Origin: Desulfurococcales archaeon
Lineage (GTDB): Archaea; Thermoproteota; Thermoprotei_A; Sulfolobales; Desulfurococcaceae
NCBI GenBank assembly: GCA_027022365.1
Contig: JALVYU010000026.1
Location: 563,320 to 627,319 of the forward strand
Length of the DNA stretch: 64,000 bases
Direction of reading: 5' to 3'
Notes under the pieces: model-generated
The model's input: the letters and a program-made list of their open reading frames with translations, nothing else
What the model was told of the DNA's origin: nothing
Databases searched by the model: none
Shown: in pieces, positions 1 through 64,000 of the stretch
How positions within the stretch are numbered: position 1 is the first letter of the stretch
How the letters are laid out: each line of letters starts with the position of its first letter
Translations under genes and position numbers: made by a program

Positions 1-1
1 C

Positions 2-319
2 AGTAACAGGGTATTCTTCGGAGTATGGGATGCACGTAGACTCCACGAGCTCTCGGTAGAGTTTGACCATATAATTTCCAATCCACCCTACGGGATAAGA
101 TATGGTAGTCCTTCAACTGTTCGTAGGCTCTATAAGGACTTCTTAGCATCCGCATCGAGATGTCTGAGCAATCGAGGAAGAATAACAATAATTACGACCG
201 AATATAACTTCGTAAACAAAGTTATTGATGAACTAGGGCTTATCAGAGTGCATGAACGAACAGTACACCATGGAAGTCTATATCCACATATTATCGTCCT
301 CGAGAAAAGAAGTAGCTAG
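2..319 (+). CDS. 3' end of a Trm14/TrmN-like (THUMP-associated) RNA amino-methyltransferase, truncated by the window edge
   Basis: Manual translation of frame 2 gives ...WDARRL..FDHIISNPPYGIRYG...LYKDF...HIIVLEKRSS*. NPPY is amino-MTase motif IV. Confidence 0.75.
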   Translation, partial: SNRVFFGVWDARRLHELSVEFDHIISNPPYGIRYGSPSTVRRLYKDFLASASRCLSNRGRITIITTEYNFVNKVIDELGLIRVHERTVHHGSLYPHIIVLEKRSS

Positions 320-408
320 ACATAGTTTTACCGAGATAGAGAATATTTATAAAATATCTCCAAACTCTAACACATTAGAGCTGAATGTAGATAGAGAAGT
401 GGTGAAAT

Positions 409-933
409 ATGCCCCTAAGACCAGCACGATGCTATACACACTTCAGCGGTCCACCTTACACGAGGAAAGAGTATATACCGGGAGTGCCACAGCCCAAGAT
501 CGTCAAGTTTGAAATGGGGAATGTTCACGGCGATTATGATTACGTTGCAGAACTTGTAATGATCGAGGCTGGACAGATAAGACATAATGCATTAGAAGCA
601 GCGCGTGTAATGGCGAACAAATATCTCAGCACAAATGTGGGCGAAAACAACTACTTCCTAAAAGTAAGGGTTTATCCTCACCATGTATTGAGAGAAAACA
701 AGATGATGGCGTTCGCTGGTGCAGACCGTCTACAGGATGGAATGAGACAGGCATTCGGAAAGCCAATAGGAACTGCAGCAAGAGTATATCCAGGAACAGT
801 GGTAATGGAGGTACGCATAAAGAAAGAACATGTTGAACACGCCAAAGAAGCATTAAGGAGAGCAGCCTCTAAACTACCATTACCAGCAAGGATTAGATTC
901 AAACCATTAAAACCAGGTCTAAAACCAGTCTGA
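409..933 (+). CDS. rpl10e: 50S ribosomal protein L10e (uL16)
   Basis: [33 protein letters not shown] and [16 protein letters not shown] signatures. Confidence 0.97.
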
Positions 934-1063
934 TTTTACAATCACAAATATGATAATGGATTAAAGAATACGCCCTATTCAGTACTCTATTCTATAATTC
1001 CAGTGATTTTCGTCATCTGGGCCGGACAACCTAGATAATTATGCCTCAAGTAAGAATCAAATA

Positions 1064-2107
1064 GTGATGAGTATGGTAAAAATTAGTGATCTCTATGAGC
1101 TAGATCTGAATATGCTAGGGAAATTTATCATTGAGAACAATGTGAAGAGACTATTACTACAAGCTCCGGATGGGCTTAAATCCCTCCTACATGAACTTGT
1201 TTTGTTTATGAAGAAAAATTTCCCGGAGGTCAAACTAACAATTTCGGGCGAGCCATGGTATGGTTCTTGCATGCTTAGAACCGATGAAATTGATACTATG
1301 GACGTAGACGCTGTTGTACACGTTGGTCATAATAGATATCCTTGGCTATACAAGGATCTCCCGATCCCAGTACTGTATATGCCGGCTTATTATTCCGGAG
1401 AACCCTCGGATAAGTTGGTCGATGAAATAATACAAACTATATATAGTAAGAACATAGGACTGGTTGCAAGCATACAATATATACGTTATCTTAGCAGATT
1501 AGCAGATCACCTTAATCGAAAAGGCTATGTTATACATATCGGTGAGCCATCGAATCCGTGGATGGAGAAGGGACAAGTGCTTGGATGTGAATATAGTGCC
1601 GCTCTAAATATACGTGGAAAGACCAAGATATTTATCGTCGTTTCTGGGGGGAAATTCCATGCTCTAGGCTTATCATTGATTTTGAGAAACCATCTTGTCT
1701 ATGGACTCGATCCTCATAGGGAACGTATATGGAATGCGTCTAAATACTCTGAAAAAATTCTGAAGATTAGATACTACAAAATATATGAATTATTGAAGAG
1801 AGATATCCAGAGAATAGCCTTAATAACATCGCCAACACTCGGTCAATACAGGTTATCACTTTTGAATTATCTAGAAAGTCTTCTCAATAAGCACAATGTT
1901 CAGTACCTTGTTTTCTCAGTTTCAATGGTAGATAAGGACAGGATAGCATCAATTGATAACGCGTTTAGTCCTGACGCGTTTGTCATAACGAGCTGCCCTA
2001 GGCTCCCAATAGATGATTTATCCGATTATCATAAACCGGTAATAACACCTGGAGAACTTATAATGGTGCTCAAAAAAGAGCTTAGCGAATACATGTTTCC
2101 TTGGTGA
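1064..2107 (+). CDS. dph2: Diphthamide biosynthesis protein Dph2 (4Fe-4S)
   Basis: LQAPDGL and HVGH motifs plus three conserved Cys (YGSC, VLGC, TSCPRL). Confidence 0.93.
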   Translation: MMSMVKISDLYELDLNMLGKFIIENNVKRLLLQAPDGLKSLLHELVLFMKKNFPEVKLTISGEPWYGSCMLRTDEIDTMDVDAVVHVGHNRYPWLYKDLPIPVLYMPAYYSGEPSDKLVDEIIQTIYSKNIGLVASIQYIRYLSRLADHLNRKGYVIHIGEPSNPWMEKGQVLGCEYSAALNIRGKTKIFIVVSGGKFHALGLSLILRNHLVYGLDPHRERIWNASKYSEKILKIRYYKIYELLKRDIQRIALITSPTLGQYRLSLLNYLESLLNKHNVQYLVFSVSMVDKDRIASIDNAFSPDAFVITSCPRLPIDDLSDYHKPVITPGELIMVLKKELSEYMFPW

Positions 2108-2137
2108 GATCTCGGAGAAACTGTATACGTCGAAATA

Positions 2138-3016
2138 TTATTTCTTCATACTATCTCCTCTGTGGATGGGGTGATACGGTCTGGGCAGGTATTCGACTCC
2201 GGGCCTGTACTGCAGTGCTTGTGGATATAGCTCCATAAGCTCATAGACCTCGGGCGGTATCTCGTCTTTGACCGGCAGGCCTAGTTCTTTAGCTTCTTCG
2301 AAGGTTATTGGGTAGTCATGGGTATAGTATCCCTCGGTAAGCTTCTTAGCTATTTCTTCGGCTTTCTCGTCGGGCATTCTACCCTTAAGGATCTTCTTGA
2401 TAAAGTCCTGCATTTCTCTCAGTGCTTTCTCAGCAATATCGGCATATATCAGGATCTCATCGCTCGCTTTTTCTCCCTTTATCTTCGCGATCTTTATCAG
2501 ACTCGGAGCGGGGAACGTGCCTTTCGGTGTAGGTAGCTGTGGATCGAGAGGGCCGAGAACTGCATGGCGATCTAACAGTATTTCGTCAGCAGCCAGAGCT
2601 ATAAGCGTTCCACCGCTCATAGCATAGTGGGGGACTATTACTATCTTTTTTGCTGGATGACTTCTCAGAGCCATTGCTATCTGGGAAGCCGCTAGAACTA
2701 GTCCTCCAGGCGTATGTAGTATTAGTGCTATTGGTTGTTCGGGCGGAGTAGTTCTTATAGCCCGTATGATGGCCTCGGAATCCTCTATGTCTATGAACCT
2801 ATAAACAGGAATGCCCAAGAACCCTATCTTCTCCTGCCTATGTATCATCGTGATAACGCGCCATCCATACTTTCTCTCAAGAGCCCGGATCACGCGTAGC
2901 CTTGCGCTCAACAATGCCTTATACTGGAGCTGTGGATGAATTAACACATAGAGTAGTAGGAGCCAAAACAATAAACTAATAATGTCTCCGAAGCCATCCA
3001 ATTTCGTTACACCCAA
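2138..3016 (-). CDS. SDH/ClpP-fold serine protease (DUF114 family) with N-terminal TM helix
   Basis: IHRQE, LHTPGG, PHYAMSGGTLIALAAD, LGPLDPQ and THDYPI motifs. Confidence 0.88.
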   Translation of the reverse strand: MGVTKLDGFGDIISLLFWLLLLYVLIHPQLQYKALLSARLRVIRALERKYGWRVITMIHRQEKIGFLGIPVYRFIDIEDSEAIIRAIRTTPPEQPIALILHTPGGLVLAASQIAMALRSHPAKKIVIVPHYAMSGGTLIALAADEILLDRHAVLGPLDPQLPTPKGTFPAPSLIKIAKIKGEKASDEILIYADIAEKALREMQDFIKKILKGRMPDEKAEEIAKKLTEGYYTHDYPITFEEAKELGLPVKDEIPPEVYELMELYPQALQYRPGVEYLPRPYHPIHRGDSMKK

Positions 3017-3042
3017 ATTTTTCCTAATGGTGACTGATTAAT

Positions 3043-3687
3043 ATGCTTTATAACACTAGACTGAATAAAAGAAACCTTGAATCGGTTCTTGAGCAGATAC
3101 CAGGTTTTAGTACACCTAAGAGATCTTTAGAACAATATGTAACGCCTTCTAACCTAGCAGCGGAGATCCTATGGTTAGCGTACATGCACGGCGACATATC
3201 TGGAAAGACAATTGCAGATCTAGGATGTGGGACTCTGAGACTGGCGATAGGTGCTTTGATTCTAGGAGCTAAAAGGGTATTAGCTATCGATATTGACTGT
3301 AGTGTTTTAACCAGTGCATTAAGAATAAATGAAAATTTCTTGAAAATATTCGGTCATAAGATCATCATGGTGTGCTCTGATGTCAGGGAAGCCTATACGA
3401 ATCATGTGGACACAGTCATTATGAATCCCCCATTCGGTGTCTATCGGAAGAACCGGGGACTAGACATAATCTTTCTAAAGAAAGCATTCGAAATAGCCAA
3501 TTCTGTCTACTCTATCCATAAGTATAGTCCTGGGCTTCATAGACTAGTCCAAGTATTATCCGACAGTTATGGTTTCAGGATAATCGATGAGAAAATAAGG
3601 GATCTAATGATACCTATGATTTTCAAAACACATACCAGACGCATATATAGGGTTAAAGCTGTTATCTACATATTCAGGAAATCATAG
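3043..3687 (+). CDS. METTL5-family RNA N6-adenine methyltransferase
   Basis: LEQYVTP, DLGCGT, MNPPFG, YSIHK; conserved position next to csl4. Confidence 0.9.
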   Translation: MLYNTRLNKRNLESVLEQIPGFSTPKRSLEQYVTPSNLAAEILWLAYMHGDISGKTIADLGCGTLRLAIGALILGAKRVLAIDIDCSVLTSALRINENFLKIFGHKIIMVCSDVREAYTNHVDTVIMNPPFGVYRKNRGLDIIFLKKAFEIANSVYSIHKYSPGLHRLVQVLSDSYGFRIIDEKIRDLMIPMIFKTHTRRIYRVKAVIYIFRKS

Positions 3688-3725
3688 TTCCCAGACAAGG
3701 ATTCGAAGAAATATGGTGGAACGGT

Positions 3726-4295
3726 ATGGAGAAACCAAGACAAGGTATGCCTGTAACTCCCGGCGATTATCTTGGTGTGGAGGAAGAATACTTTCCAGGC
3801 TATGGAGCATACATCGACGATGAAGGGAACATTAGGTCTCAGCTTGTTGGGAGAGTATTAATAGATATTGTCAAAAGGACGATTGAAGTAAGACAAGTCA
3901 GGGGTAAGCCGATCATACCAAGGCCCGGTGATGTTGTACTAGGTATTGTTGAGACGGTATCTAATGACCTAGCATTTATCAGGATATACAATATCGAGAA
4001 CAAGCCCTCGCGTTCCACAGATTTCACTGGTGTACTGCATATATCACAGGTGAGCAACGAATATGTTGAAACAATGTATGATGTGTTGCGACTGGGAGAT
4101 GTTGTAAGAGCTAAGGTATTGAATAGTCTGCAACCATTCCAGTTAAATACTAAACACCCATCTTTCGGAGTAGTAGTTGCTTTCTGTAGCAAATGTGGAG
4201 AAATACTAAAGCTGAAAGATGACAGACTTATTTGCCCTGTCTGTGGAAGCGTCGAGAAGCGGAAGATAAGCTCTAAGTATTTCTTCAGGTGGTAA
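3726..4295 (+). CDS. csl4: Exosome complex RNA-binding protein Csl4
   Basis: VTPGDYLG, S1 domain (GVLHISQV..GDVVRAKV) and C-terminal Zn ribbon CSKC..CPVC..EKRKIS. Confidence 0.95.
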   Translation: MEKPRQGMPVTPGDYLGVEEEYFPGYGAYIDDEGNIRSQLVGRVLIDIVKRTIEVRQVRGKPIIPRPGDVVLGIVETVSNDLAFIRIYNIENKPSRSTDFTGVLHISQVSNEYVETMYDVLRLGDVVRAKVLNSLQPFQLNTKHPSFGVVVAFCSKCGEILKLKDDRLICPVCGSVEKRKISSKYFFRW

Positions 4296-4296
4296 A

Positions 4297-4944
4297 TTGC
4301 CCCTTCTTAAGAGGAGCTTCTATATCAAATGTCATGGTGATGAATGCCTTAAACTAGTCGAGCTGATCCGTGATAAGGCACCAGCGGTTGAAACGATGAA
4401 CATAACAATAGAGCAGTCCGGACTTAGGATAGACATGTATGGATATAAATCAGATGTACGCAATGCTTGGATCTATATAAAAAGACTAGTATCCGCATAT
4501 AAATCTGCCATTGTTGAAAAGAGGGGATTAAGAGAAATAAGTATCGATTTCCTTGTCGAAAAAGTTGGACGTACATTTCCTCCGCGGCTCCTAGAGTTTA
4601 TTGTCAGGAAGAAAGGTCATAAAGCCCGTGTTGAGGGAGATAGGATAATCACGGATGCTGATCTAGATGAAATCATCGATACAATTAAGAGAATAGTAGA
4701 AGTACTAGATAAAATACACTTCAGTGTGAAAGGTACCGCGTGTAAGTACTTCATTGTGGCCTCAGCCCTCATGGCCAATAAGAGCTACCAAGCAATTATT
4801 GAGGAGGGTTTACGAGCCCATATACTCGACAAGGATGAAGATAGAAGAATTATACTCAAGAAAGAGTGGCGTTCAGCCGTAGATCAGATCCTTAAAGTCC
4901 TAGACAGTGCGAATAATATAAAAGACAATAACTACGCCCTATAA
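4297..4944 (+). CDS. DUF2067-like archaeal protein
   Basis: 215 aa, CxxxECxxL N-terminus, position between csl4 and rpoL. Confidence 0.65.
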   Translation: MPLLKRSFYIKCHGDECLKLVELIRDKAPAVETMNITIEQSGLRIDMYGYKSDVRNAWIYIKRLVSAYKSAIVEKRGLREISIDFLVEKVGRTFPPRLLEFIVRKKGHKARVEGDRIITDADLDEIIDTIKRIVEVLDKIHFSVKGTACKYFIVASALMANKSYQAIIEEGLRAHILDKDEDRRIILKKEWRSAVDQILKVLDSANNIKDNNYAL

Positions 4945-4977
4945 TATTTTGAACGTACTCATTATTGGTGGAACGCC

Positions 4978-5253
4978 ATGAACGTAGAGGTAAAGCGCGT
5001 TACGGATAACGAAATAATAATCATTATTGAGGGCGAAGACGATACCATAGGCAACTTGATAGCAAAATCAGCTGTCCAACACCCTAACGTTGTCTATGCA
5101 ACATACAGAATACCTCATCCTCTCGAGAGAAAAGTCGAAATAATAATAAGTGTAGATAAGAATGCCGATCTTGGAAGTACTATCTCGGAGATAATTCAGA
5201 ATATCAAAGAGCAACTAGAGGAGTTCAAAAAGAAAATCGATGAAGCTTTATGA
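4978..5253 (+). CDS. rpoL: RNA polymerase subunit L (Rpo11)
   Basis: IEGEDDTIGNLI and ATYRIPHPL motifs. Confidence 0.93.
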   Translation: MNVEVKRVTDNEIIIIIEGEDDTIGNLIAKSAVQHPNVVYATYRIPHPLERKVEIIISVDKNADLGSTISEIIQNIKEQLEEFKKKIDEAL

Positions 5254-5564
5254 AAACCGAGTCAAGGCTATTAGTCATCAGCCATTGTAGAGACTATATT
5301 ATAGGAATCGTTTATCGAAGAAACAGTGTTGAGGAAATATATTTTGAGAAAAACACAAAGGTTCTACCTGGAAGATTCACAGATAAACTAAAGACAAGAG
5401 ATGAGATTACATACTGTATTTCATGTGATTCCTTATTAGACCCAGTAAATTGTAAACACAGAATATTTGCTAGTGCCTCGGATAATCTTGAGATCCTGCT
5501 AGAGAGATGCCGAGATCACGATTCAATCTGTGAGGTTATCAAGAGTACTATGATAAAACGTTAA
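5250..5564 (+). CDS. Hypothetical protein, possibly a degenerate DUF99-like fragment
   Basis: ATGA overlap with the rpoL stop; 104 aa, Cys-rich. Confidence 0.55.
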   Translation: MKTESRLLVISHCRDYIIGIVYRRNSVEEIYFEKNTKVLPGRFTDKLKTRDEITYCISCDSLLDPVNCKHRIFASASDNLEILLERCRDHDSICEVIKSTMIKR

Positions 5565-5668
5565 AACACTAGTACTTCTGCGTCATTAGCAGAGAATACT
5601 GCTAATAAACCGGTAAGATACATTACATTACTTCAAACAAGAAGTAGCAGGCATAAGGGCTGATAGAA

Positions 5669-6016
5669 TTGCCGAGATTTTGTCCAAAATGTGGGGGCTT
5701 GATGAAGCCTGTCAGGAAAAAAGATGGTGTCTATCTAGTTTGTATGAGATGCGGGTATGCCGCTAAGGCATCAACAGCTGATCTCAAGGGATACAGGATC
5801 TCTAGGAAAATAATGCATACTGAAAAAGAAAAAACCATCGTGATAACCGAAGAAGATCGTCTGAGAGGCCTCCCTATTACAAAAGAAGTAACTTGTCCAA
5901 AATGTGGGTTTCACGAAGCGTATTATTGGATGATACAAACCAGGGCGGCTGACGAGCCTCCCACGAGATTCTATAGATGTAGAAGATGCGGCTATGTATG
6001 GAGGGAGTATGAATAA
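5669..6016 (+). CDS. tfs: Transcription factor S (TFS/RpoM family)
   Basis: Two Zn ribbons and the acidic hairpin QTRAADEPPTRFYRC. Confidence 0.95.
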   Translation: MPRFCPKCGGLMKPVRKKDGVYLVCMRCGYAAKASTADLKGYRISRKIMHTEKEKTIVITEEDRLRGLPITKEVTCPKCGFHEAYYWMIQTRAADEPPTRFYRCRRCGYVWREYE

Positions 6017-6204
6017 TGTGTAGTGCTCCACCACAAACATGTGTAGATGTTAGCGAGATATTCGCTATGCTGAGGCAACTCGAGGATATGCTTAGCGAGG
6101 CATATTTTGTAACGCCACAACATATTGCATCGAGGCCTCTTATTTATAGATCATTACTGCTTGTTCGTTCTCTAATGAAAGAATATTGTCAGAGCAGGTC
6201 TTAG
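6016..6204 (+). CDS. Small hypothetical protein
   Basis: TAATG coupling to the tfs stop; 62 aa, helical-looking. Confidence 0.5.
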   Translation: MCSAPPQTCVDVSEIFAMLRQLEDMLSEAYFVTPQHIASRPLIYRSLLLVRSLMKEYCQSRS

Positions 6205-6260
6205 AGAATCTATTAATATCGAGTAAAGATTATTCATAAAATGTACAGTACACCGTTCTT

Positions 6261-7019
6261 ATGGGTGATATTTTGAGGCTCAGATTCATTGACGCCAGAG
6301 TATGGAGATATGCAATGAACGCTATCGGCAAGATAATAGATGAGGCAGCGTTTCGTTTCACCGAGGATGGATTGAGGCTAAGAGCTATCGATGCATCGAG
6401 AATCGTGATGGTAGACTTTACAATGAATAGAGAAAGCTTTGACGAATACGAAGTAAATAAAGAAGAAGTTGTTGGCGTGAATATGGAGGATCTGGTTAAG
6501 ATCCTGAGGAGAGCGGTGAAGGAGGATCAGCTTGAGCTAGAGACCTTGGAGGCTGGAAGGCTGGCTGTAAGTTTTATCGGTAAGGGCCGTAGAACTTTCA
6601 TAATTCCAAGCCTAGAGACTTTAGCTGAAGAACTACCGGAGCTAAATATACCGTTCACCGTTCATGTAAAGATGCTTCCTTCAGTATTCAGAGATGTTGT
6701 AAAAGAACTTGAACCGATCAGTGATGCAATAGAGTTTATCGTTAAGAAAGATGAAAGGAAGATAATCGCCAAAGCATCGGGAGATATAGTCGAGGCGGAA
6801 ATTGAGCTTACGGAAGAGAGTGGTGCATTAATAGAATTCAACGCCAAAGAAGACGCTAGGGCGGTATATACAATTGATTACCTCTCAGATATATCGGCGG
6901 CTGCCCAGGCGGCTAACGAACTGGTATTAGAGCTAGCATCAGCTGTTCCATGCAAATTAGAATACATATTGCCTCAGGAAGGAAGGTTAGTGTTCTATGT
7001 CGCGCCCCGCGTCGAGTAA
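6261..7019 (+). CDS. pcn: DNA polymerase sliding clamp PCNA
   Basis: IIDEAAF..GLRLRAIDASRIVMV and C-terminal FYVAPRVE. Confidence 0.95.
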   Translation: MGDILRLRFIDARVWRYAMNAIGKIIDEAAFRFTEDGLRLRAIDASRIVMVDFTMNRESFDEYEVNKEEVVGVNMEDLVKILRRAVKEDQLELETLEAGRLAVSFIGKGRRTFIIPSLETLAEELPELNIPFTVHVKMLPSVFRDVVKELEPISDAIEFIVKKDERKIIAKASGDIVEAEIELTEESGALIEFNAKEDARAVYTIDYLSDISAAAQAANELVLELASAVPCKLEYILPQEGRLVFYVAPRVE

Positions 7020-8133
7020 TCTTAGGCATTTAAAGAGTCTTTTCAGACAATACTACTCAACGGGCTGTCTAGAAGAGCCAGCGTATATTCATAGGAGAGA
7101 AATAGGCGTTCAACTAATAGGGGAGGCGACTTATCGTAGACACCTTTCTTTTCCTTCAATGACGATGTTGTACAAGTTCATTATAGAAAATCCGCCACTA
7201 CATCTTTACTATTCTTCAGCCTATTATGATGATCCTTCTGCGAAGGATATGGGGGCGAAGGGGTGGCGTGGCTCAGATCTGTTATTCGATATAGATGCGG
7301 ATCACTACCAGGGATGCAATAAAGCAATAACTTTTTGCACTAAATGCGGCAAGAACTTCGAAGGAATACATAAACAATGCCCCTCATGCGGCTCTACAAA
7401 TGTTATTGTTTATCCAATAATAGGTTTTGAATGTATTAAAAGAGCATATAATGATGCGATGAAAATACAGATTATATTGAAGGATGATTTCGGACTAAAG
7501 AATATTAAGGTATACTTTTCCGGGAATCGAGGATTCCATGTGAAGTGCTCTGATGACGAAATTCTCGACCTCACTAGTGATGAAAGGAGAGAATTAGCAA
7601 TGTATATATCATTAAACGGTTTAGAGCCTGCCTTGGTTTTTCCACCAATAACTAAAAGGAAGATCGTAATTTTTACCTCTCAAGAATATGGTATCAGAAA
7701 AAGAATTTTCATAGATTTGAACCGTAAAGACTTGTTGCGAAGAAGGGGCGCCTTATATGAAGCTGACTACACTGATGTATTATACTCTATCGATGATAAT
7801 CGAGTAGATATCGATACTGTTGTGACAATGGACATATCTCGGCTGTCACGTTTTGGCGGCTCAATTAATGGCAAGTCGGGATTAGTTGTTTCCTCTATTA
7901 GCGAACAATTACCTAGTGGTTATGCAGAGTTTTCCCCATGGGATGGAACAATTGTTATTAAGCCAATCGTGGATTTCTCTGGTCTACCTGTTCTGGACAA
8001 TAAACTTAACTTAAAGACCGGTATACCTATACGTGTTAAAACATATGTTGGACTATACCTAGCACTCAAAGGGCTTGCTAAAATAGAGAACATAGAGAGG
8101 GTGGAGATAAGGAAATGTATGATATCTTCCTGA
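6997..8133 (+). CDS. priS: DNA primase small (catalytic) subunit
   Basis: YYSSAYY, DLLFDIDADH, FSGNRGFH, IDTVVTMDISRLSR. Confidence 0.95.
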   Translation: MSRPASSNLRHLKSLFRQYYSTGCLEEPAYIHRREIGVQLIGEATYRRHLSFPSMTMLYKFIIENPPLHLYYSSAYYDDPSAKDMGAKGWRGSDLLFDIDADHYQGCNKAITFCTKCGKNFEGIHKQCPSCGSTNVIVYPIIGFECIKRAYNDAMKIQIILKDDFGLKNIKVYFSGNRGFHVKCSDDEILDLTSDERRELAMYISLNGLEPALVFPPITKRKIVIFTSQEYGIRKRIFIDLNRKDLLRRRGALYEADYTDVLYSIDDNRVDIDTVVTMDISRLSRFGGSINGKSGLVVSSISEQLPSGYAEFSPWDGTIVIKPIVDFSGLPVLDNKLNLKTGIPIRVKTYVGLYLALKGLAKIENIERVEIRKCMISS

Positions 8134-8609
8134 AGCTTGTTAGAGAGGAATTAACAACGGGAAAACTATTATCCCTACCTGATGCGAAGATCAGTGATTT
8201 CCAAGACTTTATAAGATCATCTGTTACAATGCTACATAATACTCCGTTAGAATCGAGAAAATTCTTCATCGAAGCCTATAAGAAGGCTATACGTGATGCT
8301 GAGAATTTGTTAAGAATAAGGGTTGCCAAGATATGTCTCGGTGCAAGACATGATGGTGAAACGTATGATTCGGAAATGCTTAGCTCTATTAGTGCTATCA
8401 TAGATTTTTACAGGGATCTTATTATTGGAGCATACATTATGCCTTCTAGGGATAGTGTCGTCGTTAAGTTCAAAACCGGTATTGAGATTAGTGGTAGAAA
8501 ATACAGAGCGGGTGATATAGCTCCTGTAGATATAAGAAAGGCGTTGGGTCTGTATATTCTCGGAGTAGCCGAACCTGTGAAACAACCTATATTTTACCAT
8601 TTACTATAG
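8115..8609 (+). CDS. GINS subunit Gins15/Gins51
   Basis: Follows pcn-priS; helical A domain with LLRIRVAKI, then beta-rich B domain YRAGDIAPV..ALGLYILGVAEP. Confidence 0.75.
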   Translation: MYDIFLKLVREELTTGKLLSLPDAKISDFQDFIRSSVTMLHNTPLESRKFFIEAYKKAIRDAENLLRIRVAKICLGARHDGETYDSEMLSSISAIIDFYRDLIIGAYIMPSRDSVVVKFKTGIEISGRKYRAGDIAPVDIRKALGLYILGVAEPVKQPIFYHLL

Positions 8610-8624
8610 TTTTTGTTTGGTCTT

Positions 8625-9065
8625 CTAGACAGCCATGTAGTAGTACAATAATAAGATCGACAAAATTGTTAGACCTAGCAGGCCGACAATCAATGTTAGA
8701 TATATGCGTGCAACCCCGGTTTCCTTCAAAGATCTGAACCCCTTAGGTTGCAGGGTGGGCTCAAAATGCGGTATCACAAATGCGATGAACAGGCTCAATA
8801 ACATAACGACCGTAACGACTAGGGGGACTCCAATTACCTGTATACCGGTTAAACCATAATTCTCGAAATACACTGTGAGTGCGCGCACCCATCCGGGAAC
8901 AATTGCTATAATTACGAGGCCAAGCAATGCAAGCACTAGTTTTGAGCTTTTCTCGATAACGTAATCAAACTCCAAGATATAGCTCAGATGCTCCCTCTTT
9001 ATCCTGGGCACATTCTCCACCCATAAGGTAATCATGTATTTGGTACTCGACGGCCTAACAGACAC
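8625..9065 (-). CDS. Hypothetical membrane protein (about 3 TM helices)
   Basis: Three hydrophobic segments; divergent from the STT3-like gene. Confidence 0.65.
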   Translation of the reverse strand: MSVRPSSTKYMITLWVENVPRIKREHLSYILEFDYVIEKSSKLVLALLGLVIIAIVPGWVRALTVYFENYGLTGIQVIGVPLVVTVVMLLSLFIAFVIPHFEPTLQPKGFRSLKETGVARIYLTLIVGLLGLTILSILLLYYYMAV

Positions 9066-9112
9066 TATTGGCTTTTTCTAGTAAATAAACAAATTTATTT
9101 TGCACGGCCGTA

Positions 9113-11197
9113 ATGCTTCTTAATATTGGTTCTAGGGACGTGGTGACGCTGGAAATGAATAAAAAGATGCTATTAGCTGGTGTGATCCTACTGGTTATAT
9201 CGTTGGTATGGTATTTCTACATATGCTTTGTTCTTGACAGTGCAAAATGGAGTGTCATGGACGGCGTAATAGCGTGGTTTCATCAACATGTGATCCAATA
9301 TATACGCTCTGGAGGAGATCTAACTGTTGATGCTCATCTACGATTTGTTTCCCCGAGAAATCTACTCTATTCACCAATACTTGTCGATAGAATTGTTGCG
9401 GCAACAAATATGGTTCCAGGTTATTGGACCTTAATAGCCGGTACTTTATTCATAGTGATGGTTTTCCTGATATCGATCTATGTGTTCAGAAACGGCATTA
9501 CTGCCGGGCTAGCAGCTATCTTATTCGCTACAACGCCGAGCTTCGTCTATTGGTTCAAGTACAACAACTATGGAGATTACACGTTGCAATTTCTATGGTT
9601 GATCACTATCTTGGTCATTGGTATTGGGATCAAGCGCAACAACAAGATCATTACGGTTCTAGGCTCTATAGTGGGCGGACTTCTATGGGTATTATGGAGC
9701 GGTGGCTGGGTAACGATGCTTGTTTACGCGGGTTTTCTCTCATTACTAATATATGCTGGCAGAATAAAGCCTGCTCACCTTGTCCCGGCGATTTCCCTGC
9801 TGGTCATTTCGCCCCTGCTCAATATTGTTACACAAACATATTTCATTACATTCTATCACGTACTCGGCTACGTCGCCCTAGCAATAATGACTATCGTGTC
9901 GTTCATAGAGTATCGAACAATCAGGGCTTCAGGCCCGCTGACCAGGGTCTCGTGGAGATTAATAGGGGTAGTAGCTGGCGCCGCTCTCACGGTGGCTGTA
10001 TCACTGGTCGCAAATCAATGCTATAATCTCGTCAACTACCCGGCATTTATAAAGCCTTACGAACTACCCCTTGATCTGGGCATTCTGGGAGTACTATCTC
10101 TGTTGGCCTTTATAGTACTTTTACGCGGCCGTATTCTCGGTAATCTCGAAGCTAGTTTTACTGTTTACGCTCTTTTCGCAGGATTCATAATAGGATTAAT
10201 AAGCGGCTTTGTCGATCATACAATGCCAGTATTTACCGTTGCTTCTATAGCTCCCCTCGTTGCCTATAGTATCTATACCATAGCATCGTTTACGTTTCGT
10301 CATACTGAGAGGCTAAAGAGTGTAGGGATTAAGATAGCCTACATTCTCGGCATCTCATGGATATTGATAGGTTCGATTATGGCTGGTGCCTTACCTTCAT
10401 ATGCGATGATAAACGAGCCTCCTAGGATATATTATGGTGATCTAACTAAGAACCTAATAGGAAATGCAACGATCACTAATCCTCCCCTCGTTCGAGCCCT
10501 AGATTTTATCAGAGAAAACACTACTGGCAATACTCTGATCATATGTTACTGGGGCTATAGCTACTGGGTTGTCGGATATATTGGTAACGCTTATACAATC
10601 GCTGATCCTGATGGGACGCTCTATGGCAAAAGATTGATCTCGTGGTTCTTCATGAGCGACGAATATACGGCTATTAACTTGATAAAACAAATCGTCGGGA
10701 ACACTAAGGACGTGAACGTATATGTGCTGGTTGCTGAAGCCATTAGTATCGAGAAAACCATGGGTGCTTCAAGCCTTAAACTAGCGTATATAGGACGCGT
10801 AATTCCGGGACCGAGAACAACTACTGGTGAACAAACACTCTATTATCAGCCAGTAGGTGATATTGCACGAATACCGACATATATTTCGGGAACAGGTAAA
10901 GCACTTGCATTTTACCTAGATACTTACCGTGTAAGATCCTTATTTGAGGCGCCGCTGGCCTGGAATAATGTTACCGAGCAGACAATGATTGTTCGGCTTA
11001 TACTCAATGCCATAAAGGCGCTGGGGTATCAGCCAATAAACGGTGTGTTATCGGAGCGGCCCATAACTAATATACCGGGCCTAAAGTTCTTTAAGTTGGA
11101 AAAAGCATTCATTGAGCCGCTATACAATGTCACGGCAGGGTTTAGATCGTTCCAGGTATCATACATGGTAGCAGTATATAAGGCTGAGCTCCCATAA
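9113..11197 (+). CDS. STT3/AglB-like GT-C fold membrane protein with a degenerate WWDYG motif
   Basis: About 13 TM segments then a soluble domain ALDFIRENT..ICYWGYSYWV..YTIAD, aligning to AglB AL.WL..NT..SWWDYGYWI..T.AD. Confidence 0.7.
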   Translation: MLLNIGSRDVVTLEMNKKMLLAGVILLVISLVWYFYICFVLDSAKWSVMDGVIAWFHQHVIQYIRSGGDLTVDAHLRFVSPRNLLYSPILVDRIVAATNMVPGYWTLIAGTLFIVMVFLISIYVFRNGITAGLAAILFATTPSFVYWFKYNNYGDYTLQFLWLITILVIGIGIKRNNKIITVLGSIVGGLLWVLWSGGWVTMLVYAGFLSLLIYAGRIKPAHLVPAISLLVISPLLNIVTQTYFITFYHVLGYVALAIMTIVSFIEYRTIRASGPLTRVSWRLIGVVAGAALTVAVSLVANQCYNLVNYPAFIKPYELPLDLGILGVLSLLAFIVLLRGRILGNLEASFTVYALFAGFIIGLISGFVDHTMPVFTVASIAPLVAYSIYTIASFTFRHTERLKSVGIKIAYILGISWILIGSIMAGALPSYAMINEPPRIYYGDLTKNLIGNATITNPPLVRALDFIRENTTGNTLIICYWGYSYWVVGYIGNAYTIADPDGTLYGKRLISWFFMSDEYTAINLIKQIVGNTKDVNVYVLVAEAISIEKTMGASSLKLAYIGRVIPGPRTTTGEQTLYYQPVGDIARIPTYISGTGKALAFYLDTYRVRSLFEAPLAWNNVTEQTMIVRLILNAIKALGYQPINGVLSERPITNIPGLKFFKLEKAFIEPLYNVTAGFRSFQVSYMVAVYKAELP

Positions 11198-11250
11198 TTT
11201 TCACTACATGAAAGTGTATCGGTAAAAGAGCCATTATCGGGTGAACGGCT

Positions 11251-12054
11251 GTGCCTATACCAAGAAAAGAATTACCCCGTGTAGGAGAATATGTTGTGGC
11301 GACAGTTAAGAAGATCTTCGATTATGGTGCCTACGTCACTCTCGACGAGTACAATGATATGGAAGCTTATCTTCCTTGGAGCGAAGTAGCATCTAGGTGG
11401 GTTAGAAACATAAGAGATGTAATCCGCGAAAACCAGAAGATAGTTGTTAAGGTCATTCGTGTTAACAGACGAAGAAAAACAGTTGATGTATCCCTTAAAA
11501 AAGTCCCGGACAATGAGAGAAGGCGGAAGATGCTGTGGTGGAAACGCTATCTAAAAGCTTCAAAGATTATTGAGCTAGTAGCTGAAAAGATCGGTAAATC
11601 GATAGAGGAAGCCTACAAGGAGGTTGTATGGAAACTCGAAGACTATTATGGTGACCCACTCTACGGCCTTGAAGAAGCAGTGCTCCGTGGCCCTGACGCG
11701 TTACGAGAAGCGGGTATACCAGAGGAATGGATAGAGCCACTCTATAACGAGGCGCTCCGCCACGTCAAGGTTAAAATGGTTAGAATACGCGGAATCCTAA
11801 CGCTGAGGTGTTTAAAACCTGATGGTGTAGAGAGAATAAGAGAAGTTCTCAAGGCCATCGAAGAAAACATTGTTAATGAGAAACAGAAGGTTAAAGGACG
11901 GGTTTATCTACTTGGTTCGCCAAGGTACGTACTAGAAATAACTGCTCCAGACTATAAGACTGCCGAGAGAATACTGGGCAATGCGTTGAAGAAAGCAGAA
12001 AAACTCGCCAAGAAGCTGGGTGTTGAAATTAGCTTCGAGCGTGAGAAGCGTTGA
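11251..12054 (+). CDS. eif2a: Translation initiation factor aIF-2 alpha
   Basis: LPRVGEYVVATV..DYGAYVTLDEY S1 domain; GSPRY..APDYKTAE. Confidence 0.96.
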   Translation: MPIPRKELPRVGEYVVATVKKIFDYGAYVTLDEYNDMEAYLPWSEVASRWVRNIRDVIRENQKIVVKVIRVNRRRKTVDVSLKKVPDNERRRKMLWWKRYLKASKIIELVAEKIGKSIEEAYKEVVWKLEDYYGDPLYGLEEAVLRGPDALREAGIPEEWIEPLYNEALRHVKVKMVRIRGILTLRCLKPDGVERIREVLKAIEENIVNEKQKVKGRVYLLGSPRYVLEITAPDYKTAERILGNALKKAEKLAKKLGVEISFEREKR

Positions 12055-12251
12055 AGTGGCTGATGCGTAGATGCTCTAGGTGCGGCAGATATACGCTCCG
12101 ACATGATAGGTGTCCGTATTGTGGCGGAGAACTATATGTGCCGCACCCGCATCGATTCAGTCCTGATGATAAGTATGTTGCCTACAGGATTGAAATGAAG
12201 AGGAAAACAGGTGTTTTAGCTCTAGATAAACCTGTTTATTACGATCCCTAG
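12051..12251 (+). CDS. nop10: H/ACA RNP protein Nop10
   Basis: CSRCGRYTL..CPYCG..PHPHRFSPDDKY; directly follows aIF2alpha. Confidence 0.95.
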   Translation: MKWLMRRCSRCGRYTLRHDRCPYCGGELYVPHPHRFSPDDKYVAYRIEMKRKTGVLALDKPVYYDP

Positions 12252-12257
12252 TATTCG

Positions 12258-13349
12258 TCATTGTTTCTTTAGTAGCGAGTAAAGATAATCTATCATTTTC
12301 AGGCCCGAGCCCGTGAGCGGCAATAATATGGGTTCTTCTACATCACCTTTATCTTCAATGTATTTAAGAATACCAGCTAGTGATGCGGCGCTTGTCGGTT
12401 CAATAATGAACCCCATTCTTATCAGATCCTTTAAAGAAGATATTATTTCATCATTGTCTACTACCACGATATCCCCATACTTCTTTATGATCTCGGCTAT
12501 TTCGTGTTTACGTGGTGGATCACGAACCATTATGCCATCGGCAATGCTTGAGTCGCCGCGGCATTGTTTTCCATAGATTAATTCATAGATGGGTGCCGAT
12601 GAAACGCCTTGGATGCCTATAATGCGGGGCATTGTGCCGATAAGCCCTAGATCTACTAGGTCCTTGAATCCCTTATATATGCCTAGCAGGAGCGAACCGC
12701 TTCCGATGGGGACAACCACGGTTCCGTGTTTAAACCCTTCTTCGTATGCTTCATATGCTATAGTTTTATTAGCGTGATAGAACAAGGGGTTCCAAGTATG
12801 AGCTACGTAGCAGGTAGTCTCATCTATTAGCTCGAGAACCTTTTTGGCCGCATCAGGCCTAGTCGGGGCCTCTATGATTTTTCCCCCTAGGAGTCTAATG
12901 AGGTTCTTCTTACCTTCTGGCGCGTACTGGGGCATAACAATGGCTGCTTGCATGTTGTTTATCCGAGAATAGAGTGCTGTAGCTATGCCTGTGTTGCCGC
13001 TTGTATCTTCCACTACTTTTGAGTATCCCAGTGAGGAAGCATAGGATAGAGTTAGTGATGCCCCCCTATCTTTGAAGCTCCCACCTGGATTCAGATACTC
13101 GAGTTTAAATAGGAAGCTTTTACCCTTAATGCTCCTTTTGATTAGAGGGGTTTCCCCCTCACCGAGATATTTGATATTCTGTACTGGTAGCATGGATCTA
13201 TATCTTAGTATTCCGCGGCCTTTAGGCCTCCATTCAATGTCGTAGATCAGGTCTAGAGGGGCGCCGCATTTTGGGCATTTCCAATAATAGTGTTTGCCTA
13301 GCTCTTCTTTAAACCCGCAATTCCTACAATAATATGTCGGGTTCCCCAT
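12258..13349 (-). CDS. Threonine synthase-like PLP-dependent enzyme (fold II) with N-terminal Zn ribbon
   Basis: LGEGETPL, KLEYLNPGGSFKDRG, EDTSGNTG, EPTSA, LTGSGLK. Confidence 0.85.
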   Translation of the reverse strand: MGNPTYYCRNCGFKEELGKHYYWKCPKCGAPLDLIYDIEWRPKGRGILRYRSMLPVQNIKYLGEGETPLIKRSIKGKSFLFKLEYLNPGGSFKDRGASLTLSYASSLGYSKVVEDTSGNTGIATALYSRINNMQAAIVMPQYAPEGKKNLIRLLGGKIIEAPTRPDAAKKVLELIDETTCYVAHTWNPLFYHANKTIAYEAYEEGFKHGTVVVPIGSGSLLLGIYKGFKDLVDLGLIGTMPRIIGIQGVSSAPIYELIYGKQCRGDSSIADGIMVRDPPRKHEIAEIIKKYGDIVVVDNDEIISSLKDLIRMGFIIEPTSAASLAGILKYIEDKGDVEEPILLPLTGSGLKMIDYLYSLLKKQ

Positions 13350-13471
13350 AGAGATTACCTTGAAGAGTCCTGTTATTTAGAGTTATAAGGACGTAATATT
13401 ATATTGGCTTATCTCTTCGAAGAGATGATTCTGTTACTAATCATATGTTGTGCGGATTTTTGTGAGGAAGG

Positions 13472-13546
13472 CGCCGCCGCCGGGATTTGAACCCGGGTCA
13501 CGGGCTCGACAGGCCCGCATACTAGGCCGGGCTATACTACGGCGGC
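13472..13546 (-). tRNA. tRNA-Asp(GTC), no intron
   Basis: Cloverleaf GCCGCCG...CGGGC-CT-GTC-GA-GCCCG...TTCAAAT...CGGCGGC-G. Confidence 0.97.
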
Positions 13547-13872
13547 AGTTCCGGTTTCGATAATATTCCCGAGCCGGGGTTTTTATTTTTCACGGTTAAC
13601 ACATTACGGTTCCCGGTAATGCTATAGGCGAGCTTACCGGGTTTTATATGGTTGTATCGTGTTTTCTATAGTTGTTTTTCTATGTATATTGCTGCTGTAT
13701 ATTAGAGACTAGAGAGGAGCCCATAGATGGGTCTCTAAAAGGGTTGCTCAAACGAACTATATCATATATGTAGGGTTACCTCGTCTGTTTTTAGGTGCTT
13801 TGAGGGAGCTTGGTAGAGTATTAAGCATTAATAATATTATGTTGAGAAATCATGTAAAGAGGCGGGTCTACA

Positions 13873-14547
13873 TTGAAAATTTATGGACATAGAGCTAACA
13901 CGGTCAGAATAATAAGATATTATCTGAGAACAGGCGTCAAGGCTTTCGAGGTCGACTTGGCCCTGGACGAGAGTAGTGGAAGGATTGTTCTTAGGCATGG
14001 ACCGAGCCCTATCAAGAGGCCGAGTATTCCAGGACGGATCATGGCTTGGATAGACTATCATTTCTTCTACCGTGATCCATTGATAAGGAAAATTAGTTTT
14101 GAAGAAATACTAGATCTAGCGGAAAAACATGATATTGAACTATTGCTAGACATAAAGGATCTAAGGACTGCCGGGAAACTCGCCGATGTTCTCTCTACCG
14201 TTGATCCACGTAGGCTCGGCCTTGCCGTTTCTTCCGAGGATCATAGAGCGGTAAAATATCTGGCTGAAAAGCTAGGCAGAGTTCTATTGCTGGTAAGCCT
14301 CAGTATACGGCCTATAGACGTTGCACGTTTAGTTTCTGATGCATCGGCAAATGGTGTTTCAATAAAATACACGTGGCTCACACCCGAGCTGGTAGCTGAA
14401 TTAAAGGATAAGGGATACATGATCTATGCTTGGACGATCAATGATCCTAAGGAGCTAGAAGCAATGTATAATCTAGGAGTTGACGCAGTCATAAGCGATT
14501 GCCCTGATAAACTCATAAAGTATTTGTCGAAGCAGAATCGATTATAG
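13873..14547 (+). CDS. Glycerophosphodiester phosphodiesterase family protein
   Basis: IYGHR, FEVD, LLDIK, YAWTIND, GVDAVISDCP. Confidence 0.88.
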   Translation: MKIYGHRANTVRIIRYYLRTGVKAFEVDLALDESSGRIVLRHGPSPIKRPSIPGRIMAWIDYHFFYRDPLIRKISFEEILDLAEKHDIELLLDIKDLRTAGKLADVLSTVDPRRLGLAVSSEDHRAVKYLAEKLGRVLLLVSLSIRPIDVARLVSDASANGVSIKYTWLTPELVAELKDKGYMIYAWTINDPKELEAMYNLGVDAVISDCPDKLIKYLSKQNRL

Positions 14548-14586
14548 TGGGAGGTCTGAAGCCGTGAATAGGCTTGGCGGCAGAAA
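14535..14586 (+). ncRNA. Candidate degenerate C/D-box sRNA
   Basis: CTGA at 14556-59, GCCGTGA, then guide GGCTTGGCGG + CAGA. The guide is complementary to 16S CCGCCAAGCC at 63925-63934. Box C is poor. Confidence 0.3.
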
Positions 14587-14601
14587 CGATTAGAACAAAC
14601 C

Positions 14602-14763
14602 CTACTTTACCTTGAAGCTTCTCTTAGGCCTGAGATTCTTGCTCTTACACCGCCTACATTTTGTAGCGTTAGGCGGATTTATCGCTCCACACTTCCTACA
14701 GATCTTTTTATTCATTACCCTGTTGTATACTATTCTTAGTTTAACCGGATCAGTAATCGGCAT
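14602..14763 (-). CDS. rpl40e: 50S ribosomal protein L40e (below the ORF-track length cut-off)
   Basis: Manual translation: [53 protein letters not shown]. Confidence 0.95.
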
Positions 14764-14890
14764 AACTCCACACCAGCCCCCTACTCAACTCTTACCTAGA
14801 ACAATGGAGAACAACGCCTAAATAAATATGTTTTCTTAAAACCAGGGAAAACCAATATAAGACACATACATGGTAGATATCGACCTGGAA

Positions 14891-14954
14891 GGGCCCGGAC
14901 TGCGAGCGGAAAGCGATGAAGAACCTAGGCCACGAAAGCCCGGCGCAGTCTACA
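14891..14954 (+). ncRNA. Structured GC-rich RNA in the tRNA-His leader (H/ACA-like candidate)
   Basis: 8-bp stem GGACTGCG/CGCAGTCT closed by ACA, with a K-turn-like GA..GATGA inside; lies downstream of a TATA-like AATATAA at about 14854. Confidence 0.45.
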
Positions 14955-14959
14955 AAGGT

Positions 14960-15061
14960 GGCCCGGGTAGCTCAGCCTGGTTAGAGCGCCGGGCTGTGGC
15001 CTCCGATGAAAACGAGGAGGCGGAAACCCGGAGGTCCCGGGTTCAAATCCCGGCCCGGGCC
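14960..15061 (+). tRNA. tRNA-His(GTG) with encoded G-1 and a 26-nt intron at 37/38 (15000-15025)
   Basis: Cloverleaf; BHB with central CTGT/GCGG helix and bulges GGC and AAA. Confidence 0.95.
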
Positions 15062-15174
15062 CTTATTTTCTCACTAAGCCTATCTATTTAGAATATACCG
15101 CCAGCAATACACACCTGGTATATAATTTCTTTTTTCTTATTCACTCTTCCAAGCTCTCAGAAATTTTGAATTCA

Positions 15175-16321
15175 TTTTCAAATTTTCTTTCTTTGTTTCC
15201 AAGATACAACATTATTAAGTGAGGGATCTACACGTTCCTCTTTCAATTTTTGTTTATTGTTTCTCTCGCCTACTATCGGCTCACGAGCGACGATGTATTG
15301 TTGGAGATGATGCTTTCAATTTTTGTTTATTGTTTCAGCCTAGTTCTTGATAGGCTCAAGGATGATACTATTTCTTTCAATTTTTGTTTATTGTTTCCGC
15401 AAGGTATGTTTGCTGACGCATGTTCTGAGAGGAACCGATATCTTTCAATTTTTGTTTATTGTTTCACAATACCAGTACATACTACCATACATTAGACTGC
15501 TAACTTTCAATTTTTGTTTATTGTTTCTTTCCTGTAGTGCTTCAGGGCTTGTACTATGATGTATGCGCTTTCAATTTTTGTTTATTGTTTCGGGTGAGGA
15601 ACGGTAGCGGGGAGATCGTGGCGGAGTCTACTCTTTCAATTTTTGTTTATTGTTTCACAATCCATGATCATCCGGAGATCAGGATCTATTATGCTTTCAA
15701 TTTTTGTTTATTGTTTCACCCCTACGACCTAGCCGACGCAATGAGTAGAGCATACAATACTTTCAATTTTTGTTTATTGTTTCAAGGCGATCAAGAAGAA
15801 ACCCACCGATAAGGTGGAGAGCACCGCTTTCAATTTTTGTTTATTGTTTCGGATGAGGGGAGCCGGCCCCTGGTTGTTGATGATAATGGTAATACTTTCA
15901 ATTTTTGTTTATTGTTTCTTGCCGAAGGAGTGATGTTACCAATAGAACGGCTAATGACGGGCTTTCAATTTTTGTTTATTGTTTCGAACTGTACTGAGCG
16001 CGTATGTATTATGTATCTTGGCTCCAGCACTTTCAATTTTTGTTTATTGTTTCGATCGGCGGATTCGTCAGCGACATAATACACGCAACCGGTAACTCTT
16101 TCAATTTTTGTTTATTGTTTCGGTATCGTGATGACTAGGCTTGAGCCTTTACGCCATACACGTGCTCTTTCAATTTTTGTTTATTGTTTCATACTAAAAC
16201 ACCACGAGGATGTGTTACAACATACTATGAGCTTTCAATTTTTGTTTATTGTTTCTTCCTCCAGAGGAGCCTGAGCCTATACTTACCAGGAAGTGGGCTT
16301 TCAATTTTTGTTTATTGTTTC
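15175..16321 (-). CRISPR. CRISPR array: 17 identical 24-bp repeats (GAAACAATAAACAAAAATTGAAAG on the minus strand; 15240-16321) with 16 spacers of 37-49 bp, plus a degenerate trailer repeat (about 15175-15199) and its spacer
   Basis: Repeats counted directly. The ATTGAAAG 3' end, the degenerate repeat at left and the AT-rich leader at right give minus-strand orientation. Confidence 0.97.
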
Positions 16322-16620
16322 TGTTCTTGTTTGTTTCTTTGGTTGTTTATATGTTTGTTATTGTTTTTAGTTTTGTTGTTTGTTTTCCTGTTTTCTCCTT
16401 GGGGCTGATGGGGATCTCGGGTAGAAAAGCTTAAATAAGCGCCTAATGGTGCTCCCGGGAACTATAGGGAAAACTGCCCGGGAACTGTATAGATCACATT
16501 AACACTTCTATAACAAGCACAACAAAATCTAATGATCTACAACCAGAAACGAACAGATGGAGAAGACACGGTTTCCCGGGAGAGATCGGGATGTTTCACA
16601 ATAGTGTTTTATCTTTGTAT
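16322..16620 (-). promoter_or_regulatory. CRISPR leader with putative TATA (about 16428-16440) and repeated CCCGGGA(A) motifs
   Basis: Low-complexity A-rich (minus strand) tract next to the last repeat; CCCGGGAACT at about 16454 and 16477, TTCCCGGGA at about 16573. Confidence 0.7.
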
Positions 16621-16836
16621 GCAGGTATTACTTGTTTTTTCAAATGTTTTTGTGAGGATGCCGGCTAGGAATTGGCTTGGATTAAGTATTTTTGTTTGTG
16701 GTTTTTGTTTTGGTTTTTTCTTTTCTAGGATGGATGTTGGAAAAAATAAAGCTCTAATTATGTTTGTGAGTGATCGTATTCTTTTGTGGTGCTAATTGAG
16801 ATTGGGACAAATTACTGCGTGTTTATTCTTGTTGGG

Positions 16837-17112
16837 TTAGGTTTTTTGTTCGAGGTTTTTTATCTTTTTTATCTCGTTGCTTATTTTCTTGATGAGTAGC
16901 TCTATTACCTCTATTCTTTCCCTGATATATTTTATTGCTTCATCCAGCGTTACCTCGATGAGCATGTTGCCTATCGTGCGGTATATTTTTCTGTTTTTGT
17001 TCTTTTTCAAAAGATCTTCGGCGATTAGTAGTTCTTGTTTTTCGTTATTTAGTTCTATCAGTTGTTTCTTTAGTTGTTGGAGCTCGTAGTATTTTGTCAG
17101 TGTGTCTTTCAT
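16837..17112 (-). CDS. Prefoldin beta-like subunit (short, divergent)
   Basis: Coiled coil - KIYRTIGNMLIEV hairpin - coiled coil. Confidence 0.75.
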   Translation of the reverse strand: MKDTLTKYYELQQLKKQLIELNNEKQELLIAEDLLKKNKNRKIYRTIGNMLIEVTLDEAIKYIRERIEVIELLIKKISNEIKKIKNLEQKT

Positions 17113-17119
17113 TTCTGGT

Positions 17120-17560
17120 TCACTGCTCAGCTTTCCTTGAGAGCTTCTCGACTTGGGGAAGGATTTCGTTTATCTTTCTATTGATCTCCTCGAGCTTTCT
17201 CAGGAGGTCAAGCCTTATGTTCTCGAGTATCTTGATCCTTTCCTCGAGCATCTGCTTTGCTTCGCTGATCGATGCTTCGATACTTATTCTTCCACCGACA
17301 CCCATTATGATGTTCTCTATTTTCTCTATCCTTGCTCTTATGTAGTTGCCAGCGCCTATAGGTACAAGCACTGTTTTTCCTTCGCCATGCTTTTCTAAGT
17401 ACTCGAGCGTCTCGATGGCTGTCGCTAAATCCTGGATAGTGGCCGTTATTACATCTATTTGGTTCCTAATATACTCGGCCTGCCCGATTAGACTGCGTAA
17501 TTCGTCCTGAAGCTCGACCAGTTTCTTATGATCAAGAACTGTTTTCTCGGTTCCACTCAT
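17120..17560 (-). CDS. pfdA: Prefoldin alpha subunit
   Basis: VLVPIGAGNYIRARI..IIMGVGGRISIE double hairpin between coiled coils. Confidence 0.9.
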   Translation of the reverse strand: MSGTEKTVLDHKKLVELQDELRSLIGQAEYIRNQIDVITATIQDLATAIETLEYLEKHGEGKTVLVPIGAGNYIRARIEKIENIIMGVGGRISIEASISEAKQMLEERIKILENIRLDLLRKLEEINRKINEILPQVEKLSRKAEQ

Positions 17561-17946
17561 TTATATCACCGGAAAAACACTATATATGATCGCTTATAAA
17601 AATTTTTGATTATTATATTCTTTTACATTATCATATATGAGAATAACATATTCATTAAATATATACTGAATTATGTAAACTTTGTATTAAAATTAATTCG
17701 TGTTATGACAATATCGATTAGTTCTATCTAAAGGTTACTCTATTACATTGTAGAATACGCCTGTAATAGATCATATACAACTAGGGCACCAGTGCTGTTT
17801 CCAGCGTATTTGACTGTTAGGGAATACATTCGGGCGATGATAGACTTCATTATGAAAGTTTTTTCTATAAATTGTTTGCTCACAACTTGTTAGCACTTCT
17901 CGTTAATTATCCTTATTTTTACCTTATCGGCCGATAATAGTGTGGG

Positions 17947-18789
17947 ATGAATGAACTGGTGTCCGGTATGAGTGGATCGAGTAGGGGATTGGCGGCGGTA
18001 TTGATCATAGCTGTGATTGTGGCCTTGTTTCCCATAATAATGGGGGCGATCGATAACGCGCTATATGGAGCGGAATCAAGGACATCAACAGTGACTGTGT
18101 CTCAGTCGCCCGGTGTACAGATCCTTGTGCCGCAGCTAGTGTCTCAGCAGGGTGCAGATAGACTTGTCGTGGAGCCCGGCAAAGCGGTAGTTCCGGCTGG
18201 TGAAACCATCGATGTGAAAATCTACGTGTATTTCAAGCACTCTCAGCCGTGCCCGTATTCTGACTGGCATGTAGAATACAGTGTTTCTGGGGGGATAGAG
18301 GTCGTGAGCGATGATGGTGGTAAGCTAGTTGATCCTAAGACGTATGAGAGAACACTAACAATAAAGGTTGTCTCGCCGGGAACGCTAACCGTCACCTACT
18401 ACTATGGTACCGGGTGCCCGGAGGGCACCATGGAGAGAGTCGTGGCGGAGTTCTACACTTCTGCGGAGCAAGCAGGCAACGTCTCCACGACTACAACGAC
18501 CTCTACAACACAGACATCCTCGGTAGAAGAAACGTATGTGAATATTACGGGGAGAGTTGTTGCGGTCAATGCTGAGGCACGCTACATTGTAGTGGATAAT
18601 AAGACTATATACTTCAGGGGGACATGGCTCGATGTCCATACAAATAAAACACTTACAGATGCGGAAGCAGTCGGGCTCATCAGGCCCGGAGACACGATCA
18701 TAGCTGTCTGTAAGGTTACAGGCTCCGGTAGGCTCATGGCGGAGAAAATAATTGTTAATGGTACCCTTGTGCTCGAGAGGAGCGAATAA
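17947..18789 (+). CDS. Secreted/membrane-anchored protein: Ig-like domain, Ser/Thr linker and C-terminal OB-like (DUF5666-like) domain
   Basis: N-terminal hydrophobic helix; STTTTTSTTQTSS linker; ITGRVVAV..IVVDNKTIY..GDTI..LMAEKI. Confidence 0.6.
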   Translation: MNELVSGMSGSSRGLAAVLIIAVIVALFPIIMGAIDNALYGAESRTSTVTVSQSPGVQILVPQLVSQQGADRLVVEPGKAVVPAGETIDVKIYVYFKHSQPCPYSDWHVEYSVSGGIEVVSDDGGKLVDPKTYERTLTIKVVSPGTLTVTYYYGTGCPEGTMERVVAEFYTSAEQAGNVSTTTTTSTTQTSSVEETYVNITGRVVAVNAEARYIVVDNKTIYFRGTWLDVHTNKTLTDAEAVGLIRPGDTIIAVCKVTGSGRLMAEKIIVNGTLVLERSE

Positions 18790-18811
18790 GTCGTGGGAGG
18801 TGTTGTGGGCG

Positions 18812-19060
18812 GTGAACATATACGGCTTAAGGAGAATCGTGTCTATATGCTTGCTAATCTCAGCCATACTGGTGTTTGTATCGGGCATAGTACTGTATCT
18901 GAGAACAACCCATGTATTGTATCGTGTGGTGATATGGATACCGGCTTGGATCATAGACGATATACACGTGTATGCGGGTTTCGTGGTGTCCGGACTGGCG
19001 ATAATACATGTGTACCTAAACTGGAACGCGCTGAAGAATTATTTCAAGCGCAGGAAATAG
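18812..19060 (+). CDS. DUF4405-like small membrane protein (two His in a TM helix, cytochrome b-like)
   Basis: SGIVLY..IHVYAGF...IHVYLNW; GTG start after GGAGGTG. Confidence 0.72.
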   Translation: MNIYGLRRIVSICLLISAILVFVSGIVLYLRTTHVLYRVVIWIPAWIIDDIHVYAGFVVSGLAIIHVYLNWNALKNYFKRRK

Positions 19061-19166
19061 TTGTTTTTATCCCCGTATCTTTTTAATAGTCTTTTCCACA
19101 TGTAATAGTTCTCCGACGACCAACGTGTAGCTGTTGATACCTAGTAGTGTATCATAGGAGATCAGT

Positions 19167-20471
19167 ATGATAATATACAATGCCGTTATATTATTATCAC
19201 TAGCATTAATGGTAGTGCTTGTAGCGTCAAACAGAGTGCCCCGGTGGATGATAGGCATCATATTACTTGCGATCCTCCTCCTTACAGGCTCTAGCACGTT
19301 GACCGATGTAGTAAGATTTGTTGATTGGGATGTATTAGGCCTCATAGTGGGAATGGGCATCTTTACCGTGCTTCTAGAAGAATCCGGGTTAATGGAGCTG
19401 ACGGCTCGATTCATACGTGCACGGGCGGGCTCGCCCAGCATGGTATTATTCTGGATAATCCTAGCCGCGGGCCTCGTCAGCATAATATTGGAAAACGTGA
19501 CTGTTGTGCTCCTCTTCGCACCGATAGCGTATAGGTTGAGCAAGAAGTTGGGCGTTAACCCCGTACCCGTAGTCATAGGGATAGCGCTTTCATCTAATAT
19601 GGCTGGATCGGCTACTATGATAGGAGACCCGCCAGCAATAATAACGGCGGGATACTTCAACCTTGCATTCACGGATTTCATATGGTATCACGGCAGGCCA
19701 TCAATGTTCTTCCTTACCCTCATACCCATGATAGTATCCTGCTATGTATACTCCAAAATAGTCGGTAAAGAAGTAGGCTACAGTGTTGAACCGGTGGCTG
19801 AAGATAATGAAACTATTTGGAAAGGGCTTGACAAGATATTCGTCTACGAAGCAATACTGTTCCTCTCCATCAAAATAACGCTCCTGAGCATCAGGCACAT
19901 CATACATATCCCGCTCACATTAGCTGCTCTTATAGGTGTAGGAGGCCTCTCACTAACACGTATAATCATACATAGGGACACGGCCTCGGTAAAAAAAGCT
20001 GTGAGGAAAGGAGTTGATCTAGACATAATAGTTTTCCTCATAGGCGTGTTCGTTTTATCCGGAGCATTCGCTAAACACGGATTAGCTGCTGCGGCGGCAA
20101 AAACGATATTGTCCCTCGCATCAGGCAACTTGTTCGTAGTAACGAGTCTGTTGATATGGCTGTCAGTAGCAGTATCGGCTGTTATGGATAATACACCCTA
20201 TGTTGTCACTATGTTGCCCATAGCCAAGTATATAGCTATAGGACTAAACGTCGACCCAGTGGTCATCGCCTGGGCGCTGCTCGTAGGAGCCACGCTAGGG
20301 GGCAGCATAACATACATTGGCGCGTCAGCCAACCTGGTAGCTGTGAAGCTCCTAGAAAAGAAGGGATACAAGGTAACGTTTTCGGAGTTCATTAGAAAGA
20401 GTATACCATTCAACATGACAAACATATTGCTGGGCTGGCTCCTCTACACCATATTCTGGATAATATACTAA
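19167..20471 (+). CDS. SLC13/ArsB/NhaD-family (IT superfamily) permease
   Basis: VDWDVLGL..GM, LENVTVVL, SNMAGSATMIGDPPAI, MDNTPYV, LGGSITYIGASANLV. Confidence 0.9.
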   Translation: MIIYNAVILLSLALMVVLVASNRVPRWMIGIILLAILLLTGSSTLTDVVRFVDWDVLGLIVGMGIFTVLLEESGLMELTARFIRARAGSPSMVLFWIILAAGLVSIILENVTVVLLFAPIAYRLSKKLGVNPVPVVIGIALSSNMAGSATMIGDPPAIITAGYFNLAFTDFIWYHGRPSMFFLTLIPMIVSCYVYSKIVGKEVGYSVEPVAEDNETIWKGLDKIFVYEAILFLSIKITLLSIRHIIHIPLTLAALIGVGGLSLTRIIIHRDTASVKKAVRKGVDLDIIVFLIGVFVLSGAFAKHGLAAAAAKTILSLASGNLFVVTSLLIWLSVAVSAVMDNTPYVVTMLPIAKYIAIGLNVDPVVIAWALLVGATLGGSITYIGASANLVAVKLLEKKGYKVTFSEFIRKSIPFNMTNILLGWLLYTIFWIIY

Positions 20472-20819
20472 ATCCAGATGAGACTATCAAATCCTTCAAA
20501 CACAAAATTCCTATCATTCCATCCAAGTCTGCATTATCACGTTTCCTGCTTGTACCTAAACGCCAATGGGTTAAGGCCTGTGCCTAATAATTGGCCTATA
20601 CACATCTAAGTGGATAAATCATTTAATATGTGTAGAGTACATGGCAAGTGTATCCGAGTTCATAGTTGAGAAGGTCATGAATAAGATAAATAGATCAAAG
20701 TGTGTGAATGCTGAACATGGTGTTTACCCCTTCTAGGTCTCCTAGTAAACCTGTAAAGAAAACAGTAAATCCCAAAGAAATCGGACACCGAGGCACCATA
20801 ATTTAATGCATATAATGGA

Positions 20820-20927
20820 TGGAGCCGGGGGCGGGATTCGAACCCGCGGTAAAGCGGGTGTCCGTGACCCCCTGTGCTAGGGTCGTGCCCTGCAGCCCGC
20901 CGCCTTAGGCCGCTCGGCCACCCCGGC
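20820..20927 (-). tRNA. tRNA-Cys(GCA) with a 30-nt intron at 37/38 (20860-20889), CCA encoded
   Basis: GCCGGGG...GCGGG-CT-GCA-G/A-CCCGC...CCCCGGC-T-CCA; relaxed BHB/BHL. Confidence 0.93.
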
Positions 20928-21069
20928 TCCTCCATTAGGAATTGGTTGCTTAGGTAGGTTTATAACGCTATCTCGTGTACCCATTAGTTTCGGCCGCCTC
21001 CCCGGCGATGATCATGTGTAGATTCCAGCTTATCCATATAATCTCGTATTACCATCTCGGTGTCCAGTA

Positions 21070-21252
21070 ATGGTGTTACGTGTGATCACTTTTAAAGCTG
21101 ATGAGCGTTTAATTGAGCAACTGGATCTACTCGCCAAAGAAATGGGGATTTCAAGAAGTGAAGTGATAAGACTGGCGATCGAGAACCTCATCGAGACACG
21201 CATGCGTGAAAAGAACGAAATAGAGACGGTCCCTGTAACTATTATATACTGA
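21070..21252 (+). CDS. Ribbon-helix-helix (CopG-like) DNA-binding protein
   Basis: RVITFKADERLIEQLDLLAKEMGISRSEVIRLAIE. Confidence 0.88.
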   Translation: MVLRVITFKADERLIEQLDLLAKEMGISRSEVIRLAIENLIETRMREKNEIETVPVTIIY

Positions 21253-21311
21253 TCCCTACTCGAAGCTTCAATATTTATAAACTCCGCCACAAAAATACAG
21301 AAAATACGGTT

Positions 21312-21427
21312 GCCGCCGTAGCTCAGCCTGGCAGAGCGCCGGACTCATACGGCGCCAAGAAACCCGAAGTCGCGGGTTCGGCCAGGGGGAGATCCGGTTG
21401 TCCCGGGTTCAAATCCCGGCGGCGGCA
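21312..21427 (+). tRNA. tRNA-Met(CAT), elongator type, with a 42-nt intron at 37/38 (21350-21391)
   Basis: GCCGCCG acceptor, CCGGA-CT-CAT-A/A-TCCGG, TTCAAAT loop. Confidence 0.93.
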
Positions 21428-21506
21428 CCTATCCATAAAATTCCTCCCTCTAAGAAACCACCTACATAATTTAAAACCCGTGAGAAACCATATTAGATGA
21501 AAGGGT

Positions 21507-21581
21507 GGGGCCGTAGTCTAGCTTGGCTAGGATGCGGGGCTTGGGCCCCCGTGATCCGGGGTTCAAATCCCCGCGGCCCCA
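21507..21581 (+). tRNA. tRNA-Pro(TGG), no intron
   Basis: GGGGCCG...CGGGG-CT-TGG-GC-CCCCG...CGGCCCC-A. Confidence 0.96.
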
Positions 21582-21798
21582 CATAAATTTACTGGAATGA
21601 CTAGAATAACCTTGGAGCCCTATCTGCTTGTAGATTTTCTCCCCGGCGATATATCTTCTCGCCGTCTTCGGTTTCTTATACTTTGTATTATCACTTACAA
21701 TTAATGTGTTCGTGATTAATATGTCTCTAGATACATTATTCGGTCAAGTATATCAAGTAGAACAATAGGGAAAAAGGCTGGTAGAGTATAGAAAAGAG

Positions 21799-23007
21799 CT
21801 AGACTATGCCTCTCTCTTCGAGATATGCTCTTATCCTTCTAATACCTTCCTCAATACGTTCGGGGGGCTCTGTTACGAATGTTATTCGGATATAACGATT
21901 TGTGCCTGGAATGAATGCTGAGCCCGGCAGGAAGACAACATGCTTATTCAACGCTATATCTTTGGCGAATTCGAAATCGGTCACGCCTAGCTTTTCTAGA
22001 TAGTACAATATGTCGGGGAACAAGTACATGCCGGCCCGTGGCTTAATCAATTTGGCTTCTGGAAGATATTTTCTAACGGCCTCGAACGCCACGTCTCTCC
22101 TTCTACGGTACTCCGGGATGACCTGTCTAAGATATAGTTCTTTGTAGTCTTTCTCAAGATATATTATTGCTAGTTTCTGTGAGATATTCGATGCACTAAT
22201 GCTTAGATAGCCCTTGACCTTCGCGGCCTGACGAATGAATTCCTCGTTGCCCCATAGGTACCCCAGCCTAAACCCGGGTATTGCTAGGTCTTTAGAGAAA
22301 CTATCGATAGATATTACGGTTTCCTCGGCTCCCGGGTATCTCTGGATCCAAGTATGTTCGCCCTCATAGTATATGTGCTTATACGCTTCATCGAAGAATA
22401 CCCACTTGCTATGATCTACTGCTAAGTCCACTATGAGTTTCCCTATCTCCTCAGAGATGACCCTGCTCGTAGGATTGCCCGGGCTCTCGAAAAGGACTGC
22501 TTTAACCCTGGTTATCTTATCCTTGAGACACTCGGGATCGGGCTGGAATCCATTATTAACGTCCTGCTCACAGTACTCCACTCCTATTCCGAGCAGTTTT
22601 GTGAGGCCCCAGTAAACACTGTATGTCGGGGCAAGCAACAATACTTTGTCTCCATTGTCCAGTCCTGTTAGGAGCGATACGGTTATCGCCTCGGCACCAC
22701 CAATAGTTACAAGCACCTGTTTATCCGGATCGACTGTTATTCCGCTGTATTTCTTTATATCCTCTGCAATAAGATGTCGAAGCTTCGGGTATCCCTTGCT
22801 AGGGGCATAGCTTGAGGTCTGGAAAGGCTTCTCCACTAAGGTTTTCGCTAAGTCTTTAAGTGCCTCGCTGTAAGGTGGGAAACCGGGTTGACCTGCATGG
22901 AAGCTTATCACATCAATGCCCCTGAGCTTAAGCTCGAGGGCAAGGTCAACAAGTACTCTGTGTGGTGACGTCTCGGTGCTCGTGACTCTTCTAGATAGAC
23001 TAGGCAT
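21799..23007 (-). CDS. Class I/II PLP-dependent aminotransferase (aspartate aminotransferase-like)
   Basis: GQPGF, SPGNPTS, DEAY, SFSKDLAIPGFRLGY, YIRITF. Confidence 0.92.
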   Translation of the reverse strand: MPSLSRRVTSTETSPHRVLVDLALELKLRGIDVISFHAGQPGFPPYSEALKDLAKTLVEKPFQTSSYAPSKGYPKLRHLIAEDIKKYSGITVDPDKQVLVTIGGAEAITVSLLTGLDNGDKVLLLAPTYSVYWGLTKLLGIGVEYCEQDVNNGFQPDPECLKDKITRVKAVLFESPGNPTSRVISEEIGKLIVDLAVDHSKWVFFDEAYKHIYYEGEHTWIQRYPGAEETVISIDSFSKDLAIPGFRLGYLWGNEEFIRQAAKVKGYLSISASNISQKLAIIYLEKDYKELYLRQVIPEYRRRRDVAFEAVRKYLPEAKLIKPRAGMYLFPDILYYLEKLGVTDFEFAKDIALNKHVVFLPGSAFIPGTNRYIRITFVTEPPERIEEGIRRIRAYLEERGIV

Positions 23008-23128
23008 TATTGTCGCCTCCTCATGCTATAACAGGTTTGTAGATTTATTAATTGAATATTTTAATGTTCACGACAGATCAAGATCATTATACCATGTTGA
23101 GTAATAATCAGTGATAGGAGAGATGAAA

Positions 23129-23225
23129 TGGTAGCCGGGCGGGGATTCGAACCCCGGTCACGGGGGTTCCTCCCGCCTGGCGGCGGACCAAAGCCCCGCA
23201 TCCTTGACCGCTAGACGACCCGGCT
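23129..23225 (-). tRNA. tRNA-Gln(TTG) with a 21-nt intron at 37/38 (23167-23187), CCA encoded
   Basis: A1-U72 acceptor AGCCGGG; strict BHB (CTTT/GAGG central helix, CCGCC/GGCGG outer helix). Confidence 0.95.
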
Positions 23226-23412
23226 ATTTCTAGCGCCTCCATAGTCTCTAGATTTTATCCGGGGTTTTTAATTCTTAGCGACAGTAAAGAACGATTATGT
23301 TTATAAACACAGACGGGAAAATACTTAATATCTTGTTCTTCTGAAGGTTTTTAACGATTATGGAAAGGTTTAAAAAGGCACATAATAAGGTAAGACTAGT
23401 TGAACATCCCGG

Positions 23413-24348
23413 GTGATCGTTTTGGAATATTTTCCAGAAGAACCTCCTGCATCCTCCGAGTGTCCGGAGGATAAAATAATATATGATCCAGAGCGCGGCG
23501 AGTACATCTGTCTGCTTACCGGTGAAGTCATAGAAGAAAGAGTGATCGATGAGAGGCCCGAATGGAGGGCATTTACGCCTGAGGAGAGGGAAAGGAGAAG
23601 CAGGATCGGCGGCCCACTTACAAGCACGGTTCACGACCGAGGCCTAGCCACAGCTATAGACTATACGAACAAGGATGCAACAGGCAAGAGGTTAGAATTG
23701 TCAAAGAGGCTCAAGATGCAAAAGCTACGTAAGTGGCAGGCAAGATCACGTATTCAAAGTAGTATTGAGAGAAACCTCGCTCAGGCAATGAATGAGCTGG
23801 ACAAATTATCTGATCACTTGAATCTGCCTAAGAATGTCAGGGAAGAAGCGGCCAGAATATACCGTAGAGCAGTCGAAAAAGGACTTGTAAGAGGTAGAAG
23901 TATCGAGAGTGTGATCGCTGCCGCGATATATGCGGCCTGCAGGGAATTGAAAGTGCCACGTACACTAGACGAAATAGCCAGGCATACGAAGAGCAACAGG
24001 AAGGATATTGCTAGATGCTATAGATTATTACTTAAAGAACTAGACATAAAGGTTCAAACAAGCGACCCGATAGACTTCGTGCCAAGAATAGCTCATGCAT
24101 TGGGGCTAAGCGGTGCAGTGATGAAGAAATCGGCAGAGATCCTACATAAGGCTCGAGAACTCGGTGTTACAGCAGGTAAGGATCCTGCGGGCCTAGCCGC
24201 GGCCGCGGTATATATTGCCGCGCTCCTCCTCGGGGAGCGTAGAACACAGAAAGAAATAGCTCATGTAGCCGGTGTGACCGAGGTAACTGTTAGGAATAGA
24301 TATAAGGAGTTGGCGAAGGAACTAGGTATAGAGCTTCCTTCTCAATAA
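23413..24348 (+). CDS. tfb: Transcription initiation factor TFB
   Basis: PEWRAF..RSRIG B-reader, ERNL, two cyclin repeats, [12 protein letters not shown]. Confidence 0.97.
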
Positions 24349-24386
24349 AAACCATTTTTAGTTTCTCCCTATCTTCTCGCCAAGAA

Positions 24387-24713
24387 TCAATCTACTATTA
24401 TCACGTTTTCTGGCGGGTACCCTAGCTCGTCGATGAGTATCTGTTTTACTCTATGGCGATGATCTCCTTGTAGCTCTATTTTCCCTTCCTTTACTGTTCC
24501 GCCCGTCGCAAGCCTTGACTTAAGCTTCTTAGCGAGCTTCTTTAGATTGTCATGACTATCTACTAGCCCCTCGATTATTGTTACTTCTTTACCGAATTTC
24601 CTCCTATCCAGCCTTATCTTGATAACTTGTTGTTCACGTATTAATTGCTCGCATATTTCTGGTGGTAGCCCGCCACAAATTGAAGATAGATCGGAACTCA
24701 TCTTCCTTTCCAA
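24387..24713 (-). CDS. Translation initiation factor aIF-1 (SUI1)
   Basis: CGGLPPEIC, RRKFGKEVTIIEG, LATGGTVK, IELQGDHR. Confidence 0.95.
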   Translation of the reverse strand: MERKMSSDLSSICGGLPPEICEQLIREQQVIKIRLDRRKFGKEVTIIEGLVDSHDNLKKLAKKLKSRLATGGTVKEGKIELQGDHRHRVKQILIDELGYPPENVIIVD

Positions 24714-24819
24714 CCTGAGTATCCTTGTTCCAGACCTAGGTCTTGTATTGAAGGTTTAACCTTATAAAACTTATATGGGTGTTAACAAGTAGTACCTATA
24801 CGCAAGGGGTGGTGTATGA

Positions 24820-24963
24820 ATGGTTAGATATAAGTGCGGTCGATGCGGATACGAGTTTGATGAGGAACAACTCCGTCTTCTCCCTGGAATAAGATGTCCT
24901 AATTGTGGATATGAAATAATATATAAAGTTGCAGCAAACTTCAGGTTGGTTAGGGCTATTTAA
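24820..24963 (+). CDS. rpoP: RNA polymerase subunit P (Rpo12), absent from the ORF track
   Basis: Manual translation: MVRYKCGRCGYEFDEEQLRLLPGIRCPNCGYEIIYKVAANFRLVRAI. Confidence 0.88.
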   Translation: MVRYKCGRCGYEFDEEQLRLLPGIRCPNCGYEIIYKVAANFRLVRAI

Positions 24964-24966
24964 TCT

Positions 24967-25842
24967 TTATTCTCGCCTTAAAATCGTCGTTATTTCTACA
25001 AGTAGTTTCGCGGCTAGTAGGCTGGTGATATCGTTTATATCCTCGAGAGGATTCACTTCGACGATATCACCAGCCACTAGTTTGCCATAGGCATGGATGA
25101 GTCTTAATAGCTCAATAGCATTGATAGGATTTAGCCCCATAGGCTCTGGGTTCGAGACGCCGGGCGCGAATCCAGGATCTATTCCATCCATATCTATGCT
25201 GAGATATATCCTCTTACCTTTTATTATTTCAACAAGTTCTTTTCTTTGGTCTCCATCGTCTCTATCTATGTTGGATGGCGTGTAAATCTTGATTTTGTCT
25301 CTATGTGCTTCAACATATTGATATTCTTCAGGCGATATTGCTCGGGCGCCCACATATATTATTGGTATCTTCGTCTTCTCGATTATTCTCCGCATAACTG
25401 TAGCGTGACTATACTTGTTGCCGAGGTACTGGTCTCTCTGATCAAGATGAGCATCTATAACAACTATCAGATCTATTCCATCACTTATGGATTCTACGAT
25501 AGGCAGTGTAATCAGGTGCTCTCCACCCAGAACAATGAAGTTCTCGGAATAGTCTTCTCTAACTCCCTTTACAACTTTCTTTATTCTCGCCAAAGACTCC
25601 ATCACATCGCCCGGCGGTAGAGCGATGTCCCCTAAGTCATTAAATAATACTAAATCCTCTACAGGTTTCGACATGATCATCGAGAAAAACTCCAAATTAC
25701 ATATTGCATCTCTAATGCTTTTTGGCCCGAATCTCGTACCCGGCTTATAACTTGTTGTCCAATCCATAGGAGCACCAATTATTATGAGGCCTTCATCCCC
25801 TTCGTTGCATGGTATTTTTGGATGGCCTGTTAAGAGATGCAT
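24967..25842 (-). CDS. speB: Agmatinase (ureohydrolase family); start uncertain, the longer ORF overlaps glyS
   Basis: GAPMDWTTSYKPGTRFGP, GGEHLIT, DAHLD, SHAT, SIDMDGIDP..APGV..PEP. Confidence 0.9.
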   Translation of the reverse strand: MHLLTGHPKIPCNEGDEGLIIIGAPMDWTTSYKPGTRFGPKSIRDAICNLEFFSMIMSKPVEDLVLFNDLGDIALPPGDVMESLARIKKVVKGVREDYSENFIVLGGEHLITLPIVESISDGIDLIVVIDAHLDQRDQYLGNKYSHATVMRRIIEKTKIPIIYVGARAISPEEYQYVEAHRDKIKIYTPSNIDRDDGDQRKELVEIIKGKRIYLSIDMDGIDPGFAPGVSNPEPMGLNPINAIELLRLIHAYGKLVAGDIVEVNPLEDINDITSLLAAKLLVEITTILRRE

Positions 25843-25941
25843 CCATGCAACCAAGACATTATCGCCACGCACAAAGCATTTATGACCAAGCGCCAAAATA
25901 TCTAGGACAATACGAGCTGATATATATTTGGGCTGAAAGCA

Positions 25942-27726
25942 ATGACTACTAATAATGATAAGTACGAGATACTCGTTAAGATCGCGAAGAAGAGAGGAAT
26001 ATTCTGGCCGGCTTTCGAGATATACGGCGGTGTGGCAGGATTCTACGAGTATGGGCCCGTGGGCGTCCTGATAAAAAGGCGGATAATTGATGAATGGCTG
26101 AGACAAGTCGTTTACGGGCGTGATGGCCTAGTAGTAGAGGTCGATACGCCGATAATAACGCCGCGAATAGTTCTGAAGGCGAGCGGTCATGAAGACAACT
26201 TTACTGATCCAGTTACGGAGTGCTTGAAATGTGGTAGGACGTTCAGAGCAGATCATCTGATCGAGGAGAAGCTCGGGATTAGCGCTGAAGGGTTGCCCCT
26301 AGATAAGATGGCCGAGATAATGCGTCAGAACAATATACGGTGCCCAGTCTGCGGAGGCGAGCTAACTCCGCCCAAACCAGCTCTCCTGCTTTTCAAGACC
26401 GAGATAGGACCGTATAAGGGCTCTCCAGCGTATCTAAGGCCTGAAACAGCCCAGGGGATGTTTGTATCATTTAAGAACGTGTTCAACTCTATGAGAAACA
26501 AGCTTCCCTTAGGTATAGCCCAGGTCGGAAGAGTTGGAAGAAACGAGATATCGCCGAGACAGGGATTGATCAGGCTTAGAGAATTTACTATCATAGAGCT
26601 CGAATTCTTCTTTGACCCGGAAAAACAGGAGGAAGAAGTCAACAAGTACATGGATGAGGAACTGTTGAACGAGAAAATGAACATCATAACAGCCGATATG
26701 AAGCTCAACAATATCAAAAAACCCAGAGAATATAGCGCCCGGGAACTGATCGAGAAAGGAATAGTTAAGACCCCCTGGATGGCCTACTGGATGGCCGTTG
26801 GAAACAAGTTCTTGAAAAACCTAGGAATACCAGCCGACAGAATACGGTTTGACGAGAAATTACCCGAAGAAAGAGCACATTATAGCGAGCAAACATTTGA
26901 TCAAGAAGTCCTGACCGAAAAATACGGATGGGTCGAAGTAGCCGGATATAGCTATAGAACAACATACGATTTAAGTAGACATATAAAGTATTCTGGTGCA
27001 GACCTAACGGCTTTCCGCAAATACGATAAACCACGCGAGAAAGAAGTTATCAAGATAAAGCCCAACCCAGTAGAAATAAGAAAAAGGTTTGCCAATAAAT
27101 TCTCCGAAATAATGAAAGCACTCGCGTCAATTCCGCAGGAAGAACTTATCAATAAAATAGTTAGGCAAGGATACATAGAAGTAAACGGTATGAGATTAGA
27201 CAAAGAACTATTCTTCATAAAGCGTGAAAAGATCAAAGTACACGGTGAAAAATTCGTGCCACATGTTGTCGAGCCATCGTTTGGCCTCGAAAGAATATTC
27301 TACGTAGTGCTCGAGAACTCCCTAAAAATATCGAGTGAGAGAACATACTTAGCCCTAACACCTAGGATAGCACCATACTATGTAGCGGTCTTCCCACTAG
27401 TAACAGGCTCTAAAGAAGAACACCAGAACATAAAGAATATTGCATGGGCTATCTATCGCGGCCTCTTAAACTCGGGCATCCCAGCATATTACGATGAAGA
27501 AGGTAGTATTGGGAGAAGATATGCGAGAGCCGATGAGATAGGGATACCATACGCTGTGACGGTAGATTACGAAACATTACGGAACAACACTGTGACAATA
27601 AGAGAAAGAGATTCCCGCAAACAAGAAAGGATAGATATCAAAGACATATACGACTATATCACTGGTAAGATAGGATTTAGGAAAACATGGATAGAATTTC
27701 TCGATAAAGAATTAAATAAGGCATAA
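25942..27726 (+). CDS. glyS: Glycyl-tRNA synthetase (alpha2 type)
   Basis: IYGGVAGFYEYGP, LRPETAQG, RNEISPRQGLIRLREF, VEPSFG, SIGRRYARADEIG. Confidence 0.97.
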   Translation: MTTNNDKYEILVKIAKKRGIFWPAFEIYGGVAGFYEYGPVGVLIKRRIIDEWLRQVVYGRDGLVVEVDTPIITPRIVLKASGHEDNFTDPVTECLKCGRTFRADHLIEEKLGISAEGLPLDKMAEIMRQNNIRCPVCGGELTPPKPALLLFKTEIGPYKGSPAYLRPETAQGMFVSFKNVFNSMRNKLPLGIAQVGRVGRNEISPRQGLIRLREFTIIELEFFFDPEKQEEEVNKYMDEELLNEKMNIITADMKLNNIKKPREYSARELIEKGIVKTPWMAYWMAVGNKFLKNLGIPADRIRFDEKLPEERAHYSEQTFDQEVLTEKYGWVEVAGYSYRTTYDLSRHIKYSGADLTAFRKYDKPREKEVIKIKPNPVEIRKRFANKFSEIMKALASIPQEELINKIVRQGYIEVNGMRLDKELFFIKREKIKVHGEKFVPHVVEPSFGLERIFYVVLENSLKISSERTYLALTPRIAPYYVAVFPLVTGSKEEHQNIKNIAWAIYRGLLNSGIPAYYDEEGSIGRRYARADEIGIPYAVTVDYETLRNNTVTIRERDSRKQERIDIKDIYDYITGKIGFRKTWIEFLDKELNKA

Positions 27727-27794
27727 CTTTATCTTAACTTGACTGGCAATCGTTAAAAGGATAATTCTCGAAACACGGCCTAAAGGGGATATGC

Positions 27795-28184
27795 ATGTCC
27801 GAAAAAGAGAAAAACACCCCAGAGCCTACGGGGGCTAAGCCTCAGCAGAAAATTGATATTAAGAAATTGGTTTCAATAGTGCCGCCTGCAAGCGAGCTGA
27901 GGAGGAGACAGAAACTGCTCCGTGAGAAGAGAATTAGGATAAAATATGATGACAACCTGCCAGAAGGCGCTGCAAGGGTTCCCAAGGAATTAGCTAAGAT
28001 GCTCGGCATAAATGATGGAGACAAGATCGAGATCGTTGTCGCCGGCAAGAAGAAATTTGTATTCACTGCAACAACAATCGACGAGCATGGAACCAACAAC
28101 GTGTACGTGTATCCTGCCGAGCTAGAGGAAAAAGGAGTAGCCGACAACAGCATAGCAACTCTTAGGAAGTACTCTGGGACATAA
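27795..28184 (+). CDS. Hypothetical protein with a double-psi beta-barrel-like (CDC48 N-domain-like) motif
   Basis: ARVPKELAKMLGINDGDKIEIV resembles [21 protein letters not shown] of the Cdc48 in this window. Confidence 0.6.
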   Translation: MSEKEKNTPEPTGAKPQQKIDIKKLVSIVPPASELRRRQKLLREKRIRIKYDDNLPEGAARVPKELAKMLGINDGDKIEIVVAGKKKFVFTATTIDEHGTNNVYVYPAELEEKGVADNSIATLRKYSGT

Positions 28185-28186
28185 AC

Positions 28187-28582
28187 ATGGTGGATCAATC
28201 CCAGATAAATGATTTAATCATAATCCTCAGAGATCTAGTTAAAGATTTCGACAAAATTATAGACCAAGCAAAACTAATAAAAGGAAAGGTTCTCGGAGGA
28301 GATTTTTCGCCCACAATTCATTTAGCCCATAGGGTATCGGTTCTCGTGAAAAAATACAAGGACGCAAGGAAGATACTTGATACTATCAATTTAAGCGATG
28401 TAGATGGTCTAAGTGAGAAGTATATACACACGTATCGATTATATCTTGAGACCGTCAGTATACCCTACATACGTGACCTCGTAATTGAGATCAAAGAAAT
28501 AATAGATATCAAGAGCGGTGGCCGTGGCAAGTACAGTGAAGTGCTTAAGGATCTTCTTTCAGAAATTAATGGTATTGTTTAA
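28187..28582 (+). CDS. Hypothetical helical protein
   Basis: 131-aa ORF starting 2 bp after the previous gene. Confidence 0.6.
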   Translation: MVDQSQINDLIIILRDLVKDFDKIIDQAKLIKGKVLGGDFSPTIHLAHRVSVLVKKYKDARKILDTINLSDVDGLSEKYIHTYRLYLETVSIPYIRDLVIEIKEIIDIKSGGRGKYSEVLKDLLSEINGIV

Positions 28583-28644
28583 GAAGACGCCCTATACTGT
28601 TCCAAGTATACCCACAGACTGATAGCATACCAAACAATCTGTTG

Positions 28645-30255
28645 TTACCTATAACGAGCTATTATTCTGATCACTTTACCCCATACATATCTAGACGAGA
28701 TCCCGACTATTTTTACAAGAGCACGCGCTCCATTCATAGATTCTTCAAGCCGATCTCTAATGAAAATTGTTGGACCATGCATGACAGGATATCCATACCA
28801 TTTCATGTTTTCCTTATTAAGAATAAGATAGGCTTCCACAAACTTGTTTAACAAATCCTTTTTCCTAGAATAATTGAATCGCTGAATACGTCTCTTGATC
28901 GCCGCGATTATGTCTCTGTATTTTTCGATCTGCGGCTTTAGGTTTTGGAAGGCCGTCCGAGGTAACGGGGTATATTTGTAAAGTGTAATTTTTTCAACGC
29001 CCGCATCTTCTAGTTTTTTGATAATGGCAAGCGTTTTTCTATATGTTTTAAAGCCTTGATACGGTAATCCGTACATCAAATAGACGTAAGGTCTTAGCCC
29101 ATGGCTCCTCAAAATTCTGCAAGCCAATACTACTCTCACAGGATCAGCGGGTTTTCCTATGAGCTCATTATACTCTTTATCACCAGTCTCAAGCCCAATA
29201 TGAATAGGTGTTCCTTTCAGATATCTTCCAAAGATTCTCGCGACTTTCGCATCGACCAAGCAGGCCTTGATGTTCTCAATGAAGATCTTTACTTTTCCAT
29301 GCCTAATCTCTTCTATTTCATGGAGGCGCGATAACAGTTTTTCAATAGCATCATAATTGGGCGGAGGATTACAAGGATCTGTTAGAGGCTGAGGGTATAC
29401 CAGTTCCTCTCTCATATAATCAAGGAAATCAGGAGCGCTAAGCACTATTCTTTCAGCACCGTTTGCAATAAGCTCCTCTACTTCAGAAACTATAGACTCT
29501 ATACTTCTTGATCGTGGAGGCCCAAATAGTGCTGGTACGCTGCAAAAACCACAACCGGGAGGGATATTCGCTGGACATTTGAGCCTCGCATTCAAAGGTC
29601 CTTTTACACAGATATTACAGTGGACACACCCAAGAATGTTTAGTCTGGGTCTCATATAATTGCTACATCCTCTAATGGTCTCAACATATATTCTAAGAAA
29701 CCATGGCCTATCATATGATAACCATATCTTTGTCCAGGGCCTCAATTTATCGAGTATATCTTTTGGTGTGTGAATGCCCAGGCTCGTAACCCTGATATAA
29801 CCCCTATATTTATATGCTAGGGCTGGTATCTTTGCTAGTTCTTCGGGCTCGTTAATAGTCTCTGGTCCTTTCTCTCCGAAAAGTTTTTGTAACGGTATTT
29901 CTCCCTCGCCAATGATTACAAGGTCTGCAAGTCCTTTCTCTAAGATAGTTTTATAATCATAAGAACCCGGGCCACCAACGATTATTTTTGCCTGACTATT
30001 GTGTCTTTTTATTAGTTCGCGTATTCTCCTTAATGCGCCAATGTCTTGTGACATAATAGAGATAAGCACGATAGGATAGTTTCTAACCGATTGTTTGTTC
30101 TCAAGGAGCTTCTCGTAGCTAAGCAAAAGCACGTTATACCCCAGCGATTCAAGTACCCCTGCCACAACTCTAGGACCTGCCCCGACTACATCGAATGTGG
30201 AGTATCTTCTCCCTCTAAACCTGGCTAGAGCATCAATAACTAAAATGCCTGTCAA
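28645..30255 (-). CDS. B12-binding-domain radical SAM protein with C-terminal TRAM-like domain
   Basis: IIVGGP..IGEGE, VETIRGC...PGCGFC, RSRSIESIVSEV, HIGLETG, YLMYGLP. Confidence 0.85.
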   Translation of the reverse strand: MTGILVIDALARFRGRRYSTFDVVGAGPRVVAGVLESLGYNVLLLSYEKLLENKQSVRNYPIVLISIMSQDIGALRRIRELIKRHNSQAKIIVGGPGSYDYKTILEKGLADLVIIGEGEIPLQKLFGEKGPETINEPEELAKIPALAYKYRGYIRVTSLGIHTPKDILDKLRPWTKIWLSYDRPWFLRIYVETIRGCSNYMRPRLNILGCVHCNICVKGPLNARLKCPANIPPGCGFCSVPALFGPPRSRSIESIVSEVEELIANGAERIVLSAPDFLDYMREELVYPQPLTDPCNPPPNYDAIEKLLSRLHEIEEIRHGKVKIFIENIKACLVDAKVARIFGRYLKGTPIHIGLETGDKEYNELIGKPADPVRVVLACRILRSHGLRPYVYLMYGLPYQGFKTYRKTLAIIKKLEDAGVEKITLYKYTPLPRTAFQNLKPQIEKYRDIIAAIKRRIQRFNYSRKKDLLNKFVEAYLILNKENMKWYGYPVMHGPTIFIRDRLEESMNGARALVKIVGISSRYVWGKVIRIIARYR

Positions 30256-30321
30256 AACGCTCTCCCGTATTTGTGTCTGGATATATCGGTTCTATGGGTA
30301 TCCCTTATATATCCCTGATAC

Positions 30322-31020
30322 TTGGATAATGTATTAAACGAGGTGTCATCCGTGGCAGAATATAATGCTAACGAGTCATTAGCGGAAATGCATATACACG
30401 AGAGTTTAACCAATTTAGCGAGGCTTGCAAGCGACGTATTCAGGTCATTCAACGAAATAGTCGTTAATATAAGAGAGAACACTGATTTTCAGAGACTCTA
30501 CACTAAGCTGCGAGGCCTCAAGGATAACGTTGAAGATAACAGGATAATGTTCATGGAATACCTAGTAAGACTCGGTGATGCTGTTACCAATCGTAGTATC
30601 TACATAGATTTAGCTCTAAAAATAGATCGTTCATCCCAGTTACTAGATGGTGCCTCATATAGATTAGCACTATATAGAACTAAAGGACTTAATATTGATG
30701 AAGAACTGTTTGGACTGTTAAAAGAGATCGCTGCAGCCCTTATAGCAGAATATGATAGTTTCTGTGACGGCTTATCAAAGCTGAGAATAGATCCTAAGAA
30801 AGCGCTTCAGAAGGTAAAAAGCATCAATGATTTAGAGAGTAAGATCGACGAGCTCTATAGACACACTACATTCACACTATACTCCAAGTATGCTGATAAC
30901 ATCGTGGGACTCATGGTTCTGAAAGACGCGGTTGATTTCATGGAGAATACAGCTGATACTATTAAGGAGCTTGGTGAGGATCTACGATACCTAGCACTAC
31001 AGAGAGCATTAATAGCTTAG
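30322..31020 (+). CDS. DUF47/PhoU-like helical protein
   Basis: INDLESKIDELYR and DFMENTADTI two-bundle pattern. Confidence 0.75.
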   Translation: MDNVLNEVSSVAEYNANESLAEMHIHESLTNLARLASDVFRSFNEIVVNIRENTDFQRLYTKLRGLKDNVEDNRIMFMEYLVRLGDAVTNRSIYIDLALKIDRSSQLLDGASYRLALYRTKGLNIDEELFGLLKEIAAALIAEYDSFCDGLSKLRIDPKKALQKVKSINDLESKIDELYRHTTFTLYSKYADNIVGLMVLKDAVDFMENTADTIKELGEDLRYLALQRALIA

Positions 31021-31052
31021 AAAACATTGAAAACATTAAGTGCAAGGGCTAT

Positions 31053-31577
31053 TTGCTCTACAACCGTGTGATTGTACCTGATTATGTATGTGCAAATATT
31101 CTTTACTGGGAGTTAGGCTACTATGGAACGTTTCTTGGTGTAGCCAAGCCTAAAGAGAAAAGTATTCGTTCACCGCTCGAGCTATCGATGTTAGAGGCAT
31201 TGTACCTCGCCGAGAATGGTGTTCTCGAAATATATTCTGGGGCTAGGAAGCTCAGTATAGAGGAGATAAAGGATTTCTCGACAAGAGCGATCCCAAGGTT
31301 CCACAGGCTATATGCTGTTTACAAGGATCTAAGGAGACGAGGCTTCGTAGTGAGAAGAGGACTAAAGTTTGGATGCGATTACCTAGTTTATCGTTTTGGT
31401 CCCGGTATAGACCATGCCCCGTATGGTGTCCATGTTTATGATTCGCGGGAGTCTATCGATCCGATAGAGATTGTTAGAATGGGTAGGTTGCTCCATAGTG
31501 TGAGGAAGAAACTCATCCTTGCCGTTACAGGTGAGGAAAATATAAGATACTTGCTGTTTACATGGTGGAAGCCATAA
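31053..31577 (+). CDS. endA: tRNA-splicing endonuclease, catalytic alpha subunit
   Basis: LELSMLEALYL, VYKDLRRRG, GLKFGCDYLVY..DHAPY, HSVRK (Y-H-K triad); crenarchaeal-specific loop GVAKPK. Confidence 0.93.
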   Translation: MLYNRVIVPDYVCANILYWELGYYGTFLGVAKPKEKSIRSPLELSMLEALYLAENGVLEIYSGARKLSIEEIKDFSTRAIPRFHRLYAVYKDLRRRGFVVRRGLKFGCDYLVYRFGPGIDHAPYGVHVYDSRESIDPIEIVRMGRLLHSVRKKLILAVTGEENIRYLLFTWWKP

Positions 31578-31668
31578 CATAGAGATAATTAATAATAGTC
31601 TCTCTACGAGATAATAGTATGGTGTCAAATATCGATGAGATCAAAGATGTACTGTGCCCCGATACTAG

Positions 31669-32085
31669 GTGAAAAAAGCATTGCCCAGGCAGTACAATCC
31701 ATACCATAGAGATTATCGACGACCATATAAACGTGAGGGGAGAGGCGAACAGTTCCATAGGCCTAGGCCAATCAGGCCCCAGTATCCGATGCCGCTAGGA
31801 ATACATTGTAATCCATTATGTCCGTTCTTCATATGCACTAAGAGAGCAAAAGTTGTAGTAAATAAGTCGTACAGGGGTAAAATCAAGAAGGTAGCTTATT
31901 GTAGGCTAACCGGAAGCGAGTGTATAGGCGCTGAGTGCAAATATGCTGCATGCAGGTTAAATTCGATGTTACCTGACGGGAAATGCGCGAAAGCACTCGA
32001 GAAAACACGTAAAGAAACAAGTGATGAAGAGTTATTCAGAGAAATGGAGGAAATAGAAGACTACGATATAGATGAGTTTAGATGA
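31669..32085 (+). CDS. Cys-rich hypothetical protein
   Basis: CNPLCPFFIC..CRLTGSECIGAECKYAAC..DGKC; basic N-terminus, acidic C-terminus. Confidence 0.7.
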   Translation: MKKALPRQYNPYHRDYRRPYKREGRGEQFHRPRPIRPQYPMPLGIHCNPLCPFFICTKRAKVVVNKSYRGKIKKVAYCRLTGSECIGAECKYAACRLNSMLPDGKCAKALEKTRKETSDEELFREMEEIEDYDIDEFR

Positions 32086-32657
32086 CCTCTCCAGCGACGA
32101 TAAATATTATGTTCAATACCAAGAACATCTAATATCTTGCCGACGATAAAGTCGATAAGGTCTTTTATCTCTACAGGTTTATGGTAAAAGGCAGGGGATG
32201 CTGGAAGAATAATTGCCCCCATTCTAGCTAATTTGGCGAGATTCTCCAGATCTATAAGGGATAAAGGTGTTTCTCGAAACACGATTACGAGTTTGCCCTT
32301 CATCCTCATAATAGATGAGGCTGTACGGAGCAACAGGTTATCTTGTATACCATGAGCTAGTTTTGCAACTGTATTAAGGCTACAGGGTACTATGATCATG
32401 TCGTGATCGATTAGATTACTCGAGCTTGCCAGTATAGAGTCCATATCATCCTCGCCGAAAACATCGATCCCTCGTCTCAGTGCTATTGTAGAAATTGTTG
32501 TACCTATCTCGTGCTCAGCGATTTTTCGGGCGAATCTGGTCTCGATAACATATATCCTCTCATAGTATTTCCTCAACAGATCAATATTGTTTAGGAGAGC
32601 ATACGTGTAAACTACTCCGCTAGCGCCGCTAACGCCTATAACCAAGCCTTTTCTCAA
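32061..32657 (-). CDS. ubiX: Flavin prenyltransferase UbiX
   Basis: GVSGASG, IVPCSLNT..GIQDNLL, RETPLS, LPASPAFYHKP. Confidence 0.93.
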   Translation of the reverse strand: MRKGLVIGVSGASGVVYTYALLNNIDLLRKYYERIYVIETRFARKIAEHEIGTTISTIALRRGIDVFGEDDMDSILASSSNLIDHDMIIVPCSLNTVAKLAHGIQDNLLLRTASSIMRMKGKLVIVFRETPLSLIDLENLAKLARMGAIILPASPAFYHKPVEIKDLIDFIVGKILDVLGIEHNIYRRWRGHLNSSIS

Positions 32658-32684
32658 AATTCAGCCACCTAAACATTGGGTGAG

Positions 32685-32746
32685 ATGATCAGACCTGCGC
32701 GGGCTCATCATGCTTTAGTCTCAGCCCTTTCGAGCTACATCATTTC
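32685..32746 (-). ncRNA. C/D-box guide sRNA
   Basis: Minus strand: C ATGATGT - 12-nt guide AGCTCGAAAGGG - D' CTGA - C' ATGATGA - 12-nt guide GCCCGCGCAGGT - D CTGA; intergenic. Confidence 0.88.
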
Positions 32747-32790
32747 TATGATTTGGTATTATTCGGGTGTATTCTTATATTATTGACTAG

Positions 32791-33090
32791 GTGGATGTTA
32801 TGGGCTGGATTAATAGAGAAAAACTCGATAAATTCGTGTTTAAGCTGCTTGGACGGGGCATCTATGTCTCGCGCCACTCGTATAGCTATAGAATAATGTA
32901 TGACGAGCACATGGTTCTAGGAGTCCATGTTTATCCCGGGTATAACGAGATCTGTATAAGGGTCTACGTCGATTCAGGCGGTAAACTATGCAATAAGGTG
33001 TTATCAACGGTTTTGTCTACTATAAAAGAAGTTTTCCCTGGCTATAAGATCAATATAAGGGAGTATAGGTCAGTAATTCACGGGGGATAG
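32791..33090 (+). CDS. Hypothetical protein
   Basis: 99-aa ORF ending 3 bp before the KaiC-like gene. Confidence 0.65.
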   Translation: MDVMGWINREKLDKFVFKLLGRGIYVSRHSYSYRIMYDEHMVLGVHVYPGYNEICIRVYVDSGGKLCNKVLSTVLSTIKEVFPGYKINIREYRSVIHGG

Positions 33091-33093
33091 CTA

Positions 33094-33918
33094 ATGATCG
33101 AGAGGCTATCTACAGGTATATCCGAGATAGACAGGATGCTTAAGGGAGGCATACCCCGGGGCTTCACAATAGCGGTTGTTGGTGAGCCGGGTACAGGTAA
33201 GACAATATTCTCTTTGCACTTCATAGCTGCTGGTATAAAGAATGGTGAGAAAGGCATATACGTGACTACCGAGGAATCACGTGAAAGTGTTATCAGACAA
33301 GCAGAGATGTTCGGCTTCAAGTTTAGAGATGCTGTGCGTAGAGGAGAACTAATAATCATCGATGCACTAATGGGTGAACACGGTGATCCTTGGAGTCTGA
33401 GAGAGCTCACTGTGGAAGAGCTTATATCGAAGATAATGGATGCTAAAAGGACTCTAGGCTATGGACACGCAAGACTCGTGATAGATTCCATGAGCGCCTT
33501 CTGGCTAGATAAACCAGCTATGGCTAGAAAGTACAGTTATGTCATAAAACGCAGACTCTCAAAATGGGATCTAACAATGATATTGACAAGCCAATACGCT
33601 GTAACGACAAGTCTAGGGTTCGGATTCGGCATAGAGCATGTTGCTGATGGAATAATCAGGTTCAGAAAGAAAATAGTGGGCGGGTACCTCAGAAGATTTC
33701 TGATCATTGAGAAAATGAGACAAACAGACCATGATAAGAGGGTCTATGAGATTGATATCGTTGACGGTAAGGGCATCATTGTCAAAGGTCCATATAACGC
33801 TACGAGAGAAGATATTATGATACCATCATCGATAATCAGAAAAATCATACAAGCACAACTCAAAAAAGAGCAAGAACTCTTATCGGCAGATATCGAGGAA
33901 CTAGACGATAATGTTTAG
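33094..33918 (+). CDS. KaiC-like/RecA-superfamily single-domain ATPase
   Basis: RLSTGI..GGIP, GEPGTGKT, TTEES, LVIDS, EHVADGII, EKMR. Confidence 0.92.
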   Translation: MIERLSTGISEIDRMLKGGIPRGFTIAVVGEPGTGKTIFSLHFIAAGIKNGEKGIYVTTEESRESVIRQAEMFGFKFRDAVRRGELIIIDALMGEHGDPWSLRELTVEELISKIMDAKRTLGYGHARLVIDSMSAFWLDKPAMARKYSYVIKRRLSKWDLTMILTSQYAVTTSLGFGFGIEHVADGIIRFRKKIVGGYLRRFLIIEKMRQTDHDKRVYEIDIVDGKGIIVKGPYNATREDIMIPSSIIRKIIQAQLKKEQELLSADIEELDDNV

Positions 33919-36351
33919 GTCATAGTCTGTCTCTTTTATTCCAGGCTCATAAGCGGTAGGATCTAGCTTCGTGAGAAATCTGAAGTAACGACATGCTATA
34001 TCATGGGCGAATGCATGGAGGTCTTTTAGAAGAACGCTGTACTGTTCCCGCAGTTCTTCCCATGTCCTGCCCTGCAGTGCCTTACCAATTAGGATTACTT
34101 CGCGGATCTTGGATAGCTCGGGCCTCTTATCTTTCGGAACGAGCCAATGTATCTTTGCGATCTTATTCATTAGGTCCGCAGCAGCCTCAAAAGTCATTGG
34201 CCCCATGCAATAAACCCATAGACGCTCGAGCTGTACAGGCGAGAAGATATGTTTAGGGATAACATCGAGTATTGGTTCGCCGGAGGAGAGGAGCTGTAAT
34301 GCAACCTCTATTTCCATATCCTGATAATTTATCGGTAAACTATCAAGTAGTTTCAGTTTGAACTCCTTATTAGCCATAGTAACCATTTTCTCGGCTTCAC
34401 TGCTTATCGGCTTGATTACTAGTAGTGTGTATTCTCCGCTTACAGGATTACGGTCGGGGCTTATATGAACTGGTATGAAACCGTTCTTGATCCAGAACCT
34501 GAGGAGCTCGGGGTTAACGCCGAATCCTGCTGCAATCCAGTCGTATCCTTTTTCTCTAGCCTCTTTCTCGACTTTTTCTAGGCCCCAACTCCCTATTCCT
34601 TTTCCCTGTACATCTGGATGCGTTGCTATTCGCACTATCCTCAGGCCGAAGAGTTTTGCGAAATCTATGTATCTAGCGTGTTTCAGGAACCTGTCGGGGA
34701 TTATGTTGCCAGGTATTTTTCCTCCTTTAAGTAGCTCTTTGGCTAGTTCCTCATCTATTCTGCCCTCATATGCTATCTGTAGTGCGCAGACTATCTTTCC
34801 GTGTCTAGTCTTCACTGCTCTGACGATATGGTGCGGCGCATCAGCGATCATTCCTAGGTCGTCCGGCTCGTTTCTGTAGTGGGCTAGAACATATATTCCG
34901 AATAGTTGGCGGAGCTCGTTCTCTCCTTCCTTGCTGAAGAGGTAAGCGGGATCATACTCTACATATATGAGATCCTTGTTCTTTATGTCTTCGAGATCCT
35001 CTTGTGTAAGCTCTGCCGGTTCAGCGTCCAGTAGGAGAGTTTTGAACTGCCACTTCTCGATGGGGTCGTCGGCGCTGTATCGTATAGGTTCCGTCATCTC
35101 GTATTTGTACAGTATGGTTTTCTTGTCTTCTTCGAGTTTCTTTAGGAATCTTACACTGAAGCCTCGCCCGGCTCCTTCATAACCGTGTATTGTTGTTGAA
35201 AAGACGAGCCTGTTGTGCGCCCGCCATATCCTGTGTAGCATTGGGACAGGTATTCCAGCAGCCTCATCTACTATTACTATGTCTCCACGTATTCTGGGTA
35301 TGTTTATCGGTTCCCAGTACTCTATGCTAAACCGTTCTCCTCTGAGTTCGATCACGTTACCCTCCCGCTTTATCACCTTGTACTCGTAGCCTAGCGCGTC
35401 AAGAACTGTGCGGGCCAGCATCATCAAGCTTTGTACATTGCTGGGCCTCGGCGCGGTTATGAGGATTCTCGGCTTAGGCTTCACTTTCTTCAGCACATGG
35501 ATTAATCCGACAGCACCTATTCCTACTGCACATGATTTACCCCTCCCTCTATCAGCAGTGATCACAATTACCCTTTTCCTTCCGTGTTTCGGTTTTTCGT
35601 AGAGTTGCTCCATGAGCTTGATTACTTCTACCTGATCCTGTGTAAGAGCTTTCTCATACACTATTTTTGGGAATAATGTCTTCTGAGGAAGAGATATTTT
35701 CTTAGTGCCTCTAGCCTGGCCTGGAGGCTTAGAGTACTTCTTAATGGTTTTCCTGGCATCAACATCGTATATTCCTATGCCTTCGAATTCGAGAAGCTTC
35801 TCTTTCACCCATTTAATGAATATATGTCTAGGTTCGGGAAACTGTGGGACAGTAAGGTTTCTCTTGAATATAGTCAGTATGTTATCCCATTTCTTCCATG
35901 GCGGGACGAGAAGTATTATGAGGCCGCCGCCTTCCACTATCCCGATTAGTCTTCCGAGATCATTTGGCTTTAGATCTTTTGTCAGATCCATGACTAGGAA
36001 CGAGAATGTCGAGCCGAGGTATTTCTCGCTGACCTCGTAGACAGCATACTTAAAGATCGTGTATTTTGATTTTTCTAGAATGCTCTCTTCAAATACTTGT
36101 TTCTGTAGAACAGCATCGTCGAATTCGTCGTGGAATACGTAGAGCCCCCTATACTGTTTTTGCTTATCGTGTTTGTGGCGCTGCTTCTCATAATACGTTA
36201 TGGTCTTTGCCGCGAATAAACCGAGTTTCTCCGAATCACTGCCGGATAATACAATCATAGCTCTGTACCTGTTCTGTACCAAGAAACCAGCGCTTTTCCC
36301 TAAGTCGCGTAGGAATCTCGTAAATGATGATGGAAATTTCGTTGAGGTCAT
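33901..36351 (-). CDS. tmcA: RNA cytidine acetyltransferase TmcA/Nat10
   Basis: ADRGRGKS, VDEAA, TTIHGYEGAGRGF, AHYRNEPDDL, RIVRIATHPDVQGKGIG. Confidence 0.95.
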   Translation of the reverse strand: MTSTKFPSSFTRFLRDLGKSAGFLVQNRYRAMIVLSGSDSEKLGLFAAKTITYYEKQRHKHDKQKQYRGLYVFHDEFDDAVLQKQVFEESILEKSKYTIFKYAVYEVSEKYLGSTFSFLVMDLTKDLKPNDLGRLIGIVEGGGLIILLVPPWKKWDNILTIFKRNLTVPQFPEPRHIFIKWVKEKLLEFEGIGIYDVDARKTIKKYSKPPGQARGTKKISLPQKTLFPKIVYEKALTQDQVEVIKLMEQLYEKPKHGRKRVIVITADRGRGKSCAVGIGAVGLIHVLKKVKPKPRILITAPRPSNVQSLMMLARTVLDALGYEYKVIKREGNVIELRGERFSIEYWEPINIPRIRGDIVIVDEAAGIPVPMLHRIWRAHNRLVFSTTIHGYEGAGRGFSVRFLKKLEEDKKTILYKYEMTEPIRYSADDPIEKWQFKTLLLDAEPAELTQEDLEDIKNKDLIYVEYDPAYLFSKEGENELRQLFGIYVLAHYRNEPDDLGMIADAPHHIVRAVKTRHGKIVCALQIAYEGRIDEELAKELLKGGKIPGNIIPDRFLKHARYIDFAKLFGLRIVRIATHPDVQGKGIGSWGLEKVEKEAREKGYDWIAAGFGVNPELLRFWIKNGFIPVHISPDRNPVSGEYTLLVIKPISSEAEKMVTMANKEFKLKLLDSLPINYQDMEIEVALQLLSSGEPILDVIPKHIFSPVQLERLWVYCMGPMTFEAAADLMNKIAKIHWLVPKDKRPELSKIREVILIGKALQGRTWEELREQYSVLLKDLHAFAHDIACRYFRFLTKLDPTAYEPGIKETDYDLNIIV

Positions 36352-36470
36352 TATAAGTACACCATAAGCACACTGTTTCCTATTTATCTTGTTTTCTGTT
36401 TATAGCGCTGATAATGTATGGGTTGGGTGGAAAAATAAGGATTCGAGTTTAGGTTGTCGTATAAAAAATC

Positions 36471-38663
36471 TTAGCCCACGATCATACGTTTCAGTTCTCT
36501 AGCCATCTTCTCGTATCTCTCGATGTCCTCCTTGGTAAGGCTTGGCGGCACTATTTTCAATGCCTTGAGGAAGTGTTTCATCTGTACTGGCCTCACCTTG
36601 AATTCTTCGCGTAGAGCGATTATTGCTGCTTCTCTACAGACAGCTGCTATATCAGCGCCTGTGTATCCTTCAGTCATTTTGGCAAGTTCTTCGAGATTGA
36701 CGTCATCTGCCAGCGGCATCTTCCGCGTGTGCACCTTGAAGATCTCCAGCCTGGCTTTGAAGTCTGGCGGTGGTACGTAGATGAGTCTATCGAATCTTCC
36801 TGGTCTGAGAAGTGCCGGATCGACTATGTCGGGCCTGTTGGTAGCGGCTATTACTACGACTCTTCTGAGAGGCTCTATTCCGTCTAGCTCTGTTAGTAGC
36901 TGGTTAACTATTCTGTCCGTCACACCACTGGTGTCGTGTCTGTAGCCTCTTGCTGGCGCTATACTATCTATCTCATCGAAGAATATGATCGCTGGTGCTA
37001 CTTGGCGTGCTCTCCTGAATATTTGTCTTATCGCTTTCTCTGATTCTCCTACCCATTTGCTTAGGATTTCGGGCCCTCTTACTGCTATGAAGTTGGCGCC
37101 GCTCTCGGTGGCGACAGCCTTAGCCAACAAAGTCTTACCAGTACCCGGCGGTCCGAACAATAATATGCCTTTAGGCGGCTCAATACCCATTTCTTCGAAT
37201 ACCTTGGGGTTCTTCATGGGCCATTCAACGGCTTCTCTTAATTGTTGCTTCACGTTCTCCAAGCCGCCGATGTCGTCCCAGTGTACCTCGGGGACTTCTA
37301 CATAGATCTCTCTGATCAAGGTTGGCTGTACGTATTTGAGTGCTTCTAGGAAGTCACTCATCTTGACCTTTAGTTTTCTTAGCTTATCGGGTGGTATCGG
37401 CTGGCTGATATCGATCTTTCCTTCTTTCATGAATCTTCTTAGTGCTGCTAGTGCTGCTTCTTTGACCAATGCTGCTAAGTCCGCTCCTGTGTATCCATGG
37501 GTCATCTCGGCTATCTTATTGAGGTCAACGTCGTCGTCTAGTGGCATGTTCCTGGTATGTACGGCCAATATTTCTCTTCTAGCCCTCTTGTCGGGTGGAG
37601 GTATCTCGATTTCACGGTCGAATCTGCCCGGCCTTCTCAGCGCGGGGTCGAGGGCGTCCGGCCTGTTAGTTGCTCCTATAACGATTACTTTGCCCCGCTC
37701 CTTTAGTCCATCCATTAGTGTTAGTAGCTGTGATACAACTCTCTTCTCTACTTCTCCCGTAACTTCTTCTCTCTTCGGCGCTATGCTATCTATCTCGTCG
37801 ATGAAGATTATTGCTGGAGCGTTCTCCTCGGCTTCCTTGAATATTTCTCTTAGCCTCTGCTCCGACTCGCCATAGAACTTGCTCATTATCTCTGGTCCAT
37901 TGATCACTATGAAGTACGCTCCTATCTCGTTTGCTAGTGCCTTCGCTAATAGTGTTTTACCGGTACCTGGTGGTCCGTATAGCAGTATGCCTTTAGGTGG
38001 CTCGATGCCGAGGTGTTTGAATAGCTCTGGGTGTTTGAGTGGTAGCTCTACTATCTCTCTTATTTTCTGCTTGGCCTCTTCGAGATCTCCTATGTCCTCC
38101 CATGTGACCTTGGGGATTCTCTTGGCTCTTTCAATCACTTCCTTCTGAACAGGCTCTTCCTTGATCTCTATCTCGGTGGAATCGGTAACGTATACCCTGT
38201 AGCTTGGCTGCGTCGATACGACTACTAGCTTTATGGTTGCTCCAAATACTGGTATGATTATTTCTTCTCCACGGCTGATTGGCTTCCTTATAAGGAACTG
38301 TTTAACGTATTCGACGAAGTCCGGTCCGAACCTTATCGGCTCAGTTGGTGCTAACACGACCCTTGTGGCTGGCTCTACTCTGGTCTTTCTGACAGTTACT
38401 ATGTCGCCTACACCAACACCTATTGCTGCTCTCATATAGCCATCTATCCTAATGGCTTCTTTCCCTTCGTCTTCCGGATATGCTGGCCATACTTGTGCAA
38501 TAATACTCCCCTTAGGCCCCGTGATCTCAATGAAATCGCCCGTCGATACGCCGAGCTTCTGCATAGTTCTTCTACTAATCCTAGCGATCTTTCTGCCCAC
38601 ATCTCTTTGTCTCGCTTCCATGACTCTTAGTCTTACTTCTTTTTCCCCGGCCATTCTGAACAC
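36471..38663 (-). CDS. cdc48: CDC48/VCP (VAT) AAA+ ATPase
   Basis: N domain plus two AAA modules ([20 protein letters not shown]). Confidence 0.97.
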
Positions 38664-38874
38664 CTCATACGGAAACCTCCTTCTGTATTATTTTATAGAA
38701 CCATTCCTATTATTGTAATACTATACCTCTTTATATAATCTTGTCTCATAGTATGAAACATTATTATGATATTTGGAAAACGACTAAATAACACCTATAA
38801 GAGTACAATATACATGAGAGAAGTATATAATTGATTAAAAGTATAAGGTAAAAACGAAAAATAGGGGTGATACT

Positions 38875-39630
38875 ATGGTCGAGAGAGTCAAGACAGGCAT
38901 ACCGGGATTCGACGAGATAGTGTATGGAGGAATACCAAAGCGTAACGTTGTATTGCTTAGTGGTGGCCCCGGAACCGGTAAGACGATATTCGGACAACAA
39001 TATTTATGGAACGGATTACAGATGGGCGAACCCGGAGTCTACGTTGCATTAGAGGAACACCCAGTACAAGTAAGAATAAATATGCGCCAGTTCGGATGGG
39101 ACATCAGATCTTATGAGCAGCAAGGATATTTCGCCATTGTAGATGCATTTACGGGAGGAATAGGAGAAGCCGCAAAAAGGGAGAAATATGTTGTAAGAGA
39201 CCCCACCGACGTCGGTGAACTAATAGACGTTCTCAAGGCAGCTATACGCGATGTAGGAGCTATGAGAGTAGTGATCGATTCAGTATCAACACTATACCTG
39301 ACTAAGCCAAGTGTGGCTAGAAGCGTAGTACTACTACTTAAGAGAGTATTATCAGGTCTAGGAACAACATCCATACTAATATCGCAGGTCAGCGTCACAG
39401 AAAGAGGATTCGGAGGCCCCGGAGTAGAACACGCTGCAGACGGTATAGTAAGGCTCGATCTCAACGAGTTCAATGGAGAACTAATGCGAAGCATCATAGT
39501 ATGGAAAATGAGAGGCACTAAGCATAGCATGAAGAGACATCCATTCGAGATAACCGATAAGGGCATAATAATATACCATAACAAGGTACTGAGAATACGT
39601 GGCGCATCAGTAGTATTCGAACAAATATAA
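38875..39630 (+). CDS. KaiC-like ATPase (UPF0273/PH0284-type)
   Basis: [50 protein letters not shown]. Confidence 0.92.
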
Positions 39631-39733
39631 TGATATATTGTCCGCTGCTCAGAATCCATGAGCCCATAATTATAAGAAGCTATCTTTTTATATCGTTCGT
39701 CTACGCCTAGATATTTTATAGGTTGACCATAAA

Positions 39734-42700
39734 ATGATGAATCCAATGAGAGTTCACGGCTACTATAGATACTCCTGTCCTAATTGTAAAGGCGTAAATA
39801 ATGATATGAGATTAATATATAAGGCTCCCTGCCAGAAATGTCTTCCTTCACAAATATTTGTCAAGATAAAGAAAGAGGTAGTCGATAAGGATTATCCATA
39901 TATTATTAAAACATATTATGAAAACGTTTCCGAGCCTAAAGGCATAAAGAAATTATATGTATTCAATGAAAAAGTACAGGAATTTGAAGAATTCTTTAAG
40001 AAGGCAACAGGAGGCTACAGATTCTGGAGCGCACAACGAACATGGGCCAAGAGAGTATTAAAGGGTAAATCCTTCAGCATTATTGCCCCGACGGGCATGG
40101 GCAAAACAATGTTTGCGCTCACAACAGCGCTTTACCTGGCAAAGAAAAATATCCGCTCCCATAGAGCCAACCGCTTGGACAGGCCAAAATGCTACCTGGT
40201 ATTTCCTACAACACCACTACTTCTCCAAGCAGAGAAGCGTTTAAAGACACTGGCCAACAATGCTGGCATTAAATTATGTAGTGACGAAGAAGATGATCCG
40301 AAGTGTCTGAAGATAATAACATTCCATGGTAAGATCTCAAAGAAGAAGAAAGAAGAATACATGGAAGCTATTAGGAAAGGTGATTTCGATATTCTCCTTT
40401 CAACCAATATGTTCATGCACAAGAACTACCAGGAACTAATGAATAAACAGTACTCATTTATAGCACTGGACGATGTCGATGCAATACTAAGAAGTGGTAA
40501 AGCTATAAAAATACTGTTCTACATCCTCGGAGTCTCCGACGAAGAGATCCAGAAAGCCCTCGAATACATTCGTTTAAGGCAACGGCTCGCCTTTCCATTA
40601 AAAGAAGATGAAAGAAAAGAACTAGAAAGACGCCTAAAAGAGCTAGAACGAGTTGTTGAGAAGACACGAAAGAAGATCAAGGCGATAATCCTCGTATCTA
40701 GCGCTACAGGGAAGCCTAGAGGGATCTATCCAAAGCTCTTCAAGGTACTCCTCGGATTCGAAGCAGGTAGCAAGCCAGAAGCGATAAGAAACATAGTGGA
40801 CACCTACAAGGAAATCACTGGCTCGGCAGATGAAGAAGTAGCTAGTATTGTGCGAAGACTTGGTGATGGAGGACTGGTCTACGTACCTATTGAACGTGGT
40901 ATCGAGTATGCCGAACACCTGGCAGAGATATTAAGGCGGAACGGGTTCAAGGCTGAGGCGTTCCACGCCAAAAAAGCTGTCAAACTGCTCGATCAATTTG
41001 CTAATGGTGAAATAGACGTACTTGTCGGTGTAGCCACTTATTATGGAGTAATGGTTCGCGGAATAGATCTACCTTGGAGAGTTAAGTACGCAGTATTCGT
41101 CGGGGTTCCACGCCACAAATTTAGTACAAGGCTCGAGAACCCGCGGCCCGTCGATATAATCAGGGTACTTTCAATACTCCGAGAAGTCCTTGAAGGCGAG
41201 GAAAAACAAAAAGTAGAGATAATGATCGGTAGGATATCCAATAGGCTCAGAAGACTGAGCCAGGCAGCATTACGTATGCTCTCCGAGGAATTCCAGAAAT
41301 ATCTGAGCGGGGAAACCGTTGAGGAAACCCCGCTTTTAAGAATGCTGATAGATGCATTAACTTATGCTAGGAAATTATTATCCGATCCAGAAATTCAGCG
41401 CAAGCTAATGCAATTACCCGACATAGCCCTAGTAACAGAAGATGACAAGACCTACATACTCATCCCCGACACAGCGACATACATACAGGCAAGCGGGCGT
41501 ACTTCGAGGCTCTACCCAGGAGGCATTACGAAAGGTCTTTCAATCATACTGGTTGACGACAGGAGGCTTCTCAACGGACTAGTTAAGAGGATGAGATGGT
41601 TATTCGAGGATTTCACTATTAAGGAGCTCAATGAGATCGACCTTGACAAGTTGATGAAGGAGATCAATGAAGAACGTAAGAAGGTCAAGAAGATCCTAGA
41701 GGGAGCGATAAAGGAATACAGAGCACTAGAGATATCAAAATCGGCCCTCCTAATAGTTGAGTCTCCTAATAAAGCCAGAACAATAGCTAATTTCTTCGGT
41801 AAACCGTCGACTAGAGTTCTAGATAATGGAATGATAGTATATGACGTAACAACTGGTGACTACGTCCTAACAATAGTTGCAAGCATAGGACACGTATATG
41901 ATCTTGTGGTAGATGAGGGATTCAAGAATTATGGTGTCCTGAAAATAAACGACTACTTTGTTCCTATATACACAGATATCAAGAGATGCAATAAGTGCGG
42001 CTACCAGTTTACTAACGAAGAAAATAAGTGTCCTCGCTGTGGCTCAAGAGACATCTCTAGGAAGATAGATATCGTAGATACCTTGAGGGAACTAGCGAAT
42101 GAGGTAGACATAGTATTCATAGGGACAGACCCAGACACTGAGGGAGAAAAAATAGGATGGGATCTAAAAGTATTGCTTGAACCATACACGAACACCATAA
42201 AGAGGATAGAGTTCCATGAGATAACGCGTAAAGCTATACTTAACGCGATAAGGAATCCACGTGATTTTGACCTAAGACTAATAGAGGCACAGATTGTCAG
42301 GAGAATAGAGGATCGTTGGCTCGGCTTCGCATTATCCGAAAAGCTATGGTATGATTTCTGGCCATTCTATTGTAACCGCTTCATAATTCCTAAACTGCTC
42401 GACGCCATACGGAGAGGCAAGAGAGTACAACTTGTCAATTGTTGTGAGACCATTAACAGGAACCTGAGTGCAGGTAGGGTACAGACACCAGTCCTTGGAT
42501 ACATTATTGAACGATACGAACAGAGCAGAAACCCGAGGAAATACGGGTTACTTAAATACATAGGCTATATCGAAGAACTATCGCTGATGTTCGAACTGGT
42601 ACAAGAAGAAATAGAAAAACTCGGCCTAGAAACACCTAAAGATCTTATTGGTAGAAAAGTTGTCGTAAAAGACATGGGCGAAGAAGTAGTAGACGTTAAC

Positions 42701-43645
42701 CCATTACCGCCATTCACTACTGATACGCTCCTCGAGGAAGCAAGCCGTGTACTAGGTCTTCCAGCGACTAGGACGATGGAGATTGCACAGGATCTGTTCG
42801 AACTGGGTCTGATAACCTATCATAGAACAGACAGCATACGTGTAAGCGATGCAGGTATCAATGTTGCTCGCCAGTATCTGGAGGAAAAATACGGTGACAA
42901 ATATAAGGAGTACTTCAAGCCCAGAACGTGGGGTGCTGGCGGAGCCCATGAGGCAATAAGGCCGACAAGACCTATCGATCCCGATAGGCTTGTACAACTA
43001 ATAAAAGAAGGGGCAATTATACTTGCTAAACCCCTTACACGCCAGCACATTGCTGTTTACAGGCTAATCTTTGAAAGATTCATAGCAAGCCAAATGATCC
43101 CGGCCAAACTAAAACTACAACGGATCGAGCTGATACTAGACGGGATATCAAAGACCCTGGAACGCTATGTAGAAATCGTCGAGAAAGGATTCCTAGAAAT
43201 TTACAATATATTGAGGATAGAGAGTCGGGTCAGGCCCGGAGAATACATTGTAAGTGATGCCAGAGAATTAAAGCCGCCGCTGGCAAGATATCACGACGTC
43301 ATAAAATGGATGAAAGAAAAAGGAATCGGGAGGCCAAGCACATACGCCAAAATAATACAGACTCTCATTGATAGAAAATACGTTAAGATTACCAGCAAGG
43401 TCAAGGCATTAATACCGACTGAGAGAGGAGTAATGGTCTATGAATTCTTGACAAAATATTTTGGCGATGTAGTAAGCGTTGATACCACGAGAAGCCTCGA
43501 GGAGAAGATGAAGCAGATTGAGGAGGGAAAAGTTGACTATCAAGAAGTTCTCGCGCAACTATACGATGAAGTACTAAACAAAGTAATAAATAGAGATAGC
43601 GGCGAACTGCGCAGAGAGGTGTGTCCGTCATCAGGATCGAAGTAG
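39734..43645 (+). CDS. rgy: Reverse gyrase
   Basis: N-terminal Zn finger, APTGMGKT, DDVD, YIQASGRTSR, IVESPNKA, DPDTEGE, SAGRVQTP, catalytic ITYHRTDS, GIGRPSTY. Confidence 0.98.
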   Translation: MMNPMRVHGYYRYSCPNCKGVNNDMRLIYKAPCQKCLPSQIFVKIKKEVVDKDYPYIIKTYYENVSEPKGIKKLYVFNEKVQEFEEFFKKATGGYRFWSAQRTWAKRVLKGKSFSIIAPTGMGKTMFALTTALYLAKKNIRSHRANRLDRPKCYLVFPTTPLLLQAEKRLKTLANNAGIKLCSDEEDDPKCLKIITFHGKISKKKKEEYMEAIRKGDFDILLSTNMFMHKNYQELMNKQYSFIALDDVDAILRSGKAIKILFYILGVSDEEIQKALEYIRLRQRLAFPLKEDERKELERRLKELERVVEKTRKKIKAIILVSSATGKPRGIYPKLFKVLLGFEAGSKPEAIRNIVDTYKEITGSADEEVASIVRRLGDGGLVYVPIERGIEYAEHLAEILRRNGFKAEAFHAKKAVKLLDQFANGEIDVLVGVATYYGVMVRGIDLPWRVKYAVFVGVPRHKFSTRLENPRPVDIIRVLSILREVLEGEEKQKVEIMIGRISNRLRRLSQAALRMLSEEFQKYLSGETVEETPLLRMLIDALTYARKLLSDPEIQRKLMQLPDIALVTEDDKTYILIPDTATYIQASGRTSRLYPGGITKGLSIILVDDRRLLNGLVKRMRWLFEDFTIKELNEIDLDKLMKEINEERKKVKKILEGAIKEYRALEISKSALLIVESPNKARTIANFFGKPSTRVLDNGMIVYDVTTGDYVLTIVASIGHVYDLVVDEGFKNYGVLKINDYFVPIYTDIKRCNKCGYQFTNEENKCPRCGSRDISRKIDIVDTLRELANEVDIVFIGTDPDTEGEKIGWDLKVLLEPYTNTIKRIEFHEITRKAILNAIRNPRDFDLRLIEAQIVRRIEDRWLGFALSEKLWYDFWPFYCNRFIIPKLLDAIRRGKRVQLVNCCETINRNLSAGRVQTPVLGYIIERYEQSRNPRKYGLLKYIGYIEELSLMFELVQEEIEKLGLETPKDLIGRKVVVKDMGEEVVDVNPLPPFTTDTLLEEASRVLGLPATRTMEIAQDLFELGLITYHRTDSIRVSDAGINVARQYLEEKYGDKYKEYFKPRTWGAGGAHEAIRPTRPIDPDRLVQLIKEGAIILAKPLTRQHIAVYRLIFERFIASQMIPAKLKLQRIELILDGISKTLERYVEIVEKGFLEIYNILRIESRVRPGEYIVSDARELKPPLARYHDVIKWMKEKGIGRPSTYAKIIQTLIDRKYVKITSKVKALIPTERGVMVYEFLTKYFGDVVSVDTTRSLEEKMKQIEEGKVDYQEVLAQLYDEVLNKVINRDSGELRREVCPSSGSK

Positions 43646-44487
43646 TGGGCGAGGTAGAAGACTACGGTAAAAATGCTGTTGCTGTTGTTCATCTAAATAT
43701 TTTTGAATACGCTAAGAAACACAATCTAGATCACGCCAAGAACATACTGTTGTTCGCACATGAGCAAGATGTCAGGACAATCATACTACCTTATATGCAG
43801 CCCTATGGCCCTGTAATTGATGAGGCGCCTATAAGCAATAGACGTATGATAAGAAAATACGCATTGTCCGTAAACGATCCTTACATATTAACTCTTAACA
43901 TGATCGCCCGTAACTATGGGCTAAACATTGTCGTGGCCGGAATAATAGAAAGAGCTGGCTCAAAAATATATGTATCATCAATAATGATCTCACCATATAC
44001 TCAATTATCAATGATCAGACACCGTAAAATCATAATCAAAGACCATGAAAGAAAGCTAGGGATAAGCCCTGGCAAATCAATAGCTCCACTAAAAGTCAGA
44101 GACACTATAATCGCCAGTATTCTTGACGATGAATTCTACGTGCCAGAAATGATTAGACTTCTGCTTCTAGAAAACTCCTCATTCCTACTCTACGGATATA
44201 GTCAGAGTAGCCCTCCAAAAAACGTGACTAACCTCGTCCGGACTTACTCGTATGTTTTCTCAGTACCAATAATTGTTCCTGGATCAATAATTTATTATAG
44301 AAACAAAGTGTTGCATGTCACTCCAACAATAGTAACGGATTCGGAGGGAAACATAATATACAAGTATGTCGGTGAGGAACAGAAGATCATAATAATACCT
44401 GAACACCTATTTGTTGCCTCTGTATCGTCGAATGTGGAAACGGACACGTTAAAATTAATTGCTAGGAAGTATAGAACCATTCTTTGA
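43621..44487 (+). CDS. Carbon-nitrogen hydrolase (nitrilase) fold protein, apparently lacking the catalytic Glu and Cys
   Basis: IVVAGIIERAGSKIYVSS, HRK, ISPGKS, ILDDEFYVPEMIRLL. Confidence 0.75.
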   Translation: MSVIRIEVVGEVEDYGKNAVAVVHLNIFEYAKKHNLDHAKNILLFAHEQDVRTIILPYMQPYGPVIDEAPISNRRMIRKYALSVNDPYILTLNMIARNYGLNIVVAGIIERAGSKIYVSSIMISPYTQLSMIRHRKIIIKDHERKLGISPGKSIAPLKVRDTIIASILDDEFYVPEMIRLLLLENSSFLLYGYSQSSPPKNVTNLVRTYSYVFSVPIIVPGSIIYYRNKVLHVTPTIVTDSEGNIIYKYVGEEQKIIIIPEHLFVASVSSNVETDTLKLIARKYRTIL

Positions 44488-44513
44488 CGAGTCGGGCCAT
44501 GGAGGAGATGTAA

Positions 44514-44876
44514 ATGGTTTTAGAACAGAAAGTTGTACCATTAAAGACTAAGACGCTTAACGATCTCATACGGTTAGCTGTTGCAACAGCAGGTCCTCAA
44601 GGAATGACGTATATATTGAAGTTTCATGATGAGAAAGGACGATTAGTTCTAGGCGTTCTAGGAGTCTTCAGAGATTATTACAAATACTATGGTGTACCTA
44701 TGTTTTACTACTATGTGGTCGACGATAGCATTAGGGAGAATGTTGAGGACTCAAACTATATAATTGTGTCTACTGGTGAAGAAAGAATAGAATTCTCGAA
44801 GCATCCCAAGCCGGGCCTCTCTATTCCATTAATACATTTGGCGTCTAAGCCTGCCTTCATACCGGAGCTGGATTGA
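44514..44876 (+). CDS. Hypothetical protein (crenarchaeal type)
   Basis: GGAGG RBS; FRDYYKYYGVPMFYY motif. Confidence 0.75.
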   Translation: MVLEQKVVPLKTKTLNDLIRLAVATAGPQGMTYILKFHDEKGRLVLGVLGVFRDYYKYYGVPMFYYYVVDDSIRENVEDSNYIIVSTGEERIEFSKHPKPGLSIPLIHLASKPAFIPELD

Positions 44877-44880
44877 GGTC

Positions 44881-45606
44881 TTAGTGTTTCTTCCCCCTAA
44901 TGATCCTAACTGGTATTCCGGGCGGGGTTATCGTCTCTAATTTCTTGAACCCTATCTTTTCCATAGTCCTATAAATACGTCTAATATATTCCGGGTTTTT
45001 CCCCGCGAATACTGAAATTGTTCCTCCATAGTCCAATAACTTATATAATGTATTGAGGAATCCGTAGGAGTATAGCCTCGTATTTTTCTTCGGGTTAGGA
45101 CCGCCATCATGGACTATGTGATCGTAACTCTCCTTGTTTCTAAGCAGGATTTTTGCCACTATAATGGCATCGTTTAAGAAAATAAATGTGTTTTTGTCTT
45201 CCAGAGATTCTGCAAAGTAATGGTAGGGATTTCTGTATAGTGCTATCCCGAGTATTATAGGATCTACCTCAATGCTATGTATGGCTGCGTTTTTGTTCAC
45301 ATATCTTATACAATAATGTGTTCTCCCAAGCCCTGTTCCTATTTCAAGAATTTGTTCTGCAGAGAGGGAAGCCTCGGCCCATGCTATGTAGCACCCTAGC
45401 GTGATTACACGATAATCATTCTTCCCGGGTTTTCCCAGGTATCCTAGTCCTCCGGTTATTTTGTTGATGTAGTCATCTATGTCTTGCTGACTGATATTGA
45501 GAACTTTCTTCCTATAAGCGGCTTGTGCGGTTCTCCTAGCAATATAATCAGCTCTTTTGTAGTTTCGGAGTAAGAGATGGGTTAGTGTACAAAAAGGTGG
45601 TTGCAT
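44881..45606 (-). CDS. SAM-dependent methyltransferase (COG2521/MnmD-like)
   Basis: ILEIGTGLGRT, SIEVDP, YDHIVHD..RLYSYGF..LYKLL..GG. Confidence 0.8.
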   Translation of the reverse strand: MQPPFCTLTHLLLRNYKRADYIARRTAQAAYRKKVLNISQQDIDDYINKITGGLGYLGKPGKNDYRVITLGCYIAWAEASLSAEQILEIGTGLGRTHYCIRYVNKNAAIHSIEVDPIILGIALYRNPYHYFAESLEDKNTFIFLNDAIIVAKILLRNKESYDHIVHDGGPNPKKNTRLYSYGFLNTLYKLLDYGGTISVFAGKNPEYIRRIYRTMEKIGFKKLETITPPGIPVRIIRGKKH

Positions 45607-46001
45607 TACCTTGTCCTTATGATCATTCTTTTACCCATGACGATCCAGTACTCTACTTCGACTCCTGGCTGGAGTTTTTCTCTTAGCTTCTCGTCCTCTG
45701 GCTTCTCTACCTCGAACGTATCGAAGGTCTCCATATCCATTATCTGTACCATATCGCCCATGTCGGCGATCACTTGGCCAACACGCTTCTCTATAATGGG
45801 GACCTCTACTCGCTGGTCAACAGGTGCGACTAAGGTTCTCTTATTGCCCGTGAAAAGCCCGATGGCAACAACATGTGCTTTTGCACTGCCATGTTTCCCT
45901 GTCTTGGCCTTGCTCATTTCAACTATTCTGCATGGTTCACCGTCTATGACTATGAAGTTTCCTGGTTTCAGTTCACCGAGGGTTGCGTATGTTTTGCTCA
46001 T
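45606..46001 (-). CDS. eif5a: Translation factor aIF-5A
   Basis: Hypusine loop [12 protein letters not shown]; [13 protein letters not shown]. Confidence 0.97.
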
Positions 46002-46041
46002 ACATATTCACCCGCTCAGCATGGATGTTTTATTCGTAGAA

Positions 46042-47337
46042 TCATTTAGGGGGGTTCGCCATATTTATAGGTCTCTTTCTCCACTTTCCGGACAATATGT
46101 ATCCTATATCCGTATCTAAGTTATCAGCTATTTCTTTGAATACTTTTTCATTCATAGTATACGATATATGTAGTTCGTGCATATTCATTGCAGGACAAAT
46201 AATACAACCTATTCTCGTGAAGCCCCTGTCATAAAGCGGGTTTATTTCTAGCCCAAAGTGTAGTGCTACTAGTTGTGCTTCGAGCCTTGTCCAGGATATG
46301 ATCGGTAGAGCCCGCCTAATGCCTGGCATGTAGCGGCTCGTGGTTATTCGTGGTAAGCGTCCTCGAGAAGAGCTTTCATACATCCTGATACCCTCAAATA
46401 CAAGCCTGATATTGTTCTTTTTGTAGAACTCATAGAGGGGTCTTATCTTTAAGAGACCAGTGCACCATCTATTATCTCTTGAGGGTAGTTCTCTTTCCTC
46501 ATTTATGAGTTCCAAGAACTTTTTACCGCTTTCGACTACTTCGAGATGAACGCCTAATTTCTCAGTAATTCTCTCTACGAATAACTTGGTTTCCGGGAAC
46601 TCTAGCCCAGTATCGGAGTACACAGCGATGATCTTATCAGTGCCTAGGGCTTTCGCCACTAGATAAAGCGTTATAGTGGAATCGATGCCGCCTGAGAATG
46701 CAATGGCGTATGGAGGATTATATTTGGATGCGGTCTTTTTTATAAACCCTATTGCTTCATTTATGATAGTATCTATATGATGCTTATTTGCATTGACAAT
46801 CTTATCGGGTCGAACAGAAGGTAGTTCTTTAAAAACATGTGGCGCTAGATCTTTAACCTTACACTTGCCCCCTTTCCTCTTACATATGCCAACGTATTTG
46901 CCAGTAATAAATATCAGATATTTTGTGCGGGAGTAACAGCTATTAGTTATTTGTATATATTTGCCCTTGAGCCTCCTCTTGATTGACGGGATCCTACAGA
47001 CTTGGCTCATGTGGTGGGCTAGAATGGATGCTAATGCTCCAGTCGGATAAAATACCCAACCCTCTCTAGTAGAGTATAGTAGGACACCATACTTTGCTCC
47101 ATCACACCATACCTCAGCAGCGTATTCACCATACTCGGAGGGCAGACGTCGAAATATCATGCTCTTACTACTAGTATCTAACGATATATCGAGATCCCTT
47201 TTGATCAGCCTGGAGATTATTTTCTTCTCGTATTCTGAGCCGAACCAAATATCATGTTTGCCTATTTTGATTAAGGGTTTGCCCCTATTGATCAGTGGTA
47301 TATTTTCCTCAATATTCCATTCAATGAACTTTATCAT
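46042..47337 (-). CDS. PAPS-reductase-family (PP-loop) Fe-S protein
   Basis: AFSGGIDS, DTGLEFPET, RWCT..LK, GIRMYES..R, RIGCIICP; start set at MIKF to avoid overlap. Confidence 0.82.
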   Translation of the reverse strand: MIKFIEWNIEENIPLINRGKPLIKIGKHDIWFGSEYEKKIISRLIKRDLDISLDTSSKSMIFRRLPSEYGEYAAEVWCDGAKYGVLLYSTREGWVFYPTGALASILAHHMSQVCRIPSIKRRLKGKYIQITNSCYSRTKYLIFITGKYVGICKRKGGKCKVKDLAPHVFKELPSVRPDKIVNANKHHIDTIINEAIGFIKKTASKYNPPYAIAFSGGIDSTITLYLVAKALGTDKIIAVYSDTGLEFPETKLFVERITEKLGVHLEVVESGKKFLELINEERELPSRDNRWCTGLLKIRPLYEFYKKNNIRLVFEGIRMYESSSRGRLPRITTSRYMPGIRRALPIISWTRLEAQLVALHFGLEINPLYDRGFTRIGCIICPAMNMHELHISYTMNEKVFKEIADNLDTDIGYILSGKWRKRPINMANPPK

Positions 47338-47341
47338 TCTT

Positions 47342-48025
47342 TCATCCGTGTTCGCTGGGCTTGTTCTTCTTCTCTGCACATATATTGTTTTTAAGTCTCT
47401 TCTCAATTATATCGTGGAAGAAATACCATGTTGCGAATATTGTTATGACCGATGCTATCCCTAGGCTTATACCCCATGACAAAGCGTTCTTTACTGTGTC
47501 GGATAATGCCGTGATATCTATAGTTACAAGCATTGTGACCAGCAATAGTAATAGGAACATGAATCCCCTAAGTTTAGCCTCCATACGTATGAACCTGACA
47601 AGCGAGCCTAGCACTATGAATGACAGTATTATGATAAACACTATGCTAGCATATCTGGCAAGATAGCCTAGGAGGATATTAGCCATGTTGATTTCCTGGG
47701 GGAATACGATTAGAAGCACTGAGTAAACAGCTAACAGTACTAGGCCTATGTCCGTGAGAACTATAATGAGGCCTGTGAGACTAATGTATGCTTCTTGCAA
47801 TATGGGTTTAAGGAGCTCATCAATCTTGAATATTGATAGTATCTTTCTAAGCATCTTATTGATAAAAATTATCACGACTATATATAGTGAGATTATTACG
47901 AGAGCAACCAATAATTTCGGTAATAATAATGCAAGATCTCGTAGGGCTAGCTCGAATGCTTGTAGCAGTGTTTTAAGTCCTTGGCCTGTCGTGTTTATAG
48001 TTTCGATAAATGCTATATAATACAT
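47342..48025 (-). CDS. Multi-pass membrane protein (MscS-associated TM-helix-like)
   Basis: Five hydrophobic segments; LPKLLVALVII motif. Confidence 0.65.
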   Translation of the reverse strand: MYYIAFIETINTTGQGLKTLLQAFELALRDLALLLPKLLVALVIISLYIVVIIFINKMLRKILSIFKIDELLKPILQEAYISLTGLIIVLTDIGLVLLAVYSVLLIVFPQEINMANILLGYLARYASIVFIIILSFIVLGSLVRFIRMEAKLRGFMFLLLLLVTMLVTIDITALSDTVKNALSWGISLGIASVITIFATWYFFHDIIEKRLKNNICAEKKNKPSEHG

Positions 48026-49368
48026 TATGGACCACCTGTTAGCATTTGTAGGTAGTAAATTGTCCTATATATTATGAACAAGAGTATGAATGCGAGTATG
48101 AACGCTATCAGTTTCAATACCGTTTTAGCCGCCTCTCTGGTTACGAATACCATGAAGTTATAGCTTGTCATACTGGTCATATAGAGAATGCGCGAATACA
48201 TCCTAACATAGACCGGGGATACTATTGCGAGCTCCGGTATAGCGGTGAGTGCAATAAATAATCCAGTTATGCTGAACATGCTCGCAGTGATGAACACTAG
48301 AACGTAATTGAAAGCTAGAAATGCACCGATAAGGCCTCCTATGAGCATTGATAACGCGTTCGCCGTTGTCAACATTATGCTTGCACGGATTATTCCTAGT
48401 TTCTTAACAATGCTAGAGTAAGCCAGTCCTGCGAAGAGGTTTGTTCCTACGATTGAGAACGAGTAAATAACAGCTATTCCGAGATGTAGGAGTGGATAAT
48501 TTATTAGTATTATAAGTATTGGGGTGAAAGCTAGGCCTATAATAGCATATCTGTACAGCCTTATGTCGAGTCTGCTCCAGAACATACTCGCAAATATGTT
48601 TGTGAATGTCTGTATAAGCCATATCATGCCGACAAAATAATCTGGTGCGTGGAGCTGTCTTATCAGTCTTGGAACCCAGGCAATGCTAACTAGGTTGGTT
48701 ACAGTGAACACCATCACTAGCATTAATAAAGTACTTGTAGCCTTGATCTCGATCTCCTCGCTGCTTCTCCTAGGGCGTTCAATGATAGGAGTGGCATGGG
48801 ATAAGGCTATCAGAATAGTTCCGGCGAGACCACCTAGAAACGATATTGCGTATAAAATAAAGTATCTCGCATATGATTTAACTGCAGCTAGGACGATAAC
48901 TAATACTATCTGTCCAATTATGCTAGACACGCTTCCAGCGATCATTCGATATCCGATAAGCTTCCTATAGGTTTCCCTCTTAAAACTAGTGAAAAATAAT
49001 GCATTAAGGTATATTCCTGTCATAAAACTCGATGTCCATGCTAATCCAACAATGAACGGTAAGATATACGTGAAAGAAGCCATAAACGGTATGCAGAACC
49101 ATAATGAGCGCTCTAATATATGTACTATTAATAATCTCGTCTTTGCTTTTCCGGGCCTGGCGCGTACATGAACTATTTTCGAGGCTATAAGCGCCATAAG
49201 CCCGGATAATGCATTAAATGCGAGGATATCTTGGAGGGAATACCCTGAATTAACAAGTAGTATTGGGAGTAGACTCCTACTTATTGATACAAAGAAGCCA
49301 CCACTTAGGGCCTCAAGCACAAGTAGCCAGAAACTCGGGCCAAATCTTTGATCAAATCGGCTCTTCAT
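48025..49368 (-). CDS. MFS-like transporter
   Basis: About 12-13 TM segments, 447 aa. Confidence 0.75.
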   Translation of the reverse strand: MKSRFDQRFGPSFWLLVLEALSGGFFVSISRSLLPILLVNSGYSLQDILAFNALSGLMALIASKIVHVRARPGKAKTRLLIVHILERSLWFCIPFMASFTYILPFIVGLAWTSSFMTGIYLNALFFTSFKRETYRKLIGYRMIAGSVSSIIGQIVLVIVLAAVKSYARYFILYAISFLGGLAGTILIALSHATPIIERPRRSSEEIEIKATSTLLMLVMVFTVTNLVSIAWVPRLIRQLHAPDYFVGMIWLIQTFTNIFASMFWSRLDIRLYRYAIIGLAFTPILIILINYPLLHLGIAVIYSFSIVGTNLFAGLAYSSIVKKLGIIRASIMLTTANALSMLIGGLIGAFLAFNYVLVFITASMFSITGLFIALTAIPELAIVSPVYVRMYSRILYMTSMTSYNFMVFVTREAAKTVLKLIAFILAFILLFIIYRTIYYLQMLTGGP

Positions 49369-49399
49369 GGCATTATTCTATGAGATCAAAAAAGGGCTA

Positions 49400-50764
49400 T
49401 TATCTCTTGCGTCCAAGCTTCAAGAGATGAATAGGCTCGCCCAAAAGTAGTTCGGCAATATCCCTGAGACTCTCTGAGACTGTGAGGTGAGGGTACGGGA
49501 AGGTGGCCAGTTCTTCGGGCGTGAGCTTGGCAAGGTATAATGGTACATATGCTGATATGACTTCCGACGCCTGCGGGGCAACTATGTGAATGCCCAGAAC
49601 ATTGTCCTTATCATCAACAAGTATCTTTGCGAAACAGTATTCGGGGCCTTTTATTCTAACAGCTGAAAGGAATGATAGTGGGACTCTCAGTTTCTTGTAC
49701 TTAATGCCCTTAATCCTAAGTTCTTTCTCGGTATAACCTATCCCGGCATACTCTAGTCCGGAGAAGATAGTCTGTGGAACCATGTGATATTCGATCCTCT
49801 TTATCTTCTTCCCCATGATTTGTTTGGCAGCAAGTATGGATTCGACAATAGCTTTATGTGCGAGGAGAGGCCCGCCTATTACATCGCCTACAGCGTAGAT
49901 TCTAGGATTATGTGTCTGGTATCCATCGACTAATTTGATAAACCCTTTCTCATCTGTTTCTACACCAGCTTCTTTGAGGCCTAGATCCCCTGTGTTTGGT
50001 GTGCGTCCTATGGAGATAAGGACTTTGTCGACAACAATTTTTTCGCCATTGCTCAGGAGGATCTTGGCTTTTCTTTCATCGGCAGTTATTTTTGTTGCCG
50101 TTGTTTTTTCATATATAGAAATGCTTTTCGAGCGCAGATATCTCTTTATAGTTAATGCGATGTCACGATCAAGGAATGGTAGTATATGATCTAGGGCCTC
50201 AATAACCGTTACATTTACTCCTAGATCAGCGAACATATTACCTATTTCGACACCTATTACTCCGCCGCCGATTATACCGAGCGTATCTGGGATCTCTTCT
50301 AAATTGAATATGTGTCTATTTGAGACTATGATTTTACCATCAAATACTAGTCCGGGCAGACAGCGTGGACGCGTGCCTGTAGCGATGATGTACTTATCTG
50401 CATGGTAGACGTTGGTCCCTGCCTTTACCTCGCCTGGACTAATAAATCTAGCATGCCCCCTAATGATCTCTACACCTGATTTTTCTAGAAGATATTCTAT
50501 GCCTTTTCTAGCCCTGTCTACCTGGTCTAGGATGAATTTCCTTATGTTCTTGAAATCGATGCTTATATCGGCATTAATCTTTTTCAAAGCATTTATTGCT
50601 TGGGCCACGTGGTAAAGCGCCTTGCTGGGAACACAGCCATAATTGGTGCATTCTCCTCCTATTAGATGCTCCTCTATAATTGCTGTTTTGTAGCCATAAC
50701 TAGCTAAGTATATCGCGGCTGGATAGCCCCCAACACCCGATCCTACGACTATGACGTCATACAT
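49400..50764 (-). CDS. lpdA: Dihydrolipoamide dehydrogenase (glycine cleavage L protein)
   Basis: GSGVGG, GGECTNYGCVPSK, GGGVIG, LAHKA, HLTVSE; follows gcvPB. Confidence 0.9.
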   Translation of the reverse strand: MYDVIVVGSGVGGYPAAIYLASYGYKTAIIEEHLIGGECTNYGCVPSKALYHVAQAINALKKINADISIDFKNIRKFILDQVDRARKGIEYLLEKSGVEIIRGHARFISPGEVKAGTNVYHADKYIIATGTRPRCLPGLVFDGKIIVSNRHIFNLEEIPDTLGIIGGGVIGVEIGNMFADLGVNVTVIEALDHILPFLDRDIALTIKRYLRSKSISIYEKTTATKITADERKAKILLSNGEKIVVDKVLISIGRTPNTGDLGLKEAGVETDEKGFIKLVDGYQTHNPRIYAVGDVIGGPLLAHKAIVESILAAKQIMGKKIKRIEYHMVPQTIFSGLEYAGIGYTEKELRIKGIKYKKLRVPLSFLSAVRIKGPEYCFAKILVDDKDNVLGIHIVAPQASEVISAYVPLYLAKLTPEELATFPYPHLTVSESLRDIAELLLGEPIHLLKLGRKR

Positions 50765-52322
50765 TACTATCAGCCTTTCTCATTTTTCTCAAGTAGATCC
50801 TCCATGTAGGAGCGAGTGTCTTGGGGTGATTTGCCCGTACATTATCTATGCGTTTAACACTAGTGCTAAGAGGCCATTCTTTAGCTTTTGATGGATTGGT
50901 GTATGCTATCTGTGATATCTCTTTGAGCCTCTTAGCGTATTCCTCGATGTTCTCGATTGTTTCTGATTCTGTAAATTCAGTCATTAATGCTTCCTTAACT
51001 ATTAGTGGGAAGTATATTGTTGGTGCATGGAGCCCTACATCTAGGAGCCCCTTAGCTACATCCTCGGCCGTAACGCCTGTTTCATCCTTCATTTTCTCAG
51101 CACTAATTACTACCTCGTGCTTTCTATGTCTGCCTGGACCATAGGGTATAGAGTATCCCCTCACATCTTTGATCAATTCTACGAAGTAGTTAGTGTTGAG
51201 TACTGCCTGCTCGGTTGCAAGCCTAAGGCCACGGGCTCCAAGCGACAGAATATACACGTATCCCCACACAAGGGGTATCACGTTTCCGAAGAATGTTTTC
51301 AGCAGTCCAATACTATGTTTACTTGGGCCCTCCAGCCTATACATATCTTTTTCCTCATCATATACAACCCGGTAGCCCGGCAGCAGATCGTGGAGCCATA
51401 TGTTCTTATCGGGATCAACGACCCGATCCTTTATGCATATAGGGCCAGCTCCCGGTCCTCCACCTCCATGGGGGGATGAGAAGGTTTTATGTATATTGAT
51501 ATGGGCTATGTCGAAGCCCATGTCGCCGGGCCTGGTATATCCCATTATGCCGTTCAGGTTCGCTCCATCATAGTAGAGTAGGCCGTCAACACTATGTATG
51601 ATCCTCGTTATCTCTTCTATGTTTTCCTCAAATAATCCAAGAGTGCTAGGATTAGTTATCATAAGACCAGCAGTGGATTCTCCCACGGCCGCCCTAAGTG
51701 CATCTAGATCAATGTTTCCATTCTCATCGGAGGGCACCTCTACAACCTTGAAGCCCGCCATCGAGGCGCTCGCGGGGTTTGTACCATGGGCTGAATCGGG
51801 CACTATGATTTCCCTCTTCTTGTCGAGCTGGCCTCTAAGCTCATGGTATTTCCTCGTCAATAGCATGCCTGCTAGCTCGCCATGAGCCCCTGCTGCAGGA
51901 TGTAGGCAACAATAATCCATGCCTGTTATGTGTTTAAGCCACTCTTGGAGGTGATAGAGGATCTCGAGAAGGCCTTGAACTGTTCTCTCATCCTGCAGGG
52001 GATGAAGCATCGTGATCCGTGGATCAAATGCTATTTCGAACGCTACTCTCGGATTATACTTCATTGTGCACGAGCCTAGCGGTACCGGGCCATTATCCAC
52101 CCCATATGACATCTGGGTGAGGCGCGTGTAATGCCTTATTACTTCTACCTCGCTAACCTCTGGTAGCTCTGGAGGCTTTTCTCTCCTTAGCTTAGCGGGT
52201 ATCTTTATGTCCCCAACAGCTTCTTTTATCGCAGGATCTATCTCCGGGACTATGAATCCTCTTCTTCCCGGCCTCGACAACTCGAAGATCAGTGGTTCAT
52301 CCCATCTAGCCTGCCTAAACAT
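50757..52322 (-). CDS. gcvPB: Glycine dehydrogenase (decarboxylating) subunit 2
   Basis: LGSCTMKYNP, SAHGTNPAS, DGANLN, NIHKTFSSPHGGGGPG. Confidence 0.97.
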   Translation of the reverse strand: MFRQARWDEPLIFELSRPGRRGFIVPEIDPAIKEAVGDIKIPAKLRREKPPELPEVSEVEVIRHYTRLTQMSYGVDNGPVPLGSCTMKYNPRVAFEIAFDPRITMLHPLQDERTVQGLLEILYHLQEWLKHITGMDYCCLHPAAGAHGELAGMLLTRKYHELRGQLDKKREIIVPDSAHGTNPASASMAGFKVVEVPSDENGNIDLDALRAAVGESTAGLMITNPSTLGLFEENIEEITRIIHSVDGLLYYDGANLNGIMGYTRPGDMGFDIAHINIHKTFSSPHGGGGPGAGPICIKDRVVDPDKNIWLHDLLPGYRVVYDEEKDMYRLEGPSKHSIGLLKTFFGNVIPLVWGYVYILSLGARGLRLATEQAVLNTNYFVELIKDVRGYSIPYGPGRHRKHEVVISAEKMKDETGVTAEDVAKGLLDVGLHAPTIYFPLIVKEALMTEFTESETIENIEEYAKRLKEISQIAYTNPSKAKEWPLSTSVKRIDNVRANHPKTLAPTWRIYLRKMRKADSNV

Positions 52323-52325
52323 GTC

Positions 52326-53738
52326 TTATCCCTCTAAGAAGTTCTTGATGAGAACAACTAGTCTATCGATATCGTTCTTCGTGTGAAGCTCTGTGAAAGA
52401 GAATATTGCTGTCTCTCCTAGCCAAGGATAAATATTGCCGACATAGTATCCGCCATGCACACCGTTGTTTAGTAGATACTCGTGTAGCTCGGAGTATTTT
52501 TTGCCGGAAGCTTCGAGCCTTAGTGGGAACTCCTTGAAGAAATCGGCGGTGAAGACTCTTGTGTTGACACCATTTATTTCACTTAATTTCTTGGCGGCGT
52601 AGTGGGAATTATAGTAGATCAGTTCCGCGAGTTTCGTGATTCCTTTCTTGCCGAGGAGAGCAAGATATACGGCCGCCGCTATAGCTGATAATGCCTCGTT
52701 TGTACATATATTGGAGGTTGCTTTCTCCCGTCTGATATGTTGTTCTCTCGTCTGAAGTATCATTGCAAAGGCCCTATCCTTACCGTCGATTGTTGTTGTT
52801 AGACCGATTAGCCTACCCGGCATCTGTCTCAGAAGCTTCATATCATATCTTATGGCAAAGATGCCGAGATAAGGGCCCCCATAGTTTAATCCTAGGCCGA
52901 GGGGCTGGCCTTCACCGACAGCTATGTCTGCCCCTAGCTGGCCGGGAGGTTTAATGAGGCCTAGCGATAACGGTTCTACACCAATAACGTATAATGCTCC
53001 CGCGCGGTGAGATATATCCGATATCTCCTGTATGTTCTCCTCGATTAGCCCGAAGAAGTTCGGGTTCTCAATATATATGGCGGCGGTATCCTTATCAACG
53101 AGTTTCTCGAACTCCTCAGCTTTGCATATTCCTTGTTCTCTATCAATACCTGTCTTAACGATTACGACATCATGAGGGGCAAGATATGTTCTGATGACTT
53201 TCTCGTGGAAGGGGTTAAGTGTACCGCAGAGAATAATCTTTTTCCTTCCACGCTTCACACGTAGTGCCATGAGGAGGGCCTCAGCTGCAGCAGAGCCCCA
53301 GTCATACATCGATGAATTAACGATGTCCATGTCTAAGAGCTCCGCCATCATACTCTGGTACTCGAAAAGGGCTTGCATGAGCCCCTGGTTTATCTCGGCC
53401 TGGTAAGGAGTGTATGTTGTGAGGAATTCTCCTCTAGAGACTATGTATCGTACTGGTGCGGGGACATAGTGTGGCCATGCACCGCACCCTAGGAAGGGGG
53501 GCGGGTTATTGAACACTTTATTCTTGGAGAGTAGACTCTCGGCTCTCCTCTTAACCTCTATCTCTGAAAGTATTCTCCCCTCGCCAATCGATAGTTTGCC
53601 CCATTCTTCAGGCTTCATGCGGATACTGGGCGGTATATCGTTAAAGAGCTCATCTATTTTCTTGACCCCTATTTTCTCCAACATCTTCCTCCTGGTTTCC
53701 TCGGCAGAATTAGGCATCCATGGATGTCCCAAAACCAT
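52326..53738 (-). CDS. gcvPA: Glycine dehydrogenase (decarboxylating) subunit 1
   Basis: TYTPYQAEINQG, GGPYLG, QTREQHIRREKATSNICTN. Confidence 0.97.
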   Translation of the reverse strand: MVLGHPWMPNSAEETRRKMLEKIGVKKIDELFNDIPPSIRMKPEEWGKLSIGEGRILSEIEVKRRAESLLSKNKVFNNPPPFLGCGAWPHYVPAPVRYIVSRGEFLTTYTPYQAEINQGLMQALFEYQSMMAELLDMDIVNSSMYDWGSAAAEALLMALRVKRGRKKIILCGTLNPFHEKVIRTYLAPHDVVIVKTGIDREQGICKAEEFEKLVDKDTAAIYIENPNFFGLIEENIQEISDISHRAGALYVIGVEPLSLGLIKPPGQLGADIAVGEGQPLGLGLNYGGPYLGIFAIRYDMKLLRQMPGRLIGLTTTIDGKDRAFAMILQTREQHIRREKATSNICTNEALSAIAAAVYLALLGKKGITKLAELIYYNSHYAAKKLSEINGVNTRVFTADFFKEFPLRLEASGKKYSELHEYLLNNGVHGGYYVGNIYPWLGETAIFSFTELHTKNDIDRLVVLIKNFLEG

Positions 53739-53832
53739 TGCCCCTCTACAGAGTCTTTAGCCAGGTAATATCTCTTAGGCTCCACGTATTATTCTATTTT
53801 GGAATAATTGAATAACGATATATAGTGCATGG

Positions 53833-54990
53833 GTGTCCAGAATATTAGATTGTAATGACTCGATACAGGTGTTTACCGTGCCCCGCATACCACTACTAGA
53901 CTTCTATGTCGAAAAACTAGGTGCTGAGCCAGGTCGTTTCGGGGATTGGGAGGTACCAATGCTTTATACGAGTGCTATCGAGGAACATATGAGTGTTAGG
54001 ACTTCTGCCGGCTTCTTCGATGTGAGCCACATGGGGAGAGTTATCCTCAAAGGACCAGATGTACTAGATCTTATACAGAAGATATACACGAAAGACCTAT
54101 CAAAAGTTAAAGAGGGCTGGTTGAGCGGCCCAACTCTCGCTCTCAACGAGTATGCCCGGGTCAAGGACGATGAGATGCTCTATAAGGTTAGCGATGAGGA
54201 ATGGCTACTGGTAACTAATGCTCTTGTTAGAGAGAAAATGCTCTCCTATATAAAGGAAATAGCTTCTAAGCATGACTATCATGTAGAGATCCGGGACATG
54301 ACGTTTGACTACTCAATGATAGCACTACAGGGACCCCGCTCCCCCCAGATCTTGGAGGAACTTGGAGCTGGATGGGCAGCGGATATGAAGGTCCTGGAGT
54401 TCAGGATTAACGAGGAGATAATGGGCCGTAAAGTATTCCTCATTAGCAGGAGCGGCTGGACCGGCGAGGATGGATACGAGATATGGGGTGAACATAAAGA
54501 AATAGCAGGTCTGGTCGAGAAGCTCGTAGAGAAAGGCGTGAAGCCGGCAGGCATAATCGCTAGGGATACATTGCGCATGGAGATGGGCTTCGTCCTCGGC
54601 GGGCACGAGTACGGTGAGGACCCGCTCAAATATCCTTGTGCTCTCAGCCTACGCTATGGTCTCGGAGCTATCTCTTGGAAGAAGCACGGCTTTATCGGCG
54701 AGGAAGCGCTTAGAGCCTACCGTAGGGAAGGCGTCCGATGGATCAGAGTCGGGGTCAAGATGGGTAAGAAAGCCGCTAGGATAATACCGAGGGAGGGCGC
54801 TAAGCTCGTTGTCGAGGACCAAGTTGTTGGATGGGTTACGAGCGGCTCGTTCTCCCCGGTCTTGAAGAGGGGTATCGCGCAGGCATACATTGATGCCCGA
54901 TATGCTATCTTTGGCGAACCTATAGATGTCGAGGTCAGAGGTAAACTTTATCAGGCGAAGATAGTTGATTTTCCATTCATTAGAAAATAA
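53833..54990 (+). CDS. gcvT: Glycine cleavage aminomethyltransferase T
   Basis: FDVSHMG, IALQGP, SRSGWTGEDGYE, ARDTLRMEMG; start may be the GTG about 45 bp downstream. Confidence 0.96.
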   Translation: MSRILDCNDSIQVFTVPRIPLLDFYVEKLGAEPGRFGDWEVPMLYTSAIEEHMSVRTSAGFFDVSHMGRVILKGPDVLDLIQKIYTKDLSKVKEGWLSGPTLALNEYARVKDDEMLYKVSDEEWLLVTNALVREKMLSYIKEIASKHDYHVEIRDMTFDYSMIALQGPRSPQILEELGAGWAADMKVLEFRINEEIMGRKVFLISRSGWTGEDGYEIWGEHKEIAGLVEKLVEKGVKPAGIIARDTLRMEMGFVLGGHEYGEDPLKYPCALSLRYGLGAISWKKHGFIGEEALRAYRREGVRWIRVGVKMGKKAARIIPREGAKLVVEDQVVGWVTSGSFSPVLKRGIAQAYIDARYAIFGEPIDVEVRGKLYQAKIVDFPFIRK

Positions 54991-54998
54991 GGTATAGC

Positions 54999-56108
54999 CT
55001 ATACGATCTTTTTAACAATGTACCTTCTGTAATCAACGAGTATCTTGATGTATCCGCGGAGCATTTCGTCAACATCGGGATCTCCAGTGTCAACCCTAAG
55101 GTACGGCAGGTCTTTGATCTTGTTCCAAGTAGCGATAACAATGATGTTATTCCTACCAATTCTCCTAATGACGCGGGGAGACAACTGTTGATTGCCCCTC
55201 CCAAATATGAATCCCTGACCACCTATAGGTGATACGATAATTTTCGCTTTGCTATACCGGTCTAGGAGCCTGAGTATACCTGCCTCATCGAGATCTTTGC
55301 CTACGAGCTTCTTATTAACCACTGCATCCACCCCAAGCAGTGTTTTATCTATACCCAGAAGATCCGCGACAGCCTTGACAGTAGTGCCCGGACCCAGCAA
55401 GTAGAGTGTATTGGGCTCCATATCCTCCACTATTGTCCGGGCTATAGCAAGCTTGTTCTCTTCTTCCTCTCCACCCTTCGAGACGGTCTTCATGTATTGG
55501 AGCAGATCATCTCGCGGCAAAGGTACCTTGAGGTAACCATAAAGCCTTATCCGCAGAACTCCCCTACGATAAGCTTCTTCATCTATATCGAGAACTTCTC
55601 TCTCGACAAGGCTTGTCCGCCCCCTGAGGAATTCGTCGAGGACCTTGGCGGCTGCTCTAGGGTTTACAGCGAATACTGCGCTGAACATTTTAACGCCGCT
55701 TGGAACACCTAGAACAGGTATTTCCTCATCCACGGCATCAAGTATATCTCTAGCAGTCCCATCTCCACCGACAAAAACAATGATGTCTGTGCCCTTCTCA
55801 ACCATTTCCCTCGCCGCGGTCTTCGTATCCTCGGCTGTAGTTCTCTCTTTCCTTTCCCCAACGACTAATCTAAGGAGATCCTTCTTGTTCGAGGCGAGGA
55901 CTTCTTCTTCCCCCATAGCCCCGGCGGCCGCTATTATCTCGAAATCAGTAGACCTTACATGGTTTAAGAACTCGATAGCTCTGTGGGGCGATACTGGCCT
56001 GGCCCCCCTACGCAACGCCTCCTCATAGGCTTCTCCATCAGTGCCTTTAAGACCTACGCGGCCGCCCATGCCCGCTATAGGGTTCACTATTATGCCTACT
56101 CTATTCAA
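54999..56108 (-). CDS. ATP-NAD/AcoX-like kinase (COG3199)
   Basis: VNPIAGMGG..LKGTDG, GGDGTARD, GVKMFS, GQGFIFGRGNQQ. Confidence 0.85.
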   Translation of the reverse strand: MNRVGIIVNPIAGMGGRVGLKGTDGEAYEEALRRGARPVSPHRAIEFLNHVRSTDFEIIAAAGAMGEEEVLASNKKDLLRLVVGERKERTTAEDTKTAAREMVEKGTDIIVFVGGDGTARDILDAVDEEIPVLGVPSGVKMFSAVFAVNPRAAAKVLDEFLRGRTSLVEREVLDIDEEAYRRGVLRIRLYGYLKVPLPRDDLLQYMKTVSKGGEEEENKLAIARTIVEDMEPNTLYLLGPGTTVKAVADLLGIDKTLLGVDAVVNKKLVGKDLDEAGILRLLDRYSKAKIIVSPIGGQGFIFGRGNQQLSPRVIRRIGRNNIIVIATWNKIKDLPYLRVDTGDPDVDEMLRGYIKILVDYRRYIVKKIV

Positions 56109-56184
56109 TTCTCTGCACCACGTTATTATTCCGGTAGGACAAATACTATTTAATATGGATTAACAGGCTTATGGGTGACACCAC

Positions 56185-57498
56185 GTGTTTAATCCTCCGG
56201 AGGACCTGAAGGAAGTAATAGATATTGTAGTTAAACATACTGTGTGGCGCAAAAAGGAGTGTATAAACCTTATCGCGAGCGAGAACGTTATGAGTCCTCT
56301 TGCAATGGTGCTTTATCTCAACGATATGATGCATCGATACGCTGAGGGCAAGCCCTTCAAGCGGTTCTACCAGGGCCTGAAATATGTTGATGAACTAGAG
56401 GTTAAGGCGCAGAAGATAATGGGCGAGCTCCTCAATACCGAGTACGTTGAGCTGAGACCGATAAGTGGTACAATAGCTAACGCGACCGTGTTCAAAGCCA
56501 TGGCCAACTATGGCGATAAGGCGGTAGTAGTCCCGGTGCAGGCGGGGGCACATGTAAGCCACACTAGATACGGAACACTGGGCGCTCTAGGAATAGAGCA
56601 GGTAGAAATGCCCTTCAGCGTTGAGGAGTGGAACATCGATGTTGACGGCGCCGTCAAGCTGATCGAGGAGGTTAAGCCCAGACTAGTCATTCTGGGCGGT
56701 AGCCTCTACATATTCCCGCACCCGGTTAAAGAGATCGCTGAGGCCGCGCATAGTGTGGGGGCCAAGCTCATGTACGATGCAGCACATGTTCTAGGATTAA
56801 TAGTTGGTAAGGCTTGGAAGAACCCGCTTGACGAGGGCGCAGACATATTGACGAGCTCAACCCATAAGACCTTCCCCGGGCCTCAGGGCGGATTGATAGC
56901 GACAAGAACCAAAGAAGACTACAAGAAAGTGGGTAAAGTAGTATTCCCGATGTTCGTGTCAAACCATCACCTGCATAGACTAGCCGCGACAGCAGTGGCC
57001 GGGCTCGAGATGAAGTACTTCGGCAGAGACTACGCCTCCCAGATACTTAGGAACGCCAAGGCATTCGCCGAAGCGCTTGCTGCGGAGGGATTCAGGGTGG
57101 TAGCCGAGAACAAGGGATATACGAACAGCCACCAAGTAATAGTCGATGTAAAGGGGCACGGCGGTGGAGCAAAGAACGCGCAGTTGCTCGAGGAGGCAAA
57201 CATAATTGTCAACAAGAACATGCTACCATGGGATAGGCCCGAGGACATTAAGAACCCGAGCGGCCTCAGGCTCGGAGTACAAGAGGTTACCCGGTGGGGC
57301 ATGAAGGAGGACGAGATGAGGCAGATAGCGGAGTTCATGCGGATGGTGGTCATAGATGGTAAAGATCCAGCGGAGGTAAGGAAGAAGGTCATTGAATTCA
57401 GGAAAGAGTTCACCAAGATCCACTACGGCTTCGACATACCGAGGGAAGAAGAGGAAAGGCTTTTCAAGATAATGCTCCATCCATACGAAGTATTCTAG
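56185..57498 (+). CDS. glyA: Serine hydroxymethyltransferase
   Basis: [37 protein letters not shown]. Confidence 0.97.
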
Positions 57499-57515
57499 AG
57501 GGGAGGCTGAACACT

Positions 57516-57950
57516 ATGGCGGACGAGATAATCGTTGAGTATAAAGGCAGGAAATACGTGGTGAAAACAGATAGGAGATACACCGAGACGGATGAGTGGG
57601 CCAAGCCCGAGGAAAACGGTGTACGCGTAGGTATTACGGATTACGCACAGAGAGAGCTACACGACATAGTCGGTGTTGACCTACCAGAACCCGGCACCCG
57701 CGTCAAGAAGGGAGAAGAGCTAGCCGTGGTAGAATCAGTAAAAGCAACCAGCGATGTCTACTCGCCAGTATCCGGAGAAGTAGTAGAGGTCAACGAGAGA
57801 CTCTACGAGGAGCCGGAGCTACTGAACAAGGATCCGTACGGGGAGGGATGGATAGCGATTATAAAGCCGGACGATCCCAGCGAGCTAGACGAGCTACTCA
57901 GCCCCGAAGACTACGCGGAGAGAATAAAGCAGGGCAAGGCCGGCCACTAA
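57516..57950 (+). CDS. gcvH: Glycine cleavage H protein
   Basis: GITDYAQ, lipoyl-Lys motif [20 protein letters not shown]. Confidence 0.97.
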
Positions 57951-58064
57951 ATAATCTGTAATCCATTAAATTAATCTGGTTTTTGAACCAGCACTAATTG
58001 TTAATCCTTATATAACTCTATCCACGAATACATTATCGCTAACACTATTTCTCGGTGAACATTA

Positions 58065-58478
58065 ATGGGTTATGGAAAAGGAATACTGGTCACTTTCATA
58101 CTTCTAATATTCATCGGATGGATACCGATCATAGGCCCCCTCATAGCGGGATTCCTAGGAGGATACGTTGCGAAAAAAGGGCTAGGCGGGGGAGCACTAG
58201 TAGGATTCATAGGCGGGCTCCTAGGAGGAATCATATGGACCATAATCCTAGCCTTTCTAGGAGGAGCAGCTCTCGGAATAATTGGGGCAATTGCAGGCCT
58301 ACTGCTAGGCGGAGCAATAACTATGATGAGCATAATGAAGGCTATAACAGCCGCCATAGGCGGATTAATAGGCGGACTAATAGCGGGCAGAAGACAATCC
58401 ATCAAATCCCCGCCTAAAGAAAGCCGAAGCACTAGCACAGAATATGAAGTTAAAGGTAATTCACAACGAGGAGAATAA
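58065..58478 (+). CDS. Gly-rich membrane protein (DUF5518-like)
   Basis: PIIGPLIAGFLGGY and GxxxG-rich TM helices. Confidence 0.7.
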   Translation: MGYGKGILVTFILLIFIGWIPIIGPLIAGFLGGYVAKKGLGGGALVGFIGGLLGGIIWTIILAFLGGAALGIIGAIAGLLLGGAITMMSIMKAITAAIGGLIGGLIAGRRQSIKSPPKESRSTSTEYEVKGNSQRGE

Positions 58479-58560
58479 TTCCTAGAATGCTATCTAAACC
58501 AACGTTGATCATCTAAATCATGTATAACTGGATATACGACAAGCGACTGACTTTATAGCA

Positions 58561-58600
58561 GGCCCGCGGGGATTCGAACCCTAGACCTCCGCCGTGTGAG
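58561..58600 (-). repeat. att-like copy 1 of the tRNA-Val 3' half
   Basis: 37/40 identical to 60234-60273. Confidence 0.93.
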
Positions 58601-58759
58601 AACACAACCATATTCATCGCTGTATATCGACAATATGTACGTAGTCTAAAAAGAATACCAATAAGGATATCGATTATTATTAGATATGTATGAGGATTGC
58701 TGTATCTTGGGCTAGCTTTAAGAGAGCTGAGTAAGTCAAATAAGCTCTGGGGAGATGGT

Positions 58760-58996
58760 GTGGAGCGGAAGTTTAAATGGATTGAAATAAATCCAAATGT
58801 TTGTCACGGTAAACCGGTCTTCAGGGGTACAAGAGTTCTGGTAGCTGATGTTCTTGAAATGATTGCATCCGGTATGAGTATTGAGGAGATTCTAGAGGAG
58901 TACCCCCAGCTAAACAAGGAGATGATTCTTGAGGCAATAGCTCTTGCAGCTGAACTCCTTAGGAGGGAGAGGCGTGTCATACCGATTTCTGCTTGA
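58760..58996 (+). CDS. DUF433 antitoxin (VapB45-like), cassette 1
   Basis: IEINPNVCHGKPVFRGTRV..GMSIEEILEEYPQL. Confidence 0.92.
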   Translation: MERKFKWIEINPNVCHGKPVFRGTRVLVADVLEMIASGMSIEEILEEYPQLNKEMILEAIALAAELLRRERRVIPISA

Positions 58997-59318
58997 TGAA
59001 AACGTACCCAGAACAATTTTTAAGCTACTGAGACGGAAAGGCTTCCACGCTGAGTATGTACCTCAAGGTATTGATGATAGAACAGTTATTAAAATAGCTC
59101 GAGAAAAGAACTTGATATTAATTACAAGAGATAGCGACTTTGCTGATGAGTTGAGGTACCCGCCTAACTCTCATCCGGGCATTATTGTGCTTCGTATCCA
59201 TCCCTCACTACCAAGGGTAATGGCTGAACGCCTTGTATTCTTGTTGGAGAATATCAAAGAGCTGAAAGGGAGGATTATACTAATATATAATGATAAAATA
59301 GAGATTGTTGGAAGATAA
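58974..59318 (+). CDS. DUF5615 PIN-like toxin (VapC45-like), cassette 1
   Basis: FLLDENVP, GIDD, LITRDSDF, GIIVLR; overlaps the antitoxin. Confidence 0.9.
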   Translation: MSYRFLLDENVPRTIFKLLRRKGFHAEYVPQGIDDRTVIKIAREKNLILITRDSDFADELRYPPNSHPGIIVLRIHPSLPRVMAERLVFLLENIKELKGRIILIYNDKIEIVGR

Positions 59319-59377
59319 TAATTCTCTTATGAATAATACTATGAATCTCATCGACATGTAATGTGTTACCAGCTAGG

Positions 59378-59422
59378 TGGTGGGCCCGCGGGGATTCGAA
59401 CCCCAGACCTCCGCCGTGTGAG
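59378..59422 (-). repeat. att-like copy 2 of the tRNA-Val 3' half, including CCA
   Basis: 43/45 identical to 60229-60273. Confidence 0.95.
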
Positions 59423-59570
59423 AACAGAACACAATAATATTCACAAACTCATATTATTGATATTCCTGTAATCCAAAGCGATAACCATAACCGATATCAA
59501 CAGTGATATTATTTGTCTTACGATATGCATGTCTCGGTTAGAATAGTCTATAAAGACCTTTGTTATAATA

Positions 59571-59816
59571 GTGTTTAGGGAGAGGCTGTTGACCGAAGTC
59601 GAGAATAGAATAGTGGTTGACCCCAAGATTATGGGGGGCAAACCCGTAATAAAAGGAACAAGGATTCCCGTGTATTTTATCCTAGAATTATTATCTAATG
59701 GATGGAGTATAGATGATATTTTAAGAGAATATCCGCATCTCTCAAGAGAAGACGTGTTAGCAGCTATCAAGTACGCTGCCAAGGTATTGAGGGAGGAAGT
59801 TATTGTCAAAGCCTAG
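59571..59816 (+). CDS. DUF433 antitoxin (VapB45-like), cassette 2
   Basis: IVVDPKIMGGKPVIKGTRIPV..GWSIDDILREYPHL. Confidence 0.93.
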   Translation: MFRERLLTEVENRIVVDPKIMGGKPVIKGTRIPVYFILELLSNGWSIDDILREYPHLSREDVLAAIKYAAKVLREEVIVKA

Positions 59817-60159
59817 ACTTCTAGCAGATGAAAATATACCTCAAACTGTTATTATTGCTCTTAGAGAAAAGGGATATGACATAGCCTCGGTCTGGGAGCT
59901 TAGACCGGGTATGAGCGACGAAGAAGTAGTAGAGCTAGCTATAAAGGAGTCGAGAATTATAATAACGTTTGACAAAGACTTTGGAAGAATAGCACTCTTA
60001 AAACCTAGTGTTCCAGGAATAATTTTACTAAGAATACCACCATTAAATCCCCTATACATAGTGGAAAGAGTGCTCTCGGCATTAGAAAGAATAGAAAATC
60101 CATACAATAAGTTAATCATAGTCAGAAAGAGAACAATAAAAATAATCACATTACGTTAA
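59803..60159 (+). CDS. DUF5615 PIN-like toxin (VapC45-like), cassette 2
   Basis: LLADENIP, GMSDEEV, IITFDKDFG, GIILLR. Confidence 0.92.
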   Translation: MSKPRLLADENIPQTVIIALREKGYDIASVWELRPGMSDEEVVELAIKESRIIITFDKDFGRIALLKPSVPGIILLRIPPLNPLYIVERVLSALERIENPYNKLIIVRKRTIKIITLR

Positions 60160-60228
60160 TAACTATCCTAGACGATGATGGGACACCTTACCCATTGTAG
60201 GTATTACTGAAGATAACGATATTAATTA

Positions 60229-60306
60229 TGGTGGGCCCGCGGGGATTTGAACCCCGGACCTCCGCCGTGTGAGGGCGGCGTCCTAACCAGGCTAGACGAC
60301 GGGCCC
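60229..60306 (-). tRNA. tRNA-Val(CAC), CCA encoded
   Basis: GGGCCCG...CCGCC-CT-CAC-AC-GGCGG...TTCAAAT...CGGGCCC-A-CCA. Confidence 0.97.
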
Positions 60307-60359
60307 TTTTCCTCTGTGTTTGTGAAAAATGGTGTTTCTGGTTTTATAATGGTTTTTCT

Positions 60360-61148
60360 CTAGCTTCCTATTATGAGTCCTTTGTCTTGTAGTATTCTTC
60401 TTAGGAGTTCTATTGCTGATAGGCTTGCCAGGTAGCTTGTCCTGGGGTTTGTGGGTGATGGTTTGTTCTCTACTACTATGTGTATGCGTGTTGCTTCCGA
60501 CTCTACTATTATTTCGTGCGTGTTTCTCTCGGTGTGGGGGTCTGCTACTACTTTTACTTTTGCTTCTATCCCGGCCGCGAGGCTTAGTGCAGCTGATACG
60601 TTCACGTTCTTCGGGTATTCCTTGACCGCTTTCTTGGCTTTTCCCTCGTAGAGTGTTTTTGGCTCCTTGATGTCTCCGAGCCCGAGAGCTCTCGGCGGTT
60701 TCCGTGTTATTAGCTCTGCCTTTCTTATCCCCGCTATTCTCGCCGCTCTTATCGCGTCGAGCCCGGCGATCGCCCCGGTGGGCACGTATATCCTTGCATT
60801 GTTTTTGATGGCTGTCTCTACGAGGCTGTTTCTCAGTCTGTCATCGAGGAGCGCGCCAACGCTCATTACCATGAAGTCTATGCCTGCCTCAAGCACTGTC
60901 TGCCCATATTGTCTTACTGCTTCTTGGCTGGCAGCCTCTACTATAAGTCTAGGCCGGGCCCTGATGATCTCCTCGACGCTCTCAACGCATTTGACTAGCT
61001 CGCCGTATTTTTCTTGGAGCTCTCTACACTTTCCTGGGATCGCGTCATACGCTATGATTTCTTCTACGCCGGGGATCACGCCTTTTGCCGCGGCCTCCGT
61101 TATTGTTGATCCTATCGAGCCACAGCCGATCAACCCTATTCTGGCCAT
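60360..61148 (-). CDS. nadX: L-aspartate dehydrogenase
   Basis: GCGSIG, VEAAS, SVGAL, GAIAGLD, TRKPP, PKNVNV, NPRTSYLA; clustered with nadA and nadC. Confidence 0.93.
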   Translation of the reverse strand: MARIGLIGCGSIGSTITEAAAKGVIPGVEEIIAYDAIPGKCRELQEKYGELVKCVESVEEIIRARPRLIVEAASQEAVRQYGQTVLEAGIDFMVMSVGALLDDRLRNSLVETAIKNNARIYVPTGAIAGLDAIRAARIAGIRKAELITRKPPRALGLGDIKEPKTLYEGKAKKAVKEYPKNVNVSAALSLAAGIEAKVKVVADPHTERNTHEIIVESEATRIHIVVENKPSPTNPRTSYLASLSAIELLRRILQDKGLIIGS

Positions 61149-61152
61149 TTGT

Positions 61153-62049
61153 TTATCGCCTCAACAGATAGTTTTTCTCGTTGTTCTCCTCGATAATCTT
61201 TACCACTTCTAGTTTGAGTCTTCTCCTCAGCGGGTTCATTGTGAGCATGCTGGAACTGATAACGTCTACACCTGTGGCAGCGTATTCGGCAACGTTATCC
61301 AGGCTTATCCCGCCGCTCGCCTCGAGGATGACGTGTTTTCTCAGCCCCTCCGTCTCGAGCAGCATCACTGACTCCCTGACCTGCTCGGGGCTCATATTGT
61401 CCAGCATAATGATGTCTGCTCCAGCCCGTGCAGCTTGTAGTGCTTGCTGCGGCGACTCTACTTCAACCTCTATTTTTGTCGCGAAGCTCGCCTTCTCCCT
61501 CGCTATGCTGATGGCCCTGCCGACGTCTCCTATGATCTTGAGGTGGTTGTCCTTGATCAGTATCATGTGGCTCAGGCTTAGCCTGTGCGTGTCTCCCCCG
61601 CCTGCCGCCACCGCTTTCTTGGCGAGATAGAGTAGTCCTGGCGGTGTCTTCCTGGTCGCAGCGACCCTTATCCCCGGTTTTTCGCTGCTGGCCCTCCTTA
61701 TCATGAGCTTGGTTGTTGTTGCGACGCTGTAGCAGTAGATCAGCATGTTCAGAAGAACTCTCTCCACGAATAATACTCGGGAGGCTTCTCCACGTAGGAT
61801 CATAACGGTCTTACCCGGCTCGACGGGCTCGCCGTCCTTTACCTGAGGCTCTGGATCTACCCCGGAGTAAGCCGCTATCTCTGCTGCTTCATCCATGCAT
61901 GCCGCGACGGCTTCGTCCTCAGAGATGACGTGGGCCTCGACAATTGTTCCCGGCTCTATCAATGTCTCGGTGGTTATGTCTCCGAAGAAGCCGTCTTCGA
62001 CGAGCCAGGAAAGATATCTCGGGAGCATGTAGGGCCTAGGGATCCTCAA
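61153..62049 (-). CDS. nadC: Quinolinate phosphoribosyltransferase
   Basis: ED..GDITT, ATRKT, HRLSLS..LIKDNH, IEVEVE, IMLDN, EASGGI. Confidence 0.95.
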   Translation of the reverse strand: MRIPRPYMLPRYLSWLVEDGFFGDITTETLIEPGTIVEAHVISEDEAVAACMDEAAEIAAYSGVDPEPQVKDGEPVEPGKTVMILRGEASRVLFVERVLLNMLIYCYSVATTTKLMIRRASSEKPGIRVAATRKTPPGLLYLAKKAVAAGGGDTHRLSLSHMILIKDNHLKIIGDVGRAISIAREKASFATKIEVEVESPQQALQAARAGADIIMLDNMSPEQVRESVMLLETEGLRKHVILEASGGISLDNVAEYAATGVDVISSSMLTMNPLRRRLKLEVVKIIEENNEKNYLLRR

Positions 62050-62101
62050 TTGTTTCCCTTGGAAAACATTGTTTTTGCCGGGTTATACGGGTTCTCCCGG
62101 C

Positions 62102-63019
62102 CTACTTGATCAGCTCTAGGCTCCTCCTGAGTATCTCGTTAACCTTCTTAAGCATGGTGGGATCGAGCTCTACGCGCGGCTTCATATTCTCCAGGCTCTC
62201 AACTATTCTCCTTAGACTTATCTTCTTCATATCGATACAGACGGCTCTGGGTTGGAGAGCGACAATGTTCTTGCCGGGATAGAGCTTCCTAGCCCTATAG
62301 ACCAGGCCCTCCTCTGTGCCTATGACATAGGTTCCTGCCTCTACCTCCCCGATCCTCCTGAGCATCTGGCTCGTGCTCCCGACATAGTCTGCCGCTAGCC
62401 TCGCCTCCCGCGGCGCCTCTGGATGCACCATGATATAGGGGTCCTCGTATTGTTTGCGCGCCTCGATAATATCTTCTAACCGCACCATGTACTCGTGGAC
62501 AGGGCAGTGTCCATTGCTTGGCACCGCGATGATCTTCTTCCCCGTCACCAGCGCCACGTGATCTGCCAGGTTCTTGTCCGGCCCGAACAATATAAGCTCG
62601 TCGTCTAGCCGTGAGACAAGCTTCGCGGCGGACGCGCTTGTCACGATATAGTCGGATACGGCCTTGGCGTCAATATTGCTGTTAACATAGATGACGAAGG
62701 GGGCACCATTATGTTTTTCCTTGGCTTCCAGTACTTGTCGTGGTGTAAGGAAGTCTGCGAGGGGGCATCTGCTATCGGGTACGGGGTGTAGCACGATCTT
62801 GTCCGGGTTAAGGGCCTTGGCCATTTCGGCCATGAAGCTTACGCCCGCGAACACTATGACGTCGGCATCGATGCTCATACTCTTCCTCGCGAGCTCTAAG
62901 CTATCACCGATATAATCAGCGATATCCTGTATTTCGGGTAGCTGATAATTATGTGCTAGGATAACGGCACGCCTGCGCCTCTTGAGCTCTTCAAGTCTTC
63001 TAACAAGCCCTTCATCCAT
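62102..63019 (-). CDS. nadA: Quinolinate synthase A
   Basis: LAHNYQ, GDSLEL, FMAE, CPLAD, YVNS, CPVH, HPE, GSTSQM, CIDMK. Confidence 0.96.
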   Translation of the reverse strand: MDEGLVRRLEELKRRRRAVILAHNYQLPEIQDIADYIGDSLELARKSMSIDADVIVFAGVSFMAEMAKALNPDKIVLHPVPDSRCPLADFLTPRQVLEAKEKHNGAPFVIYVNSNIDAKAVSDYIVTSASAAKLVSRLDDELILFGPDKNLADHVALVTGKKIIAVPSNGHCPVHEYMVRLEDIIEARKQYEDPYIMVHPEAPREARLAADYVGSTSQMLRRIGEVEAGTYVIGTEEGLVYRARKLYPGKNIVALQPRAVCIDMKKISLRRIVESLENMKPRVELDPTMLKKVNEILRRSLELIK

Positions 63020-63140
63020 GGATCACGACCTCCAAAACATAAGCACGTATTCCAGCCAAGCACTATGTATAGACACCAAATTATACCCATGCATGATCCA
63101 GTCACACCTTAATTAGGAGATGTAAACAACTACTATACAT

Positions 63141-63231
63141 GGCCCCGCGGTTCCCGGCGGCGGCATGGCCCCAGACGCCGGGCATAGCCCGGAGACAATG
63201 GATGAGGGGCCGGTCTCCTACCGCGGGGACA
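63141..63231 (+). ncRNA. H/ACA pseudouridylation guide RNA (single hairpin)
   Basis: 9-bp lower stem CCCCGCGGT/ACCGCGGGG followed directly by ACA; pocket CGGCGG / GTCTCCT; upper stem; K-turn CAGA...GGATGA; apical CCGGGC/GCCCGG hairpin. Confidence 0.8.
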
Positions 63232-63344
63232 AGTTCCACCGCTCCACACAGCCATACGCTCTGCTTAGAACAATGGATCACTTTGATGGGAAGAAAGTGG
63301 AACACTATAAATACTGATGTAGACAATGAAATAGTGATGAAGCC

Positions 63345-63650
63345 ACAATCTATATAAAGCCCCGCCCGCCCAATACAGTATCTGGACGCTTACCCAGGAC
63401 AAATGGAGACCCAAGCCCCCCAGGGGAAGCGTCCACAACATCACGCTTACAGAGGAAGCCCTACCCCTGGGACGCTTGGGTCTGACGGAGGAGCCAGACA
63501 AGCCCGAAAGGGCAGGGCCGAGCCCCTCCCACCCCTCTTCTAACAGAGAGGGGGGAGGAGCGTCTGCCCCCTAGCCTCAATTATAGGTGGCCCAGGGGGC
63601 TCCACAAACACCACGGCCCATCAAGGGAGGCCTCGCCCCCTTGCGGCCGC
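63345..63650 (+). promoter_or_regulatory. rRNA operon promoter (TATATAAA at 63351-63358) and structured 5' external transcribed spacer
   Basis: TATA box followed by GC-rich hairpins (e.g. GGACGCTT/AAGCGTCC, GCCC-GAAA-GGGC) up to the 16S start. Confidence 0.75.

Positions 63651-64000
<350 letters not shown>

Follow-up and report, generated by a model that had tools for sequence, protein, structure and literature searches.

A tandem array of toxin-antitoxin mini-cassettes with a conserved, putative attachment arm at a Desulfurococcales tRNA-Val(CAC) gene

Layout of the tRNA-Val(CAC) locus

The window analyzed here is a 64,000-nucleotide stretch of DNA from a Desulfurococcales archaeon (genome G000). 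It harbors an intact tRNA-Val(CAC) gene on the minus strand (60229..60306), recognized by both ARAGORN and Rfam (Rfam tRNA, 63.9 bits). A repeat search returned one family of three direct repeats at positions 58561, 59383, and 60234, spaced 822 and 851 bp apart, which bears out the sequence-only reading that the tRNA-Val 3' half is present three times. Copy 1 (58561..58600, minus strand) corresponds to tRNA positions 34-73 (40 nt, 92.5%, blastn) and copy 2 (59378..59422, minus strand) to positions 34-78 (45 nt, 95.6%, blastn). The third copy consists of the 3' 45 nt of the tRNA gene itself (60229-60273, minus strand). As had been noted, both partial copies match the tRNA from the anticodon loop CTCACAC onward and show the same C>T and A>G changes relative to the gene. 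The core within the gene represents the putative attL side of the first unit, cassette B; copy 2 would be attR of cassette B and attL of the second unit, cassette A, and copy 1 would be attR of cassette A. Copy 1 adjoins the chromosomal flank on the DUF5518/gcvH side, which is kept in genomes G004, G005, and G002. On the opposite side, the array is bordered by the tRNA gene and aspartate dehydrogenase.

In each interval, a DUF433 ORF and a DUF5615 ORF that overlaps it are the sole cargo, all on the plus strand, and the description of the units as discrete toxin-antitoxin (TA)-only cassettes without an integrase holds. The antitoxin of cassette B (59571..59816, plus strand, 81 aa, DUF433, PF04255 E=3.1e-28) overlaps by 14 nt the start of the PIN-like DUF5615 toxin B (59803..60159, plus strand, 118 aa, PF18480 E=5.6e-25). 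For cassette A, the longest ORFs encode a DUF433 antitoxin of 99 aa (58697..58996, plus strand, PF04255 E=4.5e-24) and a PIN-like DUF5615 toxin of 124 aa (58944..59318, plus strand, PF18480 E=1.8e-19), with an overlap of 23 or 53 nt depending on the start chosen. Judged by homologues, antitoxin A probably starts with the GTG at 58760 (78 aa), and toxin A probably with the GTG at 58974 (114 aa), its homologues beginning with VSYRFLLDEN. PF04255 and PF18480 scored above the cut-off in both pairs, with the antitoxin gene first. By gene order and domains, both pairs fit a type II TA system composed of a PIN-like (DUF5615) toxin and a DUF433 antitoxin. The two pairs are only distantly alike, as supposed earlier, with 48% identity for the antitoxins (63 aa) and 37% for the toxins (112 aa) versus 93-96% for the cores. 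Toxin B shares 83% amino acid identity with a copy in G013 and 64% with a copy in G032c36.

Directly 5' of the tRNA fragment, each unit carries a P arm of about 110 nt. The arm of cassette B (59423..59534, minus strand, nhmmer E=8.4e-20 and alignments) contains TGATATC-like repeats and a core-adjacent TGAATAT..TTGTGTT, and a motif search located ATGCATATC at 59522-59530. The arm of cassette A (58601..58691, minus strand, nhmmer E=4.8e-16 and alignment) has one TGATATC repeat fewer and harbors ATACATATC at 58683-58691 (motif search). The motif AACACAA..ATATTCA that had been seen in both cassettes is real and forms the core-proximal end of this far longer conserved arm. When the 1.74-Mb genome was searched with the arm HMM, the two window copies were the only matches below E=1, the next one having E=1.5, and the two-arm pattern is therefore not due to chance. 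On the other side of the cargo lie short P' arms. That of cassette B (60160..60228, delineated from the sequence) is cargo-specific and extends between the tRNA 3' end and the stop codon of toxin B; that of cassette A (59319..59377) reads CCTAGCTGGTAA...

The cassette family and its integrase-bearing relatives

Units with the same arm were found in Desulfurococcales genomes and in vent metagenomes, and the arm also stands beside other TA families, namely PemK/MazF, two ParE/RelE types, and two PIN types. Nineteen att fragments from 15 loci share an alignable stretch of at least 110 nt on the 5' side of the core, and alignment A3 takes in 35 arm copies. The arm HMM matched 17 of 18 archaeal loci in a genome-contig scan and 19 of 33 metagenome loci. 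The arm is present whatever the family or orientation of the cargo: the cargoes of A and B run antisense to the tRNA, those of the MazF, RelE, and PIN units sense. The blocks ATGCATATC, TGATATC, and TGCATAT are kept across at least nine families and the spacers are variable. P' arms track the cargo type and are not conserved between types; G004 and G032c36 have the same P' junction (CCTAGCTGGTAA...) in their copies of cassette A as the window. RNAalifold, applied to 35 copies of arm plus core, confined its predicted base pairs to the T-arm portion of the tRNA and left the arm unpaired. A search of viral contigs for the arm/core junction TTCTCACACGGCGGAGGTC gave no match.

Arm cassettes occur in at least 19 of the 151 sampled genomes of the order. 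The order-wide pattern count also catches tRNA-Val(GAC/TAC) genes, and only matches spanning the arm were counted as evidence; a tally of 143/151 obtained with model R1 consisted mostly of tRNA genes matched over the core alone and was not used. Both borders were available for 46 units (median about 800 bp), one of 142 bp, 44 of 672-1202 bp, and one of 8561 bp. Among the 44, 42 match one of seven reference toxins over at least 70% of the toxin length. The repertoire comprises at least seven cargo types, with arrays of up to at least five units. A BREX-like unit in G052 and a GmrSD unit in G013 carry the same arm. Further tRNA-fragment-plus-TA units, which the sequence-only reading had proposed to look for in this genome, were found as a second such array at tRNA-Arg(CCG). 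The tRNA-Arg(CCG) arrays have a short GGACGTTTCCTTATA motif, and integrases also sit at tRNA-Arg(CCG).

The cassettes share one architecture, form variable arrays, and have spread horizontally unit by unit. Comparison of the tRNA-Val locus among relatives revealed variation in cassette number, order, and content alike. Four genomes of the same genus with identical flanks have four different contents: B|A in G000, A in G004, MazF in G005, and RelE1|RelE2 in G002. Both orders occur for two combinations (B|A and A|B; MazF|RelE1 and RelE1|MazF). The cargo of cassette A is 90.3% identical over 638 nt to that of G032, a member of another family, compared with 82% and 71% for G006 and G303 of the same family. 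The corresponding glyA identities to G000 are 97% (G004), 76% (G006), 70% (G303), and 65% (G032). The value of 90.3% for the cassette as opposed to 65% for glyA argues for horizontal transfer of cassette A, and the comparisons indicate that cassettes spread as units. The G032 copy of A resides in a tRNA-Val(GAC) array, yet with a CTCACAC core. Cassette B is 93% identical at the nucleotide level to a copy in a Zestosphaera MAG.

An integrase-bearing element at tRNA-Val(CAC), locus L088 (G145:C82), ends in a cassette-type arm (E=1.4e-16) with the core attached. Along the contig come tRNA-Val(CAC), the integrase gene, an element of about 8.4-8.6 kb, arm plus core, and a MazF cassette, and this is the sole contig on which tRNA, integrase, and cassette-type arm stand together. 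The integrase gene is frameshifted, and the element has another, truncated gene. Just 3' of the tRNA, by the integrase gene, integrase-bearing elements carry four direct copies of ATGCATATC, the 9-mer that also makes up conserved blocks of the cassette arm. L088 contains 15 matches with at most one mismatch, versus 2.75 ± 1.6 expected, and none of 200 shuffles reached 15. In some cassettes, the initial ~10 nt of the opposite arm of the integrase element are still present. Among 30 loci examined with homologues of the L088 integrase, 24 have the homologue beside a tRNA gene, and the closest homologues are those at tRNA-Val(CAC). The G128 homologue is an intact ORF of 450 aa (L150:1779-3131, PF00589, 34.9 bits); across 301 sampled genomes, all other tRNA-Val(CAC)-specific copies are decayed or fragmentary. 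Neither the contig of the intact G128 integrase nor that of a G090 fragment reaches the distal arm, and the contig of L056, a second large element with the same arm, stops before any integrase. Full-length elements of relatives containing the two TA pairs of the window would, as argued earlier, have pointed to simple relics; L088 and L056 contain neither pair.

A search of the G000 genome for tyrosine recombinases, suggested by the same reading, yielded no integrase of the tRNA-Val-targeting family (PF00589; L088 integrase as query). Neither search gave a match within the locus, and the three PF00589 matches of the genome all lie away from the array. Two tyrosine recombinases, C7:10574-11566 (XerA-like) and C26:77475-78623 (382 aa, with no tRNA nearby), were rejected as partners (BLASTP to the tRNA-adjacent family, E=0.93). 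A 38-kb element at tRNA-Val(TAC) of G073 with an intact integrase was likewise rejected, its ends giving no arm-HMM match at E<=10. An integrase homologue was found in none of the four genus-g1 genomes examined (G000, G003, G004, G005), and most of the array-bearing genomes examined have no cognate integrase.

No circle or empty site was demonstrated when the contigs of four out of 18 public sequencing runs, all available in assembled form, were mapped to the window. Contigs of run X5 contain the joints 59404>60228 (skipping 823, side 27 nt) and 60271>59426 (back 846, side 35 nt). These joints could reflect an A-only site and a circle or tandem of B or, equally, related arrays with similar arms, and were not counted as evidence. 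Terminal overlaps as a sign of circularity were absent from 15 short contigs.

How the array may have arisen

The reading that we favor, with some reserve, is that the two units are integrase-less mini integrative elements whose stacking results from site-specific integration and whose movement takes place in trans or in cis. The family belongs to hyperthermophilic Desulfurococcales, and each member combines a type II TA operon with the ~110-nt arm, which is rich in ATGCATATC and TGATATC repeats, and with the 40-45-nt tRNA-Val 3' half. Arm plus core would act as attachment site for tyrosine integrases of a family encoded directly 3' of tRNA-Val(CAC) in larger elements. Such elements may decay to an addiction module plus arm, as bacterial cis-mobilizable elements (CIMEs) arise, and tandem stacking would follow from later elements inserting into the tRNA gene or into att copies already present; in G000, cassette B, which separates A from the tRNA, would have arrived after A. 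A newly arriving element with an integrase could then excise resident units and relocate them, acting in trans or taking them along. With no cognate integrase in this genome, the two cassettes would be stranded at present; the TA pairs presumably make them hard to lose. The cassettes also come without the P' arm with four repeats that the integrase-bearing element has, and may therefore be poor substrates.

The main rival holds that the units, after their formation, have been moved, lost, and traded between genomes by homologous recombination at the ~155-bp direct repeats of arm plus core and at the tRNA-Val 3' half, which is universally conserved, and that no site-specific recombinase acts now. 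Arm identity barely tracks the cargo, averaging 64% among same-type units of different genomes versus 62.5% for different types, and arms were swapped between cargo types, the RelE1 arm of G158 being 88% identical to the A arm of G004. Cores and core-proximal arm bases are homogenized within G000, G002, and G013, each with its own shared variants. The loose linkage of arm and cargo and the genome-specific core variants imply that homologous recombination or gene conversion between repeats also acts, and homogenization within arrays confounds the exact position of the crossover in the core. P' starts were exchanged between two G032c42 cassettes, and the paucity of cognate integrases, above all their absence from the four genus-g1 genomes, fits this explanation as well. 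However, the three arm blocks are kept across families and the spacers are not, and the same 9-mer is repeated by the integrase gene of the larger elements. Both observations indicate that the arm is under selection for protein binding, a demand that homology by itself would not impose. Moreover, the tRNA-proximal side offers only 40-45 nt of homology. We regard recombination between repeats as an unlikely sole explanation.

Even less probable is that each unit is a full-size element that was eroded in place to its addiction module and never moved. Archaeal tRNA loci are standardly seen as sites of degenerating captured elements and successive integrations (PMC3119797, PMC3718332). A decay series is at hand in the 8.6-kb element with its frameshifted integrase and truncated gene and the 142-bp arm-only unit in G018, and several units have broken toxins. 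Relics that stayed in place would, however, not account for the occurrence of the same cassette and P' junction in different genomes, families, array positions, and tRNA-Val isoacceptor genes, for cassette similarities incongruent with genome relatedness, or for four congeners with conserved flanks, four contents, and no intermediates. Independent erosion would also not yield 44 of 46 units within 672-1202 bp. The alternative raised in the sequence-only reading, two larger elements each eroded to the addiction module, thus divides: the arm-only, TA-only, and 8.6-kb decaying-integrase units suggest that erosion of larger elements is probably the origin of such cassettes, and immobility of the resulting units is disfavored.

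In-situ tandem duplication of one TA cassette with later divergence, which would explain the identical gene order and orientation and the similar length, is refuted by proteins that are 37-48% identical next to cores of 93-96%, by far closer kin of each cassette elsewhere (A 90%, B 93% at the nucleotide level), and by the presence of A alone at the same site in G004, in agreement with the earlier doubt about a duplication.

TA modules are abundant in hyperthermophilic archaea, and to our knowledge their spread in these organisms is poorly understood. With a minimal TA operon and one conserved putative recombination arm, exchanged between archaeal families, the integrase-less units described here provide a concrete TA vehicle, and the ATGCATATC arm and the G128-type integrase make up a candidate pair of site and enzyme. 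They would add an archaeal parallel to the CIMEs of bacteria and the TA cassettes of chromosomal integrons, and they suggest piecewise assembly as a route to defence islands at archaeal tRNA genes. For genome annotation, partial tRNA copies about 0.8 kb apart flag such arrays.

Comparison with known systems

PIN-COG2442 (DUF433) pairs were predicted as type II TA systems by Makarova et al. 2009 (PMC2701414). As described there, the DUF433 antitoxin lies directly upstream of the PIN-like toxin and overlaps it, as in the window. The pair itself is thus ordinary by comparison with these systems, and what is new is its packaging.

Archaeal tRNA genes are known to host SSV-type and pNOB8-type integrated elements and their remnants, with direct repeats of the tRNA 3' end, successive integrations, and degeneration, as observed here, and tandem integration has been reported for non-suicidal (type II) integrases (PMC3119797, PMC3718332, PMC7253208). 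The remnants reported in these papers comprise 1-15 genes of viruses or plasmids. An arm common to TA-only units of several toxin families is not described in their accounts of such remnants; small remnants at tRNA genes might still be tabulated in the supplements of PMC7253208 and PMC3718332. SSV-type (partitioning) elements have the halves of their integrase gene, intN and intC, at the two borders, overlapping the att core. The window units have no intN/intC fragment or any other integrase remnant: no ORF of at least 40 aa extends across either core copy, and no integrase similarity was detected in the locus.

Sedentary chromosomal integrons, e.g., of Vibrio, contain TA cassettes (PMC13108822). 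As outlined there, they share with the present arrays ordered small mobile cassettes, TA pairs included, a repeated recombination site that every cassette has at one end, a fixed chromosomal entry point, and a shuffled order. The label 'integron-like' given to the array earlier therefore stands as an analogy, but the integron-defining features that we tested are absent. There is no IntI-type integrase gene with attI and a Pc promoter by the array, RNAalifold revealed no attC-like conserved hairpin in the repeat (35 copies), and the cassettes do not all face one way, as the promoterless cassettes of integrons do, the orientation of the cargo relative to the tRNA varying by type. Unlike in integrons, the entry point is a tRNA gene, the array is almost wholly TA, and the cassettes occur in both orientations, presumably with their own promoters. 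A more far-reaching notion, which we put forward tentatively as possible rather than probable, is a tRNA-anchored capture platform parallel to integrons. The ~155-bp arm plus core would then act as attC and the tRNA as attI, a tRNA-Val-specific integrase carried by transient elements would act in trans, single TA units excised as ~0.8-kb circles would be exchanged between families and re-stacked, larger defence islands (G052, G013) would be recruited, and tRNA-Arg(CCG) would host a parallel system.

A close likeness exists with bacterial CIMEs and tandem accretion at ICE/IME att sites (Pavlovic 2004, Bellanger 2011, summarised in Guedon et al. 2017, PMC5704250). According to that summary, CIMEs have lost their integration and transfer genes and kept attL and attR. 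In the window units, attL and attR are direct repeats of the 3' part of the target, the TA ORFs are the only plausible genes, with no recombinase or transfer gene, and the att sequence is common to an integrase-bearing element at the same target, L088, where one contig has all the parts. As here, CIMEs and related elements form tandem arrays at the 3' end of their target, in many cases a tRNA gene. CIMEs are believed to originate through decay, and their mobilisation is ascribed to integrase-bearing elements that enter the cell (PMC5704250); for the present cassettes, we only infer such mobilisation. The window family differs from CIMEs in being archaeal, with an archaeal, tRNA-adjacent integrase family, and in the shrinkage of its units to a single ~0.8-kb TA operon with one conserved arm only. 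It further differs in forming a recurrent, horizontally shared repertoire of at least seven cargo types, stacked in arrays of at least five units.

tRNA-Val repeats, their cargo and a conserved arm

The tRNA-Val(CAC) gene lies on the minus strand at 60229-60306, and two further copies of its 3' half lie at 59378-59422 (45 nt, 95.6% identity) and 58561-58600 (40 nt, 92.5% identity), with start-to-start distances of 851 and 822 bp. Both partial copies start to match the tRNA at the anticodon loop, CTCACAC. Each interval contains two overlapping ORFs on the plus strand, one for a DUF433 and one for a DUF5615 (PIN-like) protein. Between the two units, designated B (nearer the tRNA) and A (distal), the DUF433 proteins are 48% and the DUF5615 proteins 37% identical. 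PIN combined with COG2442/DUF433 has been predicted to form a type II toxin–antitoxin (TA) pair (PMC2701414). The observation of three tRNA-Val 3'-half copies with a TA pair per interval, made in the sequence-only reading, was thus borne out, and it is considerably extended here. The array lies between an aspartate dehydrogenase gene and, on the opposite side, gcvH, glyA and the gene for a DUF5518 membrane protein. The DUF5518 gene (58065-58478) contains internal glycine-rich repeats (repeat family D2). The 5' end of an archaeal 16S rRNA gene was detected at 63652-64000 (Rfam, 287 bits), where the window end interrupts it, and Rfam revealed additional tRNAs at 14961-15061, 20823-20927 and 21312-21427, which ARAGORN missed without the intron option. 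Public runs containing the stretch carry the label hydrothermal vent metagenome.

Sequences 5' of the tRNA-Val fragments were aligned on the tRNA strand for the window and 14 related loci. They have an arm in common that is conserved over at least 110 nt (alignment of 19 copies; alignment A3, 35 copies), with the consensus CATGCATATC..ATG.TAA.TGATATC.....TTGATATC....TTTGGATTACATGCATAT.....ATATGA....TG.ATAT..TTGTGTT, followed by CTCACAC and the remaining tRNA-Val core. The short motif AACACAA..ATATTCA, previously noticed in both cassettes, is real and represents the reverse complement of the last 20 nt of the arm. In the 1.74-Mb genome carrying the window (G000), an HMM of the arm recovered the two window copies only (E=8.4e-20 and 4.8e-16), the next-best match having E=1.5. 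RNAalifold found no conserved base pairing in the arm. The conserved parts of the arm consist of short direct repeats, which would be expected of protein-binding sites and not of a folded site. The orientation of the arm relative to the cargo is constant within each cargo type, A and B being antisense to the tRNA, all other types sense. As both orientations occur, TA promoter function alone does not account for the arm. The short opposite arm (P') is cargo-type-specific.

Cassette family and array variation among relatives

The same arm and core close other cargo, namely PemK/MazF with an AF2212-like antitoxin, two types of the ParE/RelE superfamily (RelE1 and RelE2), a PIN_2 type and a PIN type. 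After removal of five metagenome loci duplicating genome contigs, both borders were present in 46 units, although redundancy among MAG and metagenome contigs may partly persist in this set. Forty-four measure 672-1202 bp, one 142 bp (arm only, in G018) and one 8561 bp. In 42 of the 44, 70% or more of a reference toxin's length is matched, and the remaining two showed an antitoxin match only. The arm HMM matched 17 of 18 archaeal loci from the genome-contig scan (its 12 bacterial loci left out); of the 33 metagenome loci, 19 were matched. R1, a model of arm plus core built from sequence only, gave matches that span the arm with 58 bits or more in at least 19 of the order's 151 genomes and in 9 of its 13 families. 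These are minimum values, as they come from the matches listed, beside which there are 380 weaker ones. Matches to the core only are tRNA genes.

Read outward from the tRNA, the array is B-A in G000, A in G004, MazF in G005 and RelE1-RelE2 in G002. These four genomes belong to one genus and have their flanks in common (84-91% identity to the window on the left, 91-96% on the right). We further observed RelE1-A and RelE2-A in G006 and G303 of the same family, RelE1-MazF-RelE2-A in G158, ..MazF-RelE1-A-B in G013 and PIN-MazF-A-14-kb unit-RelE1 remnant in G052. In G032, from another family, contig 36 carries B-A, and contig 42 MazF-A at tRNA-Val(GAC). Metagenome contigs yielded MazF-A-B, RelE1-MazF, MazF-RelE1 and B-RelE1-PIN. 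As anticipated, the number, content and order of cassettes at tRNA-Val vary between related genomes. Since opposite unit orders occur, the loss of different units from a single ancestral array cannot account for them.

The A cargo of G000 is 95.3% identical to that of G004 and 90.3% (638/692 nt) to that of G032 contig 42, versus 82% and 71% for G006 and G303. The corresponding glyA identities are 97% (G004), 76% (G006), 70% (G303) and 65% (G032). A Zestosphaera MAG carries a copy of cassette B with 93% identity. The junction of A with the core, CCA followed by CCTARCTGGTAA, is identical in G000, G004 and G032 contig 36, and the A copy within the tRNA-Val(GAC) array of G032 retains the CAC-type loop. 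Judged from these genome comparisons, the recurring fixed borders and the incongruent similarity show that the cassettes spread as units after miniaturisation.

Larger cargo and other tRNA loci

The cassette arm also bounds larger cargo. The 14-kb unit of G052 (L158, G052:C5:266000-284500, about 1200-15400) lies in the tRNA-Val array between cassette-type arms. It encodes a BREX-like set comprising a BrxL ATPase with N domain (PF13337, E=3e-111), a methylase-like 1002-aa protein and an 1100-aa protein, together with PaREP1. By its predicted gene content, the unit is a defence island in the same packaging as the TA cassettes. In G013, a GmrSD endonuclease gene immediately precedes an arm. Two contigs of one MAG (L039:2-1267, L072:2-2762) both begin within a gene for a GmrSD-type restriction endonuclease, next to which a cassette-type arm follows. 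In the variant contig, an additional gene for an SDH-type ClpP-like protease separates GmrSD from the arm.

A genome search for further tRNA-fragment and TA units, suggested by the sequence-only reading, uncovered a second array in G000, outside the window and behind tRNA-Arg(CCG) (G000:C11:87731-92300; L149:1232-5801). Its tRNA 3' fragments (C11:88599-88646, 89554-89572 and 90548-90595) are about 0.9-1.0 kb apart, and its cargo consists of AF2212-like with a truncated PIN, an unnamed antitoxin with PemK, TumE with a partner, DUF433 with DUF5615, and an orphan AF2212-like gene. The array has its own short motif, GGACGTTTCCTTATA, 5' of two fragments, and its content differs among relatives. Also outside the window, tRNA-Val(GAC) at G000:C26:534247-534324 has a 60-nt partial copy (92%) ~4 kb downstream (538359-538418), a pair that may mark another integrated element. 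An exact 43-nt copy of the tRNA-Ala(GGC) 5' half lies at G000:C26:526294-526336, 14.5 kb from the gene. On C7, matches of 31 nt to the 5' part and 45 nt to the 3' part of tRNA-Lys(TTT) lie at 151904-151934 and 155753-155797, 3.8 kb apart and distant from all ARAGORN-called tRNA genes.

A probable integrase link and the movement of the cassettes

Searching G000 for a tyrosine recombinase returned three PF00589 matches, of which one resembles XerA, another is a 382-aa gene in a tRNA-free region and the third is a fragment. No relation of these to the tRNA-Val-adjacent integrase family was found. The tRNA-free region (G000:C26:77475-84000) lies outside the window and looks mobile: beside the 382-aa recombinase it contains a 113-aa integrase fragment (83540-83881) and, at 79885-80496, a serine-recombinase-like ORF. 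On metagenome contig L088 (G145:C82), a tyrosine-recombinase gene (417-aa ORF; PF00589, 27.3 bits) starts 24 nt after tRNA-Val(CAC). The genes behind it encode, among others, a PLD-type nuclease and a GIY-YIG protein, and after 8.4 kb there follow a cassette-type arm (E=1.4e-16), the core and a MazF cassette. The catalytic C-terminal part lies in other frames; thus, this copy is decaying or mis-assembled. A homologue in G128 (76% identity) is an intact 450-aa ORF in the same position (PF00589, 34.9 bits; PF16795, 24.9 bits, under its cut-off) on a contig that ends shortly beyond the gene. A second large element with the arm at its end, L056 from an Acidilobaceae MAG, has a gene in common with L088 (59% over 93 aa). 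In the elements of G145, G128 and G090, ATGCATATC is present four times in direct orientation immediately 3' of the tRNA (near copies in G128). The blocks conserved in the cassette arm are formed by this 9-mer, which has 15 matches in L088 (at most one mismatch), compared to 2.75 ± 1.6 expected, a number reached in none of 200 shuffles.

Of the 301 genomes sampled, 56 have a homologue of the L088-type integrase (E<=1e-8), and the examined genomes of the window's genus (G000, G003, G004, G005) have none. A tRNA gene adjoins the match in 24 of 30 loci examined, and the closest homologues sit at tRNA-Val(CAC). Integrase N-terminal-like coding stretches also lie 5' of, and read into, intact tRNA-Val(CAC) genes (L018:103-570 in G035; G008:C1:365090-365281), on the side opposite to the integrase in L088 and G128. 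In G073, a ~38-kb element in tRNA-Val(TAC) (L081:2108-3633, L082:6685-6734) has an intact 452-aa integrase gene beside the tRNA and a 50-nt distal repeat, without a cassette-type arm.

Most simply, arm and core would be the attachment site of the L088-type integrase family, and the cassettes integrase-less derivatives in which an addiction module remains together with the core and one of the arms. An origin by decay of larger elements would fit the size series of the units, the arm-only unit of G018, whose other side starts like the P' arm of the integrase element, and the MazF cassettes, which retain AACTTAT of that P' arm. The main rival explanation is homologous recombination between the ~155-bp repeats as the sole mechanism. 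Such recombination, to judge from the repeats themselves, clearly also acts, because the cores have become uniform within genomes and cargo types have exchanged arms. As the mover of the cassettes, we infer an integrase. The earlier interpretation is supported in part: discrete integrase-less TA cassettes of variable number and order stand, and integrase-driven movement would be complemented by homologous recombination.

In a literature search covering few subscription journals, and papers without their supplements, we found neither TA-only cassettes with a common arm at archaeal tRNA genes nor a paper naming DUF433 together with DUF5615. PMC3119797, PMC3718332 and PMC7253208 describe integrated-element remnants at archaeal tRNA genes and report tandem integration for non-suicidal integrases, and TA cassettes in integrons are described in PMC13108822. 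A corresponding situation, according to PMC5704250, is that of bacterial cis-mobilizable elements (CIMEs), which resemble the cassettes as integrase-less units that keep their attachment sequences and undergo tandem accretion.
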